NCBI GenBank assembly: GCA_963848965.1
Contig: CAWKFG010000001.1
Span: forward strand, 192,001 to 256,000
From: an uncultured bacterium
GTDB taxonomy: Bacteria; Babelota; Babeliae; Babelales; Babelaceae
Direction: 5' to 3'
DNA length: 64,000 nt
In this document: piece after piece, positions 1 to 64,000 of the stretch
Numbering within the stretch: position 1 is the first letter of the stretch
Layout: the number at the start of each line of letters is the position of its first letter
Notes under the pieces: model-generated
Told to the model about the DNA's origin: nothing
Seen by the model: only the letters and a program-made list of their open reading frames with translations
Database searches by the model: none
Translations under genes and position numbers: made by a program

Positions 1-2
1 TA

Positions 3-3000
3 TGCCTGCCAGCACATTTACAAGATTTAGCAAAGCAGCAAATAGCTGCTTTAGAAAAATTAAAAGTAGAGGTCAAAGCTGAGCCTGAACTTTTACATGC
101 ACTTACTCAAAAAGATTACACACGTGCTGTCAAGTTGTTAGAGCAGGGTGCAGATCCTAATACAAGTGGTGATACTGAAAAAACAGCACTTATGCTTGCA
201 GCTTCTCATGGTGCATGGCAAATGGTAAGTACTTTGCTTGAATGGGGTGCTCAAAAAGATAGAAAAGATTCTTTTGGTAATACGGCTCTTCACTATGGGG
301 TAGCTTCAGCCTCAAGCTTGTGTGTTTTAGGGCTCCTAGACCATGAGCTTGTAAATAGTACAAATAAAGAAGGGATAACCCCTCTTATACGTGCTATTTA
401 TGAGATAAAAGTTGCTGAGAGCAAAGAACAAGTACAAGAACTTATTATCGTTATTGGATGGCTTTTAAAGTTTGGTGCCTCTGTAAATGCACAAGATGCC
501 TATGGAGTAACGCCTTTAATGTTAGCTTGTAAATGCAATAGGCAAACTGATTTTATTATACAAGGTATTCGAGCTGTATTGGAACTCTTGGTTGAGTATA
601 AACCAGATTGTGATATGCAAGATTCTGAAGGTAATACTGCTTTAATACATGCTGTTTTATATAACCAATTATCCCTATTTAAATATTTACTACCTTTCTG
701 TGCTTATATGATAAGCAATAAAAAAGAAGAGACAGCTCTATCGCTTGCACAAAAAAGAGATGCTTCATCTATAAGAGACTCCATTATCGCATTTGATCAT
801 CAAAAGAAGGAATGGATAAAAGAACATGGTGGTACAGAGCTCATGTATGCTGTTTTCCATCGTATTATGCCTACTGTAAGAAGGCTTATTCAAGCACATG
901 TAGATGTTAATTTAAAAGATACTTATGGATGTACTGCTCTCTTGTATGCCATACAAAATAATGATTATGAAATAGTTAAAGAGTTAATGAAAGCTGGAGC
1001 AAAAGCAGGAGAGTATAAAACAGTAAATTGTGATGCACGGATAAAGGAACTCTTAAGACAAAATTTAAACAATTCTCAAGAAGAATCGGAAAAGAAAGAA
1101 AACGAGACCGTTGTAAACCAAGAGCTATTGAAAAAGCAGATTCTTGCAGATGAGCTTAATGAAGAGGGTAAGCTACTCTTTCAACGCTATAAAGAAAGTA
1201 AGAATGGTGATGGTGTTACTCCATTTATTTATGCAGTACAAGAAGGAAAATGTGCTGTAGTAAGGCAAATGTTAGAACTAGCTCCATCGATTACCTTTCA
1301 AAGAGATAATCAAAGGCAAGATTGTCTTCTTATTGCTTTGCAAAAGAGATATTTTGCTTTAGCTCGTATGATTATTGAGGGTTACTATAGTAATGAACAA
1401 GCATTAGAAACTTGTTTTAAACAGTGCTTAGAAGCTGTTTTTAAGAAAAAAGAGAACGAATACAGGCAAATGCTTCAGCTCATTGTAGATGTGTATCCCT
1501 CTTTACTTCAAAAAATTTTTCAGCATATTTTTGGTACCCCATATGAAGATTATCTTCAAAAAGCACTCGCAGAAAGGGCCTTTATACTTAGTGAATTCCA
1601 GCTTGGTAGCCTTCTTATGCTCGCTATAGCAAGTAAGAGTAATGTCTTTATTCAGAACATTATTGAAAGCTACCCTCATTATGTACATTATAAAGATCCT
1701 GAAAACAAGACGCTGCTTATGGTTGCTGCACAGGAGGGTAATCAGAGAGTTATTGGGCTCTTATATGAAAAAGGAGCCGATTTAGATGTTCAAGATAAAA
1801 GTGGAAAGACTGCTCTTGATTATGCGCTACAATGTCCACAAACTCTTGAATTTTTGCAAAATATATCGCTCAATAAAAGATTGAATGCTTTAAAAAAAGA
1901 GAGTGAAACAGAAAAGCAGAAATTTGAACAAAGACTAAAAGGGATAAAGGATCAAGAGATTGCAAATGAGCTTATAGTTGAAGATTGGAACGATCTGCTT
2001 GTTGCTGCTTATGATAATGATGTGCAAACTATCAAAAAAGAGCGAAGCAAAATAAATCAAGCAAGGGGGCATGGTATTACTGCTTTAATGGTAGCAGCTT
2101 ATAAAAACAATCTAGAGGCATGTGAAACTCTTCTTGCATGCCCAGGAATAGGAATAAATAATCAAGATAAAGAAGGCCATACTGCGTTGATATACGCGGC
2201 TAAACAGGGTCATCTGCGTATTGTTCAGCTTCTTATAAAGGCGGGAGCTTGGGGGCTTATCTTAGATAGCAATAAACAAGTTCCTTTAAAGTTGGTCCAC
2301 TCTCTTGCTGTATCTTCGATGATGAAAGAGCTTCTTGCTGATAAACTTGTTGAAGAGTCCACTATGATAGCACTTGCAGTACCAGAAACAAACACTATTA
2401 ATTACTCGAAAATGAGACCTCTTTTAGAACTTTTATCATTAGAAGACCAAGGTTACTTTATTGTGAAGCTTGCAGAAAGAATATTTGATAAATATGCACA
2501 GAGGCAACTATGTGTTGACTGTGGAAAAGTTCATAGAGATAAGTGGGGAGACCTATTTTTAATGGAACTTATTTCTGCTGCAGGATCTAGGGCTCTAAGA
2601 GTCATGGATAATTTAAAAAAATGGCATGTTGACGCTTGTATTTTTCAAGATAAGCAGAGTCGCGCTCTCTTTCCAGAAGCTCTAGTGTTAGGAATTAAAA
2701 AGTGGCTTAGAGTAAAAGGAAAAGAATTAAGAGATGCCTCAAAAGATCAGGATGTAAGAGATATTATTAATAAGCTTATTTTTAAAGTAAACTTTCATAA
2801 GCTGCCTCAAGAGTATAAATCTCATTTGTTAAAAAGCATTGCCGAGGATGAAGAAAATGACAGCCCAAGAACTGCTCTGTGTAAACAACTTCTGCAAGAG
2901 AAATGCATTAACTCTGATTTTAGCTATAAAGAATATATTATTAAGATAGAGATACCTTCTATGATTAAAATGGCTTTATTTGCGGTATTTGTCTTTTGTA

Positions 3001-3056
3001 CCTATAAAGTACTTTGTAAAGCTCTGACAGTAAATTCTGGCTACTATCCAGTGTAA
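3..3056 (+). CDS. Large ankyrin-repeat protein (5'-truncated by window edge) with a C-terminal hydrophobic segment
   Basis: Many G-x-T-[AP]-L-[MHI]-x-A ankyrin motifs. The frame is open from base 3, upstream of the TTG at 135. The C-terminus has MALFAVFVFCTY. Confidence 0.85.
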   Translation, partial: CLPAHLQDLAKQQIAALEKLKVEVKAEPELLHALTQKDYTRAVKLLEQGADPNTSGDTEKTALMLAASHGAWQMVSTLLEWGAQKDRKDSFGNTALHYGVASASSLCVLGLLDHELVNSTNKEGITPLIRAIYEIKVAESKEQVQELIIVIGWLLKFGASVNAQDAYGVTPLMLACKCNRQTDFIIQGIRAVLELLVEYKPDCDMQDSEGNTALIHAVLYNQLSLFKYLLPFCAYMISNKKEETALSLAQKRDASSIRDSIIAFDHQKKEWIKEHGGTELMYAVFHRIMPTVRRLIQAHVDVNLKDTYGCTALLYAIQNNDYEIVKELMKAGAKAGEYKTVNCDARIKELLRQNLNNSQEESEKKENETVVNQELLKKQILADELNEEGKLLFQRYKESKNGDGVTPFIYAVQEGKCAVVRQMLELAPSITFQRDNQRQDCLLIALQKRYFALARMIIEGYYSNEQALETCFKQCLEAVFKKKENEYRQMLQLIVDVYPSLLQKIFQHIFGTPYEDYLQKALAERAFILSEFQLGSLLMLAIASKSNVFIQNIIESYPHYVHYKDPENKTLLMVAAQEGNQRVIGLLYEKGADLDVQDKSGKTALDYALQCPQTLEFLQNISLNKRLNALKKESETEKQKFEQRLKGIKDQEIANELIVEDWNDLLVAAYDNDVQTIKKERSKINQARGHGITALMVAAYKNNLEACETLLACPGIGINNQDKEGHTALIYAAKQGHLRIVQLLIKAGAWGLILDSNKQVPLKLVHSLAVSSMMKELLADKLVEESTMIALAVPETNTINYSKMRPLLELLSLEDQGYFIVKLAERIFDKYAQRQLCVDCGKVHRDKWGDLFLMELISAAGSRALRVMDNLKKWHVDACIFQDKQSRALFPEALVLGIKKWLRVKGKELRDASKDQDVRDIINKLIFKVNFHKLPQEYKSHLLKSIAEDEENDSPRTALCKQLLQEKCINSDFSYKEYIIKIEIPSMIKMALFAVFVFCTYKVLCKALTVNSGYYPV

Positions 3057-3155
3057 GAATATGTTTCCTGCCCCAGGCGCACTAATAAGCTTAACTTTAT
3101 AATAGCTAGACAGCATTAAATACGTTTTCTTTAGGAAAAGAGAGCATTATTTTCC

Positions 3156-3476
3156 TTATGGTTTTGCATAAATTTTCTTCCCTTTTTGCTTAATCTTATA
3201 GCAAAAGGTTGTTCTGTTTTGAGAATCTTTTTCAAACTCTTCTTTGTTGAAAAGAAAAAGATCTTTGGAAATAGTAATGCCACATAATGCTTTGTGCCCT
3301 TCAACAAGATCATGATAATGATCTTTCTGATACTTATCTACGACTATCAAGGCATCTAGATCGCTTTCTTCATCAGCACAACCACAAATATATGATCCAA
3401 ATAAGTAAATCTCGAGAGGATTATAAAGCTCAATAAGTCTTTCTTTTACCTCTTCTATTACTGTATTTGTTATCAT
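3156..3476 (-). CDS. Minimal nucleotidyltransferase (MNT/MntA-like antitoxin)
   Basis: 106 aa with IYLFGSY...ESDLDALIVV (GS..DxD) motif. Confidence 0.8.
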   Translation of the reverse strand: MITNTVIEEVKERLIELYNPLEIYLFGSYICGCADEESDLDALIVVDKYQKDHYHDLVEGHKALCGITISKDLFLFNKEEFEKDSQNRTTFCYKIKQKGKKIYAKP

Positions 3477-3567
3477 AATTTATTTCTCCTGCTGTGCTTT
3501 TTCTATTATTTTACTATCTCTTTTGTTGAAGATCAAAAGATTGTGGGTTCTGTGTGATGTTAAATAA

Positions 3568-3656
3568 ATGACTCACTCTGCCAGAAAGAAATAACTCATG
3601 AGTTATTTATGAGTCAATTGAGTTGTTTATGGCAAATTAATTGACTCAAATGACTC
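3568..3656. promoter_or_regulatory. Cluster of TGA(C/G)T(C/T)A-type inverted repeats, candidate operator array
   Basis: Perfect 20-bp palindrome AAATAACTCATGAGTTATTT at 3589-3608. TGAGTCAATT (3610-3619) and AATTGACTCA (3639-3648) form an inverted pair. Extra ATGACTC copies at 3568 and 3650. Confidence 0.55.
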
Positions 3657-3727
3657 GTTGGTGGTATGCTATTAAAAATAGCTACTTAAGGCGCATTATG
3701 AACATGGCCGGTACTACAAGGATACTC

Positions 3728-5083
3728 ATGAAATATCCAGAAGTTGAATCATCAACAGTTGAGTTAAAAAGAGATTTTCCTAAAAATGATCAAATTCTTA
3801 AGACTATAATTGGTTTTTGTAATCAAAATGGCGGGAAACTTGTAATAGGAGTTGATAATGATGGTACTATTGTCGGTGTACCACATGATAAGGTACATCA
3901 AGCACTTGAGTACTTGGAAAAGTCTATATTTGAGGCTTCATATCCGCCTATTTTGCCTTTTGTTTATTTACAAACAATTGCTGATAAAACATTACTTATA
4001 GTACAGGTTTCAGAAGGTATGAATAAACCATACTATATTAAATCAGAGGGAGCAGAAGGAGGTACCTATATAAGGTTAGGTAGAAGCACGTTAAGAGCGA
4101 CATCAGGAATCCTTGAAGAGTTAAAGTGGCAATCTCGTGGTAAATCTTTTGATACAATGCCTGTATATCAAGCTTTACTTGATGATTTAGATATGACACA
4201 AATTGAGCACTTCCTTAAAAAAAGAAAAAAAGGTCGTTCAAAAAATAACGATTCTTTTAACCAAGTGCTTAAATCATACTATTTAGTAGCAGAAGAGCAT
4301 GGTCATACTTATCCTACAGTTGCAGGAATTCTGCTTTTTGGCAAAAATCCACAGTATTTTTTTCCTGAAGCAATGATTCTATGTTCCCATTTTAAAGGCA
4401 TATCGGGGCGAGAGGCTATTGCTGCAAAACAATGCACAGGAACTTTGATAGACCAGTTTCGTGAAGCTTTTACCTTTCTTGAAAGACAGCTTAATCATTC
4501 ATTTACCATTACAGGGCGTCAACGTAAGGAAGAGCTAGAGATCCCAGAAGTTGCTCTTCGCGAAATGCTTATTAATGCTATTGTTCATCGCAATTATCAT
4601 ATTAATGCTCCTGGTAAAGTCGCTATTTTTGATAATCGTGTTGAAATATTTAGTCCTGGAAGTTTTCCTGGGCCGCTTAACCCACAAAATTTAAAAATGG
4701 GTTTAACGTATATTCGTAATATAGCTATAACAAAGGTTTTTCATGAAATGGGCCTTATAGAAAAATTGGGTACAGGGTTTATCACTCTCTTTGAAAGTTA
4801 TGAAGAGCGAGGACTGAAAACACCAGAGGTTATTGAAATAGAAAATGCTATTAAATGTATCTTACCGCGATCTACTGCTCAAGCACCAGGTACTGGTCCT
4901 CGCGATGGTGTACAGCGTATTATGCAACTTTTTGAAGTTGCTACGGAATTAACTATTGGTGAAATAATTCGTCAACTCCATATACCACGTGCAACGGCAG
5001 GAAGAAAGTTAGCCTTGTTAGTGAAAGAAGGACTTTTGAAAAAGGTTGGCCAAGGACGTACGGCTCGTTATGTTCGAGCGTAA
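3728..5083 (+). CDS. AlbA_2/Schlafen-domain protein with HATPase_c_4 (RecG-C-like) domain and C-terminal wHTH
   Basis: ESSTVELK, FCNQNGGKLVIGVDNDG, REMLINAIVHRNY, RVEIFSPGSF, GLIEKLGTGF, and a C-terminal HTH ending GQGRTARY. ATG 3728 is preceded by AAGGA. Confidence 0.85.
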   Translation: MKYPEVESSTVELKRDFPKNDQILKTIIGFCNQNGGKLVIGVDNDGTIVGVPHDKVHQALEYLEKSIFEASYPPILPFVYLQTIADKTLLIVQVSEGMNKPYYIKSEGAEGGTYIRLGRSTLRATSGILEELKWQSRGKSFDTMPVYQALLDDLDMTQIEHFLKKRKKGRSKNNDSFNQVLKSYYLVAEEHGHTYPTVAGILLFGKNPQYFFPEAMILCSHFKGISGREAIAAKQCTGTLIDQFREAFTFLERQLNHSFTITGRQRKEELEIPEVALREMLINAIVHRNYHINAPGKVAIFDNRVEIFSPGSFPGPLNPQNLKMGLTYIRNIAITKVFHEMGLIEKLGTGFITLFESYEERGLKTPEVIEIENAIKCILPRSTAQAPGTGPRDGVQRIMQLFEVATELTIGEIIRQLHIPRATAGRKLALLVKEGLLKKVGQGRTARYVRA

Positions 5084-5114
5084 CCTTTATGCGCATAAAA
5101 TTTTATAGAAAGCA

Positions 5115-5145
5115 TAAGGCACAATGAGAACGCCACTGTGCCTTA
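5115..5145. terminator. Hairpin between convergent genes (possible bidirectional terminator)
   Basis: TAAGGCACA ... TGTGCCTTA inverted repeat. Confidence 0.45.
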
Positions 5146-5150
5146 GAGAA

Positions 5151-5474
5151 TTATTTTACTTTTTGAAAGCGCGCTACTTTTTTGCCTTCGTATTCAACAG
5201 GTTCAAGCCAAGCATCAAGATCTCGCACCCATACAATGTCATCACCATAGAGTGCTTTATAGATAACGCATATCTTTTCTGTAGCTTCTTGAATACCTAT
5301 ATTAATTACTTCGTATTGAAGTTTAGGATTGCGGTAGTGACTATAAATAGCACCAACTTCTACTTTTCCTTGTGCATCTTGGCGTCGTGCAGTGAGCTCT
5401 TCAAGTGATGTATGACTCATAGTATCCTTCATAAATAAACTTAAACATGCGATAACAACATATCTGTTAATCAT
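5151..5474 (-). CDS. DUF1653 domain protein
   Basis: GAIYSHYRN..YEVI...EATE..VIYKALYG..VWVRDL..W......RF. The start at 5474 makes an ATGA overlap with the upstream stop. Confidence 0.8.
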   Translation of the reverse strand: MINRYVVIACLSLFMKDTMSHTSLEELTARRQDAQGKVEVGAIYSHYRNPKLQYEVINIGIQEATEKICVIYKALYGDDIVWVRDLDAWLEPVEYEGKKVARFQKVK

Positions 5475-7528
5475 AGTGTACCTTCGATTTTGAGCTCTTT
5501 TTCTTTTATATTCCTCAATATACATGAAGCTTGATCTAACAAGCTGTCATGAAAGCCCTCTTGGCGCAATATATCAAGAGCAACATTCTGATGAGAAACA
5601 CCTCGTGTAATTTTGAACGGATAAATAATTTTTCCGGTTTCAGCTACCAAGACTGATTGTTTATAGTTAGCAAAGTTCTGCGTTTTTTCTTCAAGTGTAG
5701 TAAGAAGTTTGGAGTGTGTAGATAGGATAGAAATGATGTTCTCATCTTTGCCTAAATATTCAGCAACACTATAGGCTATTGCATCACCTTCTATGCTGGA
5801 AGTTCCGTTAAAAGGCTCATCAAGAGCAATGAACACATTTTTGCCTGAACCGGTTATTTCACGCTGTTTCATAATTGCTTGCATACGATTTACTTGTGCT
5901 TTGAATAATGAGTTTCCTGAAGCAATATCATCAATAATGTTTAGATAAGTCTCAATACAACTAAAGGGCGATATAAGAGCTTCTTTAGCAGGTGCAATAC
6001 CTAAGCTTTGAGAAAGAATGAGCGAGAATGTTAATGCTTTAATGAGTGTCGATTTACCTCCTGCGTTAGGACCTGTAATAACACTATTGCGTGGTTGCTC
6101 ACCGCCTAGTTCAAGTGAGTTTACTACTATTTTGTGATCCTCTTTTTCTTTTATAAAAGGGTTCCAAAAGTCTTTTAATACAATATGGGGACCTTTAGTG
6201 CTAAATTGAGTGAACGTGTAGGTTGCTTCCTTATGTTCAAACTCTTTATACAATCGTGCTACTGATAGATAAGCGTCAATTTCGCCGACAGCTGCCCATG
6301 CTTGAGCAAGATGTTCTTTAACTTTGTGCATAAGCTCATATGCTATAAGAATTCTTCCTTGATTTGAAAAGAAAGAAGGTTCATCAATAAACGTAGAAGT
6401 TTGTAGCAGCCGTATAAGCTCGCCTAGCGGAGTATTATGGTTAACTGCTTCACGTACATGAGTGAGAGCAGGCAAAGATGTGATAGAGTTTTTGAGCGTA
6501 AGATTATTTTCTTCTAGTGATGCAAGCTGATTGAGTGCTTCGATAAAACGAGCTACGCAAATAAGTTTTATTTGTAAGCATTTCTGTAAATAGATATTAT
6601 CTTTGAACCACTCAAAGTCTTCTTTGAGTGATACTGCACAGTAGGCTCCTACGGCACATGTTGCCAGCTCTGCAATATATTTGTTTCTTGCGTGAGAAAA
6701 AAATGCGAGTGTTCTACCAGCAGATCCCTTGAGCCAATCAGTAGTATAAGCGAATTTTTGAGGTAAAACATAATTGCATTGCTTTCCAAGAGCATCAAGA
6801 GGCAAAAGAGCTATTGCTGCTAACGTTGTAAGGAAATACGTAAAGCGCTGGTTGTGCCCAGATAGACTTCTGAATGTCAAAGCAATCTCACTTTGGTTAA
6901 GCATCTCATTGAGTCCAGTAAAATAGGGAATATTATAATGCTGTCTCAGTGTTGGATTTCTAAAATGATCGTTGCCCCAAAAAGAAAATATAATATCTTG
7001 GCTAGCTCGTATTTTTTCTAATGTTTCTTTGAGTTTGTTTGCAAGAATTTCATTATTGACAAGCTCTTTAACAATGGATTGGCGCCGGAGGAGCTCTGGT
7101 ATATCATCTGTAACAGATGCTATCAAACCGCTCAGTTTCGCTTTCCCTATTTCAGTAGTTGTACGATCTACAATTTCTAAAAGGCACTTATCGGGATAGA
7201 GTTTTCCTGCAAAAAGATCAAGATCGTCCCACGTGGCAGTGTCACCTAAAATACCTGCATGGTTAAAATGAGCTTTTTCTGCTAAGTTTAAAAGTCGTAA
7301 TGCAATGGTACGTCGCTTTTGTGGCGTAGGATTTGTTTGAGTTCGCATACAACGCTCAAGAAATTTGCCATATGCTTCATTTGGCCAATCTTCATCTTCT
7401 GCCCACTCAAATGAATGCATGCTAAACGGTCTAATAACATCGTAAAGTAAAGCTTGTTCTTCTGCCTGTACTATACTGCCTCGTTGTGCCCAGCATATAA
7501 TGCCAAACATTACCACTTTTTTAAACAT
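5471..7528 (-). CDS. MutS-family ATPase (domains III and V only) with N-terminal signal peptide
   Basis: ITGPNAGGKST Walker A, SLFKAQV, ALDEPFNGTS, STH motifs. No recognisable mismatch-binding domain I. Confidence 0.85.
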   Translation of the reverse strand: MFKKVVMFGIICWAQRGSIVQAEEQALLYDVIRPFSMHSFEWAEDEDWPNEAYGKFLERCMRTQTNPTPQKRRTIALRLLNLAEKAHFNHAGILGDTATWDDLDLFAGKLYPDKCLLEIVDRTTTEIGKAKLSGLIASVTDDIPELLRRQSIVKELVNNEILANKLKETLEKIRASQDIIFSFWGNDHFRNPTLRQHYNIPYFTGLNEMLNQSEIALTFRSLSGHNQRFTYFLTTLAAIALLPLDALGKQCNYVLPQKFAYTTDWLKGSAGRTLAFFSHARNKYIAELATCAVGAYCAVSLKEDFEWFKDNIYLQKCLQIKLICVARFIEALNQLASLEENNLTLKNSITSLPALTHVREAVNHNTPLGELIRLLQTSTFIDEPSFFSNQGRILIAYELMHKVKEHLAQAWAAVGEIDAYLSVARLYKEFEHKEATYTFTQFSTKGPHIVLKDFWNPFIKEKEDHKIVVNSLELGGEQPRNSVITGPNAGGKSTLIKALTFSLILSQSLGIAPAKEALISPFSCIETYLNIIDDIASGNSLFKAQVNRMQAIMKQREITGSGKNVFIALDEPFNGTSSIEGDAIAYSVAEYLGKDENIISILSTHSKLLTTLEEKTQNFANYKQSVLVAETGKIIYPFKITRGVSHQNVALDILRQEGFHDSLLDQASCILRNIKEKELKIEGTL

Positions 7529-7693
7529 AGTATCTCCTCAATAAGTGGGTTCTTGAGGAAAGGATATCCTAGAAAAGCCTTTTTTTAAAGCAAAATTTAG
7601 CGCATCTTTAAAAGTTGCCGTCGTAATGATAAATTGTGCGTATAGGTTTGCCAAAAACTTGTGGTAGTCAGTTCTTTATGTTTGGCAAAAATG

Positions 7694-8488
7694 CTAGTTT
7701 TTTGAAGGAACTTTAGCTGCTGCGTCAATTAAAAGTTGGGCAATAGAAGTTTTCCCTGCATGTTGAGCTACCTCAAGAGCTGTAAGTTTAGAAGGGCCTT
7801 TCATATGTATGTCTGCTCCTCGTTCTAATAATAACGGGACAGCTTCTGGAAAATTATATACGGCATCTATTAGAGGAGAGAACCCCATTACTTGTTGGTT
7901 AACGTCAGCTCCTTGGTCCAGTAAATAGATTACTATTGCTAATTGACGAGCGTTTATTGCTATAGAAAGGGGAGCTGAAAAAAAATCACCAGTAATATCT
8001 GATCCTTGGCTGATAAACTCTTTTACTGCTTGGAGATCTCCGTTGCTAATGGCTTTCAAAAGAAGGTCATTATCTGATTTTTTTCTCTCTTGCTCTTCTA
8101 ACCATTTCATAGCATAAAGCTTTTTTGCTATATCGTCTTTAAAGTGATTAGTAAGCTTGTTTGCAGTTGCTTCATAAGGAAATTTCTTATGAAGAGCATT
8201 AATAATAGCTTTGCTCAGAGTCAAGTTTGCACGAAAAAGAGGTAATTTTTGTATCTGTTGTAATGCTTCATCCAATGTCTTTGATGTATTTATACTATCT
8301 TGAGCTTTATTCCACACCCTATAAAGGTTAATCTCTGATAAAAGCTCCTTAGGTAAAGAACCAAAATACGTTTTTGTTTTAAGCTCTTGAGATGGTACAT
8401 GAAGATCAAGAAATTCAGGAACCATAGCTTGTAAGCTTAATTGATTGATAAGTATATAAAGAAGAATAAAAGAAAAATTTTTTAACAT
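7694..8488 (-). CDS. Secreted ankyrin-repeat protein with F-box-like motif
   Basis: Signal peptide, YFGSLPKELLSEI motif, about 4 C-terminal ankyrin repeats. Paralog of 12555..13346. Confidence 0.8.
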   Translation of the reverse strand: MLKNFSFILLYILINQLSLQAMVPEFLDLHVPSQELKTKTYFGSLPKELLSEINLYRVWNKAQDSINTSKTLDEALQQIQKLPLFRANLTLSKAIINALHKKFPYEATANKLTNHFKDDIAKKLYAMKWLEEQERKKSDNDLLLKAISNGDLQAVKEFISQGSDITGDFFSAPLSIAINARQLAIVIYLLDQGADVNQQVMGFSPLIDAVYNFPEAVPLLLERGADIHMKGPSKLTALEVAQHAGKTSIAQLLIDAAAKVPSKN

Positions 8489-8582
8489 GGTATAGATCCT
8501 TATTTTTCAATTAATTTCTATTATATTATCAGACTGTGGTAAAAATAGCAACTAATCAGACGATATGATCAGGGCAATCTCA

Positions 8583-9740
8583 TCAAAAGTTGGTTGATTG
8601 AGAATGTTTAGATGTTTGTTGGTGTTGTGAGAGCTGATATCTATAAGTAAAGGCTTTATGGCATTCTTTACAAATATAGGGCTTTTCTTTAGTATGTAAC
8701 CTCGTGTGTGCCTCTAAGCTAGTTTTATTAAGAAAGCCTGTCTTACACCCAGGGTAATTGCAAGGGTAGGGCAGTAGGGACTGGGATTTATACACTTGTC
8801 CATCGAAAACAGTGGACATTTCTTTAAAAGTATATGTGGAACATGGATTTTTCTTTAAAGGATATGTATTAGGTGTATTTGTAGATAATTTTGAATCTTG
8901 GGGATGTAGTTTTTGCTGATGTCTTTGTAATTGTTTTCTATGGCTAAATGAGTCGCCGCATTCTTTACAAACATAAGACTTTGTATCTGTATGGCCGTTT
9001 TTATGATCTTTTAAGCTAGCTTTTTGCATAAAAGATTTGGTACAACTAGGATAATCGCATTTATAAGGCTTTTCACCTGTATGCATGCTCTTATTCAATG
9101 AACCGTTATTATCAATGACTTGTTCGTTATCTGTTTGACCAACGATACCGTTAGTAAGTTTTTCATTTAGGCTGTCCCTATCATCTCGTAGGTCGAACTC
9201 AAATAGTAAGTTACCAGCGTTAGATATGTCTTTTTCTTTTCTGTTACCGAGATCTATGCTAGGGACTTCATCTTCATGAAGAAAAGAATAATGCTTTTTA
9301 AGATCTTCAGATGTTGAAAAAGCAAATGAACATAATTTACAGGTATAAGCGTATGTTTCTTTGGCAGAAAAAAGAGAGTAAATGATAGGAGGAGATAAAG
9401 GTGACACTGCTTCTTTGTTTGAGGTAATGTTAGTACTATCTTGTATATCCCATATTTGTTTATGAGATGAATAAAGAGGTTCATGCGTAACAGGACAATC
9501 ATTTGTATTGTTTAGTTCAAAGCTAAGATCGGGAGTATTTAAGGGTTGGTCAAGATTATCAATACTATTGAGTAAAAAAGAAATACTATTTTTATCTTTA
9601 AAAGAAGTATCTAGTTTATGACGTTTGAGAATATTATATGTGCTAGTATCAGATAATGGTCTTTTAGAAGATCCTTCTTGCATGCACTTAAGAGTACAAG
9701 AGAGAAAAAGTGTTGAAAGAAAGATAATTGCTTTTTTCAT
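8583..9740 (-). CDS. Secreted C2H2 zinc-finger protein (5 fingers)
   Basis: Signal peptide MKKAIIFLSTLFLSCTLKC, KRP...KRHK basic patch, five C-x2/4-C-x12-H-x3-5-H fingers, HTGEKPY/HTKEKPY linkers. Confidence 0.85.
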   Translation of the reverse strand: MKKAIIFLSTLFLSCTLKCMQEGSSKRPLSDTSTYNILKRHKLDTSFKDKNSISFLLNSIDNLDQPLNTPDLSFELNNTNDCPVTHEPLYSSHKQIWDIQDSTNITSNKEAVSPLSPPIIYSLFSAKETYAYTCKLCSFAFSTSEDLKKHYSFLHEDEVPSIDLGNRKEKDISNAGNLLFEFDLRDDRDSLNEKLTNGIVGQTDNEQVIDNNGSLNKSMHTGEKPYKCDYPSCTKSFMQKASLKDHKNGHTDTKSYVCKECGDSFSHRKQLQRHQQKLHPQDSKLSTNTPNTYPLKKNPCSTYTFKEMSTVFDGQVYKSQSLLPYPCNYPGCKTGFLNKTSLEAHTRLHTKEKPYICKECHKAFTYRYQLSQHQQTSKHSQSTNF

Positions 9741-10084
9741 AAATCCCCGTAAGCGCGGAAACTGCGTCTTTTAAGACGTAGAGGAGCGCTTGTGATACTA
9801 AGTCGGCAGCAAGAGTAAGTATGAACTTACTCTAGGCTGTACGGCAATCTCCCCTTACGGGGGTAAAGTTAGCCTCGCCAATGTTATAGAGCGGTATGTA
9901 TCAAGAGCACTAGCCTATACCCTCAACTTGTTTAACTCTTGAATTACAGGGCTTGGAACTGGCTTCGCATTCCAAGGTGTGATCTTTAACGCTCCTCTAT
10001 AACGTAGTCCTCTGCGTTCGCTCAGACTTAGGCTGGTCAACGTGAGCTTTTGCAAGCTACGTCCTTTAGGACGTAGTAGTTGAC
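9741..10084 (-). mobile_element. Non-autonomous IS200/IS605 (IscB-type) element with no ORF
   Basis: Minus strand starts GTCAAC. Matching subterminal hairpins CTACGTCCT-AA-AGGACGTAG (10057-10076) and CTACGTCTT-AA-AAGACGCAG (9762-9781). GC-richer than the flanks, with no target duplication. It abuts ATGA. Confidence 0.8.
9855..10084 (-). ncRNA. HEARO / IscB omegaRNA scaffold (3' boundary approximate)
   Basis: The minus strand carries the characteristic motif order GTCAAC..hairpin..GTTGACCAGCCTAAG..GACTACGTT..ACACCTTGGAATGC..GCCAGTTCCAAGCCCTGT..GTTAAACA..AACATTGGCGAGG..TTACC. Recognised by eye; no covariance model was run. Confidence 0.8.
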
Positions 10085-10128
10085 AAAACTCACTTTACTA
10101 CGAGAGCTATTATTTTTTTATACTATTT

Positions 10129-10157
10129 ATAATATATTAAATTGATCTATTTTTCAA
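10129..10157 (-). promoter_or_regulatory. Sigma70-type promoter upstream of the omegaRNA element and zinc-finger gene
   Basis: TTGAAA-17 bp-TATTAT on the minus strand. Confidence 0.45.
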
Positions 10158-10324
10158 GCTTTGAGACAGGTCGCCTCCTTATACTAGAAGGGATATAAAA
10201 GATTTTTTATGAAGCATAGCAGGGAATAATTACTTATTGCAAAATTATTTAATTCTTTTAGACTTAGGAGCATAAAAGTATTTATTATATAATTTTTTAT
10301 CTTTCCTTATATAGTGAGTTCTTA

Positions 10325-12544
10325 ATGAAAAATACTACCCTTTTTCTCCTTACGTTTTTTCTTTATAGCTTTTACATAAGCTGTATGGAAAAAGAAGCTG
10401 GAGACCAGATAGCTCTGCAGCAGAGCAGTCAGCTATCGCTTATTCAGGCTATTGCATCTGGTGAGGTAAAGAAAGCGTTAGAGTTACTAAGAAGTGATGT
10501 TGACATTAATCAAGTGGATAAGTATGGGAACACTCCTTTAATGGCAGCTGCTTGCAAGGGATATATGCAGCTTATAAAGCTTCTCATAAAAAAGGGAGCC
10601 CATCTTGAAGCTGCTGATAATCGAGGAGCAACAGCTTTAATGTATGCTGTAAGTTATGAAAATAAAGAAGCGGTAAAGGAACTTCTTGCTCACGGTGCGA
10701 ATGTAAGAGCTCAAAGCAAGGAGGGAAATACAGTGCTCTTTGCTGCTCTTTCGCATGAAGACGGTGAAATTGTAAAAGAACTTCTTAAAATAGAACCAAA
10801 AATTGTTGATGAATGTTATGGCTCTCATACACCCCTTACTTTTGCTCTTACAAGAGAAGCTTTATCGATGGCGGAGCTATTAGTAGCGTATGATGCTAAT
10901 GTTAATCTTGCAGAAACTAGTAAAGGATTCAGCCCCTTACGAGTGGCTGTAGATAAAGGATATAGAACATTTGTAGAACGTCTTATAAAAAAGGGGGCCC
11001 TAGTAAACCATCAATGTATTGAAGGAAGAACTGCACTTATAAGTGCAGCAAGTAAAGGATATTTACCTATAGTAAGACTATTGATTAATAATGGGGCCAT
11101 AATAGACCTACAGCCACGAGATGGATGGACTGCTTTAATGGATGCTGCTGAAAATGGACATGAGCATATTGTAGCCGAGCTTTTAAAAAGAGGAGCTAAT
11201 GTTGCTTTATGTAACAATAGAAATGGAGAAACAGCAGTTTTAAGTGCTGTAAAAAAAGGTTACTTAGGTATTGTAGAGCTGCTTATGGAGGCGGGTGCAG
11301 ATATTTATGGTAAGACTAACGATAATTGGACTGCATTGACTCTTGCTTGTTGTAATGGGCATAAGATGCTTGTTGAAAAGCTATTAAAGCTTAAGGTTGA
11401 TCCTTGTGTAGCTGATGATGACTATGGCATGACTGCTTTACATATGGCAATCTGCAATGGTCATACTGATGTTGCTCTTATGCTTATTAAAGCACGAGCA
11501 GGGATTGGCTGTAAAAATAAGAGAGGCGAAACACCTTTAATGTCTGCAGCTGTGGGGGGTAATGAAAAAGTAGTAGAGGCGCTTCTTAGTGAAAAAGTAG
11601 ATCTTAATGAAAAAGATGATGAGGGACTTTCTGCTTTAGAGAAGGCAGCGCGAGTGAAAGAGATGGGAACAGTTGATCAGCTTATTAATGCAGGAGCAGC
11701 TTATAATGAATCATCTTTAGAAAAATTTCTTTTAGAAAAGCTACCAAATCAAAGTCCGGAAAAATCTTCTCTTCCATTTACTTTTAAAAGAGTAGGTGAT
11801 GAGGTTATAATGAGTTCGCCGTTTATAGGAAATTCAACTATATTTACTGGCAAATTGGGAATTACAACTGCAGCGCATCTTATTAAAGAGGGATGTATAG
11901 CAGGTGAAGGTTTTAGCAACTTAGAGGATCCAAAGAGAAAAATAGATTTTCTTATAACGTTACTACTGCAAAATAAGCCTGAGTTGGTGCAAAAGCTACT
12001 TAAGCAAGAAGCACTAGATGTTAATACAAAATCAACAGATGGTAAAACTCTTTTAATGGTAGCAGCTCTTCAGAATCAATGTGAGCTCATGCACATGCTT
12101 ATTGAACAAAAGGCTTGCATTACTACTCAAGATGATAATGGTGATACGGCTCTTACTCTTGCTATTCTTAAAGGCTATTATAGACCAGTTATATTACTTA
12201 TTTCTTCTGGCGCAGATATTACAGAAACGGTACCTTTTTTTTGCATGCTTGTAAAGAAAGGATATCTTGATGTTCTTAATGCACTTATAGAATATGGGGC
12301 ACCTGATACAAGAGGCTACAGCGAGCTTATACATCTTCTTAAAGAAAGAGAACTTTCTTTGCGGTTCGATAGTTGTTTATATTGTAAGGCACTAGCTCCA
12401 GCGTCTACTCGTGCAAAGCAGTGTGGTCGATGCCTATTTGTACGATACTGCTCAGCTACATGTCAAAAAGAAGATTGGCCTACGCATAAACATATATGTT
12501 CTCAACTTAAAGAACTAGTTCAAAAGTTAAGAGCTACTACTTAA
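10325..12544 (+). CDS. Secreted ankyrin-repeat protein with C-terminal MYND zinc finger
   Basis: Signal peptide, more than 12 ankyrin repeats, and CLYC...CGRC...YCSATCQKEDWPTHKHIC. Confidence 0.9.
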   Translation: MKNTTLFLLTFFLYSFYISCMEKEAGDQIALQQSSQLSLIQAIASGEVKKALELLRSDVDINQVDKYGNTPLMAAACKGYMQLIKLLIKKGAHLEAADNRGATALMYAVSYENKEAVKELLAHGANVRAQSKEGNTVLFAALSHEDGEIVKELLKIEPKIVDECYGSHTPLTFALTREALSMAELLVAYDANVNLAETSKGFSPLRVAVDKGYRTFVERLIKKGALVNHQCIEGRTALISAASKGYLPIVRLLINNGAIIDLQPRDGWTALMDAAENGHEHIVAELLKRGANVALCNNRNGETAVLSAVKKGYLGIVELLMEAGADIYGKTNDNWTALTLACCNGHKMLVEKLLKLKVDPCVADDDYGMTALHMAICNGHTDVALMLIKARAGIGCKNKRGETPLMSAAVGGNEKVVEALLSEKVDLNEKDDEGLSALEKAARVKEMGTVDQLINAGAAYNESSLEKFLLEKLPNQSPEKSSLPFTFKRVGDEVIMSSPFIGNSTIFTGKLGITTAAHLIKEGCIAGEGFSNLEDPKRKIDFLITLLLQNKPELVQKLLKQEALDVNTKSTDGKTLLMVAALQNQCELMHMLIEQKACITTQDDNGDTALTLAILKGYYRPVILLISSGADITETVPFFCMLVKKGYLDVLNALIEYGAPDTRGYSELIHLLKERELSLRFDSCLYCKALAPASTRAKQCGRCLFVRYCSATCQKEDWPTHKHICSQLKELVQKLRATT

Positions 12545-12554
12545 CATGCATAAT

Positions 12555-13346
12555 TTATTGACTTATAACAGGCGCTTTTACTGCAGCATTACGTAAAAGT
12601 TTAACAACTTCGGTATTGCCTTTCTCTTGAGCAAGAGCAAGAGCAGTTTTGCCAGATGGATCTGTTAAAGTAATATCGGCTCCTTTTGCTAGTAATAATG
12701 ATACTGCTTCTGGAAAATGGTGTATTGCAAAAGTTAAAGGAGTATATTGACTATAGCGTTGGTTAACATCTGCTCGTTGGTCAAGTAAATATTTTACTAT
12801 ATCTAAGTGATGCTGGTGCATTGCAGCGTAAAGAGGAGGAATGAGAGATGAAAAGTGCCCATTAATATCTGCACTCTGACTCAAAAGCTCTTTGATGGTA
12901 TTAAGATTGCCTTCATAGGCAGCTGCCATAAGTTTGCGATCTTGTTGTGCTCTTTTTTGTTGCTCATCAAGCCATGCTTTGGCATTAAGAGCTTGTGCTA
13001 TTTGTTCTCTTGTATGGTAGGTGATTAATGGTCCAGGTTGAAATGTTGGCGGAGCTCCAGGTGGTGGTGTTTGTGGCTCAGATGTATAAGGAAACTTTGT
13101 ATAAAGAGTTTCTATAAGGACCTTCATAAAATCAGCGTTGCTTTGAGGAAGTGGAAGTTTGTGTAGTCTTTTTAGAGCTTCATTTAATGTTTTTGCTGAA
13201 GTTATAATTTTTTCAACTCCTTGCCACATGCTGTGATGCGTAACTTCTTTAATAGGACTATCTTGAGCACTAGGTTCCATTGCTTGTGTATTAACACTAG
13301 TGATTAATGTATATAACGGTAAAATGAATATATATTTTTTTAACAT
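12555..13346 (-). CDS. Secreted ankyrin-repeat protein
   Basis: Signal peptide from ATG 13346 (GAGG upstream). Shares the KTLxEAL..KLPL..KFPY block and ankyrin C-terminus with 7694..8488. Confidence 0.8.
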   Translation of the reverse strand: MLKKYIFILPLYTLITSVNTQAMEPSAQDSPIKEVTHHSMWQGVEKIITSAKTLNEALKRLHKLPLPQSNADFMKVLIETLYTKFPYTSEPQTPPPGAPPTFQPGPLITYHTREQIAQALNAKAWLDEQQKRAQQDRKLMAAAYEGNLNTIKELLSQSADINGHFSSLIPPLYAAMHQHHLDIVKYLLDQRADVNQRYSQYTPLTFAIHHFPEAVSLLLAKGADITLTDPSGKTALALAQEKGNTEVVKLLRNAAVKAPVISQ

Positions 13347-13457
13347 AACAACCTCTTGATTTATTTCTATTATTAACATAATAATAAGGCTTTTTATTTC
13401 ATAATGTCAAGAGCTTAACAGAGAATAGTCTTTTAGAGCGGTGCTATAAGAAAATTA

Positions 13458-13486
13458 AAGGCTCTTTGTTCAAAACAAAGAGCCTT
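13458..13486 (-). terminator. Intrinsic terminator after the ABC transporter operon
   Basis: AAGGCTCTTTGTT-CAA-AACAAAGAGCCTT, a perfect 13-bp stem. Confidence 0.7.
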
Positions 13487-13489
13487 ATG

Positions 13490-14299
13490 TTAATAATGAC
13501 CAAGGGTACCGGTGCGTTGTGCCCATTTCTCACATCGCTTGAAAACAATGCATCCAAGAGCAAGATAAAAGAGTGAATTAACAGTTAGTAAGGCAAGGCT
13601 GCCATCACGTACTACTTCTATGAGAGTTTGATTATTAAATATAAGAGCTCGTAGTACACTTATCCCCTGAGTGGTAGGTAGTGTTTTACTGATAATTTGT
13701 ACCCATACTGGCATACGCTCAAGAGGCAAAATAGAACCATTGAGGAAAAGTAATATATTGTTAATTAAATAGGCAAAAGGGCCTGACTTTTTAAAAATAA
13801 GGCCAAGTCCTGCAAGCATAAGAGCGAATCCAGCAATTCCAATAAGGGAGATAAAGAAGGTGATAAAAGCTCCTATACTTAAAGGAATCTTAAGAGGCCA
13901 CCAAATTAAAAGTGCACTCATAACAAGTCCCAGTTCAATAGAGCAGAAGATCATGGCTGCAAAAAAGCGGCTTATGAGTTTAAAATAGAATGGAGCAGGA
14001 CTTAGGTAGACCTGTTCTAATACTCCCGTTTGTGAGCTGTCTATAATAAATGAGTTCGCATCATAGATAAAATAGTTTGCATATGCCCAAATAAGGTACC
14101 CTACAATAAGAGGGGCAACTTTTTCAGGGGCAATGGTTCCTCCATCAATAAGTAACATCCAGAAGATAAAATCTGCTGCTGTATTAAATGCATTTGTAAG
14201 GTAGTTCCATTTGTAGTGCCAATACATAATTGAGAAAAGATAGATCTCATTTAAAAATAGTAAAGGCAATGATACAACATGGGAAAATGTAGTACTCAT
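13490..14299 (-). CDS. ABC-2 type transporter permease
   Basis: About 6 TM segments, GVLEQVYLSP, LNGSILPLERMPVWVQIISKTLPTT. Confidence 0.85.
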   Translation of the reverse strand: MSTTFSHVVSLPLLFLNEIYLFSIMYWHYKWNYLTNAFNTAADFIFWMLLIDGGTIAPEKVAPLIVGYLIWAYANYFIYDANSFIIDSSQTGVLEQVYLSPAPFYFKLISRFFAAMIFCSIELGLVMSALLIWWPLKIPLSIGAFITFFISLIGIAGFALMLAGLGLIFKKSGPFAYLINNILLFLNGSILPLERMPVWVQIISKTLPTTQGISVLRALIFNNQTLIEVVRDGSLALLTVNSLFYLALGCIVFKRCEKWAQRTGTLGHY

Positions 14300-14396
14300 G
14301 AGCGTCTATAAAGCTCCTCCATTTTAATGGTGGTACATGCTATTGCTACTGTAGCATAGCTTTTAGAAGAAAAGTAAAGAAATCTCTGTAAGAACT

Positions 14397-15341
14397 TCAA
14401 GCAGAATCCTTTTTTGTCAGATGCATGAATACCTCTTCTAAATTATTTTTTGTACGAGTTACTGATACCAGTGGTAAATCGTGGTTACGTATAATAGCTA
14501 ATTTATGATATAGTTCCTGTTGATCGAGAATTGCTCCTGTAAAAATAGTGTGATCTTCACGTTCTATTACCTGCATATCTGGAAGTATTAGTGAACTATC
14601 TTTAATTTTTCCAGCAATAGTAATCTCATAGTGCTCTTCATGAAACACTTTAAGAAGCTCTTTAGTAGGTTTATCTGCAATCAACTTGCCTTTATTTATA
14701 ATAACGATGCGATCGCATACATGCTCTGCAATATCAAGTTGGTGTGTTGTAAGTACAATAGTTTTTTGTTCATGTTGTGCTAGATGAGCGATCCACTGCT
14801 TAATAGTGCGAGCAGCTTTTACATCGAGTCCAAGAGTAGGTTCATCAAGAAGAAGTATTGGCGGATTTGCAATCGCTGAACATGCAATAGCAACTTTTTG
14901 CTGACTTCCTCGAGAGAAATGCTCTACAGGATCATCTTTGCGTGCTGTAAGTTCAAGTGCATCAAGAAGCTTTTCAGCTTGATCAGTAAGAGCTTTGCCT
15001 GTAATGCCTTTAAGTCTTCCAAAATACATGAGGTTTTGCCATGGAGAAAGCTGCCAGTAAATATTACGTGTACCCTCTAGTACGGCACCAATCTGTCGTA
15101 TTGCTTCATGTCTATTACGTTCTAAAGAATAGCCATTCAGCTTTACTGTTCCGTGAGTAGGCAAAATAAGATTACAAATCATTTTAATAGTAGTAGTCTT
15201 ACCAGCACCATTAGGGCCTAGAAAGCCAATTACTTGGCCTTGTGGTACTGTTAAAGACAAGGTATCAACTGCTTTAAACGGAGTACCATTCTTTTTAATG
15301 TATGTTTTGCTGAGCTCATGAAGCTCAAGTGCCAGAGTCAT
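14397..15341 (-). CDS. ABC transporter ATP-binding protein
   Basis: GPNGAGKTT, FSRGSQQK, LLLDEPTLGLD, TTH. Confidence 0.95.
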   Translation of the reverse strand: MTLALELHELSKTYIKKNGTPFKAVDTLSLTVPQGQVIGFLGPNGAGKTTTIKMICNLILPTHGTVKLNGYSLERNRHEAIRQIGAVLEGTRNIYWQLSPWQNLMYFGRLKGITGKALTDQAEKLLDALELTARKDDPVEHFSRGSQQKVAIACSAIANPPILLLDEPTLGLDVKAARTIKQWIAHLAQHEQKTIVLTTHQLDIAEHVCDRIVIINKGKLIADKPTKELLKVFHEEHYEITIAGKIKDSSLILPDMQVIEREDHTIFTGAILDQQELYHKLAIIRNHDLPLVSVTRTKNNLEEVFMHLTKKDSA

Positions 15342-15467
15342 TATTGTTCCTATATAAAGGTATCTCTAATTAAAAATATGCCAAAGCTTTGCAGCAATGG
15401 CAAGAATTTAAAAAATATGGCAGAATAAAAAAGCACCCCCGTTAAAATTTTATGATTAAGGTTACTT

Positions 15468-16388
15468 ATGTTTTTACTTATCATTATGAATCTTTCCTAT
15501 GCGCTCTTATTCCCGTTAAGTAAAATTGCGCTTGATTATTCTTCACCTATTTTCTTAACCGGTTTTCGTATGACATTAGCCGGTATTCTTGTATTACTTT
15601 ACCAGTATTTTTTTAGGCGGCAACAGTTTACTTTACCTCGCCATCACTTTTGGCCCTTTTTTCTTTCATCATTTTTGGGCATCTATGTAACAAATGTGTT
15701 GGATTTTTGGGGCTTTACCTATATGACAGCAACAAAAAGTTGCTTTCTGTATAACCTCTATCCTTTTGCTGCAGCATTTTTTGCATGGTTCTATTTTTCT
15801 GAGCGTTTAAGCACAAGAAAATGGCTTGGTCTTGGATGCGGATTTTTAGGAGCCCTACCAATGATCTTTTCAAGTCAGCAAGTTGAATCAATACCCGTTT
15901 TTGGTGGCTCTCTTCCTCTTCCTGAACTTGCTGTTATTGTTGCTATTATTGCAAGTACCTATGGATGTGTATTTACCCGGCAGCTTGTGTGTCAAGAAGG
16001 CTATGATTCGGTGATGGTTAATGGAAGTATTATGCTCATGGGTGGTATTATGGCTCTTGCCCACTCTTTGCTTGTTGAACAATGGCATCCTTTACCAATT
16101 AGTAATGTGAAGGGCTTCTTCTTAAGCTCATTAGGTATGATGCTTGTTTCAAATGTTATAGGCAATACTGCTTATGTTGAACTTTTACGTCGCTATTCTA
16201 TGACATTCTTATCATTTACTGCCTTTAGTGAACCACTGCTAACAGCTATTTTTGACTGGCTATTCTTTAACATTAAAGTAGGTTACACATTTTATCTTTC
16301 TGTTGCAGTCGTATTTGTAGGACTCTACCTTTTTTATAAGGAGGAGCTTGAACTTAAAGGACATAAAGATCCTGTAGATGCCGTTTGA
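15468..16388 (+). CDS. EamA/DMT family transporter
   Basis: About 10 TM segments in two EamA-like halves, with FRM..AG and FSERL motifs. Confidence 0.85.
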   Translation: MFLLIIMNLSYALLFPLSKIALDYSSPIFLTGFRMTLAGILVLLYQYFFRRQQFTLPRHHFWPFFLSSFLGIYVTNVLDFWGFTYMTATKSCFLYNLYPFAAAFFAWFYFSERLSTRKWLGLGCGFLGALPMIFSSQQVESIPVFGGSLPLPELAVIVAIIASTYGCVFTRQLVCQEGYDSVMVNGSIMLMGGIMALAHSLLVEQWHPLPISNVKGFFLSSLGMMLVSNVIGNTAYVELLRRYSMTFLSFTAFSEPLLTAIFDWLFFNIKVGYTFYLSVAVVFVGLYLFYKEELELKGHKDPVDAV

Positions 16389-17243
16389 GTTTCTTGTAGT
16401 TCCGTTTTTCTAAAAGTATGCCATGCATGCCATTCTTTTGAGCGCTTTCTATGTTTTCTCGTTGATCATCAATAAGGATACAATCGGTAGGTGTAACCTT
16501 ATATTTTTTAATAAAATGTTCATAAATACTTTTATGCGGCTTGAGAGTGCCAATATCGCCAGAGATAAGTATATTATCTGGATCAACAAATTGCAGTATC
16601 TTTTGAAATCCTCTTGAAAGAGAAAGGTCTTTAAAAGAATCAGGATCCCAATTTGAAAGAATGTAAAGCTTGTGACGTGGGTTGCCATGTTCATCAGATT
16701 GCAGTGCACATTCTCGTAAAATTTTTAGTGCTTTTCTTATAGGGCGCATATGTTTTGCAAGTGTTTGAGGATTAAACATAGCCTCTAACGTCTTTTTTAC
16801 AAGGCGCTTTTGACGAGCACTAATAAAGAAGCCTGCTTGATCATATTCTTCAATACGCTGTGCAACTTTATGGCATATTTTTGCACCACTTTCTTTGCCT
16901 GTAAGCCAATCGCACATAATGGTAGGGAGTACTCTTCCTTCAGATGTGGCCAAAGAACATAGTCTCTCCTTTTTGTGGCTCTGCAAGTGAATCTAAGACT
17001 AGCAAAAACGATGTTTTTAATGTGTAGAGGATTTTTCCAATCAAGAAGGGGATAGAGAAGAAAATCTTTCCAGCCAATTTCTGAGGCGAAACTAAAAATA
17101 TTTGTAGAAACAAGGGTATTGCCAAGATCCCAAATAATTACTTTAGGACGGGAAGACACTGCCTGAGAAGGTAAATTACTAAGAATCATAGGGCACATCA
17201 CAATGCTGAGGGATAAAGCTTTCGTTATCATATAAAAAGTCAA
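16354..17243 (-). pseudogene. HAD-superfamily hydrolase split by frameshift(s) near 16950-17002
   Basis: Motif I VIIWDLGNTL is in the 16797..17243 frame. LSNWD, KPHKSIY and ILIDD are in the 16354..16986 frame. Confidence 0.75.
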
Positions 17244-17358
17244 CTCATTCAGCCTTAGTAGACTGCATTACTCTATAGTATAAAATCGAGAAAAATGGTA
17301 CAATAGTATATATAAATAGTGTAACCAATCTATGTATTACGTCAATAGAGTGGAGAAA

Positions 17359-17727
17359 ATGGATCTGTATCAACAAGAACTTATGGATCATTACCGATAT
17401 CCTCGCAATAGAGGGATTTTAGAAAATCCTAGCTTTGCTAGTGAAGTGCTTAATCCATCATGCGGAGACCAAATCTCTTTTCAAGGCATTGTAGAAGATG
17501 GCAGAGTAACAGCTCTTAAGTTTGGAGGCAAAGGATGCGTTATTAGTCAAGCTGCAGCTTCTATGCTTTCTGAAAAAGGGATTAATCAGCCTCTTTCAGT
17601 TATACAAGAATGGGGTAAGGATACTATGCTGTCTTTGGTCCGTATTCCATTAGGCCCTACTCGTTTGCGTTGTGCTCTTCTTCCTTTAGAAGCGCTTCAA
17701 TCAGGAATAGCTTCTCGTTTTACATAA
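17359..17727 (+). CDS. SufU/IscU-type Fe-S cluster scaffold protein
   Basis: MDHYRYPRNRG, NPSCGD, GCVISQAAAS, RLRCALL. GGAG precedes ATG 17359. Confidence 0.9.
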   Translation: MDLYQQELMDHYRYPRNRGILENPSFASEVLNPSCGDQISFQGIVEDGRVTALKFGGKGCVISQAAASMLSEKGINQPLSVIQEWGKDTMLSLVRIPLGPTRLRCALLPLEALQSGIASRFT

Positions 17728-17975
17728 TCTAGGTTAACTGGCTCTGGAATTTCCTCGCCTTCTTGTAGATAAAGCTCGAATAACGTAGCCATAATCTCTT
17801 TGAGAGATTTCATCGCTTCCTCAAGAGAGTATGCGTCTGTGCCTATACGCGGCAGTTCGTTAACATGCACAATGTAAAGAGTCTTTTCATCTTCTTGAGC
17901 TGTTTCAATTGTATACGTCCAAGGAAGATTAAGATAATAATTTATATCTTTTTTATTTTTCTTTTGGATAACCAT
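17697..17975 (-). CDS. HicB-family antitoxin-like protein
   Basis: YYLNLPWTYTIE...VNELP....A.SLEEA...LKE......GEEIPEP. Confidence 0.7.
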   Translation of the reverse strand: MVIQKKNKKDINYYLNLPWTYTIETAQEDEKTLYIVHVNELPRIGTDAYSLEEAMKSLKEIMATLFELYLQEGEEIPEPVNLDYVKREAIPD

Positions 17976-18014
17976 TATTAACAAGCACCTCTTTGCAGAC
18001 AGTATATTCGTTGT

Positions 18015-18749
18015 TCAATTAGTACTGTTTATAAATCTAAAACATTTAGTAGCATCTAATTTATTTCCAAATTTTAGAAAATCTCTTGCAATTTTTCCAA
18101 CATAATGGGGATCCATTGTGCTACCCATTTCCTTTACTGCACAATAGGCAGAGCAATAGGCAAATCCATAAACTATGGCGGCACCGAATTCATCAACGTT
18201 GATGCCATATTTTTTTGCTTCTTCTCCAGTGGATTTCATCTCTTTTTCTACTTTTTCTATATCTGGCATGAATATTTTATAGATCATTGGTTTAAAGAAA
18301 TCTGATCCAACTTCTTTATCATAGTAATCGTATAAAATGGAATAATATAAGGCTAAAATGATGGCGCTTTGTGTTTCATTTAAATGAGCATCTTTAATCA
18401 TTTTTTTTATAGCAATAGTCTTTAATCTATCTCTTCGTCCACGTATAAACTGATTTGCTGCGGACTTATTAGCGCTAAATTTTTTGTTGGCCTTCTGTTG
18501 TACGTCTTGAGAAATACTATTAGGCATACGTATGCTATATATTTTTTTTTCTAAAGCAGCTATTTCTTTTTGGTTATGTAACTGATGAGCAATAGCATAG
18601 TGAAAAATCAAATCTACTGCTTTTGTTCCTTCATGATAATAATCATGGTTTGTAGAGTATCTCGCAGGTTTGCAGTATACGTTATTGAAGAAAGAAAAAG
18701 TAATTAAAGATGGCAGTAAAAAGAAAGCTCTTAGAAGAAAATTAAACAT
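18015..18749 (-). CDS. Hypothetical protein with signal peptide
   Basis: 244-aa ORF with hydrophobic N-terminus and GAGGG RBS. Confidence 0.65.
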   Translation of the reverse strand: MFNFLLRAFFLLPSLITFSFFNNVYCKPARYSTNHDYYHEGTKAVDLIFHYAIAHQLHNQKEIAALEKKIYSIRMPNSISQDVQQKANKKFSANKSAANQFIRGRRDRLKTIAIKKMIKDAHLNETQSAIILALYYSILYDYYDKEVGSDFFKPMIYKIFMPDIEKVEKEMKSTGEEAKKYGINVDEFGAAIVYGFAYCSAYCAVKEMGSTMDPHYVGKIARDFLKFGNKLDATKCFRFINSTN

Positions 18750-18852
18750 GTGAATCCCTCAATGATATGATTGTAAAATTACTAACACTAATTTAATAAG
18801 GGTTGGCAAGTATTGCAAACGGTTACTTTAATTAAAATAGTGAATGAAAAAC

Positions 18853-20434
18853 TTATCTAAGTATTTTGCTCATACACTCTAGTATGAGCTTTTGTGTTTC
18901 TTGCTTAAAAGCAAGACCGACTAGTGTTATATGTTTTTTTGTAAGAAGATATCGCTCATAGTATTTTTGTTCTTCTATTTGACGTAATGCAGTTTGAGCA
19001 TTAACGTTAAATTTAAGCTCAAAGATATAAACATGTGTCTTTGTGATGAGAACTAGATCTATTCTGCCTTTGTCTGTACTAACTTCTGATTGGATATCTA
19101 GGCCGAGAAGTTTGCCAATGATCTGAAAAAGTGAATGATAACAACGCTCTTGAGCGATGTGTAACTGATAGGGAATGTGTGCTAAGAGACTTTGCAAAAG
19201 TTCACAAAAGAGAGAAATATCATTTTCTTTAAGGGCGTATACTAATTGTGAGGTTGCTTTTTCTACGGTAGTAACGTTTGTATTTGATAAAGCAGCTAAG
19301 AGGTACTTTTTGAAAAGATTCGTGTACTTCTTTATTGGGGTAGCCTAACTTATACTTAGATGTAACTGAATCATAATTAATTATAGTAAGGTACCCTGTT
19401 TGAAAGAGTAATGTAATAGGTGGTATATCTTCAAGATCAACGGTTCCTAAGCCTGTCGTAGTAAATTCTGCATATTCAAGGCCTTCAAGTGAGGTATAGT
19501 GTTTTTTTAGAAATTGTATAAGAAAAAATGGTGTTCCTGACTCAAACCAATAATTTTTAAGCTCTTTTTTATCAAGATAGTAGAGAATTGAATAAGGATT
19601 ATATACTTTTGCTTCATGGCTTGAAAATCGGTAGCCATGATACCAGATTTTCATAATTTCTCGTATATTTTCTGATGTAGTACTATGAACTTCTGCTATT
19701 TCAGCAATATTATTAGAAAAATATGTCTCAAGTTCTTCTTGAGTATATCCTAAAAGTGATGCAGCAATTGGATCAAGTGTGAGATCATCAAGATTGTTAA
19801 GACCAGAAAAAATTGAGGTTTTTGAGAATTTGCTTACTCCTGTTATAAAAATAGCACGTAGATGTGGATCAAGTCCTTTTAAAACACCGTAAAAACTTTT
19901 TAGGATTTCACGCATTTTCTTTGCTACTTCAATATCATGGAGATGGCTCAAGAGCGGATAATCATATTCGTCAATAAGAATGGCTACTTTATTGCGTTCA
20001 GAAAGTTTTCTAATAAGTGAAGTAAACATATCTTCTAGGATTGTAGCTTCAAGAGTGATGGTATAGTTTTGAGCGATAGTTTCTAATGTATATCGTAAGC
20101 TTGCTTCAAGATGTTCTGGTGTACGATGTGCTATAGTTGAAAAATCAAGATGAATTACGGGGTGCTCTGCCCAATCATGATTTGAAGTATAAAGCCAAAG
20201 TCCTTTGAAGAGCTCTTTGTTACCTGAAAAAAATTCTTTTAATGTTGAGATAAGCAGCGTTTTGCCAAATCGTCGGGGCCTAGAAAGAAAATAGTACCGC
20301 TTTCCTTTGCTAAATAGCTTATAAATAAAGTGCGTTTTATCTACATAGAGATAATTACCTTGGACCATTGTGTGAAAATCACTAACATCGGTAGGTAAAT
20401 ACTTTACAGATTTTGTATTGTTTGGCATATTCAC
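18853..20434 (-). pseudogene. AAA-ATPase-like / PD-(D/E)XK nuclease protein with a +1 frameshift at about 19313-19316
   Basis: SRPRRFGKT, LIDEYD, GRIDLV..IFELK. Removing one base restores ESFKKYLLAALS, colinear with ESLKKHIVAALS in paralog 59743..61296. Confidence 0.85.
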
Positions 20435-20694
20435 TTACATTATTGAGAAGGTGCTTTTACTGTGAACCTATAGTATTTCCATTTTATACCACAAAAACAA
20501 AATAAACGCACGAGCAAAGTAAATGGGTTACTTTGTAAAATAGATTGAGCTTTTTTATCAAGCTTAAACAAGCAATGGATGAGTAAGGCAGTCTTAACGT
20601 GAACTTAAGAAGCTATTAGAAGAGCGAAAGAATTGATGTTATAGTATACTATGCAGAATATCAAGGTTGTGTTTGTCCTTAATGAGAAAATAAT

Positions 20695-23304
20695 ATGAGA
20701 ACAAAAGTTTTAATAGTGTTTATAAGTATCTTCTGTTGTACTCCTCTTTTAACATATGGCATGAAAAGAAAAAGAGGAAAAAGTGAGCAGGTAAAGCATA
20801 GGTCTAAAAAAAGAAAAGCTTCTTCTCAAGAGTTATTGCTTATTGAGGCTGCTACTAAGGGTGATTTAGCTACGGTAAATAAACTACTTGCTTTAAATAG
20901 CGAACACACGTCTTCAATTGATATAAATGCTAAGGATAGCGACGGTTTTACTGCTTTGATGAAAGCTGCACGGCATAGTCGTATAGAAGTGGTAAAGGTT
21001 CTATTAGCAGCAAAAGCTAGTGTTAATAAGAAGAACGCAAAAGGTTCATCAGCATTACTCTATGCGGCTATAAGTAACAATCCTACTATAATAGACCTTC
21101 TTATTGAAGCAGGTGCTCACATTAACTATAAAAATAAAGACGAATGGACGCCTTTAATATATGCAGTTTATTATAACAACAAGGAGGCAGTTGAAAAACT
21201 ATTAAAAGCTAAAGCTTCCATTGACCTGACAGATTCAACTGAGATGACTGCTTTTATGTGGGCAGCAAAAAGAGGTCATAAGGAGCTTTTATATAAGTTG
21301 GTCAATGACCGTGATGATGTCAATAAAAAAGACCGTAATGGCGATACGGCCTTGCATCATGTAGCTCGTGCGGGCTTAGCGCATATGATTTCAGAACTTT
21401 TAAGCTGTGGCGCAGACATTGAAGCTAAAAATAATACTGGTGATACTCCGTTAATGGCTGCAGTAAAGGTAAACAAGCAGGAAGTTGTTCGTGAATTACT
21501 TGAAGAAGATGCAGATTTTGATGCTGTAGATAATAAGGGACATTCACTTTTATTTGTTGCTGCTCAATATGGGTTTACGACCATTGCGCAAGAGTTGCTA
21601 GAAATTGGAGCTGTAATCGATACAAAGGACTGTGAGGGTCATACACCTTTAATCATTGCTTCTTCTTGTGGACAAAAAGATATAGTTAAACTATTGCTAG
21701 ATGTTAGTGCTCAAAAAAATTTAACAGATAGTTCTAAAGCTACTGCAGCATACTGGGCTGCTTATCAGGGCCATAGTGAAATTGTCGCTCTTCTTGAGGT
21801 AAAGGATAATAATCCTAACATATTACTTGCTGCTGCAACGAATAATCATAAAGATTTGGTAAACAAGCTTTTAGAAAGAGGAACTGATATTAATGTGCAG
21901 GATGCAAAAGGCGATACTGCACTTATAGCTGCTTCAACAAAAGGAAATAGAGAATTTGTTCATGAATTAATAAGCAAAGGTGCCTCAATTGATATACAAA
22001 ATAAGAAAGGATCGACTGCTCTTTTTTGTTCTATTATGAATGGACATAAAGATACTGTTCAACTTCTATTACAGCATGGTGCGACTGTTAATATGCAGGA
22101 CCGAGAAAAAGCTACTCCTTTAATATATGCAGTTTATTATGGTAATGAGGAAATAACACAGATGCTTCTTCAAGCAGGTGCTGATATTGCAGTAAGGGAT
22201 ATTTATAATCGTTCAGCACTTTCTTATGCTATAGAAGAACAACATTCTAAAGTAGCTCAATTGTTTTTAGCCAAAGAACATGCTATTGCAGGGGATGCTG
22301 AACTGAGCACCTTGCTGTCAACTGCAGCGGTAATGGGTAACCAAGAACTTGTAATGATGCTTTTAGAAAAGGGCTTGCCAATACATGCGGTAAGTGAAGG
22401 TGGATCAACACTGTTAATGAAAGCAGTAAAAGGAAAGAACAGTGCTATTGTGGAAAAATTTCTCTCTTTAGGAGTACCTGTAAATACAAGAGACCAGAGA
22501 GGTAATACAGCCTTGGTATATGCTGCTATAAGCGGATCACCAGAAGTTTTTAGTCTTATTGCTAGTCGGGATGCTGATGCGAGCTCGCGACAAGGAGCTC
22601 TTACGAAAATTATAGAAAGTGGAAACTTCCAATTGCTCAGTAGGTATCTTCAAGTGTATCAATGTACAGATCTTGCTGCACGTTCTTTAGTACCAATTTT
22701 TGTTATAATGGATAAGCTTTCTTTTGAGGAGCTGACTGCTCCTAATAAAGAAGAACGACTTTTTAAGAAGAGGGAAAAAGAACATTATAATGAGCTTGTT
22801 TTACTCTGTAAGCTTGCTTTGCTTCCTCTCATAAGTGCTTATGCTCATGCACCAGAAAAAGTCGTTACAGAAGTACAAGATGGTATTTTTACGCGAGATG
22901 AATTTCATCAAACTTCACTTATACGAGCTAGTATATTTGGACATTTTTCTATAGTAGAGCAGTTACTTGCATGTAACTTACCATCAGACTATGTTAATGC
23001 TCAAGATAAGTTAGGGCGTACTGCATTGATGTACGCAGTACTTTATGGGTATGGAGACATTGTTCGGCTTCTGCTTCCTTATTGCAAAAAAGGTATTAAT
23101 CTTACTGATAACCAAGGAAATAGTGCTTTGTATTATGCTGCATCTCAAGGTAATGATAGAATAATAGAAGAGCTGTGGGATAAAGGAGCACGTCTTTCTA
23201 TTAAGGCTATTAAAGCGGTAGCAGAACAGGGCTCAGCTAAGGTGGCTACAATACTTCTTATTCTTATGAAAACAGGCACTAATCTTTTTGGTGGCAAAAG
23301 GTAA
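20695..23304 (+). CDS. Secreted ankyrin-repeat protein with NLS-like basic patch
   Basis: Signal peptide, then MKRKRGK...RSKKRK, then about 20 ankyrin repeats. Confidence 0.9.
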   Translation: MRTKVLIVFISIFCCTPLLTYGMKRKRGKSEQVKHRSKKRKASSQELLLIEAATKGDLATVNKLLALNSEHTSSIDINAKDSDGFTALMKAARHSRIEVVKVLLAAKASVNKKNAKGSSALLYAAISNNPTIIDLLIEAGAHINYKNKDEWTPLIYAVYYNNKEAVEKLLKAKASIDLTDSTEMTAFMWAAKRGHKELLYKLVNDRDDVNKKDRNGDTALHHVARAGLAHMISELLSCGADIEAKNNTGDTPLMAAVKVNKQEVVRELLEEDADFDAVDNKGHSLLFVAAQYGFTTIAQELLEIGAVIDTKDCEGHTPLIIASSCGQKDIVKLLLDVSAQKNLTDSSKATAAYWAAYQGHSEIVALLEVKDNNPNILLAAATNNHKDLVNKLLERGTDINVQDAKGDTALIAASTKGNREFVHELISKGASIDIQNKKGSTALFCSIMNGHKDTVQLLLQHGATVNMQDREKATPLIYAVYYGNEEITQMLLQAGADIAVRDIYNRSALSYAIEEQHSKVAQLFLAKEHAIAGDAELSTLLSTAAVMGNQELVMMLLEKGLPIHAVSEGGSTLLMKAVKGKNSAIVEKFLSLGVPVNTRDQRGNTALVYAAISGSPEVFSLIASRDADASSRQGALTKIIESGNFQLLSRYLQVYQCTDLAARSLVPIFVIMDKLSFEELTAPNKEERLFKKREKEHYNELVLLCKLALLPLISAYAHAPEKVVTEVQDGIFTRDEFHQTSLIRASIFGHFSIVEQLLACNLPSDYVNAQDKLGRTALMYAVLYGYGDIVRLLLPYCKKGINLTDNQGNSALYYAASQGNDRIIEELWDKGARLSIKAIKAVAEQGSAKVATILLILMKTGTNLFGGKR

Positions 23305-23396
23305 TCTGTCTATGCAGCAGCTTTCATTTGGAAGGTTTTTCTAAAGATGCTATGCTTTATCATAGCAAAAGGTGTAGTATAAGTGAGTGGCTTTTT

Positions 23397-24520
23397 ATGT
23401 TAAATAAACACAAGGTTCTTCAAGAACTACAGACGATAGTTCCACAGCTTTTCTTTGCTACTGGCCAAGAAAGGGAGATCGCATATAAAATATGGCGCTG
23501 GTTACTTGACCATCCAGAGCAAGCAGAGCCACTTACAGTGTTCTGTGTCTCCCTGGCAGGTTCCTCAATGGTTAGAACAGTTGAGTACTGCAGACATCTA
23601 TTAAAACAGGAAGACATGGCTACAGTGTTACTGCAGTTGATGGCTCACAAATATACCCCGATAGGCATCAAGGAATTGGCTGTTATCTTCTTAATATTGG
23701 CAGAGTAACGCTTACTTATGATGGCCATCTTTCTGGTATGCATACAGATTCGATTCCTTCTGTCTATGCTTTGCAGGAAAATGGTTCGTGGAATGACCTT
23801 TCTCCAGAGAAAATTAATTGTCAAAGAAGTGAGCTTGAGTTGCAAGTAGGGCTTAAGGTAAGTACAGAAGTTACTCAAAAGCGACCATTTCCACATCTTT
23901 TTTTGTGTGATGGTTCTTTAATTTTTTGGCATCTTGATTCGCAAGACGATGTTACTAAAGAGCGCTTTTTGCAAAGCTCTTTATCCCTTTTAGATGATTT
24001 TTATAAAAAGCGGCTCCTTATTGCAGGCTTTATAAGCTTGCCTAAAAGTAAAGAGCTTGTGAACATTGTGCGTATGGCAGTAGATAAGAATATAGTCTCT
24101 TTTGACACTAAGCCCACGTTTGAACATATTGTTGATAGTGATGTTATTTTCCCTTTCTTGCCTACGTATACTCGATCGGCACTCTTTGCTCATTGTTCAT
24201 CTATTACACAGCGCTATCCAGAGCATCTGCGTCCCCATTTTATATATGTAAATATAAACCAAGAGGTTGTACGCATTGAAGTTCCAGCGTGGATTGCGCA
24301 TGACCAAGAAGCTCTTACAACAACGCTTGAAATAGCTCTTGATCAATGTATAAAAGGGCATGGCTATCCTGTAGCGCTGTCAGAAGCCCATGAACAGGCT
24401 GTAGTTAAAAATATTGATAGAGAATTCTTTTTTCAGATGCTCTATAAATTAAGCTCAGATCATAAATATCCCATAAAACCTTCACAAAAAAGCCTTAAAA
24501 AGAAGTTTGTTAGCATTTAA
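23397..24520 (+). pseudogene. nurA: NurA-family nuclease, frameshifted near 23525-23615
   Basis: The frame of ORF 23738 extends upstream to include AVDGSQIYPDRH. It also has LCDGSL and GYPVALSEAHEQAVV. The N-terminus MLNKHKV is in another frame. Confidence 0.75.
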
Positions 24521-24686
24521 ATGCTAGAAAAACTCTTTTTTTACAAGAGCTCATTCACTGTTTTTGCCAAAGTTCTAACTATATTGCAGAGATCATAGCT
24601 TTTTTCTATGCATTTTTGACAAATATAAAATAAAATATATAATTTATAACATAATAAATAATAATATATAGGATATTTTGATTGAT

Positions 24687-25961
24687 ATGTATAGAATTAT
24701 TGTAACTATGCTCTTATTAGCGTGTAGTAGCCTGTCTTTAACCATGAAGCGGGATAACAGCTGTGAAGGTGGAACGGCTCTGAAATTGAGAAAATCAGAA
24801 ACTGGTGAGCGCATTGCAGGTATTTCAACTACTACTCAAGACGGGCTCTATAGAGCATTAGAATTAGTAGTGCTCAATAATCAAGTAAACTCTTTAAAAA
24901 AGCTTCTTGAACGTGAAGTTGAGCAGAAAATTCTTAATAAATGTCTTGTTTTTGCCTGTCAAAGAGGTTTTAATGATATAGTATCAGTACTACTAGCTGC
25001 AGGAGCAGACCCAAACACATGTACTGAAAAAACAAGAATTCCTGTACTTCTGTTGGCTGCACAAGGTGGCCATACGCAGGTAGTATCATTACTTCTTGGC
25101 GCAGGTGCAGATAAGGATGCGACTAATGAGTATGAAGATACTGCGCTGCTAGTTGCAACAGAAAGCGGTTATAGTGACCTTGTTGCTCTTTTGATTGAAG
25201 CAAAAGCTTGCGTTGATAAGCAAAATTCACTCTATGATACTGCTCTTATGGTAGCTACAGCATGTGGTTACAAAGATATTGTTAAAATGCTCATTAGAGC
25301 AGGAGCTAATTGTGATCTCCGTAACTTCTGTGGGGAAACGGCTCTTACGCTTGCTGCAATAAATGAGCGTACAGAAATAGCAGCGTTGCTTGTTGGTGCA
25401 GGTGCAGATACTACAAGTGCTGATAATCAAGGAAAAATAGCATTACAGCATGCACGGGATAATGGTTGCAAAGATGTTATCCATCTTCTTACTTTGTGTA
25501 GAGATCTTGAAATGCAAGCGTATATAAGGAATCCTCAAGCATACTTCTCTTCTTCAAGTGTACATTATACTATACTTTTGTGGGCTAGCATGTGTGGACA
25601 CACTTTTATAATTGCACAACTCCTTGAGCTGCCTCATATAAAAGAGGTAGTAAGTGGGCAAGATGAACGTGGTTATACACCGCTTATGTATGCTCTTCTT
25701 TATGGGCACTATGATAGTGCATTGCTTCTTATCAAAGCAAGCTCTCAAGAAGGTATAAACCTTTGTAATAAGCAAGGTAAAAATGCGCTCTTTTATGCTA
25801 CAATAAAAGGGAATTTGAGGCTTGTTGGTGCACTTTTAGAAGCAGGAGCAGAAGCTTCCTATAATGAGGTCAAGCTTGCAGCCCATCAAAAATACTTACA
25901 AGTTATGGGACGTCTTCTTTTTGTAGTACATGAGGCTCAATTACCGGCACTTTTTAAGTAG
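24687..25961 (+). CDS. Secreted ankyrin-repeat protein
   Basis: Signal peptide, ankyrin repeats, and a YIRNPQAY block shared with 28490 and 31224. Confidence 0.85.
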   Translation: MYRIIVTMLLLACSSLSLTMKRDNSCEGGTALKLRKSETGERIAGISTTTQDGLYRALELVVLNNQVNSLKKLLEREVEQKILNKCLVFACQRGFNDIVSVLLAAGADPNTCTEKTRIPVLLLAAQGGHTQVVSLLLGAGADKDATNEYEDTALLVATESGYSDLVALLIEAKACVDKQNSLYDTALMVATACGYKDIVKMLIRAGANCDLRNFCGETALTLAAINERTEIAALLVGAGADTTSADNQGKIALQHARDNGCKDVIHLLTLCRDLEMQAYIRNPQAYFSSSSVHYTILLWASMCGHTFIIAQLLELPHIKEVVSGQDERGYTPLMYALLYGHYDSALLLIKASSQEGINLCNKQGKNALFYATIKGNLRLVGALLEAGAEASYNEVKLAAHQKYLQVMGRLLFVVHEAQLPALFK

Positions 25962-27027
25962 CATCTTCTTTTGGTTGTGGTACATATACAATACTATGCT
26001 TTTCTGGATGAGGAGAGATGCATGTCTCTAGAATAAGCTTTTGGCCATTACAGAGGTCTATTTCTAAAGGAATACTACAAGAAAGTTCTAGAAGGCGATT
26101 ATTAGTCAATATGAGTTTTTGTAAACATGTAAGTGTTGCAGTTACTTGAGGAATTTCTTCAAGCTTATTATAACTTAAGTCAAAGGCAGTAAGAGAGCTT
26201 GCAGGTAGAGCATTGAGCCCTAAAAAGCCAAATTCTTTTCGCGCTACATTATTATGTGATACGTCAAGGAGTCTCAGTGTGGTTATTGCGCTTAAACTTC
26301 TAGGTAGCATATCAAGTCTATTCTTTTTTAGGTATAAATCAGTGAGCTTTGTCAGGTTTCCTATCTCATCTGGTAAAGAAGTAAGCTTATTTTTCTTGAG
26401 GGCTAGTTTAAGTACATTAACGAGATATCCAAATTCGGATGGTAGCTTTTTAAGCTTATTGTTACTTATATCTAGAATGGTTAATGATGTCATATGGCTT
26501 ATTTGTAAAGGAAGTTTGTTTATACTGTTCTTGAAGATATAAAGTCCTTTTAGAGAAGGAAGGGTTATGTGAGGAGGAAATCTACTAAGTTGATTCTTTT
26601 CAATAGAAAGAGATGTGAAAGTAGTAGTTAAAGGAAGATGTCCTAGATCGCAATAAGGATTATCAGCTCCTAACTCATTGTTGCTCAAATTTAATGAAGC
26701 TAAGTATCTTAAACAAGTGATATTACTAGGAAATCGAGTAAGATGATTATGTCCTAAATTGATTATAAGAGGATTAAGGTCTTGTAGTTTGGTTACTTGT
26801 GAAAATCGAGTATCTGAATAAGTAAGTGAGTACAGATTGACGAGTGCATCATCACGTAAATTTTGACTCATAAGGTTAAGAGTATATTCTCCTGTTTTCT
26901 CATTATAGGCAATAAGATCCCTTTCATTCTCCGAGCCCGATGAAAATTCGTCTTCTTGTACGCGCTGTTTTTCCATACCAAGAGTAGGAGCCGATAGTAA
27001 AAGAAAAATAAAGAGTACTAGTATCAT
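25954..27027 (-). CDS. Secreted leucine-rich-repeat protein
   Basis: Signal peptide and LxxLxLxxNxLxxLP repeats. Confidence 0.9.
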   Translation of the reverse strand: MILVLFIFLLLSAPTLGMEKQRVQEDEFSSGSENERDLIAYNEKTGEYTLNLMSQNLRDDALVNLYSLTYSDTRFSQVTKLQDLNPLIINLGHNHLTRFPSNITCLRYLASLNLSNNELGADNPYCDLGHLPLTTTFTSLSIEKNQLSRFPPHITLPSLKGLYIFKNSINKLPLQISHMTSLTILDISNNKLKKLPSEFGYLVNVLKLALKKNKLTSLPDEIGNLTKLTDLYLKKNRLDMLPRSLSAITTLRLLDVSHNNVARKEFGFLGLNALPASSLTAFDLSYNKLEEIPQVTATLTCLQKLILTNNRLLELSCSIPLEIDLCNGQKLILETCISPHPEKHSIVYVPQPKEDAT

Positions 27028-27084
27028 AAATATCCTCTAGAGAGCGCAAAACTAGGCCTCTACGTGTATGCTTTTTGCTAACAC

Positions 27085-28215
27085 TTACCCTAGAAACTTT
27101 TTAAAGAAACTTTTTTTATCCTCTGGGTTACCAGTATCTGTACCAGTGAGGTGAGCATACTCTTTAAGTACTTGTTCAGCTTCGGCAGAAGTCTTTTTAG
27201 GAATAATACACTTTGTTATAACTATTAAATTTCCTCGACCTTTGCCTCGTACGCGGTGGAACCCTTTGCCTGTGACAGTAATTCGAGCATCTATTTGAGT
27301 ACCTTTAGGGATTTTTACTGCTTCTTGAGTACCATCAATGTTCTCTATCTCAATCTGAGCACCTAAAACAAGTTGTGGATAAGAAAGTTGAACAGTATAT
27401 TCAAGATCATCGTCTACTCGCTTAAAGACAGAGTGTGGCATAACATGTACTCGTAAATAAAGATCTCCAGCAGGTCCTCCAAAGATACCGGCATCACCTT
27501 TACCTGCAACACGAAGTTCAGCACCATCATAAATACCTTTTGGTATAGTAATACTTACAGTATCATATTGCTGTATGCGAGATTGCCCTTTGCATGTAGG
27601 GCATGGGTTAGTAATAATATACCCTTCACCATGGCAATGAGGACATGTTTGGCTGTACATGAAGATACCATGACGATAACCAATTTGACCTGCACCTTGG
27701 CATTCTGGACATTGCTGTACAGTTGCTCCTTTAGCCATACCTTTGCCATTACAGGTTTCACATGAAACAAAATGATAGATACGGACCTCTTTTGTCGTTC
27801 CGGTAAATGCTTCTTCTAAAGAGAGTGAGACATCTTTGACAATATCATGGCCACGTTTAGGAGTCGGTTCTGCTTTGCGTGAACGTCGCTTTTGTGCTTG
27901 TCCGCCACCAAAAATCTCACCAAATATATCTTCAAAGTTAGTAAAGATATCATCCATACTCATGCCTTGACCAAAGCCGCCCATGCTAGGGCCTGCATGA
28001 CCAAATTGATCATATTGCTTTCTTTTTTCTGCATTTGAAAGCACTTCATATGCTTCAGCAGCTTCTTTAAACTTGTCTTCAGCTTCTTTATTATCAGGAT
28101 TTCTATCAGGATGGTACTTCATTGCTAGTTTTCTATAGGCTGCCTTAATCTCATCTTGAGTAGCAGTCTTAGAAACGCCTAGCACTTCGTAGTAATCTCG
28201 TTTATTATTGTTCAT
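27085..28215 (-). CDS. dnaJ: Chaperone DnaJ
   Basis: J-domain with HPD, G/F-rich region, four CxxCxGxG-type repeats. Confidence 0.97.
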
Positions 28216-28489
28216 ATGTGTTATGTGCAAAGATATGTTAATATTGTGTTTACCTTAAAGTATACCATATTTTAAAAAAAAGGCTATTGTAGCATTTCTC
28301 TTGCCAAAGCACTTTGATTATCTGTTTTTTACCTGTAGTGCACCCTCAATAAAAGATTTGCGTGTTTAGAAAAATGAGTGTATACGATCTAATTCCAATA
28401 AATATTTCTAGTTGAGTATTATAGATATCCTGCTATACTCATTAGATGATAGGCTATTGGATAGTCAATGTTATTATTGAGGTTAAGTA

Positions 28490-30868
28490 ATGAAAAAATA
28501 TGTAGTGCTTATTATGGCTCTCTTGTGTACAGGTCTTACTGAGGCTATGAAACGGCAGGAATATAAAGAAACTCAGGTTAAAAAGACCTCAAATAAGAAG
28601 ATGAAAAGTGAGCATACGTTATCTGAAACTGACGTAGCGCTTATGGTAGCTGCAGGTAAAGGAGATTTAGCTCAAGTTACTACGCTTCTTGCAGCAGGAG
28701 CTTATGTTAATGCTCGTGATATAGGTGGCGCTACTCCGTTACTGCATGCTGTTATCAGTAAAAATAGTGACGTTATAACGCAATCTACTATTATAAAGGC
28801 TCTTTTGAATGCTGGAGCAGATCCATCAATTAAAGATTTTTATGGCCATACGGCTCTTGAATTGGCAGCGCTTAGTAGACAATATCTGTTTGCCTTGGAG
28901 CTCCTGAGATTCCATGCTCCTGGTGGAGATGATTTTTTTCAAGTAGAAGGAAAAGATGGTTTTATAGCCGACGGGGTGTTTTGTCAAGCCCTTATCCTTA
29001 TGGCTAAGGATTTTCCTTTCTCAGCTCTTAAGAAACATATTGAAGAAGCTGTTCAGGTATTTAAACGTGATTCACAAGGAAATAAGAGACTAGCTAATTA
29101 TCTAGCGCTTGCTTTTACGCAAGTGACTAAAGATGCTTTTTTCTATCTCATTAAGATGGGAGCTCAAATTCCAGCTGAGTGGTTGTTACAGCAATCTACT
29201 AAAGAGAAGTTAACAAATTTCTTTTTAAGTGCAGCTTGTGACGGTAAGGTAAAAGTGTTAGAAAGTTGTGTTAAGGCTGGTATTCCCATTAACTATGTAC
29301 ACCTAGATACAGGATATACAGCGCTTATGTTTGCAGCAGAAAATGGTCATGCTGAAGCCGTTAAAGCTCTTATTAAGCTAGGAGCAGATATTACGTTACA
29401 TAATAATAAAGACCATGACGTGCTTTATGAAACAATTGATGCGCTCTTTAGTACTGAAGTTACCGGACGTATAGGTCATCATAAAGAAGTACTTCAGGTA
29501 CTTGTAAAAGCAGGAGCTGTATTTAGATCTTCAGAACGAGAAGGTGTAACTGCTGAACAGAAAAAGCGTAATGATACTATGACTAATGCTATTTTACAGG
29601 GAGATAAAGCTACTATTAAGAGACTTTTAGATGAAGGATTTGCTGATGATGAATCACTTTTAAGTTTTACTGCTTTTGGAGCAGGTTCTGGTCAGTGTGA
29701 ACCATTACTCCTTGCATGCCTTATGGGTAATGCTGACATAGTACAAGAGCTTTTGACTCATAGAGGAAACTTTGATTTTGAAGAAGATCTGTATTCATTT
29801 GATGAGCTCATAGATATTTTAGCAGCAAATGGTAATATAGAGGTAATTGAGCTTCTACTTAACTGGTATAATCAAAACAATGCAGAGAACATAACTATTT
29901 CAGAAGGAGCATTATACTATGCTCTTAGAAATAAGCATATTGAGCTTGTTAAAAAGTTGGCACCAAACTGCGCATGGGGTTCAAGACTGAATATACGAGA
30001 ACTTGCTATTCTTACAAAGCAAAAGAGTATTGTAAGGCAGCTTATTGAAGCAGGAGTGGATGTATGTCAACAATATAACTTCCATTACAGTGTTATAGCT
30101 AAAAATTTAGAAATAGTAGCGCTCCTTACCAAAGATGCTCTTGTTTGCAACTTACTTAACAAATTTTATGATGTAGACGAATTAACAGACACGCTAACAA
30201 ATAGTAAAGTATTCAAAAATGTCTTTTTAGGCGAAGGTTCTTTTGCTCCATTGCAACTTGCTCACCGAGTTCGTTCACCAGAACTTGTACACTTCTTGCA
30301 AGCATGTACTGATGAAAATTTGAAAGGCTATCTTCAAAATCCAGAAGCATATGCTAAAGGTTACCTAGCACAATGCTCTTCTTTACAAACAATAGTACAA
30401 AATAAATATGGCCAAACAGTACTTATGTGGGCATGTATATTTAATCATAAGAGTATAGTACAGCTTTTACTTAATCAGCTTCCTGTATGTTTGCATGCTG
30501 TTGATAGTTATGGAAGAACAGCACTTGTATATGCTATACAGTGTGGAAACACTGAGATAGTCTCTCTCTTGTTAGATGCTTACGAAAGAGAGAATAGTAA
30601 AAAAGCTTATGAAGATAAGCGAGTAAGCAGCATAAACAAGTTTGATAGAGAAGGTAATAATGCTCTTTGTTATGCGGTAATAAAGGGAGATCTTAGCTTC
30701 ATAGTACGCCTCTTAAGTGCCGGTGCTTGTCCTACAGCTCAAGCAATTAAACTTGCTGCAGAGCATGGTCACAAAGAATTAGCACTAAAACTTTTGGCTC
30801 TAATGAGTGAATATGCGCGAATTGCAAATCTTCCTATGAAAGGCCAAGAATTTCCTAAACTTTATTAA
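28490..30868 (+). CDS. Secreted ankyrin-repeat protein (tandem paralog 1)
   Basis: Signal peptide and ankyrin repeats. Colinear with 31224..33596. Confidence 0.9.
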   Translation: MKKYVVLIMALLCTGLTEAMKRQEYKETQVKKTSNKKMKSEHTLSETDVALMVAAGKGDLAQVTTLLAAGAYVNARDIGGATPLLHAVISKNSDVITQSTIIKALLNAGADPSIKDFYGHTALELAALSRQYLFALELLRFHAPGGDDFFQVEGKDGFIADGVFCQALILMAKDFPFSALKKHIEEAVQVFKRDSQGNKRLANYLALAFTQVTKDAFFYLIKMGAQIPAEWLLQQSTKEKLTNFFLSAACDGKVKVLESCVKAGIPINYVHLDTGYTALMFAAENGHAEAVKALIKLGADITLHNNKDHDVLYETIDALFSTEVTGRIGHHKEVLQVLVKAGAVFRSSEREGVTAEQKKRNDTMTNAILQGDKATIKRLLDEGFADDESLLSFTAFGAGSGQCEPLLLACLMGNADIVQELLTHRGNFDFEEDLYSFDELIDILAANGNIEVIELLLNWYNQNNAENITISEGALYYALRNKHIELVKKLAPNCAWGSRLNIRELAILTKQKSIVRQLIEAGVDVCQQYNFHYSVIAKNLEIVALLTKDALVCNLLNKFYDVDELTDTLTNSKVFKNVFLGEGSFAPLQLAHRVRSPELVHFLQACTDENLKGYLQNPEAYAKGYLAQCSSLQTIVQNKYGQTVLMWACIFNHKSIVQLLLNQLPVCLHAVDSYGRTALVYAIQCGNTEIVSLLLDAYERENSKKAYEDKRVSSINKFDREGNNALCYAVIKGDLSFIVRLLSAGACPTAQAIKLAAEHGHKELALKLLALMSEYARIANLPMKGQEFPKLY

Positions 30869-31045
30869 ATCTTAGATAAACAGTACGCGCCTGCTCAGAG
30901 AGTAGACGTGTCATTTTAATGGCCATTGGTGACCTTGTGTATCATAAAGACACGAATCCATTGCCATTCAAGTGCACGAAAGTAATATAAGAAGCTTCAT
31001 TTATGTATTATTGCATAAAGATAACATAGGCTTGAGTGATGTCAT
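30869..31045 (-). pseudogene. Decayed duplicate of the lnt-like gene 3' end and spacer
   Basis: Matches 33597-33822 in blocks (ATCTTAGATAAACAGTAC, TTGCCATTCAAGTGCACGAAAG, TAATATAAGAAGCTTCA, ATTGCATAAAGATA), with internal deletions. Confidence 0.75.
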
Positions 31046-31223
31046 GGGCAGTGATTTCTAAAGGCTATGGTAGGATGTGCTTGGATAGTATCTTAAGATA
31101 AAGAGTATGGTAGGTTATAAGGAGTAAAATATAAAAAATATTTTTAATTGAAATTTTTTATATATCTGATATACTGTAATGCATGATTATATATCGGATA
31201 TTAAAGTTATTATAAGGATTAGT

Positions 31224-33596
31224 ATGAAAATAGTAGTTTTGTTTCTTTTGGTTGTACCTTTTAGCAGCCTTGTAGTGGCTATGAAAGATAAAGCTCACTT
31301 TGAAGAGCCTTCTGGCAAAAGGGTTAAGATTGAGCAACAGATAACGAATAAAGATAGAGCGCTTATGGCAGCGGCAGGTAAAGCAGATTTAAAAAAAGTA
31401 ACTGATTTGCTTCAAGCAGGAGCAAATGTTCTTGCTCGTGATGAATTTAGGGGTACTGCGCTTCTTAGTGCTGCTTATGCTGGTAATACTGCTGTTATAC
31501 AAGCTCTCATTAATGCAGGGGCTGATGTTAATGCTAAAGATATCTATGGGCATACTCCTTTAGAAGTGGCTGCAAGAAATAAGCATAATGATGCAGCCCT
31601 TGAACTTCTTAAAGCTCAAGCAAAGGGAAACTATGACTTTTTTCAGATAGAGTTTAGAGATGGTTTTGCAGCAGATAGGATCTTTGAAAGAGCTCTTTAT
31701 AGTGGAGATTCTCCTCATCATTCAACCGACTATATGCAACTTAAAAGTGCTTTAAAAAAGCATATTCAAGATATCGTTCAGAATTTTAAACAAGGTTCTG
31801 TTTGTAAAGAGGTTTTATCGCGCTATTTAGCTGTTACTATTCGTAGTAAGCATTGGTGGGCGACTTTATATTTGCTTGAAATGGGAGCTATCATTCCTAA
31901 TGAATATCTGTTAAACAATGATAGTAAAGCTTATCTTGAAAATTGTTTTTTACATGCGGCTACTCGTGGTAAAGCAAAAGCTTTAGAGAGCCTGATCAAA
32001 GCAGGTATAAATGTTAATACTAGTGATCTAAAGATAGGATCTTCTGCTCTTATGTATGCAGCACAAAACGGTCGTGCTAAAGCTGTTAAAGCGCTTATTA
32101 AGGCAGGAGCTGACGTTAGTATGGAAGACAAGGAAGGACAAAATGCTCTCTATATAGCAGTTGATACGCCGTTTAGTATTGACGCTAATACGCTTGATGA
32201 GTATGGTTGTCATAAGGAAGTAGTACAAGCGCTTATTGAAGCAGGAGCTGTATTCAAGTCTCCTCATCGTGAAGATATAACTGATGAGCAACAGCAACTT
32301 AACAATAATATGACAAATGCTATTTTGCATGGTGATAAGGATACTGTTAAAAAGCTTCTTGATAATGGTTTTGCTTGCAACCAGTTTCTTTTCGATTTTT
32401 CTGCGTACGCCTTAGGTAGTGGATGTGAACCTCTTCTTCTTGCCTGTTTTGTAGGAGATGCTTCTTTAGTAAAAGAATTATTAAATCGTAAAGGTGAATT
32501 TGATTTTGAAGAAATCTATGATCTGAAAGAGTTAATAACCTTATTAGCAGCTAATGGAAATGCTGAAGTAATAGAGCTTTTACTGACATGGTATAACGAA
32601 AGAGCATCTGTTCCTGTAAAGGTAAGTGAGCAAGCTTTATACTTTGCGCTTAGAAATAAGCATGTTGAGCTTGTTAAAAAGTTTGCTGTAGACTGTGAAT
32701 TTGATGATTGGCATATGAAGGAGTATGCTGTTTTTACAGGACAGCAAGAAATTGTAAAGAGACTTCTTGAAGCAGGCGCGGACGTTTGTGGAACATATAT
32801 TTTTCATTATGCTGTTATGTCTAAAAATTTAGCAACGGTAGCATTGCTTACCCCAACAGCTTTTGCTAGTAATCTCGTTACGAGGCCTTTAAGAGTAAGC
32901 GAATTACTAGATACTGTAGTATTAAGTAAGATTTTTAAAAATATCTATTTAGCTGATGGAGAACAAACGATTACTCCAATACAAATTGCACAAAAAGTAC
33001 ATTCTCAAGAACTAGTACACTTCTTACAAGCATGTCTAGATGAGGATCTCAAAGAATATCTTCAAAATCCAGAAGCATATGTTAAAGGGTATCTAGCGCA
33101 GTGCTCTTCTTCAAAAACGTTGGTATATAATAAATTTGGTCAAACGCCGCTTATATGGGCATGTATATTTAATCATAAGAGTATAGTACAGCTTTTACTT
33201 AATCAGCTCCCTGAATGTTTACATGCTGTTGATAGTTATGGCAGAACAGCACTTGTATATGCTATACAATGTGGAAACACTGAGATAGTCTCTTTCTTGT
33301 TAGATGCTTACGAAAAAGAAAATAGCAAAAAAGCTTATGAAGATAAGCGAGTAAGCAGCATAAATTATTTTGATAAAGAAGGTAATAATGCTCTATGCTA
33401 TGCAGCAGCTCAAGGAAACATGAATCTTGTTACGCAGCTTTTAAAAGCAGGTGCTTATCCTACAGCTCAAGCGATTAAGCTTGCTGCAATACATGGTCAT
33501 AAAGAGTTGGTACTAAAGCTTTTGGCTTTAATGAGTGAGTATGCGCGAATTGGAAACCTTCCTATGAAGGGTAAAGAATTTCCTAAACTTTATTAA
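31224..33596 (+). CDS. Secreted ankyrin-repeat protein (tandem paralog 2)
   Basis: Signal peptide from ATG 31224 (AAGGA upstream), PSGKRVK patch, ankyrin repeats. Confidence 0.9.
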   Translation: MKIVVLFLLVVPFSSLVVAMKDKAHFEEPSGKRVKIEQQITNKDRALMAAAGKADLKKVTDLLQAGANVLARDEFRGTALLSAAYAGNTAVIQALINAGADVNAKDIYGHTPLEVAARNKHNDAALELLKAQAKGNYDFFQIEFRDGFAADRIFERALYSGDSPHHSTDYMQLKSALKKHIQDIVQNFKQGSVCKEVLSRYLAVTIRSKHWWATLYLLEMGAIIPNEYLLNNDSKAYLENCFLHAATRGKAKALESLIKAGINVNTSDLKIGSSALMYAAQNGRAKAVKALIKAGADVSMEDKEGQNALYIAVDTPFSIDANTLDEYGCHKEVVQALIEAGAVFKSPHREDITDEQQQLNNNMTNAILHGDKDTVKKLLDNGFACNQFLFDFSAYALGSGCEPLLLACFVGDASLVKELLNRKGEFDFEEIYDLKELITLLAANGNAEVIELLLTWYNERASVPVKVSEQALYFALRNKHVELVKKFAVDCEFDDWHMKEYAVFTGQQEIVKRLLEAGADVCGTYIFHYAVMSKNLATVALLTPTAFASNLVTRPLRVSELLDTVVLSKIFKNIYLADGEQTITPIQIAQKVHSQELVHFLQACLDEDLKEYLQNPEAYVKGYLAQCSSSKTLVYNKFGQTPLIWACIFNHKSIVQLLLNQLPECLHAVDSYGRTALVYAIQCGNTEIVSFLLDAYEKENSKKAYEDKRVSSINYFDKEGNNALCYAAAQGNMNLVTQLLKAGAYPTAQAIKLAAIHGHKELVLKLLALMSEYARIGNLPMKGKEFPKLY

Positions 33597-33622
33597 ATCT
33601 TAGATAAACAGTACACGCCTGC

Positions 33623-35005
33623 TCACAGAGTAGGCGTGTTTTTTAGCGTCCATTGTTGCCCTTGAGCATCATAGAGATAAGAATGGGTATACGAGACATA
33701 GACAATAGTACGTTGCCATTCAAGTGCACGAAAGCGATGCATGAATTGCATAAGACGTTTAATATAAGAAGCTTCAATCCATGTATCATTGCATAAAGAT
33801 AGAATCCTTGCTTGAATGTCATCAGGATAAGCTTTAAAGAAAATCTCTGAACATATATAAGGCACAAATGTCAACGTAGGTGTTATAACAAATGGCTCAC
33901 GTTTGTTGCAAGAAGGAGTAATAAAGGGTTTATTCTCTTTATAATAGAGCTGCTTTAAAGAAGAAGTATGAGCCCACTGAGGAAGACGTTCTGTAAGTAG
34001 TAATGCATGCTTTTTACAAAAGAATTTTTGGATTACGCCATCATATATCCAATATACAGCATTAGAGCAGATAGTATTTTCTTTGTAGAGTGCTCCTGTA
34101 ATAATATGCATCTGTCGAGAAAGATGTTCTTGATCCCATGCTTTAAGTAGTTCTCTATGAGCAAAAAGGTCACAAAGATAGAGTGCTGATTCTGGTAAGA
34201 TTATAAGTTCAATAAAAGGGTTCTCTTGAATAAGAGTTTTGAGTCTTTGTGCAACTTCTGCAATAGTACGTGCGGGGTTGCCAGGGTTATAAAAGCTTTC
34301 TGGTAGTATAGCTATTTTTGAGAGCCACTCAGGACGGTTGAAAGACGTATGGTAGAGACTTTGACTTATAAGCCAAGGAAAAAGCGCAGCTATAGCAACG
34401 AATAATTTTTTACGGCTGTCTTTTATAAGAAATAAAGCTCCTAATAGACTAGAAGAAGCGAGAAAAACGCCTGTGAGTATATGCTTACCAAAAACAGGAA
34501 GTATTGTTAAAAAAGGGGGATATGATGCAAGCGGTAATAAAGGATGTGCAAGTGGATATCCTTCAAAAGAGCCAAAGATCCATAAAACAAGTTGATCAAT
34601 AGTAAAAATATACAACCAACTGAATGTAACCCATAACAAAAGCTGTAAAAACGAAGATGTACTATATCTTTTAATAAAATTTATGCTCCAAAACCATATG
34701 CCACTATAACAAGCTGCGTAAAGAATAAGTAAAAACAGTGTTCCTACTAACATAATAAACGAGGTAGGTTTTCCTTGGGCCATATAAAACAGTGAATAAA
34801 ATATGCCGCTTGCCTGTAAGCTAAAAAAGAGGGTGCCCCATACTAAACCTTCTATAAAAGAAAGTTTGTAGGTAATCATCGTATAAAAAAGAAGAGCAAA
34901 TGGTACAAAAATAAGCCACCAAAGAGCTGCTATTATGAAAGTAAGCGCATAGAGAATTGCAGAAAGAGTTAGTAAGGTCCACTTATTAAAGAGCTGTACA
35001 TGCAT
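33623..35005 (-). CDS. lnt: Apolipoprotein N-acyltransferase-like membrane protein (CN hydrolase)
   Basis: N-terminal TM region plus nitrilase triad-like motifs IILPES, KKHAL..TE, YICSEI. Confidence 0.65.
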   Translation of the reverse strand: MHVQLFNKWTLLTLSAILYALTFIIAALWWLIFVPFALLFYTMITYKLSFIEGLVWGTLFFSLQASGIFYSLFYMAQGKPTSFIMLVGTLFLLILYAACYSGIWFWSINFIKRYSTSSFLQLLLWVTFSWLYIFTIDQLVLWIFGSFEGYPLAHPLLPLASYPPFLTILPVFGKHILTGVFLASSSLLGALFLIKDSRKKLFVAIAALFPWLISQSLYHTSFNRPEWLSKIAILPESFYNPGNPARTIAEVAQRLKTLIQENPFIELIILPESALYLCDLFAHRELLKAWDQEHLSRQMHIITGALYKENTICSNAVYWIYDGVIQKFFCKKHALLLTERLPQWAHTSSLKQLYYKENKPFITPSCNKREPFVITPTLTFVPYICSEIFFKAYPDDIQARILSLCNDTWIEASYIKRLMQFMHRFRALEWQRTIVYVSYTHSYLYDAQGQQWTLKNTPTL

Positions 35006-35308
35006 GCGAGGATCCTTGCATAAAGAAGGCTTATCAAAAGAATAACTTTTTTTTTGTCGGGTGCTCTGCTATCTAGTGTAGTATCTGAATATTTCGAAGT
35101 AAAGAAATATGCTAGAGTTCTTTTAATATACATTTGTTTAAAAAAATGCAAGCATCTAGTTCTTAAGCTATCATGGTGGCACACAAAATTATTAGTTTTT
35201 CTGCAAATATGCTTCTAAAAGCTTTTTTCATACATGTTTATTTGCAAATTCTAAGAATCTGGTATACTAAAAGAATACAGTTCATCTATTTAATGCTTTA
35301 AGATACTC

Positions 35309-36001
35309 ATGATTACGATTAAAAGAAAATCAGATTTTGCAAGACACATGTACGAAAAAGAAGCATGGGCTCGCTCAGAGCTTGTATGTGGTATTGATGA
35401 AGTAGGACGGAGCTGTTTAGCAGGACCGGTTGTGGCTGCTGCTGCCATTTTAAAGCCTCATGTAAAGCATAAGTATCTTAAAGATTCAAAACTTTTAACT
35501 CATGAAGAGCGGCTTAAGGCCTATAAGTGGCTTATGAAAAATAGTACTTGGGCTGTAGGTATTATGCACCATCGAGTAATTGATGATGTTAATATTTACC
35601 AAGCTACGTTGCGCGCTATGAAGCGAGCATTAATGCAACTCTTTGCTCAATCTTCAGAGTATCCTTCTATTATTTTAGTTGATGCTATGCCGGTAGCTCT
35701 TGAGCACCTTGCTATTCCTATAGTTCATTTTCCTTATGGCGAACGGCAATCAGCTTCTATTGCTGCTGCTTCTATTATTGCTAAAGTAACAAGAGATGCT
35801 CTTATGGGCCGTCTTGGACAGGTTATTCCTGGCTATGTTTTTGAAGAAAATAAGGGCTATGGTACTCAAGCTCATAAAAAAGCTCTTAAGAGAGATGGAA
35901 CTACTATTATTCATCGTATAAGTTTTAAGTGGGAAAAAGAGACAACTCCCCCTCTAGGAGTTGCTGCTCTAAAGGAAGTACCCTTAGAACGAGAAATTTA
36001 A
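35309..36001 (+). CDS. rnhB: Ribonuclease HII
   Basis: GIDEVGR..LAGPVVAAA, LKDSK, SIAAASIIAKVTRD, NKGYGT, IHRISF. Confidence 0.97.
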   Translation: MITIKRKSDFARHMYEKEAWARSELVCGIDEVGRSCLAGPVVAAAAILKPHVKHKYLKDSKLLTHEERLKAYKWLMKNSTWAVGIMHHRVIDDVNIYQATLRAMKRALMQLFAQSSEYPSIILVDAMPVALEHLAIPIVHFPYGERQSASIAAASIIAKVTRDALMGRLGQVIPGYVFEENKGYGTQAHKKALKRDGTTIIHRISFKWEKETTPPLGVAALKEVPLEREI

Positions 36002-36343
36002 GTAACTGCGCACAGGAGAGGATTTGCGCTTTCTATAGGATAGAGGGGGATTGATAAGAGAAACTGTATATACTCCTCGCTTAAGGACCTTTGCCTCAGT
36101 GCGTTGAGTTTTCTTTTTTCTAACGGGTACATATAATACTGCGTGGCTTATCATACTATATCCTTTACTTTTAATATGCTTTGGCTCACTACTACTATAT
36201 AGAATATCGCTTTCCCCTAAATTGTCAACAGGTAATGCAAATAGTAAAGAATATGCATGAAGGGCTAGAATTTCTGCCCTTTTAAGCAAGAAGAGACTTT
36301 AACAGGAATAAGAAGTCTCCTATTGCCTTTAGGTAGAGGTAGT

Positions 36344-37357
36344 TTACCCATTCATGGGTCGTAGCTCTATATAGTTACCCCCTTTTTTGAGAGAGATACG
36401 TATGGTTATTGGTCGAACAAACGTATCTGTGCCTAAATGTTTAGGTATAGGAGGTAGATCAAGCTTTGAAAAGAATGAAGCGAGATAGTCATCAACTATT
36501 TTTACTCCTGTAAAAGGCGTAGGTCCTTCTACTGTAAAGCTGCCATCTTGAGCTATTACAAGACGAACAAAAAGTAGTTCTTTTACATCTTCTTGTGCAT
36601 GGAGATACCCTTGAGAAAGGCGGCATGCTCGTAGAAGAGCATGGCTAATTTTCTGCTCATAATTAGACGTCTTTAATTCGTCAAGTTGCTCTTGTACATG
36701 AGCAGGTGCTTGGCTCTTTGTTTGACTTCTAGGGCTTTGAGTATAGGTTCCTGTGCGAGCTGCATTTTGAAATGCTTTTACAAAGAATGCTGCTGTAAGG
36801 CCGGGCGGTAGATTTGTTGTTTTCTTTTTTCTTCTCCGAGGGCGTGATGCAGGATGATGTGTTGGCACAGTTCCTTTTTCTGTTAATAGAGGTACGGTAT
36901 ATGGTTCTTGAGAAGGACTACCGGTCTCTTTTTGAGAAGAATGAGCTTCATCAGCAGTTTCAGGAGCACTATCAGCTTCTAGATGAGCAGTAGTATCGTT
37001 TTGAGTTGCCTCTGGAGATACTTGTATGAGAGGATCTATAACAGGCACAGTTGACTCTCGACGTTCTACGATAGACTCTTGTGGATCTTCTAATGGAGTT
37101 GGTAGTTCAAGAGGCGTATCGGCTACTAGGGGCTGAAGTGCTGGAAGAGGCTCTTTTGGTAATGGCGGTAAAGGTACACGGTTATCAAACGATAGAGGAG
37201 CTGGTATTCGTTTGTTCTCTGAATTGCTTTCTAATGTGTTTTCTATTTTACTTAGTTTAAGCGTAGTATAGACGAACCAAAGAAGTAGAAGGCAGTGTAA
37301 TAAAAGAGAAAAGATAAAGGACGTATATTTTCTTTTCGATCGAGCACTTATATCCAT
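36344..37357 (-). CDS. TonB/TolA-like membrane-anchored protein
   Basis: N-terminal TM with SLLLH motif, long Pro/Glu-rich linker, globular C-terminus ending LPPIP. Confidence 0.55.
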   Translation of the reverse strand: MDISARSKRKYTSFIFSLLLHCLLLLWFVYTTLKLSKIENTLESNSENKRIPAPLSFDNRVPLPPLPKEPLPALQPLVADTPLELPTPLEDPQESIVERRESTVPVIDPLIQVSPEATQNDTTAHLEADSAPETADEAHSSQKETGSPSQEPYTVPLLTEKGTVPTHHPASRPRRRKKKTTNLPPGLTAAFFVKAFQNAARTGTYTQSPRSQTKSQAPAHVQEQLDELKTSNYEQKISHALLRACRLSQGYLHAQEDVKELLFVRLVIAQDGSFTVEGPTPFTGVKIVDDYLASFFSKLDLPPIPKHLGTDTFVRPITIRISLKKGGNYIELRPMNG

Positions 37358-37447
37358 TACAAGCCAATAGTTAAAAGGTATACCATTTGCCCTAGTATAC
37401 TCTAAGTAAAAAGGAATTAGCTAGTTTCTGGTAATAAAAGGAAATAT

Positions 37448-38047
37448 ATGGTCATACTAACACAAAATTTTTATGATCGAGACACTGCGCAAGTTGCTTA
37501 TGATCTTTTAGGTAAGCGCATTATACGTGTTCTTGATGGCACCTATTTAGAAGGAATTATTGCAGAAACAGAAGCATATCATTCTGAAGATCCTGCGAGC
37601 CATTCGTATAGAGGCCAAACTGACCGTAATAAATCTATGTTTGGACCCGTTGGTCATACGTATGTATACCTTAGCTATGGATTACATTACTGCTTAAATA
37701 TTGTAGCTCGAGATAGTACTAGGTATCCTTCTGGGGCAATGCTTATTCGGGCCTTTATTCCTACGTGTGGTCAAGAGAGAATGGAAAAGAACCGAAGAAA
37801 ACAAGTTTCTTTTCTTGTAAGTGGGCCAGGCAATGTTACACAAGCACTGGCTATTACAAAAGCCCATGATGGTAGTGATGTTACAAAAAGTAACTCTCCT
37901 CTCTTTATTACAGAAGGTATAGTGATAGATCCTCGTTCAATTGATGCGACAAAACGTATTGGTATTTCTGTAGCTCAAGAGGTATTATGGCGATTTGTGA
38001 TTAATAAGCCTACCTGTGAACGTATTTACGAAGATTTTTTGGAATAA
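37448..38047 (+). CDS. DNA-3-methyladenine glycosylase (MPG/AAG type)
   Basis: IAETEAY, DPASHS, MFGPVGHTYVYLSYGLHYCLN, GPG, RIGIS..WRF. Confidence 0.93.
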   Translation: MVILTQNFYDRDTAQVAYDLLGKRIIRVLDGTYLEGIIAETEAYHSEDPASHSYRGQTDRNKSMFGPVGHTYVYLSYGLHYCLNIVARDSTRYPSGAMLIRAFIPTCGQERMEKNRRKQVSFLVSGPGNVTQALAITKAHDGSDVTKSNSPLFITEGIVIDPRSIDATKRIGISVAQEVLWRFVINKPTCERIYEDFLE

Positions 38048-38166
38048 CAGTAATATATGCTCATTGTTCAATAACATAATATGCTATATACTTATATAAA
38101 GTACTTTCGTGCTTTAAAAAAGTATTCGTTTGAGATGACCGGTTTCCACGCTTACGGAGTTTACGA

Positions 38167-39723
38167 ATGAAATTCTTTTGTATTGCAGGGCCTATTAAGC
38201 CAGAAATTCATTACTTTGTTCCTCATCGTCTTGATGTTAAGCCTTTAGAGAGACTCATAGATGAGATGCATTACTTTGTATTTCATGCTCCTCGTCAAAC
38301 TGGTAAGACTACGTCGGTAAAGGAGTTTATTCGTTATCTTAACGATAGTGGTAGATATTCAGCACTTTACATAAACATTGAACCGGCACAAGCTGCACGT
38401 GATAATGTAAAAGAGGCTCTTATTGCTATTGTAGAGGAACTAGCAGTTGCTATCGAAGAATATCTGTATAACGATCGTAAGGTTGCGCAGCATTTGAAAG
38501 ATATGATTAGAATCCATCCTGTTACTTTGAATCTTTTAGTGAATGCTTTACGCTTTATAGCCGAGTTGTGTCCAAAGCCAGTTATCCTGTTTATTGATGA
38601 AATAGATTCCTTAATTGGAGACTCACTGCTTTCTGTGCTTAGGCAGATAAGAGCTGGTTTTGGTGAAAGGCCTCACCGATTTCCGCAGTCAATATGCCTT
38701 ATTGGTCTTAGAGATGTAAGGGACTATAGAGTATGGTCTAAAGCATCTGGGGTATATGTCTCTACAAGTAGTCCCTTTAATATTAAGACTGAATCGTTAA
38801 CGCTTTCTAACTTTACTTATGAGCAGGTCAAACACCTTTATCTACAGCATACAACAGAAACTGGACAGCAATTTACAGATGAAGCAATAGACTATGCTTA
38901 CTACTTAACGCAAGGACAACCATGGCTGGTGAATGCTCTTGCTTACCAGGCCTGTTTTAGAGATGTTGCTGATAGAACTATATCTATTACCAAAGAAATA
39001 ATTGAACAATCTAAAAATCAGCTTATTGCTCGTAAAGATACACATTTGGATTCTCTTGTAGATAAACTTAATGAAGAAAGAGTGAGAAAGGTTATAGATA
39101 CTATTATTTCAGGAGAAGTTATTAAGCCGGAGTATATTCAAGATGATGTGCAGTATACGATAGATCTTGGTCTTATCTCTATTAAAGCAGGTAATTTGGC
39201 TATTGCTAATCCCATCTACCAAGAAATAATACCTGCTGTACTTGCTTACACGTTTCAATACAGTATTGTTGAAGAATTAGCTTGGTATAAACGTCTGGAT
39301 GGTTCTCTGGATATGAGTAAGTTGCTTGAATCCTTTACTCAGTTTTTTAGGGAAAATGCAGATGCATGGCTTTCGGATTTTAACTATAAAGAATCAGGTC
39401 CCCATATTCTTATGCTTGCATTTTTGCAAAGAGTGATTAATGGTGGAGGTACCATACATCGAGAATATGCTCTTGGAAGAAAACGTGTAGATCTTTTAAT
39501 TGCTTGGAAAAAGCAAAGAATAGTTATTGAACTTAAGATAAAGCGTGGTGAAGATACACTTAAGCACGGCCTCCAGCAAACAGCAGAGTACATGGATCTT
39601 TGTGGTGCTCATGAAGGACATCTTGTTATTTTTGATAAAGATCCTTGTAAGTCTTGGACTGAGAAAATTTCACAAGAGCTTCTTGTATATAATGCTAAAA
39701 AAATTCATGTCTGGACTCTCTAA
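38167..39723 (+). CDS. AAA-like ATPase with C-terminal PD-(D/E)XK nuclease-like domain
   Basis: HAPRQTGKTT, FIDEID, GQPWLVN, REYALGRKRVDL..VIELK. Confidence 0.85.
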   Translation: MKFFCIAGPIKPEIHYFVPHRLDVKPLERLIDEMHYFVFHAPRQTGKTTSVKEFIRYLNDSGRYSALYINIEPAQAARDNVKEALIAIVEELAVAIEEYLYNDRKVAQHLKDMIRIHPVTLNLLVNALRFIAELCPKPVILFIDEIDSLIGDSLLSVLRQIRAGFGERPHRFPQSICLIGLRDVRDYRVWSKASGVYVSTSSPFNIKTESLTLSNFTYEQVKHLYLQHTTETGQQFTDEAIDYAYYLTQGQPWLVNALAYQACFRDVADRTISITKEIIEQSKNQLIARKDTHLDSLVDKLNEERVRKVIDTIISGEVIKPEYIQDDVQYTIDLGLISIKAGNLAIANPIYQEIIPAVLAYTFQYSIVEELAWYKRLDGSLDMSKLLESFTQFFRENADAWLSDFNYKESGPHILMLAFLQRVINGGGTIHREYALGRKRVDLLIAWKKQRIVIELKIKRGEDTLKHGLQQTAEYMDLCGAHEGHLVIFDKDPCKSWTEKISQELLVYNAKKIHVWTL

Positions 39724-39819
39724 TAAGAATTGCACGTCTTAAAATATTGCGATGTTAAGCATGTAAAGAGTATACTTAAGATAAATAATCTATATAACAT
39801 CTAATTAAGGAGTACTCTT

Positions 39820-40179
39820 ATGAAGAAATGTCTTATTATGGCTCTAGCTTTAGGAATGGCAGCACCTCTTTTTTCAATGGAACCTGGTCAATCTGGAGTT
39901 TCAAATCCTTTCCGTATAGAACGAGCAAAAAAAAGAGCTATGCTAGAAGCTACAAGGCAACAGCTTATGGCTGTTATTCAGCAGTTGGAAGGTAACCTCA
40001 AAGCACAGCAAGTTCAGACAGTTTTTGGAAGACCAAGACCTGATCTTACTGCTCTACAAACGCAGGTAGCAGTTCTTAGACAACAGCTTGCTGGTGTCGA
40101 AAAAGAGCTTGTTGCTTTAACACAACAAGGCCCTGGTCTAGCTCGTGGACAGCAACAACGTACACAAAGCACTCGATAA
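39820..40179 (+). CDS. Small secreted coiled-coil hypothetical protein
   Basis: AAGGAG RBS, signal peptide, Gln-rich heptads. Confidence 0.7.
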   Translation: MKKCLIMALALGMAAPLFSMEPGQSGVSNPFRIERAKKRAMLEATRQQLMAVIQQLEGNLKAQQVQTVFGRPRPDLTALQTQVAVLRQQLAGVEKELVALTQQGPGLARGQQQRTQSTR

Positions 40180-40185
40180 AAAGAT

Positions 40186-40216
40186 AAAATCCTGGTCCTA
40201 AAAGCCAGGATTTTTT
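40186..40216 (+). terminator. Intrinsic terminator
   Basis: AAAATCCTGG...CCAGGATTTTTT. Confidence 0.7.
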
Positions 40217-40368
40217 CGTGCTCTTTTAGTTTTGTTACCTTTATTATTTTACTAGAGCATAAATAGTTTTTGTTGGCACCCAAGAAATTTTTATTCCAAT
40301 TTGAAATTGTTGAAAATAGTTCTCTACTTATACTATACTAGAATATGAATACAGTAAGGGGGTAGATT

Positions 40369-40926
40369 ATGAAAAAGTTTCTTTTGTGTATATCGCTCAC
40401 TATAGGGCTCTATACAAAGGTTGTGGAAGCTGCTGATATAAAATCAGTAGCTGTCTTTCTTGATAATGTTAAACATTTAGTGACTCGAGTAATGAGTGCT
40501 TCGCAAGCGGTTCAAGAAGTTAAAACTTCTTTATCGGAAAAAGATCAAGATATACTTAATAGGGCTGCTAAAGAAGCAGCAGAACCAAAGAAAATATCGT
40601 GGTCGGATACACTTAAAAATGTTCTTGAATATGCAAAGCCTACAACAGATACGGTCATTGGTGGGGTGCGATTTGATGGTACTGAAGCTAAATTTCAACC
40701 GGGGATTATTATAGCGCTACTGAATATGGTAACGTCATTTCCAAAAGCATTGCCTGCTCATGAAAGCTTTAGTGGGGTAAGAAATTCATTTGCACGCGTA
40801 GCGCCAGTGGCTGCCAAACTTAATACTCAAGCACGAACCTTAGCTGTTCGTCTTGCTTATGTGTATACGATTATTACATCATTACAGCAGCTTGCAGCTT
40901 CTTTTTCTCCTAAACCGATAGATTAA
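40369..40926 (+). CDS. Secreted hypothetical protein
   Basis: Signal peptide ending VEA and AAGGGGG RBS. Confidence 0.7.
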   Translation: MKKFLLCISLTIGLYTKVVEAADIKSVAVFLDNVKHLVTRVMSASQAVQEVKTSLSEKDQDILNRAAKEAAEPKKISWSDTLKNVLEYAKPTTDTVIGGVRFDGTEAKFQPGIIIALLNMVTSFPKALPAHESFSGVRNSFARVAPVAAKLNTQARTLAVRLAYVYTIITSLQQLAASFSPKPID

Positions 40927-41032
40927 TGCTCTCGTATAAGTAGAATAGTATAACAACTATAGATAAGCTTGCTCTTGGTATATGAGTTTGTTGGTAACGA
41001 AATAGGGCCTTTGTATTTTATAAGCTTCTTGC

Positions 41033-41098
41033 TTAAGTATGAGTACGTATATGCGCTCTTAAATTACTAGAAGAGGTAAAGGCTTTATCACATTCATT
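41033..41098 (-). pseudogene. Orphan terminal zinc-finger fragment ([21 protein letters not shown])
   Basis: Direct translation. Followed by the GCAAGAAGCTT tail seen after intact array genes. Confidence 0.8.
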
Positions 41099-41945
41099 AA
41101 GCTTGAGGACAGCGGTGCTTATCTAAGTATAGTTGTGCAGAAAAAGTTCTTTTACATTGTTTACATGTAGCTGTCTTTTGCTTTTCATGAGTAGTTTTAT
41201 GCGCTGCTAAATTAGCCGGATTAATGAACTTTTTATCACATTGGACACAGAGGTGCTGTGCTTCTTCTTTCTTATGTAGTGCTGGTTTGTTCTTGATCAG
41301 AATCTCAACCTCCATACTTTCTGAATCTTCATCTGTAAAAGAGGAATCTTCTCTGTCATTTAAATAATAGTCCTCATCGTCTGAAGAGTCGTACTTCTGC
41401 TTTTTCAATGGTCTGGCCTGCTGTACTTTTTTTAATGCCGCCTTATCCTTTGAATTAGTGCTAATCTGTGTGTCTTCTTTGTGAGGATTGTTAGGAATCC
41501 TACGTTTCTGATCTACCGCTTTAGCTAGCTTTTTGCTTGCTTTACTTGTAGAATTCTCGTTGTTTTGCTGACTTCTTACATTGCCTAGTGTTGATACCAT
41601 CCTCTTTACTAATAACATAGGAGACGGTGTTACAGAAGCTGTTAAGTTATTTTGTTTGTAATAGCTGTTATCGCCTTGAGATAGCGGCTGCTCTTGAAAA
41701 TCAGTTGTATATGATTCTTCTTCTGTCTCACTATCCGCGTGCTGCATGTTTTCTTTTTCTTCTGCGTGAAGGATGGTGATGTGTAATTCTAGATCTTCTT
41801 TTTGCGTAAATTGTAAAGAACATTGCTCACATGCGTATGCTAGCTCTTGATTACTCACTAAATCCTTTTGTCCTTCTGAGCATTGTTCCATTCCATAGAG
41901 AGTGGTTACTGTACCCCAGAGCAAAAGCATTACAATCTTATTCAT
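41097..41945 (-). CDS. Secreted divergent C2H2 zinc-finger protein (2 C2H2 + 1 C2HC)
   Basis: Signal peptide, CEQC..HITILH, CVQC..HKTTH, CKQC..HRC, RPLKKQK basic patch, acidic tract. Confidence 0.8.
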   Translation of the reverse strand: MNKIVMLLLWGTVTTLYGMEQCSEGQKDLVSNQELAYACEQCSLQFTQKEDLELHITILHAEEKENMQHADSETEEESYTTDFQEQPLSQGDNSYYKQNNLTASVTPSPMLLVKRMVSTLGNVRSQQNNENSTSKASKKLAKAVDQKRRIPNNPHKEDTQISTNSKDKAALKKVQQARPLKKQKYDSSDDEDYYLNDREDSSFTDEDSESMEVEILIKNKPALHKKEEAQHLCVQCDKKFINPANLAAHKTTHEKQKTATCKQCKRTFSAQLYLDKHRCPQA

Positions 41946-42092
41946 AATTTCCAATTAATTTTAAAAGTACTTTTACTAGTACAATAGAGTTCTTATCATT
42001 CATATCATTATACTATAGCCTATGATTTTAATTATAATTTGTCAATAATAAAAGTATTGGGACATCAGCTACGCAGAGCATTAAGCCGTATT

Positions 42093-42797
42093 TTACGTGT
42101 TATGAACTTTTTGATGTATTGTTAATTGACCAGAAGTAATGAAGGTTTTACTGCACTCAGTACATACATATGGTTTTTCTCCTGTATGAGTACGTATGTG
42201 CCTTGTTAAAGTACTGGAATCAGCAAAAGTTTTATCGCATTCATTACATACATATGGCTTTATACCAGTATGAGTACGCATATGTATTGTTAATTGGTCA
42301 GACTGAGTAAAAGCTTTATGACATTCAGTACAAACATAGGGTCTTTCTTCGGTATGAGTACGTACGTGTTTTGTTAAGTCACTAGCAGTAGTAAAAGCTT
42401 TGTCGCATTCAGTACAGACATAAGGCTTTTCACCAGTATGACTACGCATATGTGATGTTAAACTATCAGTTCGAGCAAAAGCTTTATGACATTCATTACA
42501 AACATAGGGTCTTTCTCCAGTATGAGTGTATATATGCCTTGTTAACTTGCTAGAAGTAGCGAAAGTTTTACCACATTCAATACATATATGCTCTTTTTTT
42601 TGTCTCTTATGATTAACAGCAGAGTCAACATCATTTTGAGAAGCGTGAAGACGTTTTCTAGAGAGAATAGGTGTGTCATCAGATATGTCTTCTAGTGCTG
42701 TATCTGGTTGTTGAGTGTTATTAGTACCTCTATCTTCTTGCATAGAATAAATAAAATGAGAAAATAAGCAGAGTAAGAATAAAGAGAGCGTTTTCAT
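42093..42797 (-). CDS. Secreted tandem C2H2 zinc-finger protein, 6 fingers
   Basis: Signal peptide, RKR...KRQKK, and 28-aa repeats with TGE[KR]P linkers. Confidence 0.95.
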   Translation of the reverse strand: MKTLSLFLLCLFSHFIYSMQEDRGTNNTQQPDTALEDISDDTPILSRKRLHASQNDVDSAVNHKRQKKEHICIECGKTFATSSKLTRHIYTHTGERPYVCNECHKAFARTDSLTSHMRSHTGEKPYVCTECDKAFTTASDLTKHVRTHTEERPYVCTECHKAFTQSDQLTIHMRTHTGIKPYVCNECDKTFADSSTLTRHIRTHTGEKPYVCTECSKTFITSGQLTIHQKVHNT

Positions 42798-42900
42798 TGG
42801 ATACCTAATGTTTTATTAGAAAACTTATTGTTTAGGTCTTTAAATATAATTATATAGCTTGAAAATAAAAGTGCAAGTAAGAGCACTCAAAGCTTCTTGC
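42798..42900 (-). repeat. 103-bp intergenic promoter unit, copy 1 (type A)
   Basis: Near-identical to 43519-43621 and 48792-48894. Contains TTGCAC-16-TATAAT on the minus strand. Confidence 0.9.
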
Positions 42901-43518
42901 TTAAGTATGAGTATGCATGTGCCTTGTTAACTTACTAGATTCAGCAAAAGCTTTATCACATTCGTTACATACATAAGGCTTTTCACCAGTATGAGTACGC
43001 ATATGTAATGTTAAACTATCAGCTCGAGTAAAAGCTTTATCACATTCAGTACAAACATAGGGTCTTTCTCCGGTATGAGTACGCATATGTTTTGTTAAAG
43101 TACTAGAATTGGTAAAAGCTTTATCACATTTAGTACATATATACGGCTTTTCTCCTGTATGTGTTAGTATATGTTGTGTTAAATTACCAGATTTAGTAAA
43201 AGCTTTATTACATTCACTACATACATACGGTCTTTCTCCGGTATGTGTTAGTATATGTACTGTTAAACTACTAGAATTGGTAAAAGCTTTATCACATTCA
43301 ATACATATATGCTCTTTTTTTTGTCTCTTATGAATAACTGCGGAGTCAACATCATTTTGAGAAGCGTAAGGGCGTTTTCTAGAGAGAATAGGCGCGTCAT
43401 CAGATATGTCTTCTGTTGCTGTATCTGGTTGTTGAGTGTTATTAGTACCTCTATCTTCTTGCATAGAATAAATAAAATGAGAAAATAAGCAGAGTAAGAA
43501 TAAAGAGAGCGTTTTCAT
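42901..43518 (-). CDS. Secreted tandem C2H2 zinc-finger protein, 5 fingers
   Basis: Same architecture as 42093..42797. Confidence 0.95.
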
Positions 43519-43621
43519 TGGATACCTAATGTTTTATTAGAAAACTTATTGTTTAGGTCTTTAAATATAATTATATAACTTGAAAATAAAAGTGCAAGTA
43601 AGAGCATTCAAAGCTTCTTGC
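43519..43621 (-). repeat. 103-bp intergenic promoter unit, copy 2 (type A)
   Basis: Near-identical to 42798-42900. Confidence 0.9.
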
Positions 43622-44827
43622 TTAAGTATGATTACGCATATGCTTTGTTAAATTACCAGCTTGTGCAAAAGCCTTATTACATTCAGCACAAGTGTAAGGC
43701 TTTTCACCGGTATGAGTACGAATGTGCTCTTTTAGTAGATAAGAACGAGTAAAAGCTTTATCACATTCATTACAAACATAGGGTCTTTCATCAGTATGAC
43801 TACGCATATGCTGTGTTAAATTACCAGGTTGTGTAAAGGCTTTATCACATTCAGTACATACATATGGTTTTTCTCCTGTATGACTATGCATATGTATTGT
43901 TAAATGGCCAGACTGAGTAAAAGCTTTGTCACATTCAGTACATACATAAGGCTTTATACCAGTATGAGTACGCATATGTATTGTTAAGGAGCTAGAGTCA
44001 GCAAAGGCTTTATTACATTCACTACAAACATAGGGCTTTTCATCAGTATGAGTACGCATATGCTGTGTTAAATTACCAGATTGTGTAAAGGCTTTATCAC
44101 ATTCACTACATACATATGGTTTTTCTCCTGTATGACTACGCATATGTTTTGTTAAAGTACTGGAATCGGCAAAGAATTTATTGCACTCAGTACATACGTA
44201 TGGTTTGTCACCTGTATGCATACGCATATGTAGTGTTAACTTGCTAGACTCAGCGAAAGCTTTATCACATTCGTTACAAACATAAGGCTTTTCACCAGTA
44301 TGAGTACGCATATGCTGTGTTAAATTACCAGGTTGTGTAAAGGCTTTATCACATTCAGTACATACATATGGTTTTTCTCCTGTATGACTACGCATATGTT
44401 TTGTTAAAGTACTGGAATCGGCAAAGGATTTATTGCACTCAGTACATACATATGGTTTTTCACCAGTATGAGTACGCATGTGTAGTGTTAAATTACCAGC
44501 TTGTGCAAAAGCCTTATTACATTCAGCACAAGTGTAAGGCTTTTCACCGGTATGAGTACGAATGTGCAGTTTTAGTAGATAAGAACGAGTAAAAGCTTTA
44601 CCACATTCAATACATATGTGCTCTTTTTTTTGTCTCTTATCATTAACTGCGGAGTCAATATCATTTTGAAAGTTAGAAGGGCGTTTTCTAGAGAGAATAG
44701 GTGCGTCATCAGATAGATCTTCTAGTGCTGTATCTGGTTGTTGAGTTTCATTTGTGCTAATAGCTTCTTGCATAGAGTAAGTAAAAGGAAAGAATAAGCA
44801 AAGTAAAAATAAAGAGAATGTTTTCAT
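43622..44827 (-). CDS. Secreted tandem C2H2 zinc-finger protein, 12 fingers
   Basis: Same architecture, with internally duplicated fingers (RSYLL-QAGNL pair twice, DSSTLTK-Q[PS]GNLTQ pair twice). Confidence 0.95.
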
Positions 44828-44930
44828 CAAAGACCTACCATCTTATTGGGAAATTTTTTGAGCAAATATTTAAATATAATTATATAAATTGAAAATAAAA
44901 TTGCAAGTAAGAGCATCCAAGACTTCTTGC
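44828..44930 (-). repeat. 103-bp intergenic promoter unit, copy 3 (type B)
   Basis: Closest to 47819-47921. Shares the TTTAAATATAATTATAT..TGAAAATAAAA.TGCAAGTAAGAGCA..CTTCTTGC core with type A. Confidence 0.85.
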
Positions 44931-45734
44931 TTAAGTATGAGTACGCATATGCCTTGTTAAATTACTAGAAGTTGTGAAAGCGTTATCACACTCGGTGCAC
45001 TTATAGGGCCTTTCTCGTGTGTGACTATACATATGTGCTATTAAGTGGCTAGAAGTAGTAAAAGCTCTATTGCATTCATTACATACATACGGCTTTTCTC
45101 CTGTATGTGTTAGTATATGCTTTGCTAAGTTACTAGACTCTGCAAAAGTTTTACCACACTCGTTACATACATACGGCTTCTCACCCGTATGAGTACGCAT
45201 ATGTATTGTTAATTTACCAGATTGTGCAAAAGCTTTATCGCATTCATTACATTTATAAGGTTTTTCTCTTGTATGCGTACGTATATGCTTTGTTAAATCG
45301 CCAGATTCAGCAAAAGCTTTGTTACATTCAGTACATATATATGGCTTTTCGCCTGTATGACCGCGCATATGTAATGTTAAAGAACTAGACTGAGTAAAAG
45401 CTTTATTGCATTCAGGACATATATAGGGCTTTTCTCCTGTATGAGTACGCATATGTACTGTTAAATTTCTAGAGGTTGTAAAAGCTTTATCACATTCATT
45501 ACACTTAAAGGGCCTTTCCCCTGTATGCGTACGCATATGTATCGCCAACTTACTAGGAACACTAAAAGCCTTATTACATTCAACACATATATGTCGTAGC
45601 TTACTTCTTTTATGTCCTCTTTCTTCTTGAGACTCTATCTCACTCTCTTCTCTTTCTCTTTTTGTAGTCTCTCTTTCCATTGCATTGAGCAGACTTACTA
45701 TGAAAAAAAGAGTAAATATCACTATTTTTCTCAT
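44931..45734 (-). CDS. Secreted tandem C2H2 zinc-finger protein, 8 fingers, distinct N-terminus
   Basis: Signal peptide [22 protein letters not shown]...HKRSK, 8 fingers. Confidence 0.95.
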
Positions 45735-45825
45735 ATATTATTCCTTATTATAATATGTAAGGTATCATTAGACTTATGGCAGCATTCCTCACATAGAGCT
45801 TTATACAAAGGTAAGCCTAGAATTA

Positions 45826-46542
45826 TTATTTTGAAAACACGAAATCGAGACTTCCAGAATGGGCCTTGAGCGTAAATGAATTAACTACCCATTGCTTTTT
45901 TGCATCAGCAGAAACTATTTGAAGTTGCTTGCTAAGACGGTGTTTAAGGATATGAACCATATTTTGCGGGTCTCTATCTTTATCTTCATAAAGCTTGCCA
46001 ATAGTAAGATGCATATCAAAATAAGGAAACTGGCCTAAGCTGTCCTGTATCGATTGCGCCACATGAGTAAGCGCAGGTGAAGAAGGAAATCGTAGTACAA
46101 TATAATAAAAATTCTTTTTAGGTATCCCCTTGTAGACATTGCCTTTGTCTCTATCTCCTTTAAAGCAAGTAAATTCTACTGCTTTAAGGTTTTCCGTAAG
46201 ATCAATAGCCCTTGTTTCTTTAGCAATCTTTTCAAGAGCTGGAATATTATATTTCTGCTTTTCCAATAACTGCTTAAGTGTTAACTGAGCATCTGTAATA
46301 TACGCAAGCGATATGTGTGAAGCATACTGGGGAGCATCAAATAGATATTTTATATGCCCTGGTTTGGTCTTTTGTGCTTCATTTTCATGATCAATAATCT
46401 CTTTGACTTGCTCTTGGACTACATGCACAAATTCTTGTACCACCGTAGGTGGCTCAATTAATACGATGACTCCACCAAAAAGATTACTCATGGTTATACA
46501 GAAAATAAGCATTAAAATTAACTTACAATGTGAGCTATACAT
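45826..46542 (-). CDS. Putative secreted 2H phosphoesterase (2'-5' RNA ligase-like fold)
   Basis: Two H-x-[ST]-h motifs (HISL, HLTI) about 100 aa apart. Hydrophobic N-terminus from ATG 46542 (AGGA RBS). Confidence 0.65.
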   Translation of the reverse strand: MYSSHCKLILMLIFCITMSNLFGGVIVLIEPPTVVQEFVHVVQEQVKEIIDHENEAQKTKPGHIKYLFDAPQYASHISLAYITDAQLTLKQLLEKQKYNIPALEKIAKETRAIDLTENLKAVEFTCFKGDRDKGNVYKGIPKKNFYYIVLRFPSSPALTHVAQSIQDSLGQFPYFDMHLTIGKLYEDKDRDPQNMVHILKHRLSKQLQIVSADAKKQWVVNSFTLKAHSGSLDFVFSK

Positions 46543-46664
46543 GGTATATCCTAGATAAATGATTCTATTTAATATATTCTCTATATTACATTTTAATGAT
46601 AATTTGTCAATAATATTAATGGTTAAAGGTATGCTGACGCAAAGCAAATAAAGTAGTGCCCTAC

Positions 46665-46757
46665 TTACTGTTGAGTCTCATTGGAGATAGTAGTTTCTTG
46701 CATAGAATAAGTACAAGGAACGAATATGAAAAGTAAAAGAAGATAGAATATTTGCAT
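46665..46757 (-). pseudogene. Truncated zinc-finger gene head (signal peptide only, MQIFYLLLLFIFVPCTYSMQETTISNETQQ*)
   Basis: Aligns with [31 protein letters not shown] degenerate promoter unit lies upstream (46758-46830). Confidence 0.8.
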
Positions 46758-46862
46758 AGTGCTTAGTCTCTTATTAGAAAGGTTATTGTATAAATGCTTA
46801 AATATAATTATATAATTTGAAAATAAAAAGTAAATGGTTGTCAGAGATAGTACTTTACAGTT

Positions 46863-47032
46863 TTACTTCTTATGAGTGAGCATATGATTTTTAAATTACC
46901 AGATTGAGTAAAAGATCTATCGTACTCAGTGCATACAAAATGCTTTTCTCTAGTATGGGTTCGCATGTGCTATTTCAGTTTATCAGAACGAGCAAAAGCT
47001 TTGTTATATTCAGTACAGACGTAAGGTTGCTC
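46863..47032 (-). pseudogene. Two decayed zinc fingers downstream of the 47033 stop codon
   Basis: Reads EQPYVCTEYNKAFARSDKLK*HMRTHTREKHFVCTEYDRSFTQSGNLK(fs)HMLTHKK*. Confidence 0.85.
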
Positions 47033-47818
47033 TCATGTATGAGTATGCATGTGCCTTGTTAAATTACCAGATTGTGCAAAGGCTTTATTGCATTCACTAC
47101 AAACATAAGGTTTTTCACCACTATGGGTACGTATGTGTTGTGTTAAAGTACTGGAATCGGCAAAGAATTTATTGCACTCAGTACATACGTATGGTTTTTC
47201 ACCAGTATGAGTACGTACGTGTTTTGTTAATTTACCAGCAGTGGTAAAAGCTTTGTCGCATTCAGTACATACATAAGGCTTTATACCAGTATGAGTACGC
47301 ATATGTTTTGTTAATTGGCCAGACTCGGCAAAAGCTTTGTTGCATTCAGTACATGCATAAGTCTTTTCACCGGTATGACTACGCATATGTGATGTTAAAC
47401 TATCAGTTCGAGCAAAAGCTTTATCACATTCAGTACATACATAAGGCTTTATACCAGTATGAGTATGTACGTGTTTTGTTAAGTCACCAGCACTAGTAAA
47501 AGCTTTGTTGCATTCAGTACATACATAAGGCTTTTCACCGGTATGACTACGCATATGTCGTGTTAAACTATCAGAACGGGTAAAAAGTTTATCACATTCA
47601 GTGCAGGCATATTCTTTTTTCTGTTTCTTTTGATTAACCGGAGATTCGATATCATTGTGAGCAGAATAAAGCCGTTTTTTAGGTAATATGGGTATCTCAT
47701 CAGATAGGTCTTCTGTAATAGACTTATCTTGTTGAGCCTCATTGGCGCTAATAGCTTCTTGCATAGAGTAAGCAAAAGGAAAGAATAAGCAAAGTAAAAA
47801 TAAAGAAAACGTTTTCAT
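47033..47818 (-). CDS. Secreted tandem C2H2 zinc-finger protein, 7 intact fingers
   Basis: Signal peptide and PKKR...QKKQKK. Ends at a TGA where the linker Gly is expected. Confidence 0.95.
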   Translation of the reverse strand: MKTFSLFLLCLFFPFAYSMQEAISANEAQQDKSITEDLSDEIPILPKKRLYSAHNDIESPVNQKKQKKEYACTECDKLFTRSDSLTRHMRSHTGEKPYVCTECNKAFTSAGDLTKHVHTHTGIKPYVCTECDKAFARTDSLTSHMRSHTGEKTYACTECNKAFAESGQLTKHMRTHTGIKPYVCTECDKAFTTAGKLTKHVRTHTGEKPYVCTECNKFFADSSTLTQHIRTHSGEKPYVCSECNKAFAQSGNLTRHMHTHT

Positions 47819-47921
47819 CAAAGACCTATCATCTTATTAGGAAATTTTTTGAGTAAATATTTAAATATAATTATATGGCATGAAAATAAAAGTGCAAGTA
47901 AGAGCATTCAAAGCTTCTTGC
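47819..47921 (-). repeat. 103-bp intergenic promoter unit, copy 4 (type B)
   Basis: Similar to 44828-44930. Confidence 0.85.
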
Positions 47922-48791
47922 TTAAGTATGAGTACGCATGTGCTTTGTTAAACCACTGGAATCGGCAAAAGCTTTACCGCATTCACTACATATATAAGGT
48001 TTTTCACCAGTATGAGTACGCATATGTACTGTTAATTTACTAGAGGTGCTAAAAGCTTTATCACATTCAGTACAGACATAAGGCTTTTCACCAGTATGAG
48101 TGCGCATATGTATTGTTAATTGGTCAGACTGAGTAAAAGCTTTATGACATTCATTACAAACATAGGGTCTTTCTTCGGTATGAGTACGTACGTGTTTTGT
48201 TAAGTCACTAGCAGTAGTAAAAGCTTTGTCGCATTCAGTACATGTATAAGGCTTTTCACCAGTATGAGTACGCATATGTACTGTTAATTTACTAGAGGTG
48301 GTAAAAGCTTTATGACATTCAGTACAAACATAGGGTCTTTCTCCGGTATGGGTACGTACGTGTTGTGTTAATTCGCCAGCAGTAGTAAAAGCTTTGTCGC
48401 ATTCAGTACAGACATAAGGCTTTTCACCAGTATGACTACGCATATGTTTTGTTAAACTATCAGTTCGAGTAAAAGCTTTACTACATTCGTTACATACATA
48501 AGGCTTTTCACCAGTATGAGTGTATATATGCCTTGTTAACTTGCTAGAAGTAGCGAAAGTTTTACCACATTCAATACATATATGCTCTTTTTTTTGTCTC
48601 TTATGATTAACAGCAGAGTCAACATCATTTTGAGAAGCGTGAAGACGTTTTCTAGAGAGAATAGGTGTGTCATCAGATATGTCTTCTAGTGCTGTATCTG
48701 GTTGTTGAGTGTTATTAGTACCTTTATCTTCTTGCATAGAATAAATAAAATGAGAAAATAAGCAAAGTAAGAATAAAGAGAGCGTTTTCAT
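47922..48791 (-). CDS. Secreted tandem C2H2 zinc-finger protein, 8 fingers
   Basis: The first ~95 aa are nearly identical to 42093..42797. Confidence 0.95.
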
Positions 48792-48894
48792 TGGATACCT
48801 AATGTTTTATTAGAAAACTTATTGTTTAGGTCTTTAAATATAATTATATAGCTTGAAAATAAAAGTGCAAGTAAGAGCATTCAAAGCTTCTTGC
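48792..48894 (-). repeat. 103-bp intergenic promoter unit, copy 5 (type A)
   Basis: Near-identical to 42798-42900. Confidence 0.9.
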
Positions 48895-49848
48895 TTAAGT
48901 ATGAGTACGCATATGCCGTGTTAATTTGCTAGACTCAGCAAAAGCTTTATAACATTCATTACATATATATGGTTTTTCGCCTGTATGACTATGCATATGT
49001 TTTGTTAAAGTACTTGAATCGGCAAAGAATTTATTGCATTCATTACAAACATAAGGTTTTTCACCAGTATGAGTACGCATATGTACTGTTAATTTACTAG
49101 AGGTGGTAAAAGCTTTGCTACATTCATTACAGACGTATGGCTTTTCATCAGTATGAGTACGAATATGTACTATTAATTTACTAGAGGTGGTAAAAGCTTT
49201 ATCACATTCAGTACATGCATAAGGCTTTTCACCAGTATGAGTACGCATGTGTAGTGTTAAATTACCAGCTTGTGCAAAAGCCTTATTACATTCAGCACAA
49301 GTATAAGGCTTTTCACCGGTATGAGTACGCATATGTAATGTTAAAGAACTAGACTGAGTAAAAGCTTTATTGCATTCAGTACATATATAAGGCTTTTCAC
49401 CAGTATGACTACGCATATGTAATGTTAAACTGTCAGCTCGAGCAAAAGCTTTATCACATTCAGTACAAACATAAAACTTTTCACCAGTATGAATACTTAT
49501 ATGTTTTGTTAATTGGCTAGACTGAGTAAAAGCTTTATCACATTCGTTACATACATAAGGTTTTTCACCAGTATGAGTGTATATATGCCTTGTTAACCTG
49601 CTAGAGGTAGCGAAAGCTTTACCACATTCAATACATATGTGCTCTTTTTTCTGTTTCTTTTGATTAACCGGGGATTCGATATCATTGTGAGTAGAATAAA
49701 GCCGTTTTTTAGGTACTATGGGTATCTCATCAGATAGGTCTTCTGTAATAGACTTATCTTGTTGAGCCTCATTTGTGCTAGTAGCTTCTTGCATAGTATA
49801 AGCTAAAGGAAAAAATATGCAAAGTAAGAAAAGAAAGAACATTTTCAT
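48895..49848 (-). CDS. Secreted tandem C2H2 zinc-finger protein, 9 fingers
   Basis: Signal peptide from ATG 49848. N-terminal spacer shared with 47033..47818. Confidence 0.95.
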
Positions 49849-50059
49849 AGTGCCCATTATCATATTAGAAAATTTATTGTGCAAATGCCTGTCTATAATT
49901 ATATAATTTAAAAATAAAAATGCAAATGCGTGGTTTCAAGATGTGTATACTATAAGCAATCAGGTGTAGAAAAAAAGAAAGAATACTTATTCTTGCTATT
50001 TGTTAAAAGATCTTGGGATACTACCTATGTAAAGAGTTCTATTAAAGGGAGAGCTAGCA

Positions 50060-50482
50060 ATGAGGCATGGACTGCGAGAAGAGATTTTAGAAGCTTGTAA
50101 TAAGTGTATTGTAAGTTGTGAAGAATGTGTAAAATTAGCGCGCCGTTGCTTGGGTACTTGTGAATCATCAGAAGCATCTGCTTGTAAAGAGATGGTTCAA
50201 AAGTATATTGAACATTGTAAAAAATGCATTGAAGCATGTAGAGCGTGTATAGATATATGTAATGAAGGTATTAAGCTTGCTGAAAATGATGAAGAAGCCC
50301 ACTTTTTACAAAAATGTGTAGAAGCTTGTGGTGACTGTATTACTGCATGCCAAACAAGCATTGATAATTGTTCTGTACAAGTAAACTGCATACAGGCTAC
50401 AAAAGAATGTATAGAGCTCTGTAACGAATGTATATCTGCTTGTGATGAATGCATTGAGCATTTAGGCATTAGAGGATTGTAA
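50060..50482 (+). CDS. Cys-rich four-helix-bundle copper-storage-like protein (Csp/DUF326 family)
   Basis: Repeated CxxCxxxCxxC helices in 140 aa. Confidence 0.75.
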   Translation: MRHGLREEILEACNKCIVSCEECVKLARRCLGTCESSEASACKEMVQKYIEHCKKCIEACRACIDICNEGIKLAENDEEAHFLQKCVEACGDCITACQTSIDNCSVQVNCIQATKECIELCNECISACDECIEHLGIRGL

Positions 50483-51433
50483 TTGAAATAAACTGCTTGT
50501 CTTTGACAAGTGACCATGTAGGATGCATACGATGTGAGCCTGGACCGGGCCTATGCAAAAAACGAATTATTTCGTTAAAGAAGGGGTTAGTGGGAGTGAA
50601 GGGGACATTGGCTCTGCAGAGCCAGAGCACAAGAATGCGAGGGTACAAAAATGGATCAAAGGAAAAAAACTTTTCCTTATCAAGCCATAGCCGTCCCTCG
50701 CGCATGTGCGCCATAGTATCAAATGCTTTTTGAGCACAGTTCTCTAAAAAATCATCTGTTTCTTGAATATTCTTAAGTGTACTTAAAAAAGTTGTATCAA
50801 ATCTTTTATCACACTGCCTCAATGCTGGCAATAAAATATGGCGTATTCTATTGCGTAAATAGCTTTCAAGCATATTAGTGTAATCTTCTTTGTAGGCAAG
50901 GTTATGCTCTTTAAGATATTCTAGAATCTGTGCTTTTGTAACAGACAAAAGAGGGCGGATATACATACCTGCTTTAGGTCTCATACTTGCAAGGCCTGCA
51001 ATACTTGCTCCTCGAATAAAGCGTATAAAAAACGTTTCTTGTTGATCATCATAATGATGGCCCAGTGCTATAGCTTGAGCTCCATACTCTTGAGCTACAG
51101 ATTCTAAAAAGCAGCGCCGTAACATGCGGCCCAGCTCTTCTTGAGAGCCCTGTGGTACTTTTTCAAGCGTAATACTTGAAGCTTTTGTACTTACAAAAGG
51201 GATGCCAAGCTGCTCTGCAAAGTCAGCACAAAAGAGTGCATCTTCATGAGATTCTTTGCGCCATTCATGATCTAAGTGAGCCGCAATGAGCTTGAGGTGA
51301 TACTGATCCTTGAGAGTAAAAAGTATATGCAAAAGGCATACAGAGTCAGGACCACCAGAAAGCCCCACAACTACAGTAGTGTGGGGCTTTAAAAGATTAT
51401 GTTTATCTATATGAGCAGTGATTGAAGAAAGCA

Positions 51434-51434
<1 letters not shown>
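50469..51434 (-). CDS. tilS: tRNA(Ile)-lysidine synthetase
   Basis: GLSGGPDS, AHLDHEWR, LGHHYDDQQET, IRPLL, RNRIRH. Confidence 0.95.
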
Positions 51435-53887
<2,453 letters not shown>

Positions 53888-54078
53888 TTAGCCATTTTTT
53901 ACGATCCTATTTATTGTATAATTGTACACCAAAATCGTTTTTTTTTCAAGCTCGATCGTATAAAGCACACTATGCTTTCTTGAGGACTCTTTTAAGCACA
54001 GTTTTTGATCAAAAAAATTTACATTTTGAATTAAATAGTGTATGCTTAGGAGTAGGAACTAACAAAAGGAGATACCCA

Positions 54079-54504
54079 ATGGTAACTATTCCTGAGGTAA
54101 CGGCACAAGCTATTATCAATTATTGTGGTAAAAAGATGTATTATTCAGGTAAACAGTTTTTAGGCTCTAAAACTTTCTATCTTTTCTATAGGGAGTGGAT
54201 GGTGCTTAAAGGTGTATGTGAAGGAACATCTAATCCAAGTTATTTTGTAAAAATAGTGTTTGATGAAAGAGGGATTATTCAAGCATCATGCACCTGCTAT
54301 TATAATAAATTTTACCCATGCAAGCATATAGCAGCTTTGCTTATGCTGTGGCACCAAAATCCAGCTACATTTCCTGAAAGGACCCAATGGATGCGCTTGC
54401 TTAAAAAGGCTCCTAAAAAGGATCTTGTAGCACTTATTGAGAAGATGATTGACCTCTATCCTGATACCAGTGATACGTATAGCTCTCTGATAGGACAATC
54501 ATAA
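54079..54504 (+). CDS. SWIM zinc-finger protein
   Basis: ASCTC......CKHIAAL. AAGGAG precedes ATG 54079. Confidence 0.8.
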   Translation: MVTIPEVTAQAIINYCGKKMYYSGKQFLGSKTFYLFYREWMVLKGVCEGTSNPSYFVKIVFDERGIIQASCTCYYNKFYPCKHIAALLMLWHQNPATFPERTQWMRLLKKAPKKDLVALIEKMIDLYPDTSDTYSSLIGQS

Positions 54505-54517
54505 ACGTTTGTGCCAT

Positions 54518-54979
54518 ATGAAGCATGATGAGCATTATATGCGTTATGCGCTTGCTTTAGCGCAGAAAGCATACGAAAAAAATGAGATTCCCATTGGGGC
54601 ACTTGTAGTAGCAAGTGATGGTACTATCATAGGCCGTGGCTATAATACAACAGAGCATGATTATACACAAAGAAGTCATGCTGAAATAAAGGCTCTGGCA
54701 CAAGCTGGTAAAAAGTTGAAAGATTGGCGTCTTGATGGCTGTACGCTCTATGTAACTGTACAACCGTGCTTTATGTGTATAGGGCTTATATATCTGAGTC
54801 GTATAGAGCGGTTAGTATATGGAGCAGAATCTCCTCTTTTTGGCTATCCTCTTGACAATCAAAGTGCGCCTGATTTATACAAGAAACATATTAAAGGAAT
54901 AACGAGTGGGGTACTCGCTTATGAGGCGCAAACAATTTTAAAAGATTTTTTTAAAAAAAAGAGGAAGTCCGGTGAGTAA
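54518..54979 (+). CDS. tadA: tRNA adenosine deaminase
   Basis: EIPIGA, HAE, WRL..CTLYVT.QPCFMC. Confidence 0.9.
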   Translation: MKHDEHYMRYALALAQKAYEKNEIPIGALVVASDGTIIGRGYNTTEHDYTQRSHAEIKALAQAGKKLKDWRLDGCTLYVTVQPCFMCIGLIYLSRIERLVYGAESPLFGYPLDNQSAPDLYKKHIKGITSGVLAYEAQTILKDFFKKKRKSGE

Positions 54980-55310
54980 CATACAAGCAATTAAAGAGCG
55001 TCTTTTAACTCGTAAAGCAGAGTTAGAGGAACAGCTCGCCCAACTATATAGAGAGCAAGTAACCGACACTGCGGTTCCAGATACTGGTGATCAGGCGCTA
55101 TCTTCTACAATAGAAGATATCCGTATTTCTCTTCATGATAATGAGCTAAATGAATACAACATGATCGTAAAAGCTCTTGAGCGAATTGAAAACGGAACAT
55201 ATGGAGTCTGTATTGAGTGTGGTAATCCTATTTCTGAAAAACGGTTAGCGCTTTTTCCTAATGCAACGCGGTGTCTTGCTTGTCAAGAAGCTCTTGAAGA
55301 GGGTAAGTAG
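54972..55310 (+). CDS. DksA/TraR C4-type zinc-finger protein
   Basis: DTGDQA tip motif, ALERIENGTYGVCIECGNPISEKRL...CLACQ. Confidence 0.9.
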   Translation: MSNIQAIKERLLTRKAELEEQLAQLYREQVTDTAVPDTGDQALSSTIEDIRISLHDNELNEYNMIVKALERIENGTYGVCIECGNPISEKRLALFPNATRCLACQEALEEGK

Positions 55311-55364
55311 TAAAAGCAAAGTTGTATATTTTGCGCTCTATGCTATACTAAATGCATGAGGAGC

Positions 55365-55439
55365 GCCGATGTAGCTCAGTGGTAGAGCAACTGATTCGTA
55401 ATCAGTAGGCCGTCGGTTCAAATCCGATCATCGGCTCCA
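55365..55439 (+). tRNA. tRNA-Thr (CGT)
   Basis: GCCGATG/CATCGGC acceptor stem, ACTGA-TTCGTAA-TCAGT anticodon arm, GGTTCAAATCC T-arm, encoded CCA. Confidence 0.97.
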
Positions 55440-55478
55440 GAGGTACAATGTATTTTTAAGTATAAGGTTCAATATTCT

Positions 55479-55910
55479 ATGAAAAAAGAAGCTAAAAAGA
55501 CAGAGAAGGCTCCAGTAGCAGCTTCTCTTGCACATGGTGTAGGGCGCCGTAAATCTGCTGTTGCTCGCGTATGGCTTAAGCGTGGTAAAGGTGCAGTAAC
55601 CATAAACGATAAAGATTACGCAAATTACTTTGATACTGATATTACGCGTACTGCAGCGGTTCTTCCTCTAAAGGTATATCCGCAAGCAGCAACGTTGTAT
55701 GATATACAAGCAAATGTTTCTGGTGGCGGTCTTTCTGCTCAAGCAGATGCAGTTAAGCTTGGTATTGCGCGTGCACTTTTAGAAATTAATGAAGATATTC
55801 GTTCTCTTCTTCGTCAACATGATCTTTTGACGGTAGATTCACGTATTAAAGAACGTAAAAAATATGGTCAAAAGGCAGCTCGTCGTAAATTCCAATTCGT
55901 AAAACGTTAA
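55479..55910 (+). CDS. rpsI: 30S ribosomal protein S9
   Basis: GRRKSAVARV, GGGLSAQADA, ERKKYG..ARRKFQFVKR. Confidence 0.98.
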   Translation: MKKEAKKTEKAPVAASLAHGVGRRKSAVARVWLKRGKGAVTINDKDYANYFDTDITRTAAVLPLKVYPQAATLYDIQANVSGGGLSAQADAVKLGIARALLEINEDIRSLLRQHDLLTVDSRIKERKKYGQKAARRKFQFVKR

Positions 55911-55917
55911 TATATAC

Positions 55918-55945
55918 AAGCCCTTCTGGTTCGCTGGAAGGGCTT
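55918..55945 (+). terminator. Hairpin terminator after rpsI
   Basis: AAGCCCTTC...GAAGGGCTT. Confidence 0.65.
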
Positions 55946-56024
55946 ATGTCTTGCTTTGCGCAGGAGTATACGGTATACTTCTGGAAAAATGCTTAACCCA
56001 TAACGTGAGCTTAAGGGGACTACT

Positions 56025-57869
56025 ATGTGTAGCGTTGTTGGATATGTAGGAAAAAGTTTAAGTAGAGCCTATGTTATGGAAGGTCTTACCCGCCTTGAAT
56101 ACCGAGGGTATGATTCTGCAGGATTTGCCTGCTTACATCCACAAGATAACAAAGTTATCTACACAAAATCTCAAGGGGGCGTATCTAATCTTCTTAAAAA
56201 TTTTGAAAAAGCGCCGATTGATGGCCATTTAGGTGTAGGACATACACGATGGTCAACACACGGTATTATCTCTACAGAGAACGCTCATCCTCATTTTGAT
56301 TGCCATAAGACAATCTCAGTAGTACATAATGGTATCATTGAAAATTATCATGAGCTCAAGAAAAAGTTACAAGCAGAAGGGCATATATTTCATTCTCAAA
56401 CAGATACAGAGACAGTTGCTCATCTGTTTGAATCTATTCTTTCTACCGTAAAAGATCTAAAAAGCGCTGTGGTAAAACTGGCAAGTAAACTTGAAGGAGC
56501 CTATGCCTTTGCCTTTTTAATGCAAAAGTATCCTGATACTATGCTTTTAGTGCGTAAACGGTCACCGTTATGTATAGGACAGGGTGACGAAGAGATGTTT
56601 GTCTCTTCAGACATTCTTGCTTTTGCAGGAAAAACAAATAAATTACTTTTTATGCCAGAAGAAAGCTTTGCTTTGGTAAAAAAAGACAAAGTTGAACTCT
56701 ATGACTTTAAAGGCAATCCATTACCGCTCAACTTTCAAATTGTTGATATTCCGTGGACAGGAGATCTTAAGCAGGGGTATGAACACTTTATGCTCAAAGA
56801 AATTCATGAGCAAAAGAGAGTTATTCAAGATACTGTGTACAAGCTCCGTGGATTACAGCACCACCTTTGGAACCAAATGGGCTTATCAGTGCAAGAAGTA
56901 CGTGATTTAAGCTCTTTAACGCTTATTGGGTGCGGTACTTCCTATCATGCAGCTCGGGTTGCACAGTTCTTTTTTGAAACGATTGCTCGTATTCCAACAC
57001 AAGTGCATTTAGCATCTGAGTTTCGTCATATGCCATTTTTTGCACAACGAAATACCTTGAGCATTGCTATATCTCAATCAGGAGAAACTGCAGATACGCT
57101 CGAGGGAATTCGCTTTTTAAATGCTCATGATGTGCCAACAGTAGCGCTTATTAACGTAGCTTCAAGTACTATGGCTCGTGAAGCACAGGGCTATGTGCTT
57201 ACGCATGCAGGTCCTGAAGTTGCTGTTGCATCAACCAAGGCCTTCTCTGCTCAAATTGCTGCGCTCTATTGGCTTGCTCATCGTATTGCTTTAGAAAAGG
57301 GTCTTATTACAACTAAAAAGCTTGAACTAGCAGAAGAAGAGCTGTTTGTAGCAGCTGAGGTATTAAATACCTGTATTGAGCAATATAAGCGCGATATTAT
57401 GCAAACGGTAGCTCCTCGCTATGCAACCTACAAGCAAACGATTTTCTTAGGAAGACATTTGAGTTATCCCTTTGCTTTAGAAGCTGCTTTAAAGCTCAAG
57501 GAAATTGCCTATATTTTTGCAGAATCATATCCTTCAGCTGAATTAAAGCATGGCCCTCTTGCTTTGGTAGATGCTCAAACGCCAGTATTTCTTTTCTCAT
57601 TGCTTGATCCTGCAGTATATCCAAAGCTTGTTTCTAATGCTCAAGAGGTAAAAGCGCGCTTAGGACACCTTGTAGTATTTGCTTTTGAAGGACAAACAGA
57701 GCTCATAGAGCTTGCAGATTATGCATTTATTATTCCTCGAGTACAGCCACTGCTTGCTCCTTTGGCTATGACTGGAATTACACAATTTTTAACTTACCAA
57801 ATAGCGAAGGTGCTTGAAAGACCAATTGATAAGCCGCGTAATTTGGCTAAGTCTCTGACGGTTGAATAA
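56025..57869 (+). CDS. glmS: Glutamine--fructose-6-phosphate aminotransferase
   Basis: N-terminal MC, LEYRGYDSAG, GHTRWSTHG, SQSGETADT, PRNLAKSLTVE. Confidence 0.97.
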   Translation: MCSVVGYVGKSLSRAYVMEGLTRLEYRGYDSAGFACLHPQDNKVIYTKSQGGVSNLLKNFEKAPIDGHLGVGHTRWSTHGIISTENAHPHFDCHKTISVVHNGIIENYHELKKKLQAEGHIFHSQTDTETVAHLFESILSTVKDLKSAVVKLASKLEGAYAFAFLMQKYPDTMLLVRKRSPLCIGQGDEEMFVSSDILAFAGKTNKLLFMPEESFALVKKDKVELYDFKGNPLPLNFQIVDIPWTGDLKQGYEHFMLKEIHEQKRVIQDTVYKLRGLQHHLWNQMGLSVQEVRDLSSLTLIGCGTSYHAARVAQFFFETIARIPTQVHLASEFRHMPFFAQRNTLSIAISQSGETADTLEGIRFLNAHDVPTVALINVASSTMAREAQGYVLTHAGPEVAVASTKAFSAQIAALYWLAHRIALEKGLITTKKLELAEEELFVAAEVLNTCIEQYKRDIMQTVAPRYATYKQTIFLGRHLSYPFALEAALKLKEIAYIFAESYPSAELKHGPLALVDAQTPVFLFSLLDPAVYPKLVSNAQEVKARLGHLVVFAFEGQTELIELADYAFIIPRVQPLLAPLAMTGITQFLTYQIAKVLERPIDKPRNLAKSLTVE

Positions 57870-57950
57870 AGACTTTTTATAGCTTAACTGAGAAAATTAA
57901 GTACGTGTAGATAGAAAGGCATAAGCAATGTGCTATCTTGTACTTCTCTG

Positions 57951-59612
57951 CTAATAAGCACGTTCTGTATAGTATTTATAAAATTCTCGCAAAAGTTCTT
58001 GAGGAAGCAGAATAAGAAGGCCAACAAAATCTCTATACTGAAAAATCTCTTTTTCTTCTAAATTGGGTAACGTAGTATTTCCCTCTTCTACTGGCTCTGT
58101 CTGTATATCTTTAATAGTCTCTACTGCTTTGTGGGTTCCATTTTTAAGCAGAGGGCCTAATTTATTATTTCTTATATCTAAGTTCTTTAAATTGGCTAAT
58201 GTGGCCATTACTAGCAATGGAAGAACTGTTATCTGGTTATTGCTTAGTTTAAGATCTTTTAAATTTTTAAGGGCAGTTATAGTATGCGGTATCTGTGTTA
58301 TGTTATTGCTTGAAAGATTGAGTTCTTTAAGCTTTGTAAGAATAGTTAGATATGAAGGTATTTCTTTTAGCATATTACCTTCAAGATTAAGCTCTTCTAA
58401 ATTACTAAGGACAGTGAGGGCCTCTGGTACTTTTGTTATTTTGTTATGCGCAAGATCAACTTTTGCCACATAAATAGGCAGTAGAGTTTCAAGAGAATTA
58501 GTAAGCGAATTATGTCTTAGTATAAGGCCGTGTAATTTTATAGTAAGCGGTAGATACTTTATCGGGTTTCCAGAAAGATCAAGTCGAGGGTAATTAACTG
58601 CACCTGTAGCTAATTGAAAGTTCTGAGGAACTGTTTGAATGTTGTTATCAGAAAGGTTGAGCCACTCAAGCTTAGGATATGAACTTTGAGGAATTTCTGT
58701 TATCTGATTATGAGAAAGGTTCAGATCAAAAAGATTAGTTAAGAGGGTTAGGTAATGCGGTATATGCGTAATTTTATTCTGTGCCAATTCTAGTGTTCTT
58801 AATTGAGCTAGGGCTGTTATATCTTCTGGTATCTGAGCTATGTGATGGTTACTAAGACGAAGAAACCATAAATTAGTAAGAGCTGTAATGATATGGTGAG
58901 GGATCTCTGTTATTTTAATACCTATGTTGGACAAAGAGAGAGCTTTAAGGTGAGTGAGTATACGTATATATTGAGGAATCTCAGTTATAGGATTATGTGC
59001 AAGATCGAGCGCTCCTAGATTAGTAAAAAGAGTTAGATGTTCAGGGATTTCTGTTAGCTTATTACTTTTAACCTGAAGCTGTTTTAAGCAAAGAGGTAAA
59101 TTATGAGATATCTTTGATAAGTGATTATATGAAAGACAAAGTTGTACAAGGTGAGTGAACGCGGTTAAGTGTGCAGGTAATTCTGTTATATTATTTTTTG
59201 CTAGATCAAGTATTTTAAGGGTAGGATGAGTAGATAAAGCTTCCGGTATACTGTTTATGTTATTGTTTACAAGAGCAAGCATTTTAAGACTGGATGGCAA
59301 TTTGTGCTCTACTGTTGTTATGCTATTGTTTGAAAGCTCTAGGTTTTCGAGCTTACTAAGCTTTGTTAAAAACAATGGTAGTTGGGTTATTTTATTTTTA
59401 CTACAATCAAGCAACTTAAGATTTGTAAGAGTAGTTATTTGATCGGGTATTTCTGTTAACTGCAAATCTACTAGGTAAAGTATGCTATCTACTTGCTGTA
59501 TTTTGTTCATAACAGCGTGTGGTTTTGAGGAAGAATCCTTCTCCATAGCTGAAAGGTGAAAACCAAAAATTGTAGATAAGCTGAATGTTAAACATAATAA
59601 TGAACGTATCAT
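57951..59612 (-). CDS. Secreted leucine-rich-repeat protein
   Basis: Signal peptide, about 19 LRRs, C-terminal LLPQELLREF motif. Confidence 0.9.
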   Translation of the reverse strand: MIRSLLCLTFSLSTIFGFHLSAMEKDSSSKPHAVMNKIQQVDSILYLVDLQLTEIPDQITTLTNLKLLDCSKNKITQLPLFLTKLSKLENLELSNNSITTVEHKLPSSLKMLALVNNNINSIPEALSTHPTLKILDLAKNNITELPAHLTAFTHLVQLCLSYNHLSKISHNLPLCLKQLQVKSNKLTEIPEHLTLFTNLGALDLAHNPITEIPQYIRILTHLKALSLSNIGIKITEIPHHIITALTNLWFLRLSNHHIAQIPEDITALAQLRTLELAQNKITHIPHYLTLLTNLFDLNLSHNQITEIPQSSYPKLEWLNLSDNNIQTVPQNFQLATGAVNYPRLDLSGNPIKYLPLTIKLHGLILRHNSLTNSLETLLPIYVAKVDLAHNKITKVPEALTVLSNLEELNLEGNMLKEIPSYLTILTKLKELNLSSNNITQIPHTITALKNLKDLKLSNNQITVLPLLVMATLANLKNLDIRNNKLGPLLKNGTHKAVETIKDIQTEPVEEGNTTLPNLEEKEIFQYRDFVGLLILLPQELLREFYKYYTERAY

Positions 59613-59742
59613 AATACCTCTCTATAAAATAAATTTTTTATTTTTATAATTATATCATTTAAATTATACAAATCAAAATTACTATTAAAATATAAACTTA
59701 TAAATTGTTTTTTACAGCACAGTTATCTGATTTTTAAAAAGG

Positions 59743-61296
59743 TTAATTAAGAGGCTCTATATGCCAATTTAGTGCAAGCTTTTTCTGTTTCTTTTTAAAT
59801 GAAAGACCAACAAGAACGATGTGCTTGTTGGTAAGCATATATCGTTCATAGTATTTTTGTTCTTTGATTTGTTTTAGCGCATTTCCTGCATCTGTGTTGA
59901 ACTTTAGTTCAAAAATATATACATGTGTTTTGGTTATGGCGACTGAATCAATTCTTCCTTTATCGGTAAGCACTTCGGAGTATGATTCAAGTGGCAGAAG
60001 GCTAAATATGAGTTGCAAGAGAGAATGATAATAGCTTTCTTTATCAATATGCAGCGTATAAGGTATATGAGCAAAAAGTGCTTGAAGATGAGAACAAAAA
60101 GCATCGATATTATTTTCATAGAGCACTGTAGAAAGCTTAAAAAGAGTAGTATCAACGGTAACTGGGTTAGTTTCAGAAAGCGCTGCTACAATATGTTTTT
60201 TCAAGGATTCTTCAACTTCAAGGTTAGGGTATCCAAGCTTATAGTTTCTTGATACTGGATTGTAATCGGTAATGGTAAGATAACCAGCTTGAAAAAGAAG
60301 AGGTACGAGCGGGATATTTGAAAGATTAAAAGTGCCTAAGCTATCTGCACTGATTTCTGCTTCTTGAAGATCGGGTAAGGCCTGATATTGGTTTTTAAAA
60401 AGGTTAATAAGAAAAGAAGGAGTACCAGATGCAAACCAGTAGTTTGCTAATTTCTTTTTATACAAGTAGTAAAGAATAGAAAATGGATTATATACTTTGG
60501 TTTCTTCTTCTGAGAATCGATAACCATTATACCACTGTTTCATTATATGAAGAACTTCTTGTGCTTGTATATTTTGTTCTTGGGCTACTTCATTAATATA
60601 GTCAGGAAAATAGCTATCTATCTCTTCTTGAGTATACCCTAATAATTGAGCGGCTTCTTTATCTAAAGAAATATCATTAAGATTATTGATACCAGAAAAG
60701 ATAGAAGTTTTTGAAAATTTGCTTACTCCGGTAACAAAAATTGCATGCAAATGATCATCCATACCCTTTAAAACGTCATAAAAAGTTTTGAGAAATTCTC
60801 GTTGAACTTCAGCTCTTTTTACATCCTTGATATGATCTAGGAGAGGTTTATCATATTCGTCAACAAGAATAACAACTCTATTTTTTTCGGCGAGCTTTTC
60901 AATAAGTGTTGAAAATTTGTCTTGAGGGGTAGGAGCTTTTGAAATACTAATCTCATATTTTTCAGCAATTTTTTTAAGATTCCATGAAAGGCTCAGCTTT
61001 AGTTCCGGTACTGTTTCATGGGCTATAACAGAAAAATCAAGGTGAATAACAGGATGGGTATCCCATGTATAATTGCTTTTATAAATCCAAAGATCTTTGA
61101 ATAACTCTTTATTGCCTAAAAATAGCTCCTTAAGTGTTGAAATAAGAAGCGATTTACCAAATCTTCGTGGCCGTGATAAAAAATAATAGCGCCCTTGAGT
61201 AACTATATTATAGATGTATTTGGTTTTATCTACATAGAGGTAATTGTAGTCAACCATGGTTTTAAAAGTACTAACATCTATAGGTAACTTTTTCAT
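59743..61296 (-). CDS. AAA-ATPase-like / PD-(D/E)XK nuclease protein
   Basis: SRPRRFGKSL, LVDEYDKP, WYNGYRF, ESYYHS, GRID..YIFELK. Confidence 0.9.
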   Translation of the reverse strand: MKKLPIDVSTFKTMVDYNYLYVDKTKYIYNIVTQGRYYFLSRPRRFGKSLLISTLKELFLGNKELFKDLWIYKSNYTWDTHPVIHLDFSVIAHETVPELKLSLSWNLKKIAEKYEISISKAPTPQDKFSTLIEKLAEKNRVVILVDEYDKPLLDHIKDVKRAEVQREFLKTFYDVLKGMDDHLHAIFVTGVSKFSKTSIFSGINNLNDISLDKEAAQLLGYTQEEIDSYFPDYINEVAQEQNIQAQEVLHIMKQWYNGYRFSEEETKVYNPFSILYYLYKKKLANYWFASGTPSFLINLFKNQYQALPDLQEAEISADSLGTFNLSNIPLVPLLFQAGYLTITDYNPVSRNYKLGYPNLEVEESLKKHIVAALSETNPVTVDTTLFKLSTVLYENNIDAFCSHLQALFAHIPYTLHIDKESYYHSLLQLIFSLLPLESYSEVLTDKGRIDSVAITKTHVYIFELKFNTDAGNALKQIKEQKYYERYMLTNKHIVLVGLSFKKKQKKLALNWHIEPLN

Positions 61297-61412
61297 TGAT
61301 AACTCCGCTAGGGCGACTATTGAGTACTTAATGCTACAATTTAAAAAATAAGTACATTTTCAGTATATCAAAAGCTGAAAGAAAGTCCCAAAATAGGTAA
61401 ATCTTTATGGTA

Positions 61413-62852
61413 TTACTTTATTTCTTCTAATTCCATAGTATGTGGAATACTATAGTTCTTTTCTAGCCATTTACGTGCTTTTTCATGAGTGCTTACATTT
61501 TGAGGAAAGCGGCGAAGAGCTATATCAAGAATCGAGATCATATTTAAGGCTGTTTGTACTTGATAGTCATTTTTAAATGCTTCTAATCGCTGTTTTTTCC
61601 AATCTTTTTGATCTTCCTGTGGTACTGTTGCTTCAGTATCCTCTTCATCTTTTGCTTTTTGTTGTCCTCGTTCTTTGCCATAAAGCTTGGTAAGAAGTTT
61701 CATTTCGGGAGTAGGGGGGTATTTTTGTTCAACAAGAAAGTCTGGAGTAATACCTGTTGAATGCACGCAGCTATCATCGGGCAGATAATACAGACAGGTA
61801 GTGATTTTAAGTGCGCAGTTGTTGCTCATAGGAATAACTTCTTGCACTGAGCCTTTGCCGTAGGTGGTAGTACCTACTAAAAATACATAAGGCGTAATAG
61901 CTCTCTGTTTACCGCTACTTTTTTGAGCATGAACATGGAGTGCTTTTGCAAGAATTTCTGCAGCTGATGCTGTATAGTCATTAACAAGTATAATAAGGAT
62001 AGTATCTTGTGGTAACAATGGTTGTCGTGTTGTATAAAATTGTTCAAGTACCATACGATTGCGATCTTTAGTAGAAGAAACGAGACTGCCTTTTTTAAGA
62101 AAGAGTCCTGCGCATTCAACTGCTGCATGCAGGATGCCGCCTGAGTTATCGCGTAGATCAAGGATAATACCTTTAGGATTTCTTGGCAGGGCTTTTTTAA
62201 GTGCGTTTTCAAGCTGTTGTGCTACTTGTTGACTAAATACAGTAAGAGAGCAGTAAAGTACATTCTGCTTTGGTAAATAGTAAGAGGTAATATGCTCTTC
62301 TTCAATAAGGTCACGCTCTACGGTAATGGTAAGAGCTCCTTTTTTATCACGTAAGATATCAAGCGTTACCGGAGAATACCGTTTATCGCTTTTTAATTTG
62401 TTTATTGCTTCTTCAACAGGCATAGAGCTTACTGGTTTGCCATCAATTGCTATGATTTTGTCGTATTTTTGTAATCCTTGTTTTGCAGCCGGCTTTCCTG
62501 GAATAACATCGAGAACCAGTAAGAATTCGTCTTCTGATCTCTTGGGCCCTAAAATAATACCGATACCAAAAAAGTTTCCTGTTGTTGTTTTGATAAGGCT
62601 CTTATATTCTTGCGGTCCTAGAAAATGAGAATAATCATCCTGATGATGTACAAAAGCATCAAGCAACTTGATCATTGCTTGTTCTACAGGAACAGGAAAA
62701 TAGGATTTATTGTTCACTAAATGAAATACCTCAGCCATTGAGCGAGACCAACGATAAATATCTTCATTAAATGTATTGCGCTCTAATGATTGAAAGTTTT
62801 TTGCATAAAGAGGTATTATTGCAAAAAAAAGAACAAAAATACTGTATTTCAT
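61413..62852 (-). CDS. S41 family C-terminal processing protease (CtpA/Prc-like)
   Basis: PDZ (GIGI), ILDLRDNSGG, TASAAEI, TYGKGSVQ, GITPD. Confidence 0.92.
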   Translation of the reverse strand: MKYSIFVLFFAIIPLYAKNFQSLERNTFNEDIYRWSRSMAEVFHLVNNKSYFPVPVEQAMIKLLDAFVHHQDDYSHFLGPQEYKSLIKTTTGNFFGIGIILGPKRSEDEFLLVLDVIPGKPAAKQGLQKYDKIIAIDGKPVSSMPVEEAINKLKSDKRYSPVTLDILRDKKGALTITVERDLIEEEHITSYYLPKQNVLYCSLTVFSQQVAQQLENALKKALPRNPKGIILDLRDNSGGILHAAVECAGLFLKKGSLVSSTKDRNRMVLEQFYTTRQPLLPQDTILIILVNDYTASAAEILAKALHVHAQKSSGKQRAITPYVFLVGTTTYGKGSVQEVIPMSNNCALKITTCLYYLPDDSCVHSTGITPDFLVEQKYPPTPEMKLLTKLYGKERGQQKAKDEEDTEATVPQEDQKDWKKQRLEAFKNDYQVQTALNMISILDIALRRFPQNVSTHEKARKWLEKNYSIPHTMELEEIK

Positions 62853-63061
62853 AGCACTCTCACTCTCCCATGTTTATTTTATTGTAGAATTATTGAGAGT
62901 GCTCTGTAAAGAGTTATTCTTTTGGTTGATGCTGTGAAAACAAATTGATTAACTATTTAGGGTATGCTACTTGCGCTAATTACTTTTGAAAGTCTTTACA
63001 CCTCTTTTTCAAGGGATATACTAAACAAAAATTCTTTGTTTATAACTTTAGGAAAGCCGTC

Positions 63062-64000
63062 ATGTATATCTTGCTTCTTTTCTCTTTATTGGTGAACATA
63101 ATAACAGGTGATCTAGTGGCTATGAATCTGCCAGCAAGAGTATTAATTAAAGGTAGTGATCAAAGAACAGTAACTATTGATAAAAAGCACTTTTCTGATG
63201 CATTTCTTAAGAAATATTCTGCACAAATTTTAAGCGGTAGCAGTTTAACGGTTAGCTATCCTAGCTCTCTTATTAATGCAGCATGTAGCACTCTTATTAC
63301 TTATAGAAAGACTAAGAATATACACACCACTATATATGATAAAACCATAACTGAATTATTTAGAAAACTACAGCTTGCTGTAAATCCCTTTGACTTACAA
63401 CAAGTAAATCACTATTTAAAGATACTTAAGTGGCTTATGCCTCCACAAGAATGTATTGATCACGTAGTCTCTTTGTGTGCACGATTGACAAAAACGCAGT
63501 CATATAAAGAATTTTATAAACAATTTTCTACAGAAAATCTAGAGCCTCTTGTTTCACAAGGGCCAACTATATCTCTTGAAGATCAAGAAGAGAATCCGGT
63601 ACAACGCGATTTTGTAGCTGAGATTAATAGATATCTTACTATGCTGCTCTCTCCAGATGCTTTTACTAAGCGACAGGCAGCGTTAAGGTTAGTAGCAGCG
63701 TACAAAACTCATGAAGAAGATTCTCTTATTTCTAAAGTGCTTGATGTTCAATCGCGACGAGACTGTGAACTGTTGTGTGGTCCAAAATCGTCACCACTGT
63801 CATCTGTAGCTGCTAAAATAGATCGTACTTCTACAGAAGTAGGTAAGGTTCTTTTTTATGAAAAACTCTCTCAACCGACTTCTAACTGTGATCAATTACG
63901 TCTTATAAAGCAAAAAGTTGAGCATCTTAAAGCTAGTCCTTATTATGACAAATTTAGGAGGCTCTTAAAGAAATTAAAAGATGAACAATGTGAGAATAGT
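63062..64000 (+). CDS. Secreted protein, probably a second MutS-like ATPase (3'-truncated by window edge)
   Basis: My translation is open to the window end. It has a signal peptide, and RDCELLCG...IDRTSTEVGK..PT resembles DDLDLFAG...VDRTTTEIGK..VT of 5471..7528. Confidence 0.7.
   Translation, partial: MYILLLFSLLVNIITGDLVAMNLPARVLIKGSDQRTVTIDKKHFSDAFLKKYSAQILSGSSLTVSYPSSLINAACSTLITYRKTKNIHTTIYDKTITELFRKLQLAVNPFDLQQVNHYLKILKWLMPPQECIDHVVSLCARLTKTQSYKEFYKQFSTENLEPLVSQGPTISLEDQEENPVQRDFVAEINRYLTMLLSPDAFTKRQAALRLVAAYKTHEEDSLISKVLDVQSRRDCELLCGPKSSPLSSVAAKIDRTSTEVGKVLFYEKLSQPTSNCDQLRLIKQKVEHLKASPYYDKFRRLLKKLKDEQCENS

Follow-up and report, generated by a model that had tools for sequence, protein, structure and literature searches.

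Tandem leader-bearing C2H2 zinc-finger genes in a Dependentiae (Babeliales) genome: a gene family with a putative role in the host nucleus

How a run of genes for long C2H2 zinc-finger arrays comes to stand in a bacterial genome, and what the encoded proteins may do, is the question raised by the locus described here. The window, the whole 64,000-nt stretch of DNA that was analysed (G000:C1:192001-256000 of a 643,180-bp contig), belongs to a 1.73-Mb Dependentiae (Babeliales) genome of 88.7% completeness, and the bacterium lives as an obligate parasite inside protist cells. Seven co-oriented genes on the minus strand (42093-49884) encode 6, 5, 12, 8, 7, 8 and 9 canonical C2H2 fingers, 55 in total, in agreement with the initial annotation. 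PF00096 (zf-C2H2) gives the same number of stretches for each gene (E 5.9e-37 to 1e-92), a regular expression search with C-x2-C-x12-H-x3-H returns the same counts, and PF13465 (zf-H2C2_2) also matches all seven (E 2e-41 to 7.3e-112). The array is best explained as a gene family that is specific to the lineage of this bacterium and has arisen by tandem duplication.

The array genes are native to the Dependentiae genome, because they lie beside gyrB on a 643-kb contig, match the genome in GC3, possess SD-like sites and bear a leader of the genome's own type. The adjoining gyrB (51434..53845, minus strand) serves as a bacterial anchor gene with Gyrase B Pfam domains, and all nine of its organism-named matches are Candidatus Dependentiae or Babeliaceae; array and gyrB are contiguous in the assembly. 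The array genes have a GC3 of 0.165-0.235, which lies within about 1.2 SD of the genome mean (0.263 +/- 0.080). The genes have no introns and are separated by spacers of about 100 nt, and the leader build is common to 15 of the 17 finger ORFs over two contigs. Among named database entries the finger region scores best with metazoan ZNFs (38-60% identity), which might suggest an assembly chimera or eukaryotic contamination, but this explanation is scarcely credible for an array at 41-50 kb of a window whose own start is 192 kb inside the contig, with bacterial genes on both flanks, SD-like sites and similar genes on Mb-sized contigs of relatives.

All members of the array are encoded on the minus strand, and most follow a single plan. 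Z1 (42093..42797) has a leader followed by MQE, an acidic spacer, a basic patch of the form RKR-x14-KRQKK and six fingers, and the same build is found with five fingers in Z2 (42901..43518) and with twelve in Z3 (43622..44830, probable ATG start 44827). Z5 (47033..47821, probable ATG start 47818) carries MQE, an acidic spacer, KKR-x14-KKQKK and seven fingers, while Z6 (47922..48791), whose leader DNA is 99% identical to that of Z1, has eight and Z7 (48895..49884, probable start, MKMFF..., at 49848) has nine. The claim of one N-terminal build shared by all seven genes holds for six of them, in which the leader, the Met, an acidic spacer of about 27 residues, RKR or KKR, 14 residues and KRQKK or KKQKK follow in this order. 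The exception is Z4 (44931..45734, eight fingers), which is 57% identical to Z2 but has a deviant leader (MRKIVIF...LNA, then MER), after which comes a short spacer of mixed charge that includes KRSK. The single divergent member reported besides the seven is also present: Z0 (41097..41954, probable ATG start 41945) has two regex fingers and two zf-C2H2 stretches (E 5.3e-09). Its leader (MNKIV...LYG, then MEQ) is followed by a single finger near the N-terminus, which a long acidic/basic linker separates from those at the C-terminus, and it has a paralogue at G000:C1:78219-79064. Outside the array, a further minus-strand gene at 8583..9740 (= G000:C1:200583-201740) encodes a leader, MQE, KRHK and five pattern fingers.

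Five near-identical minus-strand spacers of 100-103 nt (42798-42900, 43519-43621, 44831-44930, 47822-47921 and 48792-48894) each contain a hairpin with a T-run, TTGCAC-N17-TATAAT and TAGGT ahead of the ATG, and the unit of duplication is the gene together with its spacer. A promoter-like scan was overall not above chance (20 found versus a shuffled expectation of 39.9), and one terminator-like match was found, at 42888-42869. The array is broken up by a gene unrelated to the finger family, X (45826..46647, minus strand), which has an export-type leader and a probable start at 46545. Because it contains two H-x-[ST] motifs it is possibly a 2H phosphoesterase; it has no Pfam match at E 0.01, the hit to 2_5_RNA_ligase2 (E 0.031) being below the cut-off, and its Atlas feature matches are to LigT / 2'-5' RNA ligase / Acb1 clusters (score 0.93). 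Directly upstream of X, translation and a DNA alignment to the spacers and leaders of Z3 and Z5 reveal the relic of an eighth family member (46668..46830, minus strand), which retains a spacer with TATAAT, the ATG and the leader and runs some 10 codons past MQE to a stop. Two decayed fingers (46880..47032, minus strand) lie in frame past the Z5 stop; both have Tyr in place of the second Cys, and one TAG and one TGA fall inside the PF13465 matches. These relics show turnover of the family.

The fingers are uninterrupted 28-residue units, as had been noted, and the proposed joining by TGE[KR]P is exact in 33 of the 48 linkers counted by hand in the array genes, the remaining 15 differing by one residue. 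The description of a near-invariant scaffold with a variable recognition helix agrees well with the data, since C, C, F, L, H and H are fixed in 55/55 fingers, with zero entropy at scaffold residues, and entropy over the 55 fingers peaks at helix positions -1 (2.63 bits), +3 (2.99 bits) and +6 (2.80 bits). There are 42 distinct helices, among them every one quoted originally (RSDSLTR, QSGNLTR and others). Finger modules have been shuffled between genes and their orders differ from gene to gene; within Z3, fingers 1-2 resemble 11-12 and fingers 3-4 resemble 6-7. Diversity of finger order arises mainly from whole-finger duplication and recombination, and the helix codons of recent finger duplicates show no nonsynonymous excess (9/48 versus an expected 25%) in a comparison whose choice of pairs biases against detection. 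Lack of positive selection in this test, together with the two relics and a frameshifted homologue in another genome (G039), would be expected if horizontally acquired eukaryote-like genes were undergoing a neutral or decaying expansion with no specific function. Such an expansion is nevertheless quite improbable, given seven intact ORFs, retention of all zinc ligands and core residues in every finger, pN/pS values of 0.26 for the scaffold and 0.35 for the leader, a composition fully adapted to the genome, and the occurrence of TGEKP double fingers in 38 of the 151 genomes sampled from this phylum, whose genomes are reduced.

Computation supports translation of the hydrophobic N-terminal leader, because AGGT, an SD-like site, lies 5-7 nt ahead of the first ATG of the array genes and is absent ahead of the internal Met, and because the leader is under constraint as judged from its pN/pS. 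The leader described in the initial annotation is further upheld by the signal-peptidase -3/-1 rule, with which the residues agree in 8/8 genes, and in all eight a Met directly follows. The array genes use the leader type of their genome, a hydrophobic stretch and a small residue followed by Met-Glu/Gln. Of the 157 leader-Met ORFs in the genome, 120 have an SD-like motif ahead of the first Met and 9 have one ahead of the internal Met; a small residue stands at position -1 in 151 and a small or aliphatic one at -3 in 147, and the Met is at median position 21. Leaders of this type are also borne by F-box-like ORFs and by 77 of the 99 ankyrin-like ORFs in the genome. The latter fraction echoes the 78% given for C. 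destructans, in which signal peptides are reported on 44% of CDS (PMC6561590). Export genes found in the genome comprise one signal peptidase I, three secretins and two T2SSE ATPases; VirB4, DsbA and DsbB were not found in it at 88.7% completeness.

The proteins might instead not be released to the host, being retained as uncleaved membrane anchors, targeted to the periplasm, or made from the internal Met as a cytoplasmic form that controls genes of the bacterium itself. With a Met right behind the leader, a leaderless isoform is conceivable in principle, and the leader criterion, which is crude, flags 656 of 1481 ORFs (44%), suggesting that not all of these proteins leave the cell. However, retention appears distinctly unlikely, since the internal Met so seldom has an SD-like motif, the -3/-1 positions fit cleavage, zinc fingers with a K/R patch have no evident periplasmic use, the eukaryote-type ankyrin-like and F-box-like ORFs bear the same leader, and TGEKP double fingers occur in 0/14 well-known prokaryote genomes used as a control.

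On balance, it seems somewhat probable from the sequences that the array proteins are effectors which are exported by Sec, reach the host nucleus and bind DNA. The leader would direct passage through Sec, signal peptidase I would cut just ahead of the Met, and the protein would leave the bacterium for the host cytoplasm via secretin / type II-type machinery or vesicles, with a vacuole membrane still to be crossed if this species lives in a vacuole. The basic patch would then act as a nuclear localisation signal, and inside the host nucleus the finger array would bind long DNA sites, each finger reading up to about 3 bp as is usual for C2H2 arrays. The acidic stretch after the leader is disordered and might attract the transcription machinery of the host; alternatively, the protein may work by occupying its site. 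No domain other than the fingers was found in searches that included Pfam, which confirms the stated absence of KRAB or another effector domain, and the N-terminal 71 residues gave only 4 weak matches in 1.84 billion representatives. A K-K/R-x-K/R patch is found ahead of the fingers in 7/7 genes; its designation as bipartite fits less well, the 14-residue linker of the RKR/KKR-x14-KRQKK/KKQKK genes being longer than the 10-12 residues of the classical signal. Basic residues beside the fingers could simply raise DNA affinity. Similar patches occur in relatives of several lineages, and two Babeliales relatives (L034 and L042) have the leader and fingers without an obvious patch.

If exported, the proteins could also have a target other than nuclear chromosomal DNA, namely host or viral RNA, mitochondrial DNA, co-infecting giant-virus DNA in cytoplasmic factories, or host proteins. 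C2H2 arrays bind RNA and proteins besides DNA, and zf-C2H2_jaz, a dsRNA-binding type, also scored on all seven genes. L, I or V occupies +6 in 21 of the 55 fingers, and a hydrophobic residue at this position specifies no base in the recognition code. A mitochondrial target would be in keeping with C. destructans, whose cell is described as residing in the host cytoplasm wrapped by a host mitochondrion (PMC6561590). These alternatives are taken together to be rather unlikely, because the patch ahead of the fingers is consistent with nuclear import, the most variable helix positions are exactly those that contact DNA, and the closest solved relatives, the ZFP568, Aart, PRDM9 and CTCF structures matched by sequence in the PDB, are DNA-bound arrays. 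For Z2 the match to ZFP568 has an E of 1.8e-123, and its AF2 model has five beta-beta-alpha units with pLDDT of at least 90 across residues ~68-205. Nothing in the data points to giant-virus DNA, which the initial annotation had offered as a target.

TGEKP-type double fingers were searched for in other Dependentiae, as had been suggested, and among the 38 genomes that have them the window's genome has the most. The build of leader, Met, acidic stretch, basic patch and fingers recurs elsewhere in the phylum, for example in a nine-gene array of G002 and in the OFTM184 and Tobar MAGs; a literature search found no paper describing such leader-bearing poly-finger arrays. With these genomes and many Endozoicomonadaceae carrying poly-fingers, the premise that bacterial C2H2 proteins are of the single-finger Ros/MucR type proves too narrow. 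Ros/MucR proteins share with the array a bacterial origin, a Cys2His2 zinc site and, putatively for the array, DNA binding, but their one domain is larger and non-modular and they work within the bacterial cell, whereas in the array proteins an export leader is followed by 5-12 classical fingers of 28 residues. Krueppel-type proteins (ZFP568, PRDM9, CTCF and the designed Aart) have the same 28-residue unit, C-x2-C-x12-H-x3-H with F/L and TGEKP-type linkers, vary likewise at -1, +3 and +6, and are encoded by clustered tandem genes evolving by finger duplication; the array differs in its bacterial genes and ribosome-binding sites, its Sec-type leader and its lack of KRAB, SCAN, BTB and introns. 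TAL effectors of Xanthomonas and Ralstonia, with 33-35-residue repeats that read 1 bp each through an RVD, type III secretion and a C-terminal NLS and activation domain, are alike in concept, being bacterial and modular, with repeats varying at few positions, an NLS (a candidate one in the array) and an acidic region, and with paralogues that differ in repeat order. The repeat is unrelated, however, and the leader is of the Sec type, so the array proteins are not members of the TAL family. The nearest functional precedent is provided by MoHTR1 and MoHTR2 of Magnaporthe oryzae, in which, likewise, a C2H2 finger comes after a signal peptide; MoHTR2 is described as an effector of 110 residues with one finger domain, nuclear in the host cell (PMC12488382), and thus differs from proteins with 5-12 TGEKP-linked fingers. 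MoHTR1 and MoHTR2 belong to a eukaryotic pathogen, use the ER secretory route and are not known to form a tandem multigene array. Endozoicomonadaceae (Endozoicomonas, Kistimonas and Sansalvadorimonas) resemble the array bacterium in being host-associated and having many TGEKP-linked fingers, and enrichment of zinc-finger proteins has been noted in Kistimonas (PMC12491435). Their hosts are animals rather than protists, and the loci examined have no Sec-type leader. Their fingers have 48-62% identity to the finger consensus of the window; some of the poly-finger genes are in tandem on Mb-sized contigs, and in one MAG (L013) the tandem genes have a conserved C-terminal tail in place of the leader.

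Nine ORFs occupy positions 41097–49884 of the minus strand. Seven of them, the co-oriented genes Z1 to Z7 (42093–49884), have the finger counts, coordinates and recognition helices that the initial annotation had reported from the sequence. The Pfam zf-C2H2 (PF00096) stretches number 6, 5, 12, 8, 7, 8 and 9, and the regular expression C-x2-C-x12-H-x3-H recovers the same 55 fingers, all in unbroken 28-residue register. Every one of the seven scores 124–300 bits with PF00096 (cut-off 25.2) and 138–360 bits with zf-H2C2_2 (PF13465, cut-off 40), a profile that spans the TGEKP linker and gives E-values down to 7.3e-112. The Cys/His ligand spacing and the Phe/Leu core are kept in 55 of 55 fingers, with zero entropy at C, C, F, L, H and H. 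The linker is exactly TGE[KR]P in 33 of 48 cases and one residue off in the remaining 15 by hand count, and its fourth position is K or R in all 48. An AF2 model of Z2, built on the alignment of the seven proteins, has five beta-beta-alpha units with pLDDT of 90 or more from about residue 68. By sequence and profile the Z proteins are thus classical C2H2 proteins, for which zinc binding and sequence-specific DNA binding are predicted. The divergent member, Z0 (41097–41954, minus strand), has one finger at the N-terminus and, past a long charged linker, further fingers at the C-terminus.

It is secure that the genes are native to the bacterium and encode canonical poly-C2H2 proteins with an export tag, and that they have been tandemly expanded and shuffled at the finger level. 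The window covers bases 192001–256000 of a 643,180-bp contig in a genome of 1.73 Mb, which is held in five contigs and is 88.7% complete. The gyrB gene lies 1.5 kb from Z7; its nine listed matches that carry an organism name are all Candidatus Dependentiae or Babeliaceae, at 68–72% identity, and another relative reaches 92%. The GC3 of the Z genes (0.165–0.235) departs from the genome mean (0.263 +/- 0.080) by no more than about 1.2 SD. An assembly chimera, in which the fingers would be foreign to the gyrB-bearing contig, is given hardly any weight. Among the matches listed by the sequencing-run search are one DNA run with a 0.07 share of the words and no RNA run. Five spacers of 100–103 nt are near-identical, each with a hairpin plus T-run and the motif pair TTGCAC-N17-TATAAT, and TAGGT stands a few bases ahead of the first ATG in all five. 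A sigma-70 promoter scan of the AT-rich array region gave 20 sites where 39.9 were expected, which is not above chance, and the conserved TATAAT of the spacers is for this reason only suggestive.

Variation among the 55 fingers is concentrated in the recognition helix. Entropy is greatest at helix positions -1 (2.63 bits), +3 (2.99) and +6 (2.80), the canonical base-contacting positions, and is 1.70 bits at +2; 42 distinct seven-residue helices are present. The pN/pS ratio is 0.79 at positions -1, +2, +3 and +6 versus 0.26 in the scaffold, values to be read with pS near saturation. Whole-finger modules with 93–98% DNA identity are common to different genes (for example Z3 finger 2 and Z7 finger 5, Z2 finger 4 and Z7 finger 3, and Z1 fingers 3–4 and Z6 fingers 5–6). 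Modules are also repeated inside Z3, and Z1 and Z6 have leaders with 99% identity. A test for positive selection used 16 disjoint finger pairs of recent origin, a choice of pairs that biases it against detection; the helix codons hold 9 of 48 non-synonymous changes versus 6 of 37 synonymous ones, with no excess. The diversity therefore arises mainly from module duplication and recombination. Genes and fingers have also been lost. Beyond the Z5 stop there are two more in-frame fingers with the second Cys lost and stops inside, and upstream of X, an unrelated gene inside the array, a truncated copy of spacer plus ATG, leader and M-Q-E, closed by a stop, is the relic of a dead zinc-finger gene. 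A neutral expansion of the family would agree with the null result on the helices; a pN/pS of 0.35 for the leader among the Z paralogues speaks for constraint, and such an expansion is considered quite improbable. Krueppel-type finger clusters with birth-and-death evolution can evidently settle in a reduced bacterial genome.

The N-termini of the Z proteins share a common build. In six of Z1 to Z7, an M-K start leads into a hydrophobic stretch without charges, about 15 residues long and closing with Y-S or Y-T. M-Q-E comes next, with an acidic run of about 27 residues that contains the conserved motif E-D-[IL]-S-D-[DE]-x-P-I-[LV]; RKR or KKR, a further 14 residues and then KRQKK or KKQKK stand ahead of the first finger. 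The leader of Z4 is unrelated in sequence and equally hydrophobic; it ends in N-A, continues with M-E-R and is followed by a short charged spacer with KRSK. Inspection for a basic n-region, an h-region of at least about 11 uncharged residues, and small residues at both -1 and -3 finds the Sec/signal peptidase I pattern in eight of eight genes, with S, T, A or G at -1 and I, T, A or L at -3. The AF2 prediction from the seven-protein alignment places a helix at residues 8–20, and pLDDT is below 50 for residues 12–66. Residues 1–71 find just four weak matches in 1.84 billion cluster representatives, one of them to a fragment of 77 residues that shares the spacer and basic patch, and a search of the leader region (residues 1–75) against 5.8 billion proteins gave no candidate within 128–410 aa. 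No KRAB, SCAN or BTB domain is among the best 25 Pfam families listed for each Z protein, and the earlier statement that KRAB and other effector domains are missing agrees with that listing, in which no other domain appears.

The leader is not peculiar to the finger genes. A crude hydrophobicity criterion marks 656 of 1481 non-overlapping ORFs of the genome as leader-like, and in 157 of these a Met, which makes up 1.67% of residues overall, directly precedes the first charged residue past the hydrophobic stretch. This Met has a median position of 21 and is followed by Glu in 120 of the 157; the residue before it (-1) belongs to the set A, G, S, C and T in 151 ORFs, and at -3 a small or aliphatic residue is present in 147 and an aromatic one in none. 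Signal peptidase I follows a -3/-1 rule, and the pattern fits a predicted cleavage by this enzyme just before the Met. An SD-like motif lies before the first Met in 120 of the 157 ORFs and before the internal Met in nine, which indicates that the leader is translated. Two examples in the window are the ORFs at 39820–40179 (plus strand) and 57951–59612 (minus strand). Met-Glu, Met-Asp, Met-Gln and Met-Asn form the eukaryotic NatB acetylation class. Cleavage before the Met would leave Met-Glu, Met-Gln or Met-Asp N-termini resembling those of ordinary eukaryotic cytosolic proteins, and such N-termini could shield effectors from host N-end degradation. No description of this leader-then-Met type was found in the literature searched.

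Leaders of the same kind are present on 77 of 99 ankyrin-like ORFs of the genome. In Chromulinavorax destructans, a bacterium that lies in the host cytoplasm, signal peptides are reported on 44% of CDS and 78% of ankyrin proteins (PMC6561590). In the source genome there are genes for one signal peptidase I, for two T2SSE ATPases and, in a cluster, for three secretins, and VirB4 has no match in its 88.7% complete sequence. Retention of the Z proteins by the bacterium, with no release to the host, is held to be unlikely. DsbA and DsbB likewise have no match in the 88.7% complete genome; should they really be lacking, exported proteins rich in Cys would stay unoxidised in the periplasm.

Ahead of the first finger, a monopartite K-K/R-x-K/R pattern (KRQK, KKQK or KRSK) is matched in seven of seven genes. 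The classical bipartite NLS consensus consists of two basic residues, a linker of 10–12 residues and a basic cluster; in six genes two basic clusters are separated by a linker of 14 residues, and Z4 lacks the first cluster in that form. Taken together, these features suggest a path in which the Z proteins would use the Sec pathway with cleavage of the leader, be released to the host cytoplasm, enter the nucleus via the basic patch and bind DNA there through the finger array. This whole functional chain is slightly favoured over its alternatives combined. That the Z proteins are exported and act on a target other than host nuclear DNA has a smaller though appreciable probability; the variable base-contacting positions point back to DNA. 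On the present sequence evidence the array is rated with the putative eukaryote-like secreted effectors or nucleomodulins. The nearest functional precedent for proteins that would take the nuclear path is the fungal effector MoHTR2, described as combining a signal peptide with a C2H2 finger and localising to the host-cell nucleus (PMC12488382).

Finger genes are spread through the genome and the phylum. The source genome has 17 ORFs with real finger patterns, 15 of them in the leader-Met build, and an 18th pattern match looks like chance. One C2H2 gene of the window lies outside the array at 8583–9740, and a second cluster on the same contig (611851–619643) contains five C2H2 ORFs, three with leader-Met; this cluster includes a 1209-residue protein with 10 pattern fingers. 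PF13465 matches at E 0.001 or better in 10 of 41 relatives, the source genome counted. A zinc-finger profile search of Dependentiae, suggested with the initial annotation, bore this out on a wider scale: PF13465 matches at E 1e-5 or better in 38 of 151 phylum genomes and above its curated cut-off in 19, and matches none of 14 well-known control genomes. Finger clusters of this type thus recur in about a quarter of the phylum genomes sampled. The source genome ranks first with 51 matches, ahead of genomes with 44, 28 and 25, and the Z array is the largest such array among the 151.

Ten loci of relatives were inspected, plus 15 of 77 named loci. Among them, the recurrent build of the Dependentiae genes runs from the leader through a small residue and Met-Glu/Asp to an acidic stretch, in which W or F is frequent, and on to a basic patch and the fingers; some loci (L034 and L042) have no clear basic patch. 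In one relative, locus L007 (G002:C1:1019500-1033000) holds nine tandem genes, in each of which a leader and A-M-E-I-D precede an acidic stretch containing W or F and then KRK...SKRPK; each has 4–10 fingers of a 29-residue C-x4-C / H-x4-H type with a SEERPF linker. At L002, on contig C13 of another relative (G039), a frameshift splits the leader and first finger of a homologue from its 8-finger body, which points to either a pseudogene or an artefact of assembly. With Z2 as the sole query, no relatives turned up among the genome contigs. A three-finger alignment query against one genome per prokaryotic species gave 310 pattern matches, 275 of them confirmed, and the best 80 confirmed matches are mostly from Endozoicomonadaceae, plus a few Dependentiae/Babeliales MAGs and some short contigs whose origin is doubtful. 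The best Dependentiae match reaches 64% finger identity and metazoan matches 38–60%, levels at which the donor of the fingers cannot be named.

The Z proteins differ from the known systems that they resemble. The Endozoicomonadaceae finger genes at the loci inspected are without a leader, unlike the Z genes; at L013, on a 1.58 Mb contig of an Endozoicomonadaceae MAG, four tandem genes with 3–5 fingers share a short N-terminus with no Sec leader and end in a common Thr/Ser-rich tail of about 60 residues, which may be another delivery signal. For Kistimonas, the literature notes an enrichment of zinc-finger proteins (PMC12491435). The N-terminal domain of KRAB, SCAN and BTB zinc-finger proteins is not among the families listed for the Z proteins. 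Ros/MucR proteins are cytoplasmic regulators with one prokaryotic zinc-finger domain, whereas the Z proteins carry 5–12 tandem classical fingers behind an export leader. TAL effectors consist of 33–35-residue repeats with a repeat-variable di-residue and have a type III secretion signal; the Z proteins combine C2H2 fingers of 28 residues with a Sec-type leader, so that the likeness is one of mode of action and logic only. More speculatively, and with doubt prevailing, Dependentiae may possess an equivalent of the TAL-effector system built on zinc fingers: a phylum-wide family of Sec-exported poly-C2H2 proteins would reprogramme transcription in protist host nuclei and would acquire new targets as finger modules are reshuffled among tandem paralogues, with the genome-wide leader supplying cytosolic-looking N-termini.

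Nothing in the main texts of the open literature searched describes poly-C2H2 arrays from Dependentiae, or such arrays acting as effectors of bacteria; no paper there joins Dependentiae with C2H2, and Dependentiae with 'zinc finger' gave one unrelated review. Neither 'zinc finger' nor 'C2H2' occurs in the main text of the Chromulinavorax destructans paper (PMC6561590). If nuclear, the Z proteins would be the first bacterial effectors to read DNA with classical eukaryotic zinc fingers and would join TAL effectors as a second natural effector system that targets DNA in a modular way. Because C2H2 recognition rules are well studied, target sites could be predicted and searched for in protist genomes, which would give a direct handle on host control by a widespread, almost uncultured phylum.

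Several other genes lie in or beside the array. Gene X (45826–46647, minus strand) follows the promoter and leader relic and carries two H-x-[ST] motifs as well as a leader of the export type. Its match to the 2'-5' RNA ligase superfamily profile is sub-threshold (E 0.031), its feature matches to LigT/Acb1-like clusters reach 0.93, and its AF2 model, made from the single sequence with no alignment, has a mean pLDDT of 34.9, too low for use; X may be a secreted 2H phosphoesterase. The ORF at 38167–39723 (plus strand) encodes 518 residues; its N-terminus resembles an AAA-type ATPase (AAA_35, E 1.3e-10) and its C-terminus weakly matches a PD-(D/E)XK nuclease. Two small leader-bearing ORFs without a Pfam family come after it. 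At 50060–50482 (plus strand) there is a 140-residue Cys-rich DUF326 protein (E 2.5e-06), whose ORF overlaps at its 3' end by 14 bases with a convergent PP-loop ORF, named tilS in the initial annotation.

Follow-up and report, generated by a model that had tools for sequence, protein, structure and literature searches.

A tandem array of zinc-finger genes

The window analysed here is a 64,000-nucleotide stretch of a 643-kb contig. Within positions 42093-49863 it carries seven minus-strand zinc-finger genes with, in order of coordinate, 6, 5, 12, 8, 7, 8 and 9 fingers (55 in total), and tilS and gyrB flank the array genes. Gene g48895 (48895..49863, this and every further feature on the minus strand) encodes 9 C2H2 fingers (PF13465, E 2.8e-75) behind a signal-like leader of the 47033 type, and its first finger (F1) is of the 47922/42093 type. 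Its first ATG lies at 49863; position 49848, where the preliminary description had ended the gene, is an alternative start at a sixth-codon Met (MKMFF...). An intergenic spacer of 103 bp, in which a TATAAT box is conserved (48792..48894), leads to g47922 (47922..48791; 8 fingers, leader type A), and a second 103-bp spacer (47819..47921) to g47033 (47033..47818; 7 fingers, leader type B). The array of g47033 is ended by a stop at a linker position. Adjoining this stop are two decayed fingers (46868..47032) with an internal stop and with the second Cys of each finger replaced by Tyr; they align to the finger consensus with a score of 57, compared with a shuffled mean of 8.3. Beyond a spacer-like stretch, the start of a further gene survives as a truncated remnant (46665..46757; MQIFYLLLLFIFVPCTYSMQETTISNETQQ*), with blastn matches of 77-81% to the combined spacer and leader of g47033, g48895 and g43622.

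An unrelated gene, g45826 (45826..46542), which is not a zinc-finger gene, lies within the array and encodes 238 aa with a hydrophobic N-terminus. No Pfam family was found for it, and an atlas search gave a lead only, to 2H phosphoesterases (score 0.93, 166 shared features). The family outlier g44931 (44931..45734) follows, with 8 fingers, a divergent leader and long branches on the finger tree. After a 103-bp spacer (44828..44930) comes g43622 (43622..44827), with 12 fingers, block duplications inside the gene and a hybrid leader, B then A. Further 103-bp spacers (43519..43621 and 42798..42900) precede g42901 (42901..43518; 5 fingers, leader type A) and the last gene of the array, g42093 (42093..42797; 6 fingers, leader type A), whose last finger is divergent (42093_F6, branch length 1.07 on the finger tree). 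All five spacers between adjacent zinc-finger genes are alike and exactly 103 bp long; a promoter scan picked out a single one of them and showed no enrichment, with 18 sites compared with 36.8 in shuffles. The neighbouring gene at 41097..41945 encodes a signal-like leader and dispersed C2H2 fingers (PF00096, E 5.1e-9) with a long acidic, Ser-rich stretch between them.

The array proteins are all laid out alike, with a Sec-type signal-like leader first, then an acidic spacer and two basic clusters, and finally 5-12 Krüppel-type C2H2 fingers. Hydrophobic leaders are present in 7/7 array proteins and in 15/17 C2H2 ORFs of the genome. The mature protein starts with 7 acidic and 1 basic per 28 residues, followed by RKR...KRQKK; judged by eye, the basic clusters before the first finger seem to resemble a bipartite nuclear localisation signal, and the activation-domain reading was likewise made from the sequence by eye. 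Apart from 7 terminal units, each finger unit is 28 aa (84 nt) long. The spacing C-x2-C-x12-H-x3-H, the Phe at position 9 and the Leu at +4 are kept in 55/55 fingers, and 28 of the 48 linkers are exactly TGEKP, the remaining 20 being one- or two-residue variants. Pfam matches of the array proteins were to zinc-finger families only (zf-H2C2_2, E 2.8e-75 and 7.6e-67), with ROS_MUCR absent among them.

Recurrence of fingers between genes

The 55 fingers contain 42 distinct recognition helices. The preliminary description had reported that the same fingers recur at different positions in different genes, and every recurrence listed was confirmed: TASDLTK-(TEERP)-QSDQLTI (42093 F3-F4 and 47922 F5-F6), RTDSLTS (42093 F2 and 47033 F3), an 18-aa recurrence (43622 F2 and 48895 F5), QSSSLTL (44931 F3 and 48895 F4), RADSLTL (42901 F4 and 48895 F3), DSSTLTK (43622 F3/F6 and 48895 F8) and ESSKLTR (the terminal finger of both 42901 and 48895). 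Identical 7-residue helices form 15 pairs, of which 12 are cross-gene; 2000 column shuffles gave 0.78 such pairs on average and never more than 7. A nucleotide tree of the 55 fingers, with 14 of its 52 inner branches starred, showed no clustering by gene: gene labels changed 31 times (minimum 6, shuffled mean 36.9), close to a random distribution of the genes over the tree.

Such recurrence could reflect convergence, with selection for the same DNA triplets producing identical helices without copying. The listed pairs are identical at 66-74 of 75 nt, compared with a median of 55/75 over 1485 finger pairs. Four of the cross-gene pairs (42093_F3/47922_F5, 42093_F4/47922_F6, 43622_F2/48895_F5 and 42901_F4/48895_F3) reach 72-74/75 nt, and 21/22 to 24/24 of their same-residue codons are identical, a level attained by at most 25 of the 1485 pairs. 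The pair 42093_F2/47033_F3 is intermediate (20/22; 118/1485 pairs as high). QSSSLTL (19/22), DSSTLTK against 48895_F8 (17/21 and 17/22) and ESSKLTR (14/20) did not rise above the family background of 0.74. Over the family, 0.738 of same-residue codons are identical where genome codon usage predicts 0.469, which favours common descent. DSSTLTK and ESSKLTR speak for convergence: ESSKLTR is under the median, and its contact codons in 42901_F5 and 48895_F9 differ by 4 synonymous and 0 non-synonymous changes. These data are, however, equally compatible with old copies under purifying selection, and the tracts of the four best cross-gene pairs extend past the helix. As a general explanation, convergence is ruled out by how closely the main pairs agree at synonymous sites, which points to common descent; it may apply to two or three older pairs, and overall we consider it quite improbable.

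Exchanged tracts and mosaic leaders

We found 57 in-phase tracts of 48-384 nt with 89.6-100% identity, 49 of them cross-gene. Patches that are 94-99% identical lie between in-register 84-nt flanks that are only 58-80% identical: g42901 F4 and g48895 F3 share 90/94 (flanks 63/84 and 53/84), g44931 F2+44..F3+61 and g48895 share 96/102 (54/84 and 63/84), and the shifted block of g42093 and g47922 is identical at 151/153 (67/84 and 61/84). Statistics on patches and flanks are post hoc, since the tracts were chosen as maxima. Genes g47922 and g42093 are also identical at 381/384 from the spacer into F1, and g43622 carries internal copies, with 121/124 between F1-F2 and F11-F12 and 206/217 between F2+45..F5+9 and F5+45..F8+9. 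The fingers had been described as interchangeable single 84-bp modules recombining through linker DNA. Neither part of this description is supported as it stands: tracts span ~0.6 to 4.6 units with many start and end offsets inside the unit, and breakpoints are not assignable to the linker because tract ends are visible solely at the variable helix codons.

The leaders are mosaic too. As had been noted from the sequence, g43622 joins a leader of the 47033 type to a spacer of the 42093/42901 type. From -58 to +75 it is identical to g47033 at 125/134 and to the 42093 type at 101-102/134, whereas from +76 to +157 its identity is 69-70/82 to the 42093/42901/47922 type and 51/82 to g47033. A second breakpoint lies at ~+198 in g48895, which upstream is identical to g47033 at 119/122 and thereafter to g47922 at 88/94. 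Of four segment contrasts put to a Fisher test, three reached 1.8e-9, 5.4e-6 and 3.3e-8 and the fourth 0.087. In the 5′ leaders, PHI was 0.165, compared with 0.355 (sd 0.011) after permutation, and none of 2000 permutations was as low. Segment trees conflict: that of -58..75 puts g43622 with g47033/g48895 (99/99), that of 76..197 with the A-type genes (100/100). Taken together, the PHI test and the segment trees demonstrate that the colinear 5′ part has recombined.

A long ancestral array could instead have undergone whole-gene duplication followed solely by differential finger loss and gain, the shared fingers being shifted orthologues without transfer between paralogs. Matches are indeed colinear in every gene pair inspected, and finger number has changed within genes through the block duplications of g43622 and the truncation of g47033. 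The shift of F3-F4 in 42093 to F5-F6 in 47922, offered earlier as an example of shuffling, is present and simplest to read as a gain or loss of two fingers between two colinear genes. Against this alternative, divergence between g48895 and g43622 is uneven (patch 103/104, in-register 84-nt flanks 49/84 and 61/84, leader 51/82 to 102/132), and g48895 and g47033 have nearly identical leaders but match at only 64/94 in the segment holding F1. It is also opposed by the PHI result and the conflicting segment trees. Loss and gain alone is already disfavoured, and we regard it as improbable.

Assembly artefacts, from wrong joins inside repeats or from mixed strains, have to be weighed as well. The genome is a metagenome-assembled genome in which no 16S gene was found. 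Exact repeats occur both in the leaders (213, 161 and 114 nt) and in the arrays (up to 88 nt) and could mislead assembly, so that gene or finger order could be partly wrong. A wrong join cannot make the patch pattern, however, because the shared tract keeps dissimilar flanks after swapping: judging from the patch data, exchanging the parts beyond the tract would still leave such flanks in both genes. The tracts cover a graded range of identity (89.6-100%), the seven reading frames are all open, zinc ligands are intact in 55/55 fingers, and two other assemblies show the same mosaic pattern. An artefact is in our view highly improbable. The sole sequencing run found contains 7% of sampled words.

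The patches, finger tree, PHI test, segment trees and new finger neighbours indicate that the paralogs have indeed exchanged sequence; most shared fingers sit beside new neighbours, as only one adjacent two-finger combination occurs in more than one gene. The shuffling originally proposed stands to this extent, with three of its listed recurrences at synonymous background, and the preliminary interpretation as a whole is partly supported.

Related genes in Dependentiae

The GyrB neighbours place the genome in Dependentiae: all 9 organism-named entries among the 120 matches listed were Candidatus Dependentiae or Babeliaceae, at 68-72% identity. RecA, three secretins and ATP/ADP translocases are encoded in the genome. 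Linked C2H2 fingers were found in 75/261 genomes of the phylum vs 0/14 controls, and two other genomes, G070 and G069, contain similar zinc-finger clusters that serve as independent replicates. Gene label changed 24 times on the G070 tree (minimum 5, shuffled 27.5) and 15 times on that of G069 (minimum 4, shuffled 16.0), and G070 has fingers identical at 75/75 at different positions in different genes. The nearest neighbour of each finger was from the same genome in all three (55/55, 41/41 and 26/26). No related strain or species carrying the same leader was found. A search of representatives returned three matches, the best a 77-aa protein like the genome's own solo finger gene and the other two weak and in repetitive proteins. 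Against animal ZNFs the arrays show 50-63% identity, with 66-98% of the query covered; the fingers of this genome are no nearer to 10 sampled animal ZNFs (14.9/23) than to other Dependentiae fingers (15.1/23).

Variation at contact positions

pN/pS was 0.79 at helix positions -1, 2, 3 and 6, compared with 0.32 elsewhere, and entropy was highest at -1, +3 and +6. Thus the finger framework is under purifying selection, with variability concentrated at the contact positions. Positive selection was not detected among 14 mutual-best finger pairs (0.40 in contact codons vs 0.46 in the rest, Fisher p = 1.0). Exchange of fingers may generate new binding specificities, as was first suggested.

Comparison with known systems and possible function

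The likeness to PRDM9 and TALE repeats drawn at the outset is fair as an analogy of process and does not extend to family membership. TAL effectors of Xanthomonas, and RipTALs/Bats, are tandem DNA-reading repeat proteins with several paralogs per genome, nuclear localisation signals and an acidic domain, and their repertoire changes through repeat recombination, duplication and deletion. They resemble the array proteins, which are putative DNA readers, in being bacterial, built of tandem repeats and present as multiple paralogs, and have no sequence relationship to them. The array repeat is a 28-aa C2H2 finger (~3 bp) compared with a TAL repeat of 33-35 aa (1 bp), its putative export signal is a Sec-type leader rather than a type III secretion signal, its acidic stretch lies ahead of the repeats rather than behind them, and its presumed host is a protist rather than a plant. 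PRDM9 is a single gene that encodes KRAB and PR/SET domains together with nearly identical repeats. It shares with the array 84-bp C2H2 units, in-phase unequal exchange and conversion and a concentration of variation at -1, 3 and 6; the array, in contrast, comprises seven genes that lack KRAB and PR/SET, its units have a median identity of 73%, and positive selection has left no sign in its recent finger pairs. Ros/MucR proteins are cytoplasmic regulators with a single atypical Cys2His2 finger; like the array proteins they are bacterial with a Cys2His2 zinc site, and unlike them they lack TGEKP-linked arrays and a leader.

MoHTR1 and MoHTR2 of Magnaporthe oryzae are secreted nuclear effectors (PMC12488382). 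They are C2H2 proteins delivered to the host nucleus and pair a signal peptide with fingers and a nuclear signal, as the array proteins may do, yet they belong to a eukaryotic pathogen, have few fingers and are not known to form a tandem recombining family. Mammalian C2H2/KRAB clusters (PMC2443715) likewise consist of tandem poly-finger paralogs with lineage-specific expansion and finger gain and loss; the array differs in being bacterial, without KRAB, and in its signal-like leader and 103-bp spacers.

The array proteins might not be host-directed effectors at all: they could serve as regulators of bacterial genes, or have nucleic-acid or protein targets in the periplasm or at the cell surface. 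C2H2 fingers can also bind RNA or protein, which would suit this alternative. Canonical TGEKP linkers, which are typical of DNA-binding arrays, and the basic clusters preceding the first finger speak against it, and the hydrophobic leaders of the array proteins argue against a cytoplasmic regulator. The biology of the phylum also speaks against it, its known members all being intracellular protist parasites (PMC6561590). That paper reports a putative signal peptide on 44% of Chromulinavorax CDS and takes the ankyrin-repeat proteins with signal peptides of C. destructans as secreted host-manipulating effectors; these are of the same phylum and combine eukaryote-like repeats with a signal peptide, although the repeat type differs. 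In its text 'zinc' matches a transporter alone and 'C2H2' is absent. TM6 genomes commonly encode type II secretion components (PMC4776705). We consider action other than on the host fairly unlikely.

The observed architecture, mosaic structure and recombination signal are, taken as a whole, probably best explained by a tandem mosaic zinc-finger family that was diversified by exchange between paralogs and would be host-directed. Our literature search found no paper on mosaic zinc-finger effector genes in Dependentiae. Such a family would have grown by duplication of whole gene-plus-spacer units, with finger blocks duplicated and lost inside genes. Its finger units, and likewise its leader modules, would have been patched repeatedly from one another by in-phase non-allelic homologous exchange over tracts of ~50-380 nt, both as unequal crossing-over and as short-tract gene conversion. 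Birth and death left traces as well: a stop codon shortened one array, and one copy is truncated. The net effect would be to put a limited set of recognition helices into new orders and neighbourhoods. We infer that the proteins may leave the cell via Sec and a type II-like route, reach the nucleus of the protist host and bind host DNA as transcription-factor mimics, in which case finger reassortment would change their target sites on host DNA. If this is true, the copying of one to three fingers could let the parasite switch host DNA targets quickly.

Seven tandem zinc-finger genes in a Dependentiae genome

The zinc-finger genes lie on a 643-kb contig (G000:C1:192001-256000 for the window) of a 1.73-Mb genome, G000, assembled in 5 contigs with 37% G+C. 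Seven intact finger ORFs of 205-401 aa each, named here by window start (g42093, g42901, g43622, g44931, g47033, g47922 and g48895), span 42093-49863 on the minus strand. The direct neighbors of the array, tilS and gyrB (50469-53845), identify the DNA as bacterial rather than as a stray eukaryotic contig. Adjacent finger genes are separated by spacers (n = 5) of exactly 103 bp each that are mutually alike, with two 3' subtypes that each track one leader type. The idea that the spacer is a decayed finger was rejected, since it scored 9-10 against a shuffled mean of ~9.3. A promoter scan found fewer sites than in shuffles, and hence lends no statistical support. An unrelated gene, g45826 (45826-46542, minus strand), sits mid-array and encodes a 238-aa protein with a hydrophobic N-terminus. 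It had no Pfam match; an atlas search pointed, as a lead only, to LigT/2H phosphoesterases (0.93, 166 shared features), and two H-x-[ST]-x motifs (HISL, HLTI) were recognized by eye.

Each array protein starts with Met-Lys or Met-Arg, followed by a hydrophobic stretch that ends in Y-[ST]-M or N-A-M and then Q or E. This leader is a putative Sec signal, a class characterized by a basic n-region, a hydrophobic h-region and small residues ahead of the cleavage site. Its hydrophobicity peaks at 2.15-3.03 within residues 1-35, and position 2 or 7 is occupied by Lys or Arg. The leader is followed by an acidic stretch (in both main types, 28 residues with 7 Asp/Glu and 1 Lys/Arg) and, between this and the fingers, by two basic clusters (RKR ... 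KRQKK) recognized by eye as NLS-like. The proteins carry 5-12 fingers each, 55 in total. The C-x2-C-x12-H-x3-H ligands and the conserved Phe and Leu are kept in 55/55 fingers and the 28-aa period in 48/48 internal units, with linkers that are exactly TGEKP in 28/48 and one- or two-residue variants of it in 20/48. The array fingers therefore have the classical C2H2 (Krüppel-type) framework (PF00096 / PF13465), and the two proteins scanned, g48895 and g44931, matched PF13465 (zf-H2C2_2) with E values of 2.8e-75 and 7.6e-67 and PF00096 (zf-C2H2) with 5.1e-65 and 1.5e-62, respectively. From the canonical framework and the variability at helix positions -1, +3 and +6, we infer that the array proteins probably bind double-stranded DNA in a sequence-specific manner.

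In KRAB-ZNF proteins and PRDM9, a KRAB (PF01352) or PR/SET domain precedes the finger array. Here, in contrast, the array is preceded by the leader, and neither domain was among the Pfam families at E ≤0.001 (for g48895; among the best 25 of 27 for g44931). TAL effectors consist of 33-35-aa TALE repeats with a repeat-variable diresidue and carry a type III secretion signal, whereas the repeat here is 28 aa long and Pfam yields zinc-finger families only. The Ros/MucR prokaryotic zinc finger is a single Ros-type domain (PF05443), which was not among the Pfam matches of the scanned array proteins.

Other C2H2 genes are found elsewhere in the genome. A second cluster at G000:C1:611851-619643 holds five genes, one of them encoding 1209 aa with 10 fingers, and scattered genes lie at 8583-9740 in the window (C1:200583-201740), C1:78219-79064, C1:330542-332623 and C4:600065-600799. 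Most of these have hydrophobic leaders, and non-Krüppel spacing and linkers. By a crude rule, 429/1187 ORFs of at least 150 aa in G000 have a signal-like start. A separate observation concerns the junction [GSAC]-M-[EQDK], which directly follows the hydrophobic stretch (residues 15-32) in 140/429 of the signal-like ORFs, compared to 3/429 in a control window of the same proteins and 65/758 of the remaining ORFs. In the window it is found at the 5' ends of ORFs 39820, 41097-41945, 42093-42797, 44931-45734 and others, and other Dependentiae likewise have a small residue-Met-charged junction in their zinc-finger genes. A lineage-specific motif for cleavage or sorting is one possible explanation, an internal start another.

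Recurrence of fingers among paralogs

A preliminary description of this locus noted 7-residue recognition helices that recur at different positions in different genes, and interpreted them as single fingers shuffled like 84-bp modules by recombination or gene conversion through the linker DNA, creating new binding specificities. All of the listed recurrences are present as named. Of the 15 finger pairs with identical helices, 12 are cross-gene, whereas 2000 independent-column shuffles yielded 0.78 identical pairs on average and never more than 7. The listed pairs are identical at 66-74 of 75 positions, against a median unit identity of 55/75 over 1485 pairs. With only 24/1485 pairs at ≥69/75, the array differs from a PRDM9-like minisatellite, in which near-identical 84-bp repeats lie in one array. 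The background is high in its own right: codons for the same residue are identical at 0.738 versus 0.469 expected from genome codon usage, so that a signal of common descent or homogenization persists in all 55 fingers.

Four of the listed cross-gene pairs stand out, with same-residue codon identity of 21/22 to 24/24, a level reached by at most 25/1485 pairs, and one listed pair is intermediate (20/22), but QSSSLTL, DSSTLTK in comparison with finger 8 of g48895, and ESSKLTR are at background. The contact codons of the ESSKLTR pair have 4 synonymous and 0 non-synonymous differences, as would be expected of an old copy maintained by purifying selection or of convergence. Different genes have just one adjacent two-finger combination in common.

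Strict clustering of fingers by gene, set beforehand as a refutation of shuffling, was not seen. On a maximum-likelihood tree of the 55 finger units (75 columns), in which many forks are unresolved, the gene label changed 31 times, with a minimum of 6 and a shuffled mean of 36.9. The starred inner branches (14/52) mostly joined fingers of different genes. Clear clustering was found only for g43622 (0/500 shuffles as low), with a weaker signal for g44931 (26/500). However, lack of gene clustering alone shows that the finger types are older than the genes, nothing more. The evidence for exchange is uneven divergence between the same two genes.

Mosaic patches and recombination in the 5' part

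Ungapped scanning revealed 57 in-phase tracts (48-384 nt, 89.6-100% identity), 49 of which were between genes. Many short tracts that run from after one helix to before the next represent conserved framework and linker, and were not scored as events. We compared patches with their in-register 84-nt flanks; these tests were post hoc, and the contrasts were large. Between g48895 and g43622, a patch of 103/104 is bordered by a left flank of 49/84 and a right flank of 61/84. The corresponding values (patch, left flank, right flank) were 90/94, 63/84 and 53/84 for g48895 and g42901; 151/153, 67/84 and 61/84 for g47922 and g42093; and 96/102, 54/84 and 63/84 for g48895 and g44931.

The colinear 5' part, the region where the alignment is unambiguous, gave the same picture. 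In +76..+197, g48895 matches g47033 at 119/122 positions, yet in +198..+291 it matches g47922 at 88/94 and g47033 at only 64/94. The leader of g43622 has the opposite type switch, near +76. The PHI statistic for this part was 0.165 versus 0.355 when permuted (sd 0.011), with 0/2000 permutations as low, and trees of 5' segments are in conflict with 99-100% support.

Misassembly of repeats could in principle produce mosaics. Exact repeats in the genome reach 213 nt in leaders and 88 nt in arrays, so that some parts may have been placed in an incorrect order, and no 16S gene was found in the genome, consistent with a MAG. A search for sequencing runs gave a single soil run, in which 0.07 of the sampled words occurred; it has no bearing on assembly or habitat. 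A wrong join at a shared tract would, however, leave dissimilar flanks in both genes, and we therefore consider the patch pattern to be independent of joins.

Units of exchange, duplication and decay

Clean single-finger 84-bp cassettes were not found. Rather, tracts span ~0.6 to 4.6 units, and their boundaries fall at many different offsets. Since tract ends are detectable only at variable codons, the linker is no more than a possible crossover site. Genes g42093 and g47922 are identical at 381/384 positions from the spacer into F1 (finger 1) and at 171/180 in register across F2-F4, while F3-F4 of the former match F5-F6 of the latter at 151/153; the tails beyond the shared block are unrelated. 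The preferred interpretation of this shift, the flagship case of the preliminary description, is that two fingers were gained or lost. In g43622, a tandem three-finger duplication (206/217) is found, and its first two fingers are copied at its end (121/124). g47033 is shortened by a stop at a linker position, and decay products remain at 46665-47032 (minus strand), namely two dead fingers after this stop and, further downstream, a 30-codon leader stub of another gene. The history of the array is thus one in which gene-plus-spacer units were duplicated, finger blocks were gained and lost, short patches were exchanged in a conversion-like manner, and copies decayed.

RecA is present in G000. Loss of mismatch repair as a cause of exchange between diverged repeats was rejected, as MutL and MutS domains are present. 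The MutS-like family is itself unusually large for a 1.7-Mb genome, with ten separate above-cut-off matches to MutS domain V, one of them in the window (5471-7528, minus strand), alongside one match to MutL.

Our combined findings uphold the earlier interpretation in part, in that exchange between paralogs is real and recurrent, but its units, breakpoints and effect on binding are less clean or less proven than proposed. The process is ordinary for tandem repeat families; its setting, putatively exported Krüppel-type arrays in a bacterial phylum of protist parasites, is not.

Selection on fingers

Across all pairs, entropy is highest at -1, +3 and +6 (2.6-3.0 bits) and lower at +2. The pN/pS ratio over all pairs is 0.79 at positions -1, 2, 3 and 6 versus 0.32 elsewhere; these values are at saturation and do not amount to evidence of positive selection. 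Among the 14 recent (mutual-best) finger pairs, no positive selection was seen at the contact residues: the ratio was 0.40 for contact codons and 0.46 for all others. These comparisons indicate that recently copied fingers retain their helices, and that new arrays are rearrangements of existing helices rather than products of point change.

Distribution in the phylum and origin

All 9 organism-named GyrB neighbors among the 120 matches listed are Candidatus Dependentiae or Babeliaceae, with 68-72% identity, and a closer relative exists (P0122, GyrB 92% identity). Scanning genome contigs with GyrB, in contrast, hit mainly a universal motif. The genome encodes ATP/ADP translocases and three secretins. 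PF13465 was found in 75/261 genomes of the phylum (23 above the curated cut-off) and in 0/14 control genomes. In 12 stretches from 10 other genomes, we found 24 ORFs with at least two fingers, of which 22 begin, by eye, with a basic residue followed by a hydrophobic stretch. Also by eye, the leader in these ORFs often precedes acidic-hydrophobic segments and basic clusters.

Tandem finger genes are found in other Dependentiae genomes, with six in G070, five in G069 and three in G255. Fingers identical at 75/75 positions lie at different places in different genes of G070, and the gene label changes 24 times in G070 (minimum 5, shuffled 27.5) and 15 times in G069 (minimum 4, shuffled 16.0). The pattern seen in G000 thus recurs in other assemblies, while the G255 cluster is old and colinear. 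The nearest neighbor of every finger lies within its own genome (55/55, 41/41 and 26/26), and therefore each lineage expanded or homogenized its own set.

Searches for the leader returned little. A scan of metagenome contigs with leader plus F1 gave 18 loci, all of which matched the finger alone (residues 63-97), and nothing scored in a homolog search with leader residues 1-75. A leader profile gave three matches among 1.84 billion representatives, the best being a 77-aa protein and the others weak and in repetitive proteins. This best match corresponds to a solo one-finger paralog in G000 itself (G000:C1:123803-124066, plus strand), in which the spacer and the KRQKKEH junction are as in the array genes. 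In the searches made, of metagenome contigs, proteins and representatives, the array leader thus appears to be without a homolog outside G000. No exact sequence of the seven finger proteins was present in a 15-billion-protein collection that does contain g45826 and GyrB; they may be uncalled or called differently in public records.

The arrays are 50-63% identical to animal ZNFs. At the level of fingers, however, the distance of G000 to the animal ZNFs sampled equals that to other Dependentiae, which favors no particular source. One scan of viral contigs gave a single giant-virus locus, at 25% identity.

Full-text searches of openly accessible papers yielded none in which Dependentiae, TM6 or Babel* taxa are credited with C2H2 arrays. 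A methyltransferase review was the sole paper to contain both "zinc finger" and "Dependentiae", once each. "C2H2" has 0 occurrences in the Babela, TM6 comparative and Chromulinavorax papers, and "zinc" is absent from the TM6 paper and appears a single time in the Chromulinavorax paper, in connection with a transporter.

Proposed function and significance

We propose a mechanism in which the leader would send the array protein through Sec, with subsequent release by a type II-like system or in vesicles. According to passages in the respective papers, a putative signal peptide is found in 44% of Chromulinavorax CDS (PMC6561590), and TM6 genomes have type II components in common (PMC4776705). The basic clusters would then carry the finger protein into the host nucleus, where 15-36 bp of host DNA would be recognized by the array, with the acidic stretch as a possible activation domain. 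Such a protein would be a candidate nucleomodulin, a bacterial effector that is delivered to and acts in the host nucleus; the features observed in this respect are the NLS-like basic clusters and the secretins encoded in the genome. Taken together, it is possible, if somewhat short of probable, that the Dependentiae phylum deploys a fast-recombining repertoire of Sec-exported mimics of transcription factors that read 15-36 bp sites in protist nuclei, each with a poly-C2H2 array, a nuclear signal and an acidic stretch resembling an activation domain, and that each lineage expands and reshuffles its own set. Such proteins would be nature's equivalent of TAL effectors, assembled from zinc fingers of the eukaryotic type.

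The linked-finger family is common in the phylum (75/261 genomes) and had not been linked to Dependentiae in the literature searched, and the locus is a compact bacterial model of array evolution, with duplication, block gain and loss, conversion patches, truncation and decay. If the proposal is true, it would constitute a second, TAL-effector-independent bacterial route for bringing modular DNA-reading proteins into the eukaryotic nucleus, one in which bacteria use the host kingdom's own finger module. The rules of C2H2 finger recognition are partly known, and it could therefore be possible to predict target sites and look for them in protist genomes. The finger arrays would then record host targets, perhaps host range, and predicted target sites could help name the hosts of uncultured Dependentiae.
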